Source: Deltaproteobacteria bacterium
GTDB lineage: Bacteria; Desulfobacterota; Desulfomonilia; Desulfomonilales; Desulfomonilaceae
Reading direction: 5' to 3'
DNA length: 32,000 bases
Assembly: GCA_036821825.1 (NCBI GenBank)
Contig: DAISIV010000040.1
Span: forward strand, 39 to 32,038
Shown here one piece after another: positions 1 through 32,000 of the stretch. The translations under genes and the position numbers were made by a program. The notes beneath the pieces were generated by a model that worked only from the letters and a program-made list of their open reading frames with translations, ran no database searches and was not told the origin of the DNA. The first letter of the stretch is position 1; each line of letters opens with the position of its first letter.

Positions 1-1294
1 AGTTGTTCGCATCGGTGTTGGAGGTAGTAGGTCCCAGGACGGCCACAGTAAATTTGCCGGGACTCAGCATCTCTGAGGCGTAATCGGAGAGTTCGGAAGC
101 CGAAACCTTGTCTATATCCGATATGATTTTTTCTATCGAGACGTGTTCCCCAAAATAAATTTCACTCTTGGCCAGTCTGTTCATTCGAGCTTCCGATGAT
201 TCCATGGCCAGAATGATGCTGCCCTTTAACTGATTCTTTGCCAGTCTGACTTCCTCAGCCGTAATTGTTGAACCCAGGCTGATTGTGTATTCAGCTATGA
301 CCTCCATGAGTTCTTCAAAACGATCTGGCTCGCAGGCCGAATAAACTCCGAACATCCCAGTGTCTGAATAGGAAGACAGGAAAGAGTAAACATTGTAAGC
401 CAAGCCACGTTTTTCACGAACTTCCTGGAAGAGACGTGAACTCATCCCACCACCAAGAATGGTGTTCAAAATATAACCTGCATGCCGTCTGCCATCTACC
501 TGACTCGGGCCTTCGGAGGCCAGGCATAAATGAACCTGCTCAAGATCCTTGATTTCGACAATCTGGCCCGGGATTGTGACGGGTCTGACCAAAACACCCC
601 TCGGCGCACATGCGTCCAAGCGACCAAACGTAGGAGAAACCAGTTTAACGAACTCTTCATGATCAACTTGGCCCGCAGCGCAAATAAACGTCTGATCAGG
701 CCTGTAATTGTTGCCTTTGAAAGAGGTTAACGAATCACGGTCTATGCACATTATGCTCGGAACAAATCCTAGAATAGGCTGCCCGAGTGGATCGTCCTTC
801 CAGAAATTCATACTGAGCATTTCATGAATCAATTCTTCAGGGGTATCGTCCTGTTGCCTGATTTCCTGACAGATCACATCCTTCTCTCGCTCTATCTCAT
901 CTTCAGGGAATATTGATTCCAGATAAATATCATTCAACAGGTCCGTGGCTAACTCGAGATGCTCAGACATCACCCTGCAGTAGAAAGATGTGAGTTCCTT
1001 ACTGGTAAAGGCATTTAGGGCCCCTCCCACAGCGTCAATCTCTTTGGCAATCTGTAACGCAGATCGGCGATTGGTTCCCTTGAAAAGCATGTGTTCAATA
1101 AAGTGAGAAATACCGTTCAGCTTCTGATTTTCAAGCCTCGAACCGCATCTCACCCATATACCAATGGAAACAGACCTCATGTAAGGGATGTTTTCCGTAA
1201 CTATCCTAACCCCATTGTCAAGTATTGTCTTCTTATAGAGGGATAGGTCGCTAGAACCGTTTGTACAAGAGTGCAGAGCAGGAGGTTGGGTCAT
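1..1294 (-). CDS. M16 family zinc metallopeptidase (insulinase/PqqL/YmxG-like); C-terminal end runs off the window
   Basis: Absent from the supplied track because it has no stop inside the window. My manual minus-strand translation starts at the ATG at 1294-1292, which is preceded in frame by TAA. It reads MTQPPALHSCTNGSSDLSLYKKTILDNGVRIVTENIPYMRSVSIGIWVRCGSRLENQKLNGISHFIEHMLFKGTNRRSALQIAKEIDAVGGALNAFTSKE... and stays open to position 2. The inverted zinc motif HxxEH (HFIEH) lies at 1091-1105. An M16 peptidase directly downstream of pnp is common synteny. Confidence 0.85.
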   Translation of the reverse strand, partial: MTQPPALHSCTNGSSDLSLYKKTILDNGVRIVTENIPYMRSVSIGIWVRCGSRLENQKLNGISHFIEHMLFKGTNRRSALQIAKEIDAVGGALNAFTSKELTSFYCRVMSEHLELATDLLNDIYLESIFPEDEIEREKDVICQEIRQQDDTPEELIHEMLSMNFWKDDPLGQPILGFVPSIMCIDRDSLTSFKGNNYRPDQTFICAAGQVDHEEFVKLVSPTFGRLDACAPRGVLVRPVTIPGQIVEIKDLEQVHLCLASEGPSQVDGRRHAGYILNTILGGGMSSRLFQEVREKRGLAYNVYSFLSSYSDTGMFGVYSACEPDRFEELMEVIAEYTISLGSTITAEEVRLAKNQLKGSIILAMESSEARMNRLAKSEIYFGEHVSIEKIISDIDKVSASELSDYASEMLSPGKFTVAVLGPTTSNTDANN

Positions 1295-1411
1295 TTAGTT
1301 GGACGGGATTCCTTATCTTTTTGAGGGTTCATCGCACGAAAACCATGTTTCACATGATTTCATGCGACGAAAAATCACTCGTTAGCAGTATGTTCTTGAG
1401 ACGAATAAGAC

Positions 1412-3499
1412 TTAATCAGCTTGCTGTCCTTCAGCGTCCTTCTTGGAAAGCTTAATCTTGCCTTGGGCGTCTATTCCAATTACCTTTACAGGGAATGAAT
1501 CGCCCTCTCTCACTACATCAGAAACCTTGCGAACACGCTCATTTGCAAGTTGAGAAATGTGGACCAGCCCGTCAGTTCCCGGGAATATCTCCACAAAGGC
1601 CCCGAAATCGGTGATTTTACGGACAGTGCCCATGTAAACCTTCCCGACTTCTGCTTCTTGGGTGATACTCTTGATGGCGTTCTTGGCCTCTTCAGCCCCG
1701 CTTGCGTCAACCGAGGCGATGACAACTTTTCCTGTATCGTCCACCTCGATCTTGGTGCCGGTCTCTTCCTGAATACCCCTGATGATTTTGCCTCCCGGTC
1801 CGATGATGTCCCTGATTTTCTCCGGATTGACATACATGACATAAATGCGCGGGGCGTATGGTGATATTTCTTCCCGAGGCTTGGATATGGTTTCAAGCAT
1901 CCTGTCCAGGATGTGCCGCCTTCCATCGCGTGCCTGGTAAAGGGCGTTGGTAAGGATGTCCTTGGTTATGCCCTGAATCTTTATGTCCATCTGTAGTGCC
2001 GTTATTCCATCACGGGTTCCAGTAACCTTGAAATCCATGTCACCATGATGATCTTCGTCACCGATTATGTCAGATACCACGACGGTCTTGTCGGAACCTT
2101 TGAAAAGCCCCATGGCTATACCCGAAACCGGTTCCTTGATCGGCACACCGGCGTCCATAAGAGAAAGTGATGAGCCACAGACAGTCGCCATCGAGGATGA
2201 CCCGTTGGATTCAAGTATCTCTGATACCACCCTTATGGTGTAGGGAAAGTCTTCATCATCCGGCAGCAGGTAAGCCACTGCGCGCTCTGCCAAGGCGCCA
2301 TGGCCGACTTCTCTTCTGGATGGGCCGCGCAGGAATTTTACCTCTCCAACCGAAAACGGAGGGAATTTGTAATGCAGCATGAACGACTTGAAGCTAGCGC
2401 CTTCCAGAGCCTCTATCTTCTGCTCATCCGAGGATGTGCCCAAGGTGACAATGACCAGGGCCTGGGTCTCACCCCTAGTGAAAAGGGCGCTACCGTGCGT
2501 CCGCGGAAGAACGCCAATTTCGCATGAAATATCACGGATCTGATCAAACGCTCGCCCACCGATGCGAATACCTTCATCCAGGATCATCCCCCTGACAGCC
2601 TCTCCCTCGAGAGTTTCCAGGTAGCCGTAAATTTCCCCCTTGCGCTCTTTACCTTCATCACCCAGGGAGTCCACTACTGACTCATACAATTCACTCAATT
2701 CTGAACGACGCTCAAGCTTTGCGCCGATATTAAGCTTTTCCCTGATCCTTGGGCCCCATTCCTGCCTGATTTTGCTTATAAGTTCAGCATCCTCAACCGG
2801 AGGAAAAGTCTCTCTTTTGGGCTTTCCACATTGAGCGCGCAAATCATCCTGAGCTGCAACTATTTTAAGTATTTCTTCATAGCCTATGTAAATGGCGTCG
2901 AGGATTGCTTCTTCAGAAACCCTGTCAAAACCTCCCTCCACCATGACAATACCTTCTCTCGAACCTACTACTATCAGGTTGAGATCAGAATATGTGTCTT
3001 CCATTGAGGAGGGGTTTATGATGAGGTTCCCATCTACTCTACCAATCCTGACAGCGCCAATGGGACCTCCAAAGGGAATGTCAGATATGTGCAGAGCCGC
3101 GGAAGCTCCATTGATAGCCATCATGTCGGGTTCGTTTTCACCATCGGAAGACAGGACCGTGGCAATGATTTGGGTTTCGGCAGTGAATCCGTCCGGGAAA
3201 AGTGGCCTGATAGGCCGATCAATAAACCTCGCGGTTAATATCTCCTTCTCGGTCGGACGACCTTCCCTCTTGAAAAATCCCCCAGGAATCTTTCCCGCAG
3301 CATAGGTCATTTCAAGGTAGTCTACGGTAAGAGGAAAAAAATCAATTCCTTCTCTACCTTTCTTTTCAGCAACCGCTGTAACTAATACTACTGTTTCTCC
3401 AGACTGGACAAGAACCGAACCCGAGGCCTGCTTGGCAACGCGCCCGGTCTCAAACGTGATCTGTTTGCTGGAGACATCACAGCTAGATCTATACGCCAT
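1412..3499 (-). CDS. pnp: Polyribonucleotide nucleotidyltransferase (PNPase)
   Basis: 695 aa ORF. It has the typical N-terminus (ITFETGRVAKQASGSVLV), two RNase PH-like halves, a KH region (IRDIIGPGGKIIRGIQEETG) and a C-terminal S1 domain (GKVYMGTVRKITDFGAFVEIFPGTDGLVHISQL). It lies directly downstream of rpsO. Confidence 0.97.
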   Translation of the reverse strand: MAYRSSCDVSSKQITFETGRVAKQASGSVLVQSGETVVLVTAVAEKKGREGIDFFPLTVDYLEMTYAAGKIPGGFFKREGRPTEKEILTARFIDRPIRPLFPDGFTAETQIIATVLSSDGENEPDMMAINGASAALHISDIPFGGPIGAVRIGRVDGNLIINPSSMEDTYSDLNLIVVGSREGIVMVEGGFDRVSEEAILDAIYIGYEEILKIVAAQDDLRAQCGKPKRETFPPVEDAELISKIRQEWGPRIREKLNIGAKLERRSELSELYESVVDSLGDEGKERKGEIYGYLETLEGEAVRGMILDEGIRIGGRAFDQIRDISCEIGVLPRTHGSALFTRGETQALVIVTLGTSSDEQKIEALEGASFKSFMLHYKFPPFSVGEVKFLRGPSRREVGHGALAERAVAYLLPDDEDFPYTIRVVSEILESNGSSSMATVCGSSLSLMDAGVPIKEPVSGIAMGLFKGSDKTVVVSDIIGDEDHHGDMDFKVTGTRDGITALQMDIKIQGITKDILTNALYQARDGRRHILDRMLETISKPREEISPYAPRIYVMYVNPEKIRDIIGPGGKIIRGIQEETGTKIEVDDTGKVVIASVDASGAEEAKNAIKSITQEAEVGKVYMGTVRKITDFGAFVEIFPGTDGLVHISQLANERVRKVSDVVREGDSFPVKVIGIDAQGKIKLSKKDAEGQQAD

Positions 3500-3569
3500 T
3501 TTTTAATTATTCCTCTTTCCCCGATATACTACAAATCAACAACTGCCCCCCTATTGATGGACAGGCAAT

Positions 3570-3839
3570 TTATTTCCTTATGCCCAACTCACCAATAATG
3601 GTCTTGTAACGGTCTACGTTCTTTGTTTTCAGATAATCAAGAAGCCTACGGCGCTGACCAACAAGTTTGAGCAAGCCCCTGCGAGAATGGTGGTCCTTTT
3701 TATGAACTTTGAAATGTTCCGTAAGATAACCGATCCTCTCGCTTAACAAGGCTATTTGGACTTCAGGCGAGCCAGTGTCCTTCTCGTGAATTTTGAACCT
3801 CTCGATGATTGTTTTTTTCTTTTCAGCGGGAAATGCCAA
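3570..3839 (-). CDS. rpsO: 30S ribosomal protein S15
   Basis: 89 aa with the S15 signature [51 protein letters not shown] start with AGGAGG about 10 nt upstream on the minus strand. Classical rpsO-pnp pair. Confidence 0.95.
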
Positions 3840-4310
3840 CTCTCTTTTTCCTCCTGACAGTCATTGAGCTATCTTGTAGCTTAATCAAATAGTAATACCA
3901 CATGAAGACTGGCAAGTAAACATAATGGAAACAAAGTTTTTTCCTTTTGATCAGATATGTGTTTACAGAGCCTTCCGTCGGGTAGTAATCGTCAACCAAC
4001 CATAAAATACGCAAGTTTTTAAAAAAGTTTCAGCATGCACGCGTGATGTTTGTTCGGCAAAGGTATAAACAAATGTCGGGACTGGAAGATGAATCCAAAA
4101 AGCCCCGCAAACAACTTGCGGTTTGCGCAGCAACTGGCCAGAAGATATTCATGGCCTTAAACAACTGTCCTCTGATATTCCTGCCGTCCGGAATGTCATA
4201 GAGATGGAAGCCAATTTTTTGGCGTGCAACATGATCATTGGTTTACTCATAAGAGTTAATCTTTTCACGAGTCATCACAATGCCAGATTCTATAGATAGA
4301 CGAGGCTAAC

Positions 4311-5444
4311 GTGTCATCAAGCGGACCCGTTCAAAAAAAACCCGGATTTTTTGCGAAGCTCAGGATTCCCAAGAACCTGAACAAACGCAATATTATCATT
4401 TTTTCTGGTGCGATGGCACTTCTCATCGGACTTGTCGGTTATTTTGTTTATCAGTCTTCAGGGTCGAGCAGATCCAAAGCCAAGCTGAATACATCCAAAG
4501 TTGTGCGACGGGACCTCGGCGCTACAGTTCAAGCCACAGGAATAGTCAAGCCTATGGTTGGCTCTGAAGTCAAAGTGGGGGCGAGGACCCCTGGCAAGGT
4601 CATAGAATTGCCAATCAATGTTGGTCAGCAGGTCAAGGAAGGTGAGGTAATAGCGAGGCTTGAGCAGGATGACCTGGCGGCTAAAGTAAAGCTCCAGGAA
4701 GCGATCCTCGCAGAGGCCCGGGCGGAAATGGAACGGGTTGTCAAAGATATAGAACGGGAAAAGCCGCTCATCGAAAAGGGCGTTGTTTCTCAGCAAACAT
4801 TTGACAAAACGACTTCCAATTACGAAATGGCTGTTGCGCGTCATGACAAGGCCAAGGCCGAACTTTTGTATGCCAGGGCAATGCTCTCATACGCCACCAT
4901 TACAGCGCCCATAAAGGGTGTGGTAGCCTCCGTCAATACCATTCAGGGAGAAACCGTCACCACTGGCCTGAATGCCCCTACGTTCATAAAGATCATCGAT
5001 CTGGATCGCCTCGAGGTTCAGGCCTATGTCGATGAAAATGACATAGGCAAGGTCAAGGTCGGACAGGAATCTATTTTTACGGTCGCTTCACACCCGGGTG
5101 AGGATTTCAAGGGAACTGTAACTTCCATCTATCCCTCAGCCACCATACAGGACAATGTCGTCTATTACATAACAACCGTCAGCGTTGATAACTCTGAGGG
5201 GAAGCTTCGGCCCGACATGACAGCGAATGTGATCATTTTCCTGGATCAGAGGAAAGGGGCGCTTACTGTTCCAAACAGGGCGATACAGCGGGAAGGTTCT
5301 CGCAAGTTCGTTTTCCTGATGGAAAATGGCGCCATGGAGAGAAGGTACGTGAATACTGGATGGAAAGACGGTTCCTACACGGAAATTCTTGACGGCCTCA
5401 GAGAAGGCAATGTTGTGGTGGTAGGGGATATCCCCAAGAAATAG
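4311..5444 (+). CDS. HlyD/MacA-family periplasmic adaptor (membrane fusion protein) of the ABC efflux system
   Basis: 377 aa. It has an N-terminal membrane anchor (IIIFSGAMALLIGLVGYFVY) and a lipoyl-like hairpin (PGKVIELPINVGQQVKEGEVIARLE). A coiled-coil segment follows, then the second lipoyl half and beta-barrel (ITAPIKGVVASVNTIQGETV...LEVQAYVDENDIGKVKVGQ). GTG start with GAGG upstream. First gene of a 4-gene same-strand cluster. Confidence 0.85.
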   Translation: MSSSGPVQKKPGFFAKLRIPKNLNKRNIIIFSGAMALLIGLVGYFVYQSSGSSRSKAKLNTSKVVRRDLGATVQATGIVKPMVGSEVKVGARTPGKVIELPINVGQQVKEGEVIARLEQDDLAAKVKLQEAILAEARAEMERVVKDIEREKPLIEKGVVSQQTFDKTTSNYEMAVARHDKAKAELLYARAMLSYATITAPIKGVVASVNTIQGETVTTGLNAPTFIKIIDLDRLEVQAYVDENDIGKVKVGQESIFTVASHPGEDFKGTVTSIYPSATIQDNVVYYITTVSVDNSEGKLRPDMTANVIIFLDQRKGALTVPNRAIQREGSRKFVFLMENGAMERRYVNTGWKDGSYTEILDGLREGNVVVVGDIPKK

Positions 5445-5476
5445 CCTTATTGTAAGATTCTCAATGGAGTTTTAGC

Positions 5477-6175
5477 ATGATCAATGTCCAAAATCTGTCC
5501 AAAGTTTTTAACAAGGACGGGGTAGAGGTTGAAGTTCTGAAGGACATTAACCTAACGATAGAAAAGGGAGAGTTCGTCTCCATAATGGCCCCGTCCGGAA
5601 TGGGCAAGAGCACTTTTCTAAACATATTGGGCTGTCTGGACAAGCCGTCTTCCGGATCTTATACGCTGGACGGATCCCCCGTGCAGAATATGGAGGATGA
5701 CGAACTTTCCCAGGTTCGTAACAGCAAGTTGGGATATGTTTTCCAGTCATTTCACCTTCTGCCGCGTATGACAGCCTGGGAAAACGTCATACTTCCCCTG
5801 ATTTACAGCGATGATGACTCGGACATGAAAGAAAAGGCTGTTGAAGTACTTAATTCGGTAGGGCTCGGGGATCGTATCAACCATCTGCCCAGAGAACTTT
5901 CCGGGGGACAACAGCAACGCGTCGCTATTGCCAGAGCGCTTATCAACAATCCGAGAATAATTTTTGCGGACGAGCCGACAGGAAACCTGGATTCAAGTTC
6001 AAGCGCCGAAGTAATGGATATTTTTAGAACTCTCCATGCTCAGGGTAGAACACTTGTAGTGGTCACTCACGATCCTGATGTTGGGTCCCAGGCAGACCGA
6101 ATGATCGAAATGAAAGATGGCCGCATATCTTCGGATAGACCCACCAGGTCTCTTTCAGAGGAGAACGCTAAATGA
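5477..6175 (+). CDS. ABC transporter ATP-binding protein (MacB/LolD-type, stand-alone NBD)
   Basis: 232 aa. Walker A is APSGMGKST, ABC signature LSGGQQQRVAIARAL, Walker B IIFADEPTGNLD, and H-loop VVVTHD. The stop overlaps the next start (ATGA at 6172-6175), suggesting translational coupling. Confidence 0.93.
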   Translation: MINVQNLSKVFNKDGVEVEVLKDINLTIEKGEFVSIMAPSGMGKSTFLNILGCLDKPSSGSYTLDGSPVQNMEDDELSQVRNSKLGYVFQSFHLLPRMTAWENVILPLIYSDDDSDMKEKAVEVLNSVGLGDRINHLPRELSGGQQQRVAIARALINNPRIIFADEPTGNLDSSSSAEVMDIFRTLHAQGRTLVVVTHDPDVGSQADRMIEMKDGRISSDRPTRSLSEENAK

Positions 6176-7380
6176 GAATTATCAGGATGGCCTCCCAGGC
6201 GCTGCAGGCAATGAAAGACAATAAGGTTAGATCGTTTCTAATGATGCTGGGGGTCATAATAGGAGTGGCTACCCTGACGATAATAACCTCGTCTGTCATG
6301 GGGGCGCGTAGTCAGGTGATGTCGCGTGTTGAGAGGTTTGGGCTGGATCAGATAATGGTCATGGCCGGCGCAGGCCGAAAACCAGGAGTCCCCCAACCTA
6401 CCCCGACTACCCTAAAAGTAGAGGACGCCAATGCCGTCCTGTCTGAAATCTCGAACGTGAAAGATGTCACTCCTCAGATCAATCGCCGTGACATACCCAT
6501 AAAGTATCAGAACAAGAACTCCTATGCAGTAATAGTGGCGACCAACCCAAACTGGTCCGAAATATGGAACACCCAGGCAGAGAACGGTCGCTTTTTAAAC
6601 GAATCCGAGGTTGCGCGTCTCAGCAGGGTGGCTGTCATCGGACAGACCCTGGTAAATGACCTGTTTGAGGGGGAAGACCCGGTTGGTAAACAGATAAATG
6701 TTGCCAACAATCCTTTTGAGATCATTGGTGTCCTTGAAAAAAAAGGTTCATCACCGACGGGCCTGGATTTAGATTCACGCCTAATCATCCCCCTGACTAC
6801 CGGAATGAAACGTGTCTTCAATCAGGATTACATCACAAACATCAAGATTGTGGTCAATGACACCTCCCGGATGGGGGATACTGTAAATGATGTGAAAATG
6901 TTGCTTCGGGAAAGGCATAATTTGGCTCCTGGTGTAGAGGATGACTTCACCATTGTGACACCCACCCTGGTTATGGCCCTGGCTTCAAAGGTCGCTTCAA
7001 CATTCAGCATTTTTCTCATACTTGTTTCACTGGTTTCACTAGTGGTTGGAGCAGTGGTGATAGCCAACATAATGTTCATATCTGTTAATGAGAGGAAATC
7101 TGAAATAGGTATTCGAAGAGCGGTTGGAGCCACTAAAAAAGACGTATTGGCCCAATTCCTTATCGAGTCGGTTACCGTTTCCGCCTTGGGCGGTCTTATA
7201 GGGGCCGTGCTGGGCGTCATCACACTAAACCTTTTGTCCACGTTCTCCAAGATGCAATCTGGCGCTATCCTGATGCCGATAATCATTGCTATTACCTGCG
7301 CAATAATTGTGGGATTGCTGGCCGGAATCCAGCCTGCCAGAAAGGCTTCAAACCTGGACCCGATTGAAGCCCTTAAATGA
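6172..7380 (+). CDS. ABC transporter permease, MacB periplasmic-core plus FtsX domain (paralog 1)
   Basis: 402 aa. N-terminal TM helix, then a roughly 220 aa periplasmic domain. C-terminal FtsX 3-TM bundle with the conserved cytoplasmic motif ERKSEIGIRRAVGATKKDVLAQFLIES and the C-terminal PARKASNLDPIEALK. Confidence 0.9.
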   Translation: MRIIRMASQALQAMKDNKVRSFLMMLGVIIGVATLTIITSSVMGARSQVMSRVERFGLDQIMVMAGAGRKPGVPQPTPTTLKVEDANAVLSEISNVKDVTPQINRRDIPIKYQNKNSYAVIVATNPNWSEIWNTQAENGRFLNESEVARLSRVAVIGQTLVNDLFEGEDPVGKQINVANNPFEIIGVLEKKGSSPTGLDLDSRLIIPLTTGMKRVFNQDYITNIKIVVNDTSRMGDTVNDVKMLLRERHNLAPGVEDDFTIVTPTLVMALASKVASTFSIFLILVSLVSLVVGAVVIANIMFISVNERKSEIGIRRAVGATKKDVLAQFLIESVTVSALGGLIGAVLGVITLNLLSTFSKMQSGAILMPIIIAITCAIIVGLLAGIQPARKASNLDPIEALK

Positions 7381-7441
7381 ACTGGATCAGATTGACCCGG
7401 CAAGAGAATATTTTCGCACACCGTGGGGTGACATTTTATAA

Positions 7442-8665
7442 GTGATGAGGTCATTCAGAGGCATAAGTATAGCTCTCAAGTCACTGACTGCTCACAAGCT
7501 GCGCGTCGCCTTAGCCCTGCTAGCCATCATGATCGGTGTCGCCTCCGTGACTGTGATGGTCGGCATTGGCAAGGGCGCTGAGGACGAAGTTAGGCGAAAA
7601 ATCCAGGGGATGGGGACCAATCTGGTGATGGTGAGCGCTGGAATCTCCAGAAGTGTTAAGGGGCAGATTGGGCAGATTGGCCTTATGACTACTCTAACTC
7701 AGGGTGACGTTAGAACCATCCAGGAGGAGTGCCCGGACGTGGTAAGGGCTGCGCCTGCGTTTTCCAGAAAAGTTCTCGTGAAACATGAAAATATTTCATA
7801 TTCCACCAGAGTCGTGGGCTCTGTGCCCTCCTTCATGCAAATCAAGAATGTCTACATGGACCAAGGGTCCTTTTTCGACGATGATGACGTCAGACTGATG
7901 TCGACCGTCGCGGTGATAGGCCCGACCGTGGTCAGGAATCTTTTTCCGGATAAGCATCCCATAGGTGAAGGAATACGCATTGGAAAGGTGTTGTTCAAAG
8001 TCATCGGGGTAACCGCATCAAAGGGGGACTTTGGTGGTGAGGACGAAGACGATCAAATTTTCATCCCGCTTCGTACCGCAATGAATAAACTGTTCAATGT
8101 GACTTACCTTAGCCATATTTACCTGGAAGCTCGTAGCTTTGAAGAAACGTCACTGGTGCAGGCTCAGGTCAAGGCTCTACTGAGGGAACGCCATCGGTTG
8201 AGACATGATGTGGCTGACGACTTTACAATACAAAACCAGGCTGATGTTGTTGAGGCCGAAAGCTCTGTGGCCAAAACTTTCAGTCTGCTGGTTATTGCTA
8301 TAGCCTCTGTCTCGATGCTCATAGGCGGAGTGGGAATACTCGGGGTGATGCTGCTGTCGGTCAAGGAGCGGGTCTCGGAAATTGGCGTCAGAAGAGCTGT
8401 GGGCGCTCGCCGTAAAGACATATTGATTCAGTTTCTTGTGGAGTCCTCATTCCTGGGGATAATCGGAGGTCTGGCCGGAATTGCAACGGGTTTGATAGCC
8501 TCGCAGTTGTTGAAATTCCTTTCAGGAATGCCTGTGGTATTGTCGCTGAATTACATGATCGCCTCCTTGATATTTTCGGTACTGGTCGGACTGGCTTTCG
8601 GCATTTACCCGGCGTGGAAAGCCGCAGGACTGGATCCCATCCAGGCGCTTAACTCAAAGACATAA
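7442..8665 (+). CDS. ABC transporter permease, MacB periplasmic-core plus FtsX domain (paralog 2)
   Basis: 407 aa with the same architecture as the upstream gene (ERVSEIGVRRAVGARRKDILIQFLVES; PAWKAAGLDPIQAL). The start is ambiguous between GTG 7442 and ATG 7445. Confidence 0.9.
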   Translation: MMRSFRGISIALKSLTAHKLRVALALLAIMIGVASVTVMVGIGKGAEDEVRRKIQGMGTNLVMVSAGISRSVKGQIGQIGLMTTLTQGDVRTIQEECPDVVRAAPAFSRKVLVKHENISYSTRVVGSVPSFMQIKNVYMDQGSFFDDDDVRLMSTVAVIGPTVVRNLFPDKHPIGEGIRIGKVLFKVIGVTASKGDFGGEDEDDQIFIPLRTAMNKLFNVTYLSHIYLEARSFEETSLVQAQVKALLRERHRLRHDVADDFTIQNQADVVEAESSVAKTFSLLVIAIASVSMLIGGVGILGVMLLSVKERVSEIGVRRAVGARRKDILIQFLVESSFLGIIGGLAGIATGLIASQLLKFLSGMPVVLSLNYMIASLIFSVLVGLAFGIYPAWKAAGLDPIQALNSKT

Positions 8666-8666
8666 A

Positions 8667-9428
8667 TCAGGTGAGCCTTTCAAGGATCCAGAGACCTAAC
8701 TCTCTGAAGTCAAATCTGCTTTCACCTTCAAGATCCCTGGCTTGATTCTCCCGGTATACGATTCCAAACTGCCTGTCCATATTAACTTCATTATTCCTAC
8801 AGTAATTGGTGAGAGATGTCTTTGTCATGCTGCCAACCAGGCATGCGCCGACCGAGGATCCCCAGGCAAAATGAGGCCCGTCCCCTCCGCTGTCACCAAT
8901 AATCACAACCTTTGCAGCGGTTAAGCCCAATTTTTTCATGACTGAGTCAGTGTTTGAAGCCTTGTCTGAGGTTTCCAGGACTTGATACTGAAACCTGGGA
9001 TCTGTTTCGACACCCGCAAATTTTATGAACGGGTTGGAAGCCACTATTGGGGCCGGCGGAATGAGTTTGCGATCTATGATCCTCTGAAAGAAACCCTGAG
9101 CGCCTGTTGTGTTTATCATGAACAATATGTTTTTTGAAGCCAGCATCTCTATCATTTCGACGACACCGTTATAAATAGCGAAAGACGCGTCCAGATATGA
9201 GTCCATCTGTTCCGGGGAAAACGGTTTGGGAAGAATCCCGTTTATCTGTGAGACAGCCAGCGACAGAGGAATCTCATTTGATGTGTAACTCTTGAAAATC
9301 CTGTCGAGTTCTTTCTTGAGTTCCGGGTACAGGTAAGCTACCGGGTCAAATGGACCAGTAGGCGCCAGGCATTCATTCCAGTCTGAAGATACCAAACCAA
9401 TGTATTTCATTGTTCTATCCAAATCCAT
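8667..9428 (-). CDS. HAD-superfamily-like hydrolase-fold protein (function unknown)
   Basis: 253 aa. AAGGAG lies 7 nt upstream of the ATG at 9428. HAD-like motif order: motif I-like IGLVSSDWNECL, motif II FMINTTG, a Lys region, and motif IV VVIIGDSGGDG. Motif I is not canonical DxDxT. The call is by motif pattern only. Confidence 0.5.
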   Translation of the reverse strand: MDLDRTMKYIGLVSSDWNECLAPTGPFDPVAYLYPELKKELDRIFKSYTSNEIPLSLAVSQINGILPKPFSPEQMDSYLDASFAIYNGVVEMIEMLASKNILFMINTTGAQGFFQRIIDRKLIPPAPIVASNPFIKFAGVETDPRFQYQVLETSDKASNTDSVMKKLGLTAAKVVIIGDSGGDGPHFAWGSSVGACLVGSMTKTSLTNYCRNNEVNMDRQFGIVYRENQARDLEGESRFDFRELGLWILERLT

Positions 9429-9751
9429 TCCTGTTCTCCTTCTACTTTTAACCTCCTGGATCAGGTTGAGTCAAATCATGAATCATGCTCAGAATTCTAT
9501 GCCCCCCCGTAAGACATTAAAAAACCGCTTGTTTCTACAACGTGTGCTGTCAATCGCTGGATTCATGAAACTGGATCATCTTTATACAATGAATTCAGCC
9601 CCACTTATACGGTCAGGTCAGGCGTATTTTCCGCATCATGAACTAAGACAAGGCCTAATGGAAAAACATTCAGGCTGGCTTCTATCAAATCTGGAGTTCC
9701 AACCATCGGCTAAAGTGTCTATTTACTGAACTCTAGGGAGACTAGGACGAC

Positions 9752-9786
9752 GGAATTTTTCCGAGGATTTACAAAAATTCCTTTTT
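9752..9786 (+). terminator. Terminator-like hairpin in the intergenic region (9 bp AT-rich stem plus T5)
   Basis: GGAATTTTT (9752-9760) pairs perfectly with AAAAATTCC (9773-9781). The loop is 12 nt and TTTTT follows at 9782-9786. The stem is AT-rich, so stability is modest. No annotated upstream plus-strand gene explains it. Confidence 0.35.
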
Positions 9787-9943
9787 GGGTCAGGCAATCG
9801 GATTGCTTTATAATTCACGATGCTGTAATGTTAATGAATCTAGGTGAATACACCTTTCTTCGTTTCGGTCTTACCTGATAACAGAATTTTCTTTGTGATT
9901 CTATAAGTTGGTCAAACCCATCAAATCTGAGGAGCTTGAAACA

Positions 9944-12532
9944 ATGGATTTTATCGAACGGCTCAAGGAAATCGTAGGCCCCAGGAACATCACTGTTTCA
10001 CCGGTAGATTGTCTGGCTTATTCGAGAGACATGTCGATCCATTCTGGAACACCGCAAGCGGTTCTGTTTGTTAGTAACACCGAACAGGTCAGCCAGATAG
10101 TCAAGTTGGCCAATGAAAACAAGATTCCCGTAACAGCTAGAGGGACCGGCTCTTCAGTGACCGGGGCAGTTCTGCCAATCAAAGGCGGTTTGATACTGGA
10201 TTTCACCAGGATGAATTCTGTTCTTGAAATAAACAAGGCTGACTCTTATGCGGTTGTGGAGCCTGGTGTAATCTGCAACGCGTTGAACGCCAAGCTCGCT
10301 CCCTCCCATTTCTTTCCACCTGACCCGGGGAGCGCTGCAATAGCCACCATCGGAGGAATGATTTCAACTAATGCCAGTGGAGTAAGAGCCGCAAAATACG
10401 GAACAACCAAAAATTATGTAAAAGGACTGACCGTGGTAATGGCGGATGGTCGAATCATCAAGACCGGAGATATTGCGCCCAAGAGCACTGCAGGTTACGA
10501 CCTTACACAGTTGTTTGCCAGTTCCGAAGGCACACTGGGAATCATCACCGAGGCCACGGTAAGGATTCTCCCCATGCCCGAATATGAGGCCTTTGCAAAA
10601 GCCTCTTTCCCCGATGTCGATACAGCCGGAAAGGCTGTCGAGAAAATGTTCACGTCAGGCCTTGAACTGGCGACATGTGAAATACTGGACAACGCATGCA
10701 TACAGGTGGCCAGGGAAGCTCTGAAAATGGATATCCCGCCCGAAGTCAACTGCCAGTTGTTCATGGGGATAGACGGCCCAAAAGCCGCAGTCCAGGAACA
10801 GATAGAAAAAATCAATGAGATATGCAAATCAGTCGGTGGTATAGAAAACATCTGGTCCGACAATCCGGTCGAGAAGGCCCAGTTGTTTGCGGCACGCGGT
10901 GGACTTGTACCAGCCATGAGCCGCCTCCAACCACATCACAGGCTTGTCCCGCTTGTTGAAGATTTTGGCGTTCCAATAAGCCGAATACCTGAAACAATAG
11001 CTGAGATTCAGAAAATCGGTGACAAATATGGCTTCCCGGTGGCCACATTCGGGCATATCGGGGACGGAAACCTGCACGCCACCTTTATCATGAACCCAAC
11101 CCTGCCGGAACACTGGGAAAAAGTTAAGAATATCGCGCTCGAATTCATCGACATGACATTGCGTCTTGGAGGGACTGTTTCCGCCGAACATGGTGTTGGA
11201 ATGGCTAAAGCTCCTTACATCGGGAGACAACTCGGGGAATCTCTCAATGTCATGACGCAGATAAAGAAGGCCTTGGATCCAAACAATATTTTAAACCCGG
11301 GAAAAATGGGTTTCGAAGATTCAATCACTGATATTCTGGATGAAAACAGTTTCATTAACTATCTGAAACATCCTGATAAAATACAACACTTCAGCGAAGA
11401 AGTTGATAATGAGATACTCGCCTGCATTCAGTGTGGCTTCTGTCGGGCCGGGTGTCCTACTTTTGGAGAAACATCTCTGGAATCGCTTAACGCAAAGGGC
11501 AGGGTCACCCTTGCGTTCAATATGCTCTCAGGCAACGTGGAACCGTCCGAAGACCTTGCCAAAAGACTCTATCAGTGCATGTTGTGCCTAAACTGCAAAT
11601 TTGTCTGTCCGGCGAAAGTGAATGTTTCAGACATCATCAGAAGCGCTAGGCAAAGGTTGGTTGAGCATGGTTTCCTTCCGGAATCCTTCAAACCTGCCTT
11701 GACCTCGATGCTTGAGGCAGCCAACCCCTTGCTGGCTCCTCCAGAAAAGAGAGCTGACAGCTTCCCGGCCAATTTCAAAAAAGCCATTCCAGGAGAGACA
11801 GAAGCAATCGTTCATGTGGGTTGCGTGACAGGTTTTCAGGATGTCAAAATAATTCCGTCAATGATCGACATAATGGAGAAAACAGGCATCAAATATGGAG
11901 CGCTAGCAGAGGAAGAAACCTGCTGTGGTTATTTGGCCTACCTGGTAGGCGACATGGACACTTTCAACAAAACCATGAAAACCTATGAAGAGAAACTGGC
12001 CGCATACAAGCCGAAGAGCCTCATAACCTCTTGCGCAGGCTGCCTGAAGACTTTTAGAGACCTCTATCCCCATTACGGAGCTTCTAATGGCTATGTGGTG
12101 TCGCATATCGTAGAACTTCTGGATAAGCTTGCACAGGAAAACAAACTGAAGTTCAAGGAGGACGCCCAACCTGTGAAGGTGATTTATCATGATCCTTGTG
12201 ATATGGGACGTCACATGGGTGTTTACGAACCGCCTCGAAATGTTCTTAAGGCCATCCCCGGGGTTGAACTCCTGGAATTCCCGATGAATCGGAACCTGGC
12301 GAAATGTTGTGGTGGTGGCGGTGGCATGAAGGGTTTCGACAACGAAATGGCTTCCGATATAGGTTTCAAGAGGCTTCTCTCAGCGATTGAGCTGGGGGCT
12401 GAAATCCTCGTATCCGCATGCCCGTCATGCAAAGGGTCTTTCAATCAGGCGGCCGCCCGCGCCCGTAAAGAGAAAAAAGGCAAGATCAAGGTAATGGATA
12501 TCACGGAACTGGTTTCCAGCCGATTGGCCTAG
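9944..12532 (+). CDS. FAD-linked oxidase (GlcD/D-lactate dehydrogenase-like) fused to a 4Fe-4S dicluster plus double CCG (GlcF/HdrD-like) domain
   Basis: N-terminal FAD_binding_4-type region (PVTARGTGSSVTGAVLP, GGMISTNASGVRAAKYG) and a FAD-oxidase C-terminal domain (SAEHGVGMAKAPY). Two ferredoxin motifs follow: CIQCGFCRAGCP and CMLCLNCKFVCP. There are two CCG-type cysteine motifs (EETCCGY, AKCCGGGGG...CPSC). The track starts at TTG 9908. I prefer ATG 9944 (MDFIERLKEIVG) because GAGGAG sits 9 nt upstream. Confidence 0.88.
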   Translation: MDFIERLKEIVGPRNITVSPVDCLAYSRDMSIHSGTPQAVLFVSNTEQVSQIVKLANENKIPVTARGTGSSVTGAVLPIKGGLILDFTRMNSVLEINKADSYAVVEPGVICNALNAKLAPSHFFPPDPGSAAIATIGGMISTNASGVRAAKYGTTKNYVKGLTVVMADGRIIKTGDIAPKSTAGYDLTQLFASSEGTLGIITEATVRILPMPEYEAFAKASFPDVDTAGKAVEKMFTSGLELATCEILDNACIQVAREALKMDIPPEVNCQLFMGIDGPKAAVQEQIEKINEICKSVGGIENIWSDNPVEKAQLFAARGGLVPAMSRLQPHHRLVPLVEDFGVPISRIPETIAEIQKIGDKYGFPVATFGHIGDGNLHATFIMNPTLPEHWEKVKNIALEFIDMTLRLGGTVSAEHGVGMAKAPYIGRQLGESLNVMTQIKKALDPNNILNPGKMGFEDSITDILDENSFINYLKHPDKIQHFSEEVDNEILACIQCGFCRAGCPTFGETSLESLNAKGRVTLAFNMLSGNVEPSEDLAKRLYQCMLCLNCKFVCPAKVNVSDIIRSARQRLVEHGFLPESFKPALTSMLEAANPLLAPPEKRADSFPANFKKAIPGETEAIVHVGCVTGFQDVKIIPSMIDIMEKTGIKYGALAEEETCCGYLAYLVGDMDTFNKTMKTYEEKLAAYKPKSLITSCAGCLKTFRDLYPHYGASNGYVVSHIVELLDKLAQENKLKFKEDAQPVKVIYHDPCDMGRHMGVYEPPRNVLKAIPGVELLEFPMNRNLAKCCGGGGGMKGFDNEMASDIGFKRLLSAIELGAEILVSACPSCKGSFNQAAARARKEKKGKIKVMDITELVSSRLA

Positions 12533-12594
12533 AATAACGCAAGCCTAATGTAGCCCGCACGAGGCTGTGAGTTTTTGAGTCAGAGCCTGAAGCG

Positions 12595-13785
12595 TTACTC
12601 AAACCTCATGGCCTCGGCCGCATCCAGTCTGCTGGCCTTTCTGGCAGGTAGATAGCCTGAGCTTATACCTAGAATAAATCCAAAAATGACCCCTCCTACC
12701 ACACTGATCATAAACATCAAGTATGACGGTGTGGTGGCGAGGACGATCTTGAGAATCTGGACGGACACGGTCCCGACTATTATCCCTAGCAGGGCGCCTA
12801 CCAGACTTAAGGTTACCGCTTCTACGAGGAACTGATTCATGATCATGTCCTCGGTTGCGCCAACAGCCTTCCTGAGGCCTATCTCCTTGGTCCTTTCCCG
12901 CACAGCAGCCAGCATGACGTTTGTTATGCCGAGCCCTCCAAGTATAACGATTACGATGAGCGCCGCGTATAAAAAGAGCTTTACGATCAACACAGCATGC
13001 TTGATTGTCCTGATCCGTTCAGAAAAAACCCTGATCTCCATGGCTTCACTGTAACCGGGCTGATTCCTGACCAGAATTTCATGAACCTTGTGTTGCAAAT
13101 CGTCAATGACATCCCAGTTGATGGCCCGCACATAGATGTCCTTTATTTCGTACATCCCGGGAAAACGAGAACGTGCAACGGATAAGGGAATCAGTATGCT
13201 CTCCATGAACGAGGCGTCTTCAACCCCACCTATGATTCCCACTATCCTAAAATAGTGCCCACCTATAAATATCTGTTTGTTCAAAGGGTCAGGATCATCC
13301 CCCATCAAAAGCCTGATCACGGTTGAGCCGACAACACAAACATTATTTTTCCATGCCACATCGTCGTCCGTTATTCGGCGGCCTTCAGCAACCGGAATAT
13401 GAATAGTGTCAAAAAATTTCTCGTCTACCCCCAGCAGGCGGGCAGGCATTTTTTTCAGGTTGTAGCTGACCTCGTAACCACTAAATACCGCCGGCGAGAC
13501 ATGCCTGACTCCCGGTAGCTTCTGAAGATCCTCTATGTCCTTGTGGAAATATTGGCCGCCGTGCTTCTTGGGACTCTTGCTGTAATCAAAGTAGGCCTTG
13601 ATGATTGTTGCGCTTCCCAACAATTCCAGATTGTTGCCCAAATCAGATTCAACTGCTCCTCCCATGGTAAGGATGATTATGATCCCGGCGATCCCAAGGG
13701 AAATTCCTATCAAAACGCTCTTGTACCTTCTTTTGTTCCGGTATATCTGTCTTAAGGCTATCGTCGCCAAATCTGCAGTTTGCAT
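12595..13785 (-). CDS. ABC transporter permease, MacB/FtsX family (orphan, no adjacent ATPase)
   Basis: 396 aa with the same architecture as 6172-7380 and 7442-8665. Motifs: ERTKEIGLRKAVGATEDMIMNQFLVEA; C-terminal PARKASRLDAAEAMRFE. It lies 176 nt downstream of mutS on the same strand. Confidence 0.88.
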   Translation of the reverse strand: MQTADLATIALRQIYRNKRRYKSVLIGISLGIAGIIIILTMGGAVESDLGNNLELLGSATIIKAYFDYSKSPKKHGGQYFHKDIEDLQKLPGVRHVSPAVFSGYEVSYNLKKMPARLLGVDEKFFDTIHIPVAEGRRITDDDVAWKNNVCVVGSTVIRLLMGDDPDPLNKQIFIGGHYFRIVGIIGGVEDASFMESILIPLSVARSRFPGMYEIKDIYVRAINWDVIDDLQHKVHEILVRNQPGYSEAMEIRVFSERIRTIKHAVLIVKLFLYAALIVIVILGGLGITNVMLAAVRERTKEIGLRKAVGATEDMIMNQFLVEAVTLSLVGALLGIIVGTVSVQILKIVLATTPSYLMFMISVVGGVIFGFILGISSGYLPARKASRLDAAEAMRFE

Positions 13786-13961
13786 TCTTTCTAAACCTAA
13801 TGAGAATGAATCGGTAGCGTCTGTAACAAGGATAAATAGACTATTTCGAGCTTGGCTTCAAGGCTTACGACAGCAGGTCGCGGCTTTGGCTGATTTGTGG
13901 AATGGTAATAAAGCATCACTCCCCCACCATGCTGCACTCAATGAAACAACCACCGCTCCAA

Positions 13962-16613
13962 TCAGTTGCTCTCCTCGGTCGAATATTTTTTCTTCCAAGA
14001 ATTGATCAAATTGAGAGCGTCAAGCGGAGTCATTTCATCGACTTTGAGACTCTGAACTTCACGTATCAGATCATTTGACCCTGAGGAAAACATCTCAAGT
14101 TGAGAGACATTCGTAGCTGATTTCTTTTTGGTTTTTCTGGATCTAGAAATTTTTGGGGAACCTACAGTGTCTATCTCATCCTTTTCAAGATTCTGAAGAA
14201 TCTCGCCAGCTCTCTTGATGACATCCTCAGGGATTCCTGCCAACCTGGCAACCTGAATACCATAGGATCTGTTGGCCCCACCAGGCGCAACCTTTCTCAA
14301 AAAAACTATTTTGTCATTCCACTCTTTAACCTGGAAGTGGTAGTTCCGAACCCGTTCCTTTATCAGGGAAATATCCACCAACTCGTGATAATGCGTTGCA
14401 AACATTGTTCGAGGCCCTTTTCTGTCCGCACGGTCGTGGATGTATTCCGTCACAGCCCATGCAATGGACAAACCATCAAAGGTGCTCGTTCCGCGTCCAA
14501 CCTCGTCAAGAAGAGCCAATGATCGTTGGGTAGAGCTGTTTAGCATTTCAGCCGTTTCACTCATCTCAACCAGGAAAGTGGATTGGCCGAAAGCAAGATA
14601 ATCTGCCGCTCCGATTCTCGTGAAAATTCTGTCAACGATCCCTATCGAGGCATCTGCGGCAGGAACGAAACTACCCATTTGAGCCATCAGCACTATCAGG
14701 GCAGTCTGACGCATGTACGTCGATTTGCCCGCCATGTTGGGGCCTGTGATGATAAGTATCTGATGGGTAGTGTGATCAAGATACGTGTCATTGGGGACAT
14801 AGTTTTCACGGTTTTCGAATGTTTCCACAACCGGATGCCGACCCTCGACGATCTTTATTTCATCACCGTTGTGAATCTTCGCTCTGGAATAATTCCTGGT
14901 CGCAGCAATTTCAGCAAAACATGCCAACACATCGAGAATCGCTATTTTAGTGGCGGTGTCCTGTATCCGTCCTAGTACCTGTATAAGATTGTTTCTCAGG
15001 GTTTCGAAGATTTTCTCTTCAATCTCCAGGATCCTGTCCTGGGCAGTCAAGACCTTCAGTTCGTATTCTTTCAATTCCTCGGTAATGTAACGTTCGGAGT
15101 TTACAAGGGTCTGCTTCCTGCTGTACGTCGACGGAACCTTCCCCTGATTACTTTTCGTGACCTCGATGAAATAGCCGAAAACCCTGTTGTAGCCTACCTT
15201 GAGGTTATTGATTCCGGTGGACTGCCTTTCTCGAGACTCTATTTCGGCTATCCACTGTTTCCCGCTCCTGCCGATCTCACGTAGTTCATCCAACTGCAGA
15301 TTGAAGCCCGGCCTGATTGTTCCACCATCCTTGATACTGGCTGGTGGAGAATCCGACAAGGACTCCCTGATAGCGTGAGTCACATAGGACAAATCGTCTG
15401 CCTGACATAGTTCAGCCAGCATTGGATTTTCCTGGGAGGACAGTAGACTTACAAGGAGAGGAAGTTTTTCGGTGGAATTGGCCAATTGAACCAGATCACG
15501 GGGTAATACATTCTTCAACGCAATCTTTCCAACTATGCGGTCAATATCACAGATTTCCTTCAATAAATCCCTGACTTCCACTCGTAGCTGACTTTGTTCT
15601 ACAAGTTCTCCGACCGCCTGGCTCCGCTTGTCTATCGCTTCTACGTCCATCAACGGATAGGATATCCAATTCCTAAGTAGTCTGGAGCCCATAGATGTTC
15701 GTGTTTTATCAATTATGCCCGTCAATGATCCCGAGGCTGACCCATCCTTCATATTCCTGAAAATTTCGAGGTTTCTCATGGTGCCGTGATCCAGAACCAT
15801 GAATTCGCTAAGGCTGTAATGAAAAGGTGGTTTCACATGAACCGGGGTTTCAAGCCTATTCTGTTTGACATAGTTTAGCAAAGCCCCTACCGACATTGAG
15901 GAACACGAAGCGTCATCAAACCCGAATCCCTGGAGGTTTTGCACACCAAAGAGGTCTTTTACAAGATCCGACGCAGTCTTCGGTTCGAACATCCAATCCT
16001 CTAATTCCCTGAAGTACTGGTCTTCCTTTAGGATAGGGCCGAATTTTGCGTGTTCCCTGAAATCGGCGCTGACAAGAACTTCCCGCGGATTTATCCTTTG
16101 TAGTTCCTGCTCTGCCAGGGAAACAACAGATGTCGATGTCACTCGCAACTCACCCGTCGACAAATCAAACGAGGATATTCCTATTTCCCTGGGTTTGGTC
16201 GCCAAACACACTATAAAATGATTTTCCTGTGGATTCAGAAGCTCGGCGTCGTCCGTAAGCCCTGGCGTTATAACCCTCGTCACTTCCCTCTTTACTATCC
16301 CCTTGGCGTCTCGAGGATTCTCAATCTGGTCGCACACTGCCACTCGCTCACCAGCAGCCAGAAGTTTTGATATGTAATTGGAGGCAGCGTGGTGGGGAAA
16401 TCCACACATCGGAACTTTCTCTTCCCTGTTACGATCCCTAGTTGTTAACGAAATATTTAGTATTTTAGAGGCCTTCTTCGCATCATCAAAAAACATCTCA
16501 TAAAAATCCCCCATCCTGAACAAAAGAATCGCATCAGGATGTCGACTCTTTTGGTCGCTATACTGGAGCATCATGGGAGTAATGTTGTGGGGGGCGCTCA
16601 TCAGGTCTTTCAT
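13962..16613 (-). CDS. mutS: DNA mismatch repair protein MutS
   Basis: 883 aa. N-terminal mismatch-binding region (TPMMLQYSDQKSRHPDAILLFRMGDFYEMFFDDA). Walker A is ITGPNMAGKSTYMRQ and Walker B region LALLDEVGRGTSTFDG. C-terminal HTH-like region. Confidence 0.97.
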   Translation of the reverse strand: MKDLMSAPHNITPMMLQYSDQKSRHPDAILLFRMGDFYEMFFDDAKKASKILNISLTTRDRNREEKVPMCGFPHHAASNYISKLLAAGERVAVCDQIENPRDAKGIVKREVTRVITPGLTDDAELLNPQENHFIVCLATKPREIGISSFDLSTGELRVTSTSVVSLAEQELQRINPREVLVSADFREHAKFGPILKEDQYFRELEDWMFEPKTASDLVKDLFGVQNLQGFGFDDASCSSMSVGALLNYVKQNRLETPVHVKPPFHYSLSEFMVLDHGTMRNLEIFRNMKDGSASGSLTGIIDKTRTSMGSRLLRNWISYPLMDVEAIDKRSQAVGELVEQSQLRVEVRDLLKEICDIDRIVGKIALKNVLPRDLVQLANSTEKLPLLVSLLSSQENPMLAELCQADDLSYVTHAIRESLSDSPPASIKDGGTIRPGFNLQLDELREIGRSGKQWIAEIESRERQSTGINNLKVGYNRVFGYFIEVTKSNQGKVPSTYSRKQTLVNSERYITEELKEYELKVLTAQDRILEIEEKIFETLRNNLIQVLGRIQDTATKIAILDVLACFAEIAATRNYSRAKIHNGDEIKIVEGRHPVVETFENRENYVPNDTYLDHTTHQILIITGPNMAGKSTYMRQTALIVLMAQMGSFVPAADASIGIVDRIFTRIGAADYLAFGQSTFLVEMSETAEMLNSSTQRSLALLDEVGRGTSTFDGLSIAWAVTEYIHDRADRKGPRTMFATHYHELVDISLIKERVRNYHFQVKEWNDKIVFLRKVAPGGANRSYGIQVARLAGIPEDVIKRAGEILQNLEKDEIDTVGSPKISRSRKTKKKSATNVSQLEMFSSGSNDLIREVQSLKVDEMTPLDALNLINSWKKKYSTEESN

Positions 16614-16796
16614 TTTCAGAATTGAATGAGGTTTACTCTATGAAATCTCTCTCGTCCGACACATCTAGTGACCGCTGTTATTTTTGTTGATGCAGACCAA
16701 GGAGTACAAAGACTTTTCTACAACATAAATTTCTGAACTCCAAGTATCTGGAGCGCCTTGACCACTGTGAGTCGAAATTTATGCGAACCTTAATGG

Positions 16797-16829
16797 TTGA
16801 CATTGACGAAATACATTATTACATATAAT
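16797..16829 (+). promoter_or_regulatory. Candidate sigma70-type promoter for arsR-hgcAB
   Basis: Tandem -35-like hexamers TTGACA (16797-16802) and TTGACG (16803-16808). A perfect TATAAT lies at 16824-16829. The spacers are 21 and 15 nt, and neither is the ideal 17, so confidence is moderate. Confidence 0.4.
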
Positions 16830-16835
16830 AATGTA
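16812..16835 (+). promoter_or_regulatory. Perfect 10-4-10 palindrome, candidate ArsR-family operator overlapping the -10 element
   Basis: TACATTATTA-CATA-TAATAATGTA. The arms 16812-16821 and 16826-16835 are exact reverse complements. The palindrome sits 25 nt upstream of the arsR-like ATG and covers TATAAT. ArsR/SmtB repressors typically bind AT-rich dyads of about this size. Confidence 0.5.
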
Positions 16836-16859
16836 ACATTTCAGAAGGACAAACGGTTC

Positions 16860-17222
16860 ATGGATCCACGACTAAACGATGCATGCTGCCCCGATAAGCC
16901 TCATCTAAAAGATCGTCCGCTTATTTCCGACAACATGGCTAAAAAAGTTGAGTCTCTATTCAAACTCCTGTCAAACGCCACTCGACTCAGGATGTTGCAC
17001 GCCCTGACTATTAAAGGTGAGATGGGAGTAAGTGAGCTATCGTCAAAAATTGGCATGAAACCTCAGGCAGTGTCCAATCAGCTACAAAAGATGATGGACA
17101 GAGGCGTACTCACCCAGCGCCGAGACGGACTCAGGGTGATCTATTCCATCCGGGATTCCTGTGTAATAGGGCTTCTGGAACAGGGACTCTGCCTGATTGA
17201 AGACTTGCAAACCGATCAGTGA
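16860..17222 (+). CDS. ArsR/SmtB-family metalloregulator-type transcriptional repressor
   Basis: Winged-HTH signature LFKLLSNATRLRMLHALTIKGEMGVSELSSKIGMKPQAVSNQLQKMMDRGVL. I start it at ATG 16860 (MDPRLND...), which has AAGGA about 10 nt upstream. The track's TTG 16797 would make the promoter and palindrome coding sequence. Confidence 0.85.
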   Translation: MDPRLNDACCPDKPHLKDRPLISDNMAKKVESLFKLLSNATRLRMLHALTIKGEMGVSELSSKIGMKPQAVSNQLQKMMDRGVLTQRRDGLRVIYSIRDSCVIGLLEQGLCLIEDLQTDQ

Positions 17223-17360
17223 CCAGGGGTTTATATTAGGATGAGCATTCAATTTTTGGAGACAAGTGTGCCTAAACGGCCTGTAAATAGCTCGCTAGAG
17301 CTGGATCTAACGGCTTTATCATCACAGGGCACGACTTGATGTTCAGTCAAGGAGACTCAG

Positions 17361-25748: not shown

Positions 25749-26165
25749 TTGAAACGATTTCTGATAGCATGGCTCCTGTTTGTCTTGTGCCATGCAAACG
25801 CCGATGGTTCGGGTGGTATTACACCTGAGCAGATTTATCAAACCAATCTCGACTGGCAGACAGTCATTGGCAGTTGGGAGAAACTTCCCGAAGAAAATCC
25901 CCTGGCCGAAAAACCCAACGGTTTTAAGGACCCTTCGTTCCGATCTTTGATCACCCTGAGGAAGGATGGGACCTGTAGAATTTTCAATGAAGCTTACCCC
26001 TCCGGAATCGATGGTGTTTGGTCTTACGATGACCACAGTATTTCAGTCACGCTGCCCAACAAGGTCAAGATCAATATGTACGTCTATGGGGTGAGGGGCG
26101 ATTTTATGATCACTCGTACCCCCGAAAAAAATGGTGTGGACCAGCTATGGTCGCGCGTCAAGTAA
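25749..26165 (+). CDS. Hypothetical secreted protein
   Basis: 138 aa with TTG start. Convincing signal peptide MKRFLIAWLLFVLCHANA, then a beta-rich-looking mature domain (DGTCRIFNEAYPSGIDGVWSYDDHSISVTL...MYVYGVRGDFMITR). I prefer it over the overlapping minus-strand ORF 25572-26036, whose translation looks non-protein-like. Confidence 0.55.
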   Translation: MKRFLIAWLLFVLCHANADGSGGITPEQIYQTNLDWQTVIGSWEKLPEENPLAEKPNGFKDPSFRSLITLRKDGTCRIFNEAYPSGIDGVWSYDDHSISVTLPNKVKINMYVYGVRGDFMITRTPEKNGVDQLWSRVK

Positions 26166-26334
26166 TATCCATTGTCACAATTTAATACTCAGTCTGATTT
26201 GTAAAAAAAATAATTCAACCTATCCGTGATTGATTTGACCGGTCAGTATTTCTTATGTTGGCGGAGGTTTACCTGTTATTCATGAACCAGAGGCCTGCCA
26301 ACCCCCCAGGAAACGTCTGATGCGCAAAACTTCG

Positions 26335-26363
26335 TTGACAATAATTGCCTTCTTGGATATACT
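26335..26363 (+). promoter_or_regulatory. Candidate sigma70 promoter of the TolC/adaptor/GT/IspH-UbiA cluster
   Basis: TTGACA (26335-26340), exact 17 nt spacer, TATACT (26358-26363). It lies about 110 nt upstream of the GTG at 26474. Confidence 0.5.
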
Positions 26364-26473
26364 TACCGCAGAAAATCAGTTTTTTCATAGTTTATAGATA
26401 ATTCAGTATTTACGATTAATTGAATTTAGCCCTTCGAGTAACTTCTTAAAGGGCTTCAGGGTATGGAACAAGC

Positions 26474-27862
26474 GTGAGCGCTTTACACCAAAGTGCAATT
26501 AATTGCAAAAGAAGCGTTGTTCTGGGGTTTCTCAGGCCAGGCATCCTGTCTCGCCCGGTGTCGCCCCTGCTAATATTGGTGACGCTGCTATCCCTGGTGT
26601 TCCTCAGTTCCAACTCCTTAGCCAATACCGGATCACAGCCCAATGATCCCTTCGGCTATTTTGATTTCCCGACATGCGTAAGATATGCGTTCGTACATTC
26701 AGAATCGCTGTTATCGAACAAACTTGATATTCAGGTTGCATCCATAGACCTCAAGGACGCTCATTCTGAATTGATGCCAACTTTCCAGTTGGTGACCCGC
26801 TACTACTTCATCAGGACGGACGACGCAAACAATCCGAATCCCTCAAAGTTTAACGTTCAGTTCCAGATGACAAACTGGAATCCTTATGAAGCGCTGATCA
26901 AGATCAGGGCAAAATCGATTTTTGTGGATTTGGCGAAACTGGCCCACTTTGACAAGATCTCCGAGAATGTCGCTCAGATGGCCAAGCTCTTTTACAGCGT
27001 CAACACACTGCAGTCGACGATTCGTGGACAAAAACAGATTCTGGCTATTCACAACAATAAGGTGAACTTCGGAAAGAGCAAATTTGATCAAGGCAATACC
27101 GATTCCTTCACCCTCCAGTCATGGACCAATTCGCTGAAGGCTCAACAACTCAAGGTCAAAAGTCTGGAGAGGGAACTGGATCAGAAGATATCGCTTCTGA
27201 AATCCCTTATGGGTTATCACCCCGATTATCACCTACCCTTGGATACCAGAGACGCGGCCAACCAGATATTGAACGGCTTCAACGGTCGCTGGATGACGTT
27301 TGCCGACATTCAGGGCCGAAACATCAAACTGAAAATGGCTGCCAAAAAGGAGCAGGCCCAGTCGGTTATGGTCACGGGCGCCTATTTGCAACTCGTGCCC
27401 AAACCTTTGTTCGTTTTCACGGATAACAAGAACACACCCAACACGACCTCAGGTGTTAACATGGCCCTCGGTTTGGATTACATCCTGTGGGACGGCTTCA
27501 AAAGGGTGAGGGATATATCCAGACAGAAATTCAAAGCCCAGCAGCTTGAAATAGACAGAAAGCAACTTTCCGAGAAACTTTACAGTGATTTCAAGAAAAT
27601 CCGTGGTGAGATCGAATCAACCGGTGAACAGTCATCTCTCTCTCGTGAACAGGCTAAACTAGCGGACCTTGCGGAAGAGAAAGCGGCTATTCTGTATAAG
27701 TCCGGAACCATGGATTACGGCGAATATTCAGATCAGAGAATAAAGACGGTCGAGGCTCATCTGAATGTTGCCAACGACCTGCAAAACAGGGTTTTTGAAC
27801 TTATTGATCTGGCTACCATGGCAGGAGGTTTAAACAAGTACAATGCCGCAATTCGATACTGA
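26474..27862 (+). CDS. TolC-family outer membrane efflux protein
   Basis: 462 aa. N-terminal hydrophobic signal region (LLILVTLLSLVFLSSNSLA). OEP-type start of the first repeat: FPTCVRYAFVHSESLLSNKLDIQVASIDLKDAHSELMPTFQLVTRY. A second repeat has long predicted helices, and the sequence ends in an aromatic residue. The GTG start is uncertain. Confidence 0.78.
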   Translation: MSALHQSAINCKRSVVLGFLRPGILSRPVSPLLILVTLLSLVFLSSNSLANTGSQPNDPFGYFDFPTCVRYAFVHSESLLSNKLDIQVASIDLKDAHSELMPTFQLVTRYYFIRTDDANNPNPSKFNVQFQMTNWNPYEALIKIRAKSIFVDLAKLAHFDKISENVAQMAKLFYSVNTLQSTIRGQKQILAIHNNKVNFGKSKFDQGNTDSFTLQSWTNSLKAQQLKVKSLERELDQKISLLKSLMGYHPDYHLPLDTRDAANQILNGFNGRWMTFADIQGRNIKLKMAAKKEQAQSVMVTGAYLQLVPKPLFVFTDNKNTPNTTSGVNMALGLDYILWDGFKRVRDISRQKFKAQQLEIDRKQLSEKLYSDFKKIRGEIESTGEQSSLSREQAKLADLAEEKAAILYKSGTMDYGEYSDQRIKTVEAHLNVANDLQNRVFELIDLATMAGGLNKYNAAIRY

Positions 27863-28940
27863 CAAGCCCAAACCAAGGGCCAAAGCCTATGGTGTGCTTC
27901 TGGCCAGTATAGTGGCGGTAGCCTCTCTGGTTTTATTGGTGGTGACGCAGGAACCCAAGAAGGCAGTATCCAGCCCTGTGCCCGCCAAGGCCGCCATCGT
28001 GCCGCAAATCGCCGACGCCAAGTCTGAGGCTGAGATAATTTTCAGAGGCAAGAGTTTTTCGGATCTACAGAGAAGAATTGTGCTTCCTTACGGAGGCGAG
28101 ATCATTAGCATAGACGCCAAGGAAGGTCAGCCGGTTACCCAGGATGCCGTCCTGGTCAAATACAAGCTCGATCGCCAGTCCATGATGCAGGTCCACCAGA
28201 TACTTTTCCCGTCGCAGGTAATCAGTCTCAAGAACGCTTTGTACGATCAACAGATCAACCTCGAAAAACTCGTCAAGGTCTCATTGCCGGTTAAACAAAT
28301 GGCCCTTGAGAGATCTGAACAGGAACTTGCGGATATTAGGTCCCTTCAATCCAAAGGGCTCGCTGAGGCAGAGGGAGTTACGAACAAGGAACGCGAGACT
28401 GACAGCTCCCGCAAGCAGGTGCTTGAGGTTCAGAAAACCATAAAACAGGCCGAAGACGGCATTCGAAAGACTGAGGAAGACCTCAAATTCATGGAAAACA
28501 AGCAAAAGCGGGATTTGGATCTGCTTGAATATCAGACCAAGCGTGTTTACAATAATTCCGATTTGCCCCTGGACGTAGCTTTCATATCTGCGCCAATCAA
28601 TGGTCAGGTGATCTGGCTTTCTCCGGAATTGAGGGTCAATAGTGAACTCAATGCTGGCTCTCCTGTTTTAACCGTGGCCACCACCCATCCAATGATCGTT
28701 AGATGCAAGGTTCACGAACTGGATTTGGTTAAACTCAAAACAGGGGACCGCGGATCTGTAACATTTGACGCCATTCCGGAAAAGAGATTCCCTTGTAAGG
28801 TTAGTCGGATTCCTTGGGTCAGCAGAAACCCGGCGCTTGAATCGCCTGCGGATTATGAGATAGAGTGTCTGCTCGACAACATGGAAGGGCGCATCAAGGA
28901 CGGCCTTACCTGTAATGTCAAGATTAGCGTGACTCAGTAG
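27843..28940 (+). CDS. HlyD-family periplasmic adaptor (membrane fusion protein)
   Basis: 365 aa. N-terminal TM anchor AYGVLLASIVAVASLVLLVV and lipoyl-like half GGEIISIDAKEGQPVTQDAVLVKY. A long charged coiled-coil (ERSEQELADIRSLQSKG...KTEEDLKFMENKQKRDL) is followed by ISAPINGQVIWLSPELRVNSELNAGSPVLTV and a beta-barrel (KLKTGDRGSVTFDAIPEKRFPCKVSRI). The start overlaps the TolC-like stop by 20 nt. Confidence 0.8.
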   Translation: MPQFDTDKPKPRAKAYGVLLASIVAVASLVLLVVTQEPKKAVSSPVPAKAAIVPQIADAKSEAEIIFRGKSFSDLQRRIVLPYGGEIISIDAKEGQPVTQDAVLVKYKLDRQSMMQVHQILFPSQVISLKNALYDQQINLEKLVKVSLPVKQMALERSEQELADIRSLQSKGLAEAEGVTNKERETDSSRKQVLEVQKTIKQAEDGIRKTEEDLKFMENKQKRDLDLLEYQTKRVYNNSDLPLDVAFISAPINGQVIWLSPELRVNSELNAGSPVLTVATTHPMIVRCKVHELDLVKLKTGDRGSVTFDAIPEKRFPCKVSRIPWVSRNPALESPADYEIECLLDNMEGRIKDGLTCNVKISVTQ

Positions 28941-29033
28941 GCTGACGACTGATTTTCCATATGGCATCGATAAGATGCCTTTATCCCTGTTTCATGGGGT
29001 AGTTCATCAAGAACAGGGGCGTAGGAAAAAGTA

Positions 29034-30194
29034 TTGTTGATTTTTGCCTTACTCATTATAACGACCGTCCTGGTCGTTTTTTTGTTGATTTTTGGCCTTT
29101 TGCGACTGTATCTGGCGGGTAGGGTTCGTCCTGAATCGGAATCCGGTCAGTCCATGCCGCTAATACAGGTTCTGGTACCCATAAAGGGTTGTTCGGAACA
29201 ACAGGAAACTGTTCTCTCATCTTTGCTGCAACAGGATTACCCATCTTACAAGGTCAGCTTCATCATTGAGGATGAGACTGACGGTTCCAGTGAATTGCTT
29301 CATAAACTGTCACGGCAATACGATCATGCCGAGGTTTTGATTTCTGGCCGGACAGAGTTGTGTGGGCAGAAGAATCATGGTTTATCCTACGCGTCAGGAA
29401 GGCTTCATCAGGACGTAGGGATCCTGGTGACCTGTGACGGCAACAGCATCGCCCAGCGAGACTGGCTCACGTCTTTGAGTCGACCTATCAGGAATGGAAG
29501 GGCCCTGGCAGTTACTACATTTCGAACATTCAATCCGCGGCCTGTCTCGGTTGCAGGTGTTTGTCAGGCAATTTACGGTTCGATGCTATCACTTCTGATA
29601 GCAATTGAACCAAAGCCCTGGGGCGGGTCTACAGCCATTAAGCGGCAATTGTTCGATCTTCTGGATGTGAGGTCTTACTGGAGTCGAACCGTAGTGGATG
29701 ACCTTGTCATGGGGAACCTGCTGATGCAGGCTGGTATTAGACCTTTCTTTTCACCTGTTAGCGTCATGGAAACACCTTTGGCCTCCCAGACTTTTGAAGG
29801 GTTTCTCTCTTTCTTGCATCGGCAGATACTTTTCCCGAAATTCACTAATCCCGGTCTTTGGCTTCTGTCAATGGTCGGACAATATTTATTGGCTTCTGCG
29901 ACGGCAGTGGCCCTGCTAGTGTTTTTGTCATCGCTCCTGACTTTTTCCTTTGGGTTAGAGTCATTTGCGGCGTTTATTTGTCTCGTCACCCTGACCGGAG
30001 CTTTTGTTGTTCTTCACCAAATCAGTCCTCACAGGATTTCCCTTTTCTACTGGCTGGTTTCCGTCCTTCCTTTCATTGCCCTGGCTACATATGTCTATGT
30101 CCGGTCATTATTCGTTAATTACATCGATTGGAGTGGTAAGCGTTATTACTGTGGTCGTCTAGGGGTGGTAACAAAATTTGAATCCCTGCCATAA
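29034..30194 (+). CDS. Membrane glycosyltransferase, GT2/GT21-like (ceramide glucosyltransferase/HpnI-like)
   Basis: 386 aa. N-terminal TM helix, then IQVLVPIKGCSEQQETVLSSLLQQDYPSYKVSFIIEDETDGS, GQKNHGLSYASG...ILVTCDGNS, WGGSTAIKRQLF and VVDDLVMGNLL. Three to four TM helices sit at the C-terminus. TTG start. Confidence 0.75.
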   Translation: MLIFALLIITTVLVVFLLIFGLLRLYLAGRVRPESESGQSMPLIQVLVPIKGCSEQQETVLSSLLQQDYPSYKVSFIIEDETDGSSELLHKLSRQYDHAEVLISGRTELCGQKNHGLSYASGRLHQDVGILVTCDGNSIAQRDWLTSLSRPIRNGRALAVTTFRTFNPRPVSVAGVCQAIYGSMLSLLIAIEPKPWGGSTAIKRQLFDLLDVRSYWSRTVVDDLVMGNLLMQAGIRPFFSPVSVMETPLASQTFEGFLSFLHRQILFPKFTNPGLWLLSMVGQYLLASATAVALLVFLSSLLTFSFGLESFAAFICLVTLTGAFVVLHQISPHRISLFYWLVSVLPFIALATYVYVRSLFVNYIDWSGKRYYCGRLGVVTKFESLP

Positions 30195-30251
30195 AACTAA
30201 TACTTTCCGCTCCTGTTGTTGCGGTCAAGCCTTTGGCTCGGTGCTCCGAAC

Positions 30252-32000
30252 ATGAAAATTCGATTGGCCAGGACAGCCGGATTTTGCATGGGGGTCAGGC
30301 GGGCAGTGGAGATGGCGCTTGATCTTCAGAGAGAAGCGCAGGTTCAACCAATCGTCACCTATGGTCCACTTATCCATAATCCCCAGACCCTGAAGTTACT
30401 GGCCTCAAAGGGAATCTGTCAGGTCAATTCTATTGAGGAAATTCAGGGAGGAACTGTCATAATAAGGGCTCATGGAATATCTCCCCAGGAAAAGGAGCTG
30501 CTAGAGTCAAAGGGAGTTTCAATTATTGACGCCACCTGTCCGAGGGTTTCCCAGGTTCAGGCATTTATTCGCAAGCATGCGGGTATGGGCCATTTTTGCG
30601 TGATTGTTGGGGACGAGGATCATCCGGAAGTTATGGGGCTCAGGGGCTTTGCATCAGCCGGATCTTTGGTGATTTCAGGTCCCGAAATGTCGGACCTCAT
30701 CAATTCCGTTCCTCTTGACAGAACAGTTTGCGTGGTAGCTCAAACCACCCAGGAACCCAGAACTCTCCAGGCTGTAGTGGGAGCGCTCGAATCGGTGGGC
30801 GCAAAAATCAAGGTTTACAACACTATTTGTGATTCTACCAGGAAGAGACAGGCTGAAGTAGAGCAATTGGCCTTAGAGGCCGATATGGTCATAGTTGTTG
30901 GCGGAAAGGGATCTGGAAACACTCAGCGTTTAGCAAAGGTGGCCTCGGATCGCGGGAAGCCGGTGATGCATATTGAAACCGACGAGGAGTTCAGTTCCTT
31001 GGACCTGGAAGGGCTGGAAACAGTCGGCGTTACCGCTGGCGCCAGCACACCCAACTGGCAGATAAGGCAGGTCATAGAGAAATTAAAGCACATAGACATG
31101 GCTAGTCGTGGGGACTGGCTGTCACGGCTCAGAAGGTACGGGGACATCTCCGTCATGATATACGGCTGGGCGGCCCTGGCAGGGGCGGGTTTAACGGTTG
31201 CCTCCCAGACCCTTTTGTCTGAACCTTTGACCTGGATGTCTCCTGCTGTTTCTGCGCTGTTTGTATTCTCAATGCATCTGCTAAATCGATTACAGGAACG
31301 AACCGGCGCTGTCCGATTCAATACTCCCGAGATCGCGTCGTTCTACATAAGACATGAGGTTGCCCTGACCATCATCGGGTCTATTTCGGGCCTCATGGCC
31401 ATTGCGCTGTGTTTCAGTGTAAGCTTTGTATCAGGAATGACCCTAACCTTGATGACCGTAACAGGATTGCTCTATTCGCTGCCCGCAGCGAGGCTCCTAA
31501 GGTTCCCATTTACACACTGGCGCTCACTAAAAGACCTGCCCGGGGCAAAAACACCGCTGGTTGCTACCGGCTGGGCCATGGTAGCAGTTGTTGTTCCTCT
31601 ACTAGACTTCGATTATCACCCGGGAATTTTAAGCCTCCTGGTCACCTTCTCCTTTGCTTTTGGACTTGTCTTCTGGAGAACAGCCTTGTCTGACCTTCTT
31701 GACATACAGGGTGACCGAATAGTCGGGAGAGAGACCATACCCATCCTGCTCGGAGTCGAGAATACGAGAAAACTCCTGAACCGGATTCTCTTATTGTTAG
31801 GGCTCCTGCTACTGTTGTCGGGACTTACCGGCCTAACCTCGGCTGTTTCCTTTTGTCTGATGCTCAGCCTTGCATACAATTATGCCCTCTTCAGGATTCT
31901 TCTGAAAAAGAATCTTGTGGACAGGCTGTTCCTTGAGGCGGTCACTGATATCAATTTTATTTTTGCCGGTTTTCTTTCGGTAGCTTACATGTTATGGTGA
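30252..32000 (+). CDS. ispH: 4-hydroxy-3-methylbut-2-enyl diphosphate reductase (IspH/LytB) fused to a C-terminal UbiA-like polytopic membrane domain
   Basis: The IspH part (about 30252-31090) begins MKIRLARTAGFCMGVRRAV (Cys1) and continues IIDATCPRVSQV (Cys2), VGDEDHPEVMG and YNTICDSTRKRQ (Cys3), then VVGGKGSGNTQRL and GASTPNW. The C-terminal part (about 31110-31997) has 8-9 predicted TM helices. It carries a UbiA-type second Asp-rich motif DLLDIQGDRIVGRETIPILLG (31692-31715 onward) and LKDLPGAKTPLVATGWA. The track starts at TTG 30216. I prefer ATG 30252 by comparison with usual IspH N-termini. The stop codon is the last 3 nt of the window. Confidence 0.85.
   Translation: MKIRLARTAGFCMGVRRAVEMALDLQREAQVQPIVTYGPLIHNPQTLKLLASKGICQVNSIEEIQGGTVIIRAHGISPQEKELLESKGVSIIDATCPRVSQVQAFIRKHAGMGHFCVIVGDEDHPEVMGLRGFASAGSLVISGPEMSDLINSVPLDRTVCVVAQTTQEPRTLQAVVGALESVGAKIKVYNTICDSTRKRQAEVEQLALEADMVIVVGGKGSGNTQRLAKVASDRGKPVMHIETDEEFSSLDLEGLETVGVTAGASTPNWQIRQVIEKLKHIDMASRGDWLSRLRRYGDISVMIYGWAALAGAGLTVASQTLLSEPLTWMSPAVSALFVFSMHLLNRLQERTGAVRFNTPEIASFYIRHEVALTIIGSISGLMAIALCFSVSFVSGMTLTLMTVTGLLYSLPAARLLRFPFTHWRSLKDLPGAKTPLVATGWAMVAVVVPLLDFDYHPGILSLLVTFSFAFGLVFWRTALSDLLDIQGDRIVGRETIPILLGVENTRKLLNRILLLLGLLLLLSGLTGLTSAVSFCLMLSLAYNYALFRILLKKNLVDRLFLEAVTDINFIFAGFLSVAYMLW

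Follow-up and report, generated by a model that had tools for sequence, protein, structure and literature searches.

A possibly glycolipid-related envelope locus adjoining an IspH-UbiA fusion gene in Desulfomonilaceae

In the window, i.e., the whole 32,000-nucleotide stretch of Desulfomonilaceae DNA analyzed here, a cluster of four genes on the + strand encodes a TolC-like outer-membrane protein (OMP), a HlyD/EmrA-like periplasmic adaptor (MFP), a GT21 glycosyltransferase (GT), and a fusion of IspH with a UbiA-like domain. The cluster raises the question of whether these genes constitute one self-contained module for a prenyl-anchored glycolipid, as had been proposed in a preliminary description of the same DNA, or separate units that adjoin one another. 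The explanation preferred here, tentatively and with somewhat less than even confidence, is that the units are separable and contiguous solely in this lineage: a glycolipid-related envelope locus, with its energizer in trans, lies beside a housekeeping IspH. The features of the cluster are as follows.

26335..26363, + strand: sigma-70-type promoter TTGACA-17-TATACT (sequence read directly and promoter scan)
26364..26473, + strand: conserved 5′ leader of approximately 110 nt with a small hairpin, GCCCTT...AAGGGC (alignment blocks)
26474..27862, + strand: TolC-like outer-membrane factor, 462 aa (Pfam OEP)
27843..28940, + strand: HlyD/EmrA/MacA-class periplasmic adaptor (MFP), 365 aa (Pfam HlyD_3, HlyD_D23)
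29034..30194, + strand: GT21 (ceramide-glucosyltransferase-like) integral-membrane lipid glycosyltransferase, 386 aa (family profile versus 26qf_A)
30252..31106, + strand: IspH (LytB) domain of the fusion (TIGR00216)
31119..32000, + strand: UbiA-like polytopic membrane domain of the fusion (Pfam UbiA)

Open reading frame coordinates and a promoter scan bear out the preliminary description of four tightly spaced, same-strand genes with a TTGACA-17-TATACT promoter, and profile-HMM searches agree with the identities assigned to the four products. In the window, the OMP and MFP genes overlap by 20 nt, the MFP and GT genes are separated by 93 nt, and the GT and fusion genes are separated by 57 nt, counted to the ATG at 30252. 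The start codon of the fusion may be either this ATG or a TTG at 30216, and the ATG is favored because homologues of the fusion all open with MKIRLA; the stop codon is the final codon of the window, ending at 32000. The promoter is the sole 11/12 match of the region in the scan, and both hexamers together with an upstream AAAACTTCG stretch are identical in five sequences (the window and four relatives), with diverged DNA around them. Two pairs of the leader hairpin are maintained through changes on both sides (RNAalifold), and a comparison of the leader with Rfam returned zero matches at E ≤ 1. A scan of the region found no terminator-like site in either intergenic gap.

The OMP matches Pfam OEP (1.3e-16, 61 bits, cutoff 22) in two stretches or repeats, and its single hydrophobic segment, located N-terminally at residues 23-51, is taken as a signal peptide. 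A sequence search of the PDB with the OMP gave zero matches, and its relatives within Desulfomonilaceae are 44-85% identical. The MFP matches Pfam HlyD_3 (1.8e-8, 35.5 bits, cutoff 22.2) as well as HlyD_D23 and has one N-terminal transmembrane (TM) anchor at residues 13-38. Among NCBIfam models, EmrA, HlyD, DevB, and MacA are matched weakly, each far under its cutoff, and the family profile of the MFP finds HlyD (8dck_C) as the best PDB match at 2e-6, followed by EmrA, MacA, and LipC. This MFP family is seemingly restricted to Desulfomonilaceae. The OMP and MFP form a unit, as is evident from the overlap of their genes (17-20 nt across the loci read), the conserved promoter, and the lack of an adjoining pump at loci with identified neighbors. 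The two genes are probably translationally coupled, and their products would provide the outer-membrane and periplasmic parts of an envelope-spanning exporter of the HlyD/EmrA/MacA class.

The absence of an inner-membrane pump, which had been noted up to the end of the window, extends beyond it. Locus L089, a 295-kb contig of the same species that is 99% identical to the window, with proteins 97-100% identical, was used to extend the sequence past the window end and contains tRNA-Thr/Tyr/Gly/Thr, tuf, tRNA-Trp, secE, nusG, the ribosomal protein genes rplKAJL, and rpoB, with zero ABC, RND, or MFS genes after the fusion. Such genes are also absent beside the OMP-MFP pair in the window cluster and in related loci with identified neighbors, and the nearest transporter gene seen is that of a MacB-type permease approximately 8 kb away at locus L115. 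Since an energized inner-membrane partner is never encoded beside the pair, it would act in trans. A candidate partner is a MacB-type ABC system such as that encoded at 4311-8665 of the window, a MacAB-like operon that, as initially described, has no outer-membrane factor (OMF). The OMF and adaptor of the window belong to the same families as those of MacAB-TolC, EmrAB-TolC, and HlyBD-TolC; in these systems, pump and adaptor genes go together and the OMF gene may lie elsewhere, whereas in the window the adaptor gene is paired with that of the OMF and lacks an accompanying pump gene.

The nature of the GT bears on what the pair might export. The GT matches Pfam GT2 (4.9e-9) and also GT21, and its homologues carry PF13506. 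By sequence, its closest relative of solved structure is a non-processive ceramide glucosyltransferase (26qf_A), which the family profile matches from end to end (E 8e-26, residues 6-381 versus 15-390). The conserved residues are D135, D222/D223, and R263. Neither the Asp positions matching human D144 and D236 nor the first Arg of (Q/R)xxRW varies, and the family reads R263-Q-I-L-F at that motif, with LF standing for RW. In the AF2 model (pLDDT 94), a single TM helix at the N terminus precedes a GT-A domain and three to four C-terminal helices, giving approximately four TM helices in total. The GT and the ceramide glucosyltransferase have in common a GT-A domain flanked by a TM helix on the N-terminal side and a TM bundle on the C-terminal side, and the catalytic Asp and first motif Arg are kept, although identity is low and RW is replaced by LF. 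The lack of RW, the small number of TM helices, and the full-length alignment together argue for a lipid glycosyltransferase rather than a polymer synthase. An Alg8/BcsA-like polymer synthase is unsupported on the same three grounds, as is the likeness to Alg8/Alg44 initially drawn for this locus; neither the GT nor the MFP has a PilZ or c-di-GMP-binding Pfam domain. HpnI and the processive glycosyl-diacylglycerol synthase of Agrobacterium are among the bacterial enzymes of GT21. HpnI is ruled out as the identity of the GT by a score of 61.4 bits against TIGR03472 (cutoff 310) and by the absence of shc or hpn genes from the window. GT21 relatives share 34-59% identity, and the protein is much less conserved than its neighbors (43-84% for the MFP within Desulfomonilaceae). 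The GT would transfer a sugar onto a membrane lipid acceptor at the cytoplasmic face.

The association of the three genes was followed across Desulfomonilaceae. GT21 lies downstream of OMP-MFP, on the same strand and within 1.2 kb, in 40 of the 45 informative loci, and the trio is kept in at least four upstream contexts (RecD2 with two hypothetical genes, RecO, AMP-ligase-HDAC, and kinase-regulator). A second glycosyltransferase gene, GT1_3 of the MJ1255/VC2487 family, is located directly upstream of the OMP gene at L095, L103, L106, L116, and L117, and GT1_3 adjoins GT21 at L115. Homologues of GT1_3 (38-42% identity) also adjoin distant GT21 homologues at L086 and L088, where neither OMP nor MFP is present. 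Because the pair is repeatedly bracketed by two glycosyltransferases, the gene neighborhood suggests that it handles the glycolipid they produce, or a similar glycoconjugate of the envelope, and not drugs, and GT21 may act together with the MJ1255/VC2487-family enzyme in some relatives. The trio may plausibly be linked to the export of a glycolipid.

A less likely possibility is that OMP-MFP supplies the outer half of a conventional system for efflux or type I secretion, with its pump elsewhere, as for E. coli TolC, and that GT21 and IspH-UbiA are unrelated neighbors retained through a conserved backbone or read-through operons. The similarity of the MFP to HlyD, EmrA, and MacA is consistent with this possibility, as is the synteny of the wider region in much of the family (GlgA, RecD2, two hypothetical genes, ftsH, and tuf), which reaches unrelated genes, the MocA-like gene among them, and renders adjacency by itself weak evidence for common function. 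The distance from the MFP to the GT gene is long and differs among loci (88-751 nt), so that co-transcription is uncertain, and distant GT21 homologues never adjoin an OMP or MFP gene. In addition, five of the 45 informative loci keep the pair without an adjoining same-strand GT: the order is OMP-MFP-FtsH at L104, the neighbors are unrelated at L102, GT21 is 3 kb away on the opposite strand at L115, and no GT is seen within the short sequence at hand at L126 and L132. By contrast, an arrangement of chance neighbors accords poorly with the survival of the trio in several differing flanking contexts, with GT1_3 on the other side of the pair at five loci and beside GT21 at L115, and with the lack of a cis pump at loci with identified neighbors, which is unusual for adaptor genes.

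Among known systems, DevBCA-HgdD is the heterocyst glycolipid exporter, in which a glycolipid made by a glycosyltransferase leaves via an adaptor and a TolC-like channel, and this concept resembles the proposed trio. Assignment of the locus itself to the DevBCA-TolC type, to which it was once likened, is contradicted by the score of the MFP against DevB (TIGR02971, 39.3 bits, cutoff 129) and by the absence of an adjoining DevC permease or DevA ATPase gene; the ABC operon at 4311-8665 is also unlike Dev. The preliminary description did not recognize the gene combination as a described system, whereas a GT with an adaptor and TolC is found in two reported systems. BgsA/BgsB/TolC (PMC13438883) combines a membrane GT-A glycosyltransferase with a HlyD-like adaptor and a TolC-like channel and dispenses with an ABC, RND, or MFS pump, and XcsAB-TolC (Maeda et al., 2018, via PMC12430437) is a synthase-adaptor-TolC polysaccharide system likewise with no such pump. 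The window resembles both in having a HlyD-like adaptor gene beside the GT gene; their glycosyltransferases are large processive GT2 enzymes that contain QxxRW, numerous TM helices, and a domain for binding c-di-GMP, and the window GT, a small GT21 lipid transferase, has none of these.

Modeled on these precedents, the trio would be a self-sufficient synthase-type tripartite system in which the adaptor has the GT itself as its partner in the inner membrane and the glycosylated product passes straight into the adaptor-OMP duct; this is considered improbable. No transporter is encoded in cis beside the pair at the related loci examined, the single TM anchor of the adaptor and a length that would leave no membrane-proximal domain fit a partner that has no large domain in the periplasm, and the GT fold is akin to that of the channel-forming synthases HAS and BcsA (TM-score 0.56-0.69). 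Nevertheless, the GT is homologous over its full length to a non-processive ceramide glucosyltransferase, is devoid of RW, has just approximately four TM helices, and is accompanied by no PilZ or c-di-GMP module; moreover, lipid export out of the cytoplasmic leaflet requires energy, and OMP-MFP occurs at some loci with no adjoining GT.

The fourth gene belongs to a different context. Residues 15-291 of the fusion match Pfam LYTB (7e-85), and the score against IspH (TIGR00216) is 276.8 bits with a cutoff of 187.85. C96, C193, H42, H124, and E126 of the IspH domain are invariant, and the first Cys lies within a conserved N-terminal FCMGV; the domain has a TM-score of 0.86 to E. coli IspH (Foldseek) and 40% identity to Aquifex IspH. 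Residues 320-564 match Pfam UbiA (1e-9, 38.5 bits, cutoff 34.2), with fold similarity to AfUbiA and ApUbiA (TM 0.62-0.69, Foldseek). The second Asp motif of the UbiA domain, D481-x2-D484-x3-D488, is invariant, and the first is degenerate, N345-R-x2-[E/D]-x2-G-A, with two of three acidic positions lost. Judging from its sequence, the fusion would be the housekeeping last enzyme of the MEP pathway, membrane-tethered by a divergent UbiA-like domain. IspH-UbiA "Rosetta stone" fusions were reported by Rao, O'Dowd, Li, Wang, and Oldfield (2015, Chem Sci, PMC4746011), who listed 47 sequences, left the UbiA function undefined, and found that expression failed. The window fusion is a member of this published family and not new: in both, a protein of approximately 580 aa begins with IspH and ends with a UbiA-like domain of approximately nine helices, the taxa agree (sulfate reducers and other Desulfobacterota), and there is no essential difference. 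What is new over Rao et al. (2015) is the genomic contexts of the fusion and the degenerate first Asp motif in the clade of the window.

The fusion family occurs across Desulfobacterota. In Syntrophales and Desulfobacterales, the context is xseA-ispA-dxs-tlyA-fusion-tmk-holB, and the neighbors kept outside Desulfomonilaceae are ispA, dxs, a TlyA-like methyltransferase gene, tmk, and holB; no OMP, MFP, or GT gene lies within 10 kb of the fusion at any of 63 non-Desulfomonilaceae loci. The fusion is far older and more widespread than the OMP-adaptor-GT trio. Within Desulfomonilaceae, the context is FtsH-MocA-fusion-tuf, and the 36 fusion loci include 20 with the order GT-FtsH-MocA-fusion and eight with GT-MocA-fusion, i.e., ftsH and/or the MocA-like gene intervene between GT and fusion at 28. 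Three loci, D. tiedjei DSM 6799 among them, have FtsH-MocA-fusion with neither GT nor the rest of the trio. The conserved four-gene neighborhood initially envisaged is retained as co-linearity of trio and fusion (33/36), including a RecO...MBL context without tuf downstream, and not as direct GT-fusion adjacency (5/36). Similarly, of the self-contained prenyl-glycolipid module, the accompaniment of the glycosyltransferases by OMP-MFP stands (40/45), and the fusion falls away as a separate unit, in view of its published family, its xseA-ispA-dxs-tlyA context outside Desulfomonilaceae, and the intervening genes inside. A four-gene module, with the fusion both supplying and attaching a prenyl anchor, the GT adding sugar to this anchor, and the adaptor-OMP pair exporting the prenyl-glycolipid, is very improbable, despite the common strand, the one strong promoter in the clade of the window, the absence of terminators between the genes, and the co-linearity, because the fusion lies in an ispA-dxs operon in other orders, far predates the trio and exceeds it in spread, is usually separated from the GT, occurs without the trio at three Desulfomonilaceae loci, and has a degenerate first Asp motif. 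The five loci at which the GT directly adjoins the fusion all belong to the clade of the window, and this adjacency arises because two genes, ftsH and the MocA-like gene, have been lost from the spot in that clade.

The stretch from 26474 to 32000 comprises four ORFs on the forward strand as determined by ORF calling, and the tight spacing and the good promoter noted in the preliminary description are both borne out by the following features.

26335-26363, forward strand: promoter TTGACA-17-TATACT, the best match of the region in a promoter scan
26474-27862, forward strand: TolC-like outer-membrane protein (OMP), 462 aa, with two Pfam OEP/TolC repeats (1.3e-16); its only hydrophobic segment is at the N terminus
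27843-28940, forward strand: adaptor of the HlyD family, 365 aa, with one N-terminal transmembrane (TM) anchor; its gene overlaps the OMP gene by 20 nt
29034-30194, forward strand: GT2/GT21 membrane glycosyltransferase (GT21), 386 aa, preceded by a 93-nt gap
30252-32000, forward strand: IspH-UbiA fusion, 582 aa, with a 57-nt gap to its ATG, a start common to all homologues

The stop codon of the fusion gene is the end of the window, and sequence scanning revealed no terminator-like hairpin in either intergenic gap of the cluster. The promoter is unchanged in four relatives in which the surrounding DNA has diverged, i.e., it forms a phylogenetic footprint. The leader of approximately 110 nt that separates the promoter from the OMP start (26364-26473) contains blocks invariant across relatives and a hairpin, GCCCTT...AAGGGC, where changes on both sides preserve two pairs; it has no match in Rfam and may be a regulatory leader. 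Two genes for small secreted proteins precede the OMP gene: one on the reverse strand (24745-25287) encodes a 180-aa protein rich in Gly, Pro, Ala, and Cys, and the other, divergent from it on the forward strand (25749-26165), encodes a protein of 138 aa that carries a signal peptide. Neither is matched in Pfam or NCBIfam, and in many Desulfomonilaceae loci both are conserved, at 46-98% identity, ahead of the OMP gene.

Rao et al. (2015; PMC4746011) described IspH-UbiA hybrids in the form of 47 sequences from sulfate reducers; their study left the function of the UbiA domain unassigned and did not succeed in expressing the full-length protein. Residues 1-285 of the present fusion constitute IspH (TIGR00216, 276.8 bits against a cutoff of 187.85), retain the cluster cysteines and the catalytic His and Glu, and superpose on Escherichia coli IspH with a TM-score of 0.86. 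Residues 300-582 form a UbiA-like polytopic domain, which matches AfUbiA and ApUbiA in fold comparison (TM-score 0.62-0.69); its second Asp motif, D481xxD484xxxD488, is invariant, and the chemistry of this domain is uncertain because the first motif is degenerate (N345-R-x-x-[E/D]-x-x-G-A). A protein search yielded more than 120 full-length homologues, all carrying both PF02401 and PF01040 and most annotated plainly as IspH. Exact-sequence look-up of the fusion gave no match with either start codon, and the gene call on a near-identical contig places the start further downstream, giving 570 aa. From the intact IspH domain, we infer that the fusion serves as the housekeeping IspH.

The genomic context of the fusion was surveyed with one genome per species, which gave 80 loci. 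Among the 63 loci outside Desulfomonilaceae (Syntrophales, Desulfobacterales, Desulfatiglandales, and allies; fusion identity 38-44%), none of the three (OMP, adaptor, GT21) was detected by tblastn at a distance of up to 10 kb from the fusion. Neighbor clustering instead recovered a recurrent order of xseA, ispA (polyprenyl synthetase), dxs, a TlyA-like FtsJ/S4 methyltransferase gene, the fusion, a gene for a 199-aa unknown protein, tmk, holB, PSP1, and metG, which amounts to a core operon for isoprenoid and housekeeping functions. Loci L023-L085 (e.g., L034, L053, and L073) show the xseA-to-metG order, and the 199-aa protein directly downstream of the fusion in these loci has no Pfam match.

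Within Desulfomonilaceae, gene order upstream of the fusion was compared in 58 non-identical loci, and the following arrangements were counted.

OMP-adaptor-GT21-(variable)-FtsH-MocA/YgfJ-like-fusion: 20 loci
GT21-MocA-like-fusion: 8 loci
FtsH-MocA-like-fusion without the OMP-adaptor-GT21 trio upstream: 3 loci, including D. tiedjei DSM 6799
GT21 immediately upstream of the fusion: 5 loci, namely the window and its closest relatives

Because ftsH and the gene for a MocA/YgfJ-like nucleotidyltransferase usually intervene, and the window contains a homologue of neither, the contiguity of the four genes is, on comparative gene order, a derived state, reached when these two housekeeping genes, unrelated to the cluster, were lost or relocated. 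Inclusion of the fusion in a four-gene module, as originally proposed, is not supported, given the intervening genes, the three loci without the trio, and the 63 outside loci; the ispA-dxs operon elsewhere and the ftsH-mocA-like-fusion-tuf order in Desulfomonilaceae point to core isoprenoid metabolism, not to this cluster. IspH-UbiA is a known, widely distributed, and probably housekeeping fusion, and the main value of the analysis is corrective.

In Desulfomonilaceae loci outside the clade of the window that cover the position, the MocA-like gene in most cases runs into the fusion start codon or ends very close to it (L014 3654-4271, L016 9378-10004, L004 9335-9976, and others), which suggests that the two genes, though seemingly unrelated, are translationally coupled; that this gene, labeled NTP_transf_3/IspD-like, is an MEP-pathway partner was rejected because it is MocA/YgfJ-like. 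Among the inserts between GT21 and ftsH are an opposite-strand radical-SAM gene, a C5-methylase gene paired with an HNH gene, and a type I-E CRISPR-Cas locus. The last lies downstream of GT21 in L103 (7857-14860), where the 408-aa Cas5 ends in an HNH nuclease domain (Cas_Cas5d and HNH), and in L017 (6370-8930) ftsH and the MocA-like gene are separated by genes for a C5-cytosine DNA methylase and an HNH endonuclease. In one sublineage (L128, L127, L129, and L021), the OMP-adaptor-GT21-FtsH-MocA-fusion block is preceded by recO and followed by metallo-beta-lactamase-fold and carboxyltransferase genes in place of tuf, so the six-gene block persists in a different chromosomal setting.

The family profile of the glycosyltransferase (42 members) aligns end to end with a ceramide glucosyltransferase of known structure, 26qf_A (residues 6-381 against 15-390; E = 8e-26). 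The family conserves the Asp positions matching human D144 and D236; of the (Q/R)xxRW motif it keeps the first Arg, with LF in place of RW. In the AF2 model (pLDDT 94), a GT-A domain sits between a single N-terminal TM helix and three to four helices at the C terminus; its nearest Foldseek matches in an older PDB copy lacking the ceramide glucosyltransferase entries are hyaluronan synthase, a Pyrobaculum membrane mannosyltransferase, and BcsA (TM-score 0.56-0.69). The fold class is common to GT21 and the channel-forming synthases, although GT21 is smaller. An Alg8/BcsA-type polymer synthase (Alg8 being the likeness drawn at first) was rejected on the motif (LF for RW), the size, and the closest solved homologue, and assignment to HpnI of the hopanoid pathway was rejected at 61 bits against a cutoff of 310, with no hpn genes. 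The best-supported reading, by analogy with the established activity of the GT21 family, is that the enzyme would attach a single sugar to a membrane lipid on the cytoplasmic side. Literature searches on bacterial "glycosyltransferase family 21" and on Desulfomonile glycolipids returned nothing relevant, and a preprint on hopanoid transport did not mention TolC or HlyD.

In favor of the trio as a unit, GT21 follows the adaptor within 1.2 kb on the same strand in 40 of the 45 informative Desulfomonilaceae loci, and the trio is kept in at least four upstream contexts (GlgA-RecD2-hyp-hyp, RecO, AMP-ligase-HDAC, and kinase-regulator). Against it, conserved gene order in this family takes in genes that are plainly unrelated, the adaptor-GT gap varies from 88 to 751 nt, GT21 evolves much faster than its neighbors, and no distant GT21 homologue has a linked OMP or adaptor. 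Furthermore, the pair lacks an adjacent same-strand glycosyltransferase in five loci: L104 has the order OMP-adaptor-FtsH, unrelated genes surround the pair in L102, GT21 is inverted and 3 kb away in L115, and L126 and L132 have none within the short available sequence. Further evidence in favor is that a second glycosyltransferase of the MJ1255/VC2487 family (Pfam Glyco_trans_1_3; GT1_3), absent from the window, lies directly upstream of the OMP gene in L095, L103, L106, L116, and L117. Its homologues (38-42% identity; L086 6827-7696 and L088 6821-7762) adjoin the distant GT21 homologues (29-31% identity) of those two loci, within glycan/lipid clusters without OMP or adaptor. In the five loci, the OMP-adaptor pair is thus bracketed by two glycosyltransferases that are partners elsewhere, which suggests a conserved two-enzyme pathway.

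The near-identical 295-kb metagenomic contig L089 (proteins 97-100% identical to those of the window) continues past the fusion with tRNA-Thr, -Tyr, -Gly, and -Thr, tuf, tRNA-Trp, secE, nusG, rplKAJL, and rpoB, and the nearest sister clade (72-74% fusion identity) has the same downstream genes. The objection that a canonical pump might follow therefore does not apply, and no pump was found beside the pair in any locus with identified neighboring genes, in agreement with the preliminary description and in favor of the trio as a unit. A real feature of Desulfomonilaceae, and one specific to them, is the pump-less OMP-adaptor pair that accompanies lipid glycosyltransferases, and it is undescribed as far as searches show; the original observation is correct, and the proposed export-plus-synthesis module lacks support where it takes in IspH-UbiA. 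Every component belongs to a known family, the most striking one being already published, and the putative functional meaning of the association is drawn from gene neighborhood.

The adaptor profile matches HlyD, EmrA, MacA, and LipC, and identity with DevB was rejected on family-profile score; judging from its one TM anchor and 365 residues, the adaptor probably lacks a membrane-proximal domain. The OMP has no match in a sequence search of the PDB. Flipping and extracting a lipid made on the cytoplasmic leaflet cost energy, so a transporter acting in trans is favored as the putative energizer. The MacAB-like operon on the forward strand (4311-8665) encodes a MacA-like adaptor, a separate ATPase, and two MacB-type permeases and, as described earlier, no outer-membrane factor; it is only a candidate partner because it has its own adaptor. 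Alternatively, GT21 itself would be the inner-membrane partner of the adaptor in a synthase-type tripartite system, for which conceptual precedents are BgsA/BgsB/TolC (PMC13438883) and XcsAB-TolC (Maeda et al. 2018, cited in PMC12430437). These synthases possess a processivity motif, channel helices, and a c-di-GMP domain, whereas GT21 lacks these defining features, rendering this alternative unlikely. It is similarly doubtful that the Desulfomonilaceae pair represents a new type of envelope system, in which a ceramide-glucosyltransferase-like lipid enzyme would dock directly onto a HlyD-like adaptor, with the glycolipid passing from it into a TolC-like duct; if true, the synthase-adaptor-TolC principle would extend from polysaccharides to lipids. 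A pair serving the GT21 product would provide a glycolipid route into or beyond the outer membrane in an anaerobic Desulfobacterota lineage and would broaden the recently recognized glycosyltransferase-adaptor-TolC class.

A third, orphan MacB-type permease is encoded on the reverse strand (12595-13785), just downstream of mutS. In addition, the forward strand (9908-12532) encodes an 874-aa protein in which a GlcD/D-lactate dehydrogenase-like FAD-linked oxidase is fused to a 4Fe-4S dicluster domain and two HdrD-like CCG domains.

Follow-up and report, generated by a model that had tools for sequence, protein, structure and literature searches.

The open reading frame at positions 30252-32000 on the + strand of the window (the whole stretch of 32,000 nucleotides analyzed here) raises the question of whether an IspH enzyme is genuinely joined to a UbiA-like membrane domain and, if so, whether that domain, described in the original prediction as having a degenerate first Asp-rich motif, could still bind a prenyl diphosphate. 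IspH, which carries out the final step of bacterial isoprenoid-precursor synthesis, is an essential enzyme and a drug target.

Overall Architecture of the Fusion Protein

The frame translates without interruption to 582 amino acids, with the stop codon formed by the final three bases of the window. The frame listing also contains an upstream TTG at 30216; homologues begin MKIRLA, and thus the ATG at 30252 is assigned as the start codon. The arrangement of the gene is as follows.

30252..32000, + strand: complete IspH-UbiA fusion gene, a single ORF of 582 aa plus stop, with homologues of ~580 aa
30252..31103, + strand: IspH/LytB domain, residues 1-284, predicted [4Fe-4S] HMBPP reductase (Pfam, TIGR00216, and Foldseek)
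31104..31157, + strand: linker, residues 285-302, comprising the tail of the final IspH helix and one more helix leading into TM1
31158..31997, + strand: UbiA-superfamily intramembrane domain, residues 303-582, nine TM helices (PF01040, AF2, and Foldseek)

No stop codon separates the two halves, an IspH/LytB part (residues 1-284) and a nine-TM UbiA-superfamily part (residues ~303-582). The AF2 model of the whole protein has a pLDDT of 94.1 and a pTM of 0.91, and the helices of the linker region (268-286 and 289-302) are modeled confidently.

Recurrence of the Fusion and Selection on Its Two Domains

The fusion is real and recurs as a conserved single ORF across hundreds of assemblies, and the joining of IspH to a UbiA-like domain was correctly called from the window. 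At least 120 full-length homologues of ~580 aa, all with both PF02401 and PF01040, have the same architecture, including one from the complete genome of Desulfomonile tiedjei. With sequences clustered at 50% identity, an exhaustive profile search gives 163 clusters at E<=1e-30. Almost all of these have lengths of 560-600 aa, and the short matches are fragments that start within the tail of IspH. This search supersedes a word-indexed search with the C-terminal domain only, which returned 26 proteins, mainly fragments. In these sequence searches the UbiA subfamily of the fusion is essentially a fused one, occurring almost only joined to IspH, and such a conserved and near-obligate fusion to a prenyltransferase fold implies a functional link between the two parts.

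A sequencing or assembly frameshift that joins neighboring genes can be dismissed for practical purposes, as the frame is continuous across independent assemblies, in the homologues that include the finished genome and in 77 further cluster representatives, and the linker is both conserved and confidently helical. Nothing in the window supports such an artefact, and the error seen at three other loci (L046, L047, and L053) is the opposite one, a gene that has been split.

The closest genomes are Desulfomonilaceae/Desulfomonile MAGs and D. tiedjei, with the window protein sharing 60% identity with that of D. tiedjei. The Desulfomonilaceae clade with IspH-UbiA includes this cultured relative. 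The fusion is also present in MAGs of Syntrophobacteria, Planctomycetota, BRC1, and Nitrospirota. The dN/dS values calculated from four closer pairs among the relatives, most pairs with the window gene being saturated at synonymous sites, lie at 0.05-0.09 in the UbiA domain and at 0.03-0.10 in the IspH domain. Purifying selection on both domains is strong, and the membrane domain is as constrained as IspH, which adds a further line of evidence to what is known of this family.

The IspH Domain

Pfam LYTB (PF02401) covers residues 3-279 with an E value of 7e-85, and the TIGR00216 score of 276.9 bits exceeds the cutoff of 187.85, with residues 2-280 aligned to positions 1-281 of the 282 in the profile. 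The AF2 model has the IspH trefoil α/β fold; in Foldseek it matches 3DNF at 40% identity with a TMt of 0.84 and the E. coli enzyme 3KE8 with a TMt of 0.83. The cluster cysteines are C12 (GFCMGV), C96 (ATCPRV), and C193 (TICDST); C96 and C193 never vary in an alignment of 91 fused sequences, at least 90% of which have C12. The HPE motif corresponds to H124/E126 and the SGN motif to S221/N223, and in the same alignment H42, H74, H124, E126, T166, S221, N223, and S265 are invariant. For comparison, the substrate-binding and proton-relay residues of E. coli IspH are H41, H74, H124, E126, T167, S225, N227, and S269. Each of the hallmarks initially read from the sequence (the three cysteine motifs, HPE, and SGN) is found in a domain that lies above the TIGR00216 cutoff, and the N-terminal half is, as judged by alignment, a complete predicted IspH with all cluster and catalytic residues kept.

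Gene Neighborhood

The gene directly upstream of the fusion is the following.

29034..30194, + strand: membrane GT2 glycosyltransferase that resembles HpnI along the full length (Pfam Glycos_transf_2), 57 bp upstream of the fusion gene

This protein scores 61 bits against the TIGR03472 HpnI model, far under the cutoff of 310. A GT2 neighbor is present in 38 of 55 loci and is conserved in Desulfomonilaceae, where the gene order is TolC-HlyD-GT2-(FtsH)-(MocA-like)-fusion-tRNAs-tuf. In this family the fusion gene is placed in a housekeeping region with ftsH/MocA-like on one side and tRNA-tuf-nusG-rplKAJL-rpoB on the other. Four distant members have differing neighbors, namely a DPPR-synthase-like UbiA, a GT2, kdsB/lpt genes, and ParAB. 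Among the loci compared (10-kb flanks) no consistent partner gene points to an acceptor, and no pathway is therefore claimed; nor is there evidence for GGGP synthase or archaeal-type lipid genes near the fusion. Loci L046, L047, and L053 derive from nanopore MAGs in which frameshifts break tuf as well as the fusion gene.

Two ispH/lytB copies occur in some bacteria, and with only 32 kb of this genome in view the fused IspH could be a specialized paralogue serving a secondary pathway, with a housekeeping stand-alone ispH elsewhere in the genome. This is quite unlikely given that the IspH domain exceeds the TIGR00216 equivalog cutoff, that its catalytic residues are invariant and its dN/dS is low, and that the gene lies in the housekeeping region of Desulfomonilaceae.

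Fold and Nearest Relatives of the Membrane Domain

The C-terminal part had been read as UbiA-like with 8-9 hydrophobic helices, and UbiA-superfamily membership is supported by both the family profile and the predicted structure. PF01040 scores 38.7 bits against a gathering score of 34.2, with residues 308-552 aligned to positions 5-235 of the 250 in the profile. The AF2 model has nine TM helices (305-321, 329-348, 369-390, 392-407, 433-450, 459-483, 502-526, 532-552, and 558-581), in keeping with the superfamily fold of two pseudo-symmetric four-helix bundles, and Foldseek matches it with probability 1.0 to AfUbiA (4TQ3), ApUbiA (4OD4), MjDGGGPS (7BPU/6M31), and 8DJK, with 8J8J likewise among the matches of the UbiA-like domain.

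At the sequence level a narrow family profile of 8 sequences gave no match in a search of PDB sequences. A 41-sequence family profile reached only MjDGGGPS (E 1.9e-4), and the DGGGPS NCBIfams PRK12872/PRK12882 are the best neighborhood for 36-38 of the 41 family members. Membership in the DGGGP synthases themselves was considered and rejected, as NF009512 and NF009521 give 27-29 bits against 278 and 19-21 bits against 296, respectively, and with scores this far under the cutoffs an archaeal-lipid reading is rejected as well. The characterized branch closest to the membrane domain is the archaeal DGGGP-synthase/chlorophyll-synthase branch, yet the domain belongs to neither family.

Asp-rich Motifs and Pocket Residues

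Three segments of the membrane domain contain the residues proposed to surround a prenyl diphosphate.

31284..31334, + strand: first motif, non-canonical, N345-R-L-Q-E349-R-T-G352-A-V354-R355-F-N357-T-P359-E-I361, homologous to NDxxDxxxDxxNxPxR
31473..31574, + strand: Y408 and the L4-5 loop/TM5 start, L426-K427-D428-x-P430-G-x-K433...W441 (conserved columns)
31677..31754, + strand: R476 and the canonical second Asp-rich motif, D481-x-x-D484-x-x-x-D488-R-I-V-G492-R-E-T495-I-P497...G501 (hhalign and column counts)

The second motif is canonical, as first proposed, with D-x-x-D-x-x-x-D and G-x-x-T-x-P contained in DLLDIQGDRIVGRETIPILLG (D481-G501, 31692-31754). It aligns with KDFEDMEGDKKEG of MjDGGGPS such that D484-I-Q-G-D488 is placed opposite D-M-E-G-D; the motif-2 profile matches motif 1 of MjDGGGPS too, a consequence of the internal repeat in the UbiA fold. 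Conservation in the 91 family sequences is high for R476 (89), D488 (90), and G492 (90), with D481 present in 75 and D484 in 72. The predicted K...K...W loop is likewise present as LKDLPGAKTPLVATGW (L426-W441, 31527-31574), in which P430 is conserved in 84 of 91 sequences, K433 in 85 (with Arg in the other 6), W441 in 88, and K427 in 56, and Y408 at the end of TM4 is conserved in 89. The active-site tyrosine and basic residues of AfUbiA are Y139, K146, and R22, and Y408 and the K433 loop are candidate counterparts of Y139/K146.

Substantial differences occur in the first motif, where NRLQERTGA (N345-A353, 31284-31310) is found in place of NDxxDxxxD. The hhalign alignment with MjDGGGPS equates N345 with the Asn at position 1, R346 with Asp at position 2, E349 with Asp at position 5, and V354 with Asp at position 9, so that the asparagine is kept, the central aspartate is replaced by glutamate, and neither D2 nor D9 remains. 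The same pattern extends through the family, with N345 in 85/91 sequences, an acidic residue at 349 in 66/91 and a non-acidic one in 25/91, Asp at the D2 position in 0/91, and acidic side chains at D9 in 20/91, giving a family-wide first motif of N-x-x-x-[D/E]. The Desulfomonilaceae clade is set apart by a one-residue insertion, G352, and by Ile at position 361 in 14/14 sequences where most other members (61/77) carry Arg or Lys, and within the clade HLLNR..[ED]..GAvRFNtPeI is almost invariant. The departure from NDxxDxxxD noted at the outset thus stands; the near-invariant clade motif and the low dN/dS indicate that the motif is not decaying and is instead a conserved alternative under purifying selection.

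The direct Mg2+ ligands of AfUbiA are N68/D72 and D198/D202, and D76 is not one of them (Huang et al. 2014, PMC4106721). By alignment, the first-motif pair N68 and D72 of AfUbiA, both direct Mg2+ ligands, has N345 and E349 as its counterparts here. With Asn at position 1 and an acidic side chain at position 5 retained, describing the diphosphate/Mg-binding aspartates as largely missing goes too far, as N345, E349, D481/D484/D488, Y408, K433, and R476 are all kept.

The departures in the first motif nevertheless allow another view of the domain, as a non-catalytic pseudo-prenyltransferase that would act as a pure anchor (e.g. holding IspH near a membrane electron donor) or as a prenyl-diphosphate end-product sensor regulating IspH. 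The canonical motif occurs in none of the 91 members, roughly a quarter lack an acidic residue at 349, the clade adds the G352 insertion and the Arg-to-Ile change at 361, no acceptor-pathway genes are conserved nearby, and a sensor or localization role was raised also by Rao et al. 2015 (PMC4746011). A mere anchor would have no need of the near-invariant polar residues N345, Y408, K433, R476, D488, G492, and T495 at Mg2+-diphosphate positions, nine helices are a costly means of attachment, and the dN/dS is as low as that of the IspH domain. A sensor fits the conserved pocket, and sequence alone cannot part sensing from catalysis. Taken as a whole, a non-catalytic domain is possible but doubtful.

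Proposed Function of IspH-UbiA

The conserved residues of both domains make it fairly probable that the protein is a membrane-anchored, predicted active IspH joined to a divergent, still functional prenyl-diphosphate-binding transferase. In such an arrangement IspH would lie on the cytoplasmic side, with TM1 of the membrane domain as its tether, and the Asp-motif loops L2-3 and L6-7 would face the cytoplasm too, as in the solved UbiA structures. IspH would turn HMBPP into IPP/DMAPP at the membrane, and the membrane domain would still hold a prenyl diphosphate via Mg2+ through the putative ligands N345, E349, and D484/D488, with Y408, K433, and R476 assisting prenyl diphosphate binding. The prenyl group would then be handed to an acceptor by the membrane domain. 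The usual UbiA donors are long-chain, and the C5 product of IspH is not typical, so that direct substrate channeling is unproven.

A more far-reaching form of this scheme is a self-contained membrane machine making an undescribed isoprenoid lipid or cofactor of anaerobes, with the donor being the DMAPP of its own IspH or even HMBPP, or else a product-sensing regulator of the last step of the MEP pathway. We regard this as unlikely; if it were true, the G352 insertion, the Asp-to-Glu change at 349, the Arg-to-Ile change at 361, and the invariant R355 would mark an altered diphosphate site.

Comparison with Known Systems

The fusion that the original prediction held to be familiar, IspH-RpsA (IspH-RPS1), resembles the window protein in that IspH forms the N-terminal part of a bifunctional protein in anaerobes. 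It differs in that the C-terminal partner here is a membrane domain and not S1 repeats. The IspH-RpsA model (NF000907) was tried and rejected: the score of 294 bits lies under the cutoff of 624, and residues 1-284 match only positions 1-281 of the 671 in the model.

MjDGGGPS (6M31/7BPU) shares the second motif, DxxDxxxD-G-x-x-[ST]-x-P, whereas the first motif is reduced here and the scores against DGGGPS models are ~20-40 bits compared with cutoffs of 278-296. AfUbiA (4TQ3/4TQ4) and ApUbiA (4OD4/4OD5) have the same nine-TM fold (TMt 0.64-0.70) and have in common with the window protein the motif-1 Asn and central acidic residue, the DxxxD of motif 2, and probably a conserved Tyr and Lys. The differences are a sequence identity of 14-15%, the absence here of D2 and D9 in motif 1, the fusion to IspH, and ~20 inserted residues that separate Y408 from the loop with K427/K433.

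The closest known system is IspH-UbiA itself. The fusion had not been recognized as characterized when the window was first read, but it was described from sequence in 2015 by Rao, O'Dowd, Li, Wang, and Oldfield as a set of "Rosetta stone" fusions comprising 47 proteins of sulfate reducers, mainly Desulfobacterales, with the UbiA part assigned to CDD PT_UbiA_5 (Rao et al., Chem Sci 6:6813, PMC4746011). The authors proposed membrane localization with a local supply of IPP/DMAPP, stated that two DXXXD repeats are present, and attempted expression of full-length IspH-UbiA without success (PMC4746011). A literature search for later characterization of IspH-UbiA returned nothing past that study. 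By its shared architecture and host lineages the window protein is assigned as a new Desulfomonilaceae member of this family. Common to both are the N-terminal IspH, the C-terminal UbiA-like domain of ~9 TM helices, the length of ~580 aa, and hosts that are anaerobic sulfate-reducing or dehalogenating 'Deltaproteobacteria'. The known picture is unchanged by these results, which sharpen the choice of residues to mutate and of organism. The description of the active site is refined, as the first motif of the family is N-x-x-x-[D/E] and not a second DXXXD, with the Mg2+-ligand positions of the solved UbiA structures kept. Relative to the IspH-UbiA proteins listed in 2015, the window protein is distinguished by its Desulfomonilaceae host and by a first repeat that reads N-x-x-x-E without the second acidic residue.

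Architecture and recurrence of the fusion

The fusion gene (30252-32000, +) translates as a single unbroken open reading frame of 582 codons, with its stop codon forming the final three bases of the window. The start is assigned to ATG 30252 because all homologues begin with MKIRLA, and a TTG at 30216 is rejected on the same grounds. Pfam places two domains on the protein:

Residues 3-279 (+), LYTB (PF02401), E-value 7e-85
Residues 308-552 (+), UbiA (PF01040), 38.7 bits against a gathering score of 34.2

The IspH half scores 276.9 bits against the NCBIfam IspH equivalog TIGR00216 (cutoff 187.85). The IspH-RpsA model aligns solely via its IspH part, and that identity is rejected. The IspH motifs named in the original prediction (C12, C96, C193; H124-P-E126; S221-G-N223) are all present, and in the alignment of 91 fused proteins C12, C96, C193, H42, H74, H124, E126, T166, S221, N223 and S265 are invariant or nearly so. 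In the AlphaFold2 model the IspH half matches the structure of Aquifex IspH (PDB code 3DNF; 40% identity, TMt 0.84) and also that of E. coli IspH. It is intact, a normal and constrained IspH. The dN/dS values of 0.03-0.10 for the IspH domain (unsaturated pairs only) and 0.05-0.09 for the UbiA domain show both halves to be under purifying selection.

At least 120 full-length homologues were found in a collection of 5.8 billion proteins, one of them encoded by Desulfomonile tiedjei, whose genome is complete (6.5 Mb), and many by Desulfomonilaceae MAGs; among the matches listed, identity is 53-100%, length is about 570-590 amino acids and all carry PF02401 and PF01040. These conserved homologues refute a sequencing or assembly frameshift, the artefact to be checked for, and the predicted single-ORF fusion is real. 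In three loci from nanopore-derived MAGs (L046, L047 and L053, ~8000-8900; L053 9499-10693) the fusion gene is divided into two or three ORFs; tuf is split likewise at the same loci, so these are sequencing frameshifts and not natural splits.

When 1.84 billion cluster representatives were searched exhaustively with HMMER, using a profile of the C-terminal domain only, 163 clusters matched at E<=1e-30. The best 150 of these are mostly 560-600 amino acids long and include one or two genuinely stand-alone members at most. The short matches begin within the IspH C terminus ("VTAGASTPNW...", "VVGGK.S.NT..."), which marks them as fragments or as proteins with mis-called starts. The fusion is near-obligatory, and with almost no stand-alone members this UbiA subfamily is essentially always joined to IspH.

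The original prediction did not recognize the fusion as characterized. It was in fact published in 2015 as IspH-UbiA, from 47 sequences chiefly of sulfate-reducing Desulfobacterales (Rao et al. 2015, PMC4746011), but the family is indeed uncharacterized: expression of the full-length protein was unsuccessful, the UbiA part was assigned to CDD subgroup PT_UbiA_5 of unknown function (PMC4746011), and no later characterization was found in the literature. The window protein is a new member of this family, whose distribution, a point raised by the prediction, is here widened to Desulfomonilaceae, Syntrophobacteria and single MAGs of Planctomycetota, BRC1 and Nitrospirota.

Genomic context

The remainder of the window includes the following:

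4311-8665, MacAB-type efflux set (HlyD-like adaptor, ABC ATPase, two MacB/FtsX permeases), distinct from the TolC/HlyD pair beside the fusion gene
9908-12532, 874-amino acid protein of GlcD/heterodisulfide-reductase-like architecture (FAD_binding_4 and FAD-oxidase_C, 4Fe-4S dicluster domain, two CCG cysteine-rich domains)
12595-13785, third MacB-like permease, on the strand opposite to the MacAB-type set
17361-18422, 353-amino acid protein with only a partial match to CdhD (CO dehydrogenase/acetyl-CoA synthase delta subunit)
18804-19907 (-), sulfotransferase-family gene
24745-25287 and 25572-26036 (-), ORFs with no Pfam match
26474-30194, TolC-like (OEP), HlyD-like and multi-TM GT2 block, conserved in 32-38 of 55 related loci

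In Desulfomonilaceae the upstream order is TolC-like, HlyD-like, membrane GT2, (FtsH), (MocA-like nucleotidyltransferase) and IspH-UbiA; the window shows a variant that lacks ftsH and the MocA-like gene. Along its whole length the membrane GT2 resembles HpnI, the hopanoid GlcN glycosyltransferase, but its score is 61 bits where the cutoff is 310. A lipid-glycosylation or export link between this block and the fusion protein could be envisaged, though nothing supports it. Downstream lie tRNA-Thr/Tyr/Gly/Thr, tuf, tRNA-Trp, nusG, rplKAJL and rpoB, as seen at 8950-11030 in loci of more distant Desulfomonilaceae (L008, L009, L017 and L022), a housekeeping setting compatible with the fusion gene being the organism's working IspH. 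The window ends exactly at the fusion-gene stop and contigs of the closest relatives (L002, L003, L005 and L007) break ~75-650 bp past it, likely because of the repeated tRNA/tuf sequence.

Four distant members have differing neighbors, namely a DPPR-synthase-like second UbiA, an overlapping GT2, kdsB/lpt genes and parAB. The first of these is a canonical UbiA-family gene 100 bp downstream of IspH-UbiA (L055 9874-10743 and L056 7878-8747), which passes the decaprenyl-phosphate phosphoribosyltransferase model NF008977 (253.9 against 234). The second, a soluble-type GT2 (L058 9788-10714), shares 13 bp with the 3' end of IspH-UbiA, an overlap suggestive of translational coupling. Unrelated lineages thus repeatedly have a GT2 gene beside the fusion gene, though of differing subfamilies. 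Across the Desulfomonilaceae loci and the four distant members no partner gene is conserved, and so the context points to no acceptor.

The membrane half and its motifs

The predicted UbiA-like nature of the C terminus is borne out by the PF01040 match, by the AF2 model (pLDDT 94.1, pTM 0.91), which has nine TM helices, and by Foldseek matches, all with probability 1.0, to AfUbiA (4TQ3/4TQ4), ApUbiA (4OD4/4OD5), MjDGGGPS (7BPU/6M31), UBIAD1 and an Rv3806c-type PRTase. Short helices within the TM2-3 and TM6-7 loops of the model are shared with the UbiA structures. The sole PDB sequence reached by the family profile is MjDGGGPS, and archaeal DGGGPS-type models are the best NCBIfam neighbors for 36-38 of 41 members, with ChlG and MenA next. 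Membership of DGGGPS, ChlG or MenA is rejected for these 41, as all scores fall far under the cutoffs, which marks the membrane half as a distinct subfamily of the UbiA superfamily, nearest the DGGGPS/ChlG branch.

The sequences NRLQERTGA (31284-31310), DLLDIQGDRIVGRETIPILLG (second motif, 31692-31754) and LKDLPGAKTPLVATGW (loop, 31527-31574) are present as predicted. Alignment of the family profile with MjDGGGPS (hhalign probability 86%, E 5e-6) pairs HLLNRLQERT(G)AVRFNTPEI with NVINDIFDIE-IDRINKPSR, giving these equivalences to NDxxDxxxD:

N345, canonical N1, Asn in 85 of 91 sequences
R346, canonical D2, Asp in 0 of 91
E349, canonical D5, acidic in 66 of 91 (D46, E20)
V354, canonical D9, acidic in 20 of 91
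R355, N357 and P359, the R..N.P after the motif

The first motif is non-canonical, as predicted, and these counts make this a property of the whole family; the 2015 description of two DXXXD repeats holds for a minority of members only. In the Desulfomonilaceae-like clade HLLNR..[ED]..GAvRFNtPeI is nearly invariant. All 14 clade members have a clade-specific one-residue insertion (G352), a fixed R355 and Ile at position 361 (Arg or Lys in 61 of the 77 others), and 10 show a conservative Asp-to-Glu change at position 349. Motif 2 is canonical, in line with the prediction, and highly conserved (D481, D484 and D488, the last in 90 of 91), as are Y408 (89/91), K433 (85/91) and R476 (89/91). The membrane half is a UbiA fold with a conserved polar pocket, in which the first motif is a conserved alternative site and not a decaying one.

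Proposed function and comparison with AfUbiA

The most likely reading of these sequences is a membrane-tethered IspH with a C-terminal domain that would bind a prenyl diphosphate and prenylate an acceptor. The main rival is a non-catalytic anchor or ligand sensor; catalysis and binding are inseparable by sequence alone. For a prenylating domain, the IspH half, cytoplasmic and tethered to TM1, would make IPP/DMAPP at the membrane, and the C-terminal domain would bind the prenyl diphosphate via Mg2+ and then transfer the prenyl group to some acceptor; membrane localization and local IPP/DMAPP supply were already proposed in 2015 (PMC4746011). What remains of value here is a corrected description of the motif, together with the question of which product IspH-UbiA makes.

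The direct Mg2+ ligands of AfUbiA are two residues of motif 1, N68 at N1 and D72 at D5, and two of motif 2, D198 and D202; N68A and D72A abolish GPP binding (Huang et al. 2014, PMC4106721). The two direct motif-1 ligand positions are exactly those kept in the fusion protein (N345 and E349), and because they survive, the original view that most of the Mg2+/diphosphate ligands are gone was too strong. Nine helices and an N-in start would place both motif loops on the cytoplasmic side, as in AfUbiA (PMC4106721).
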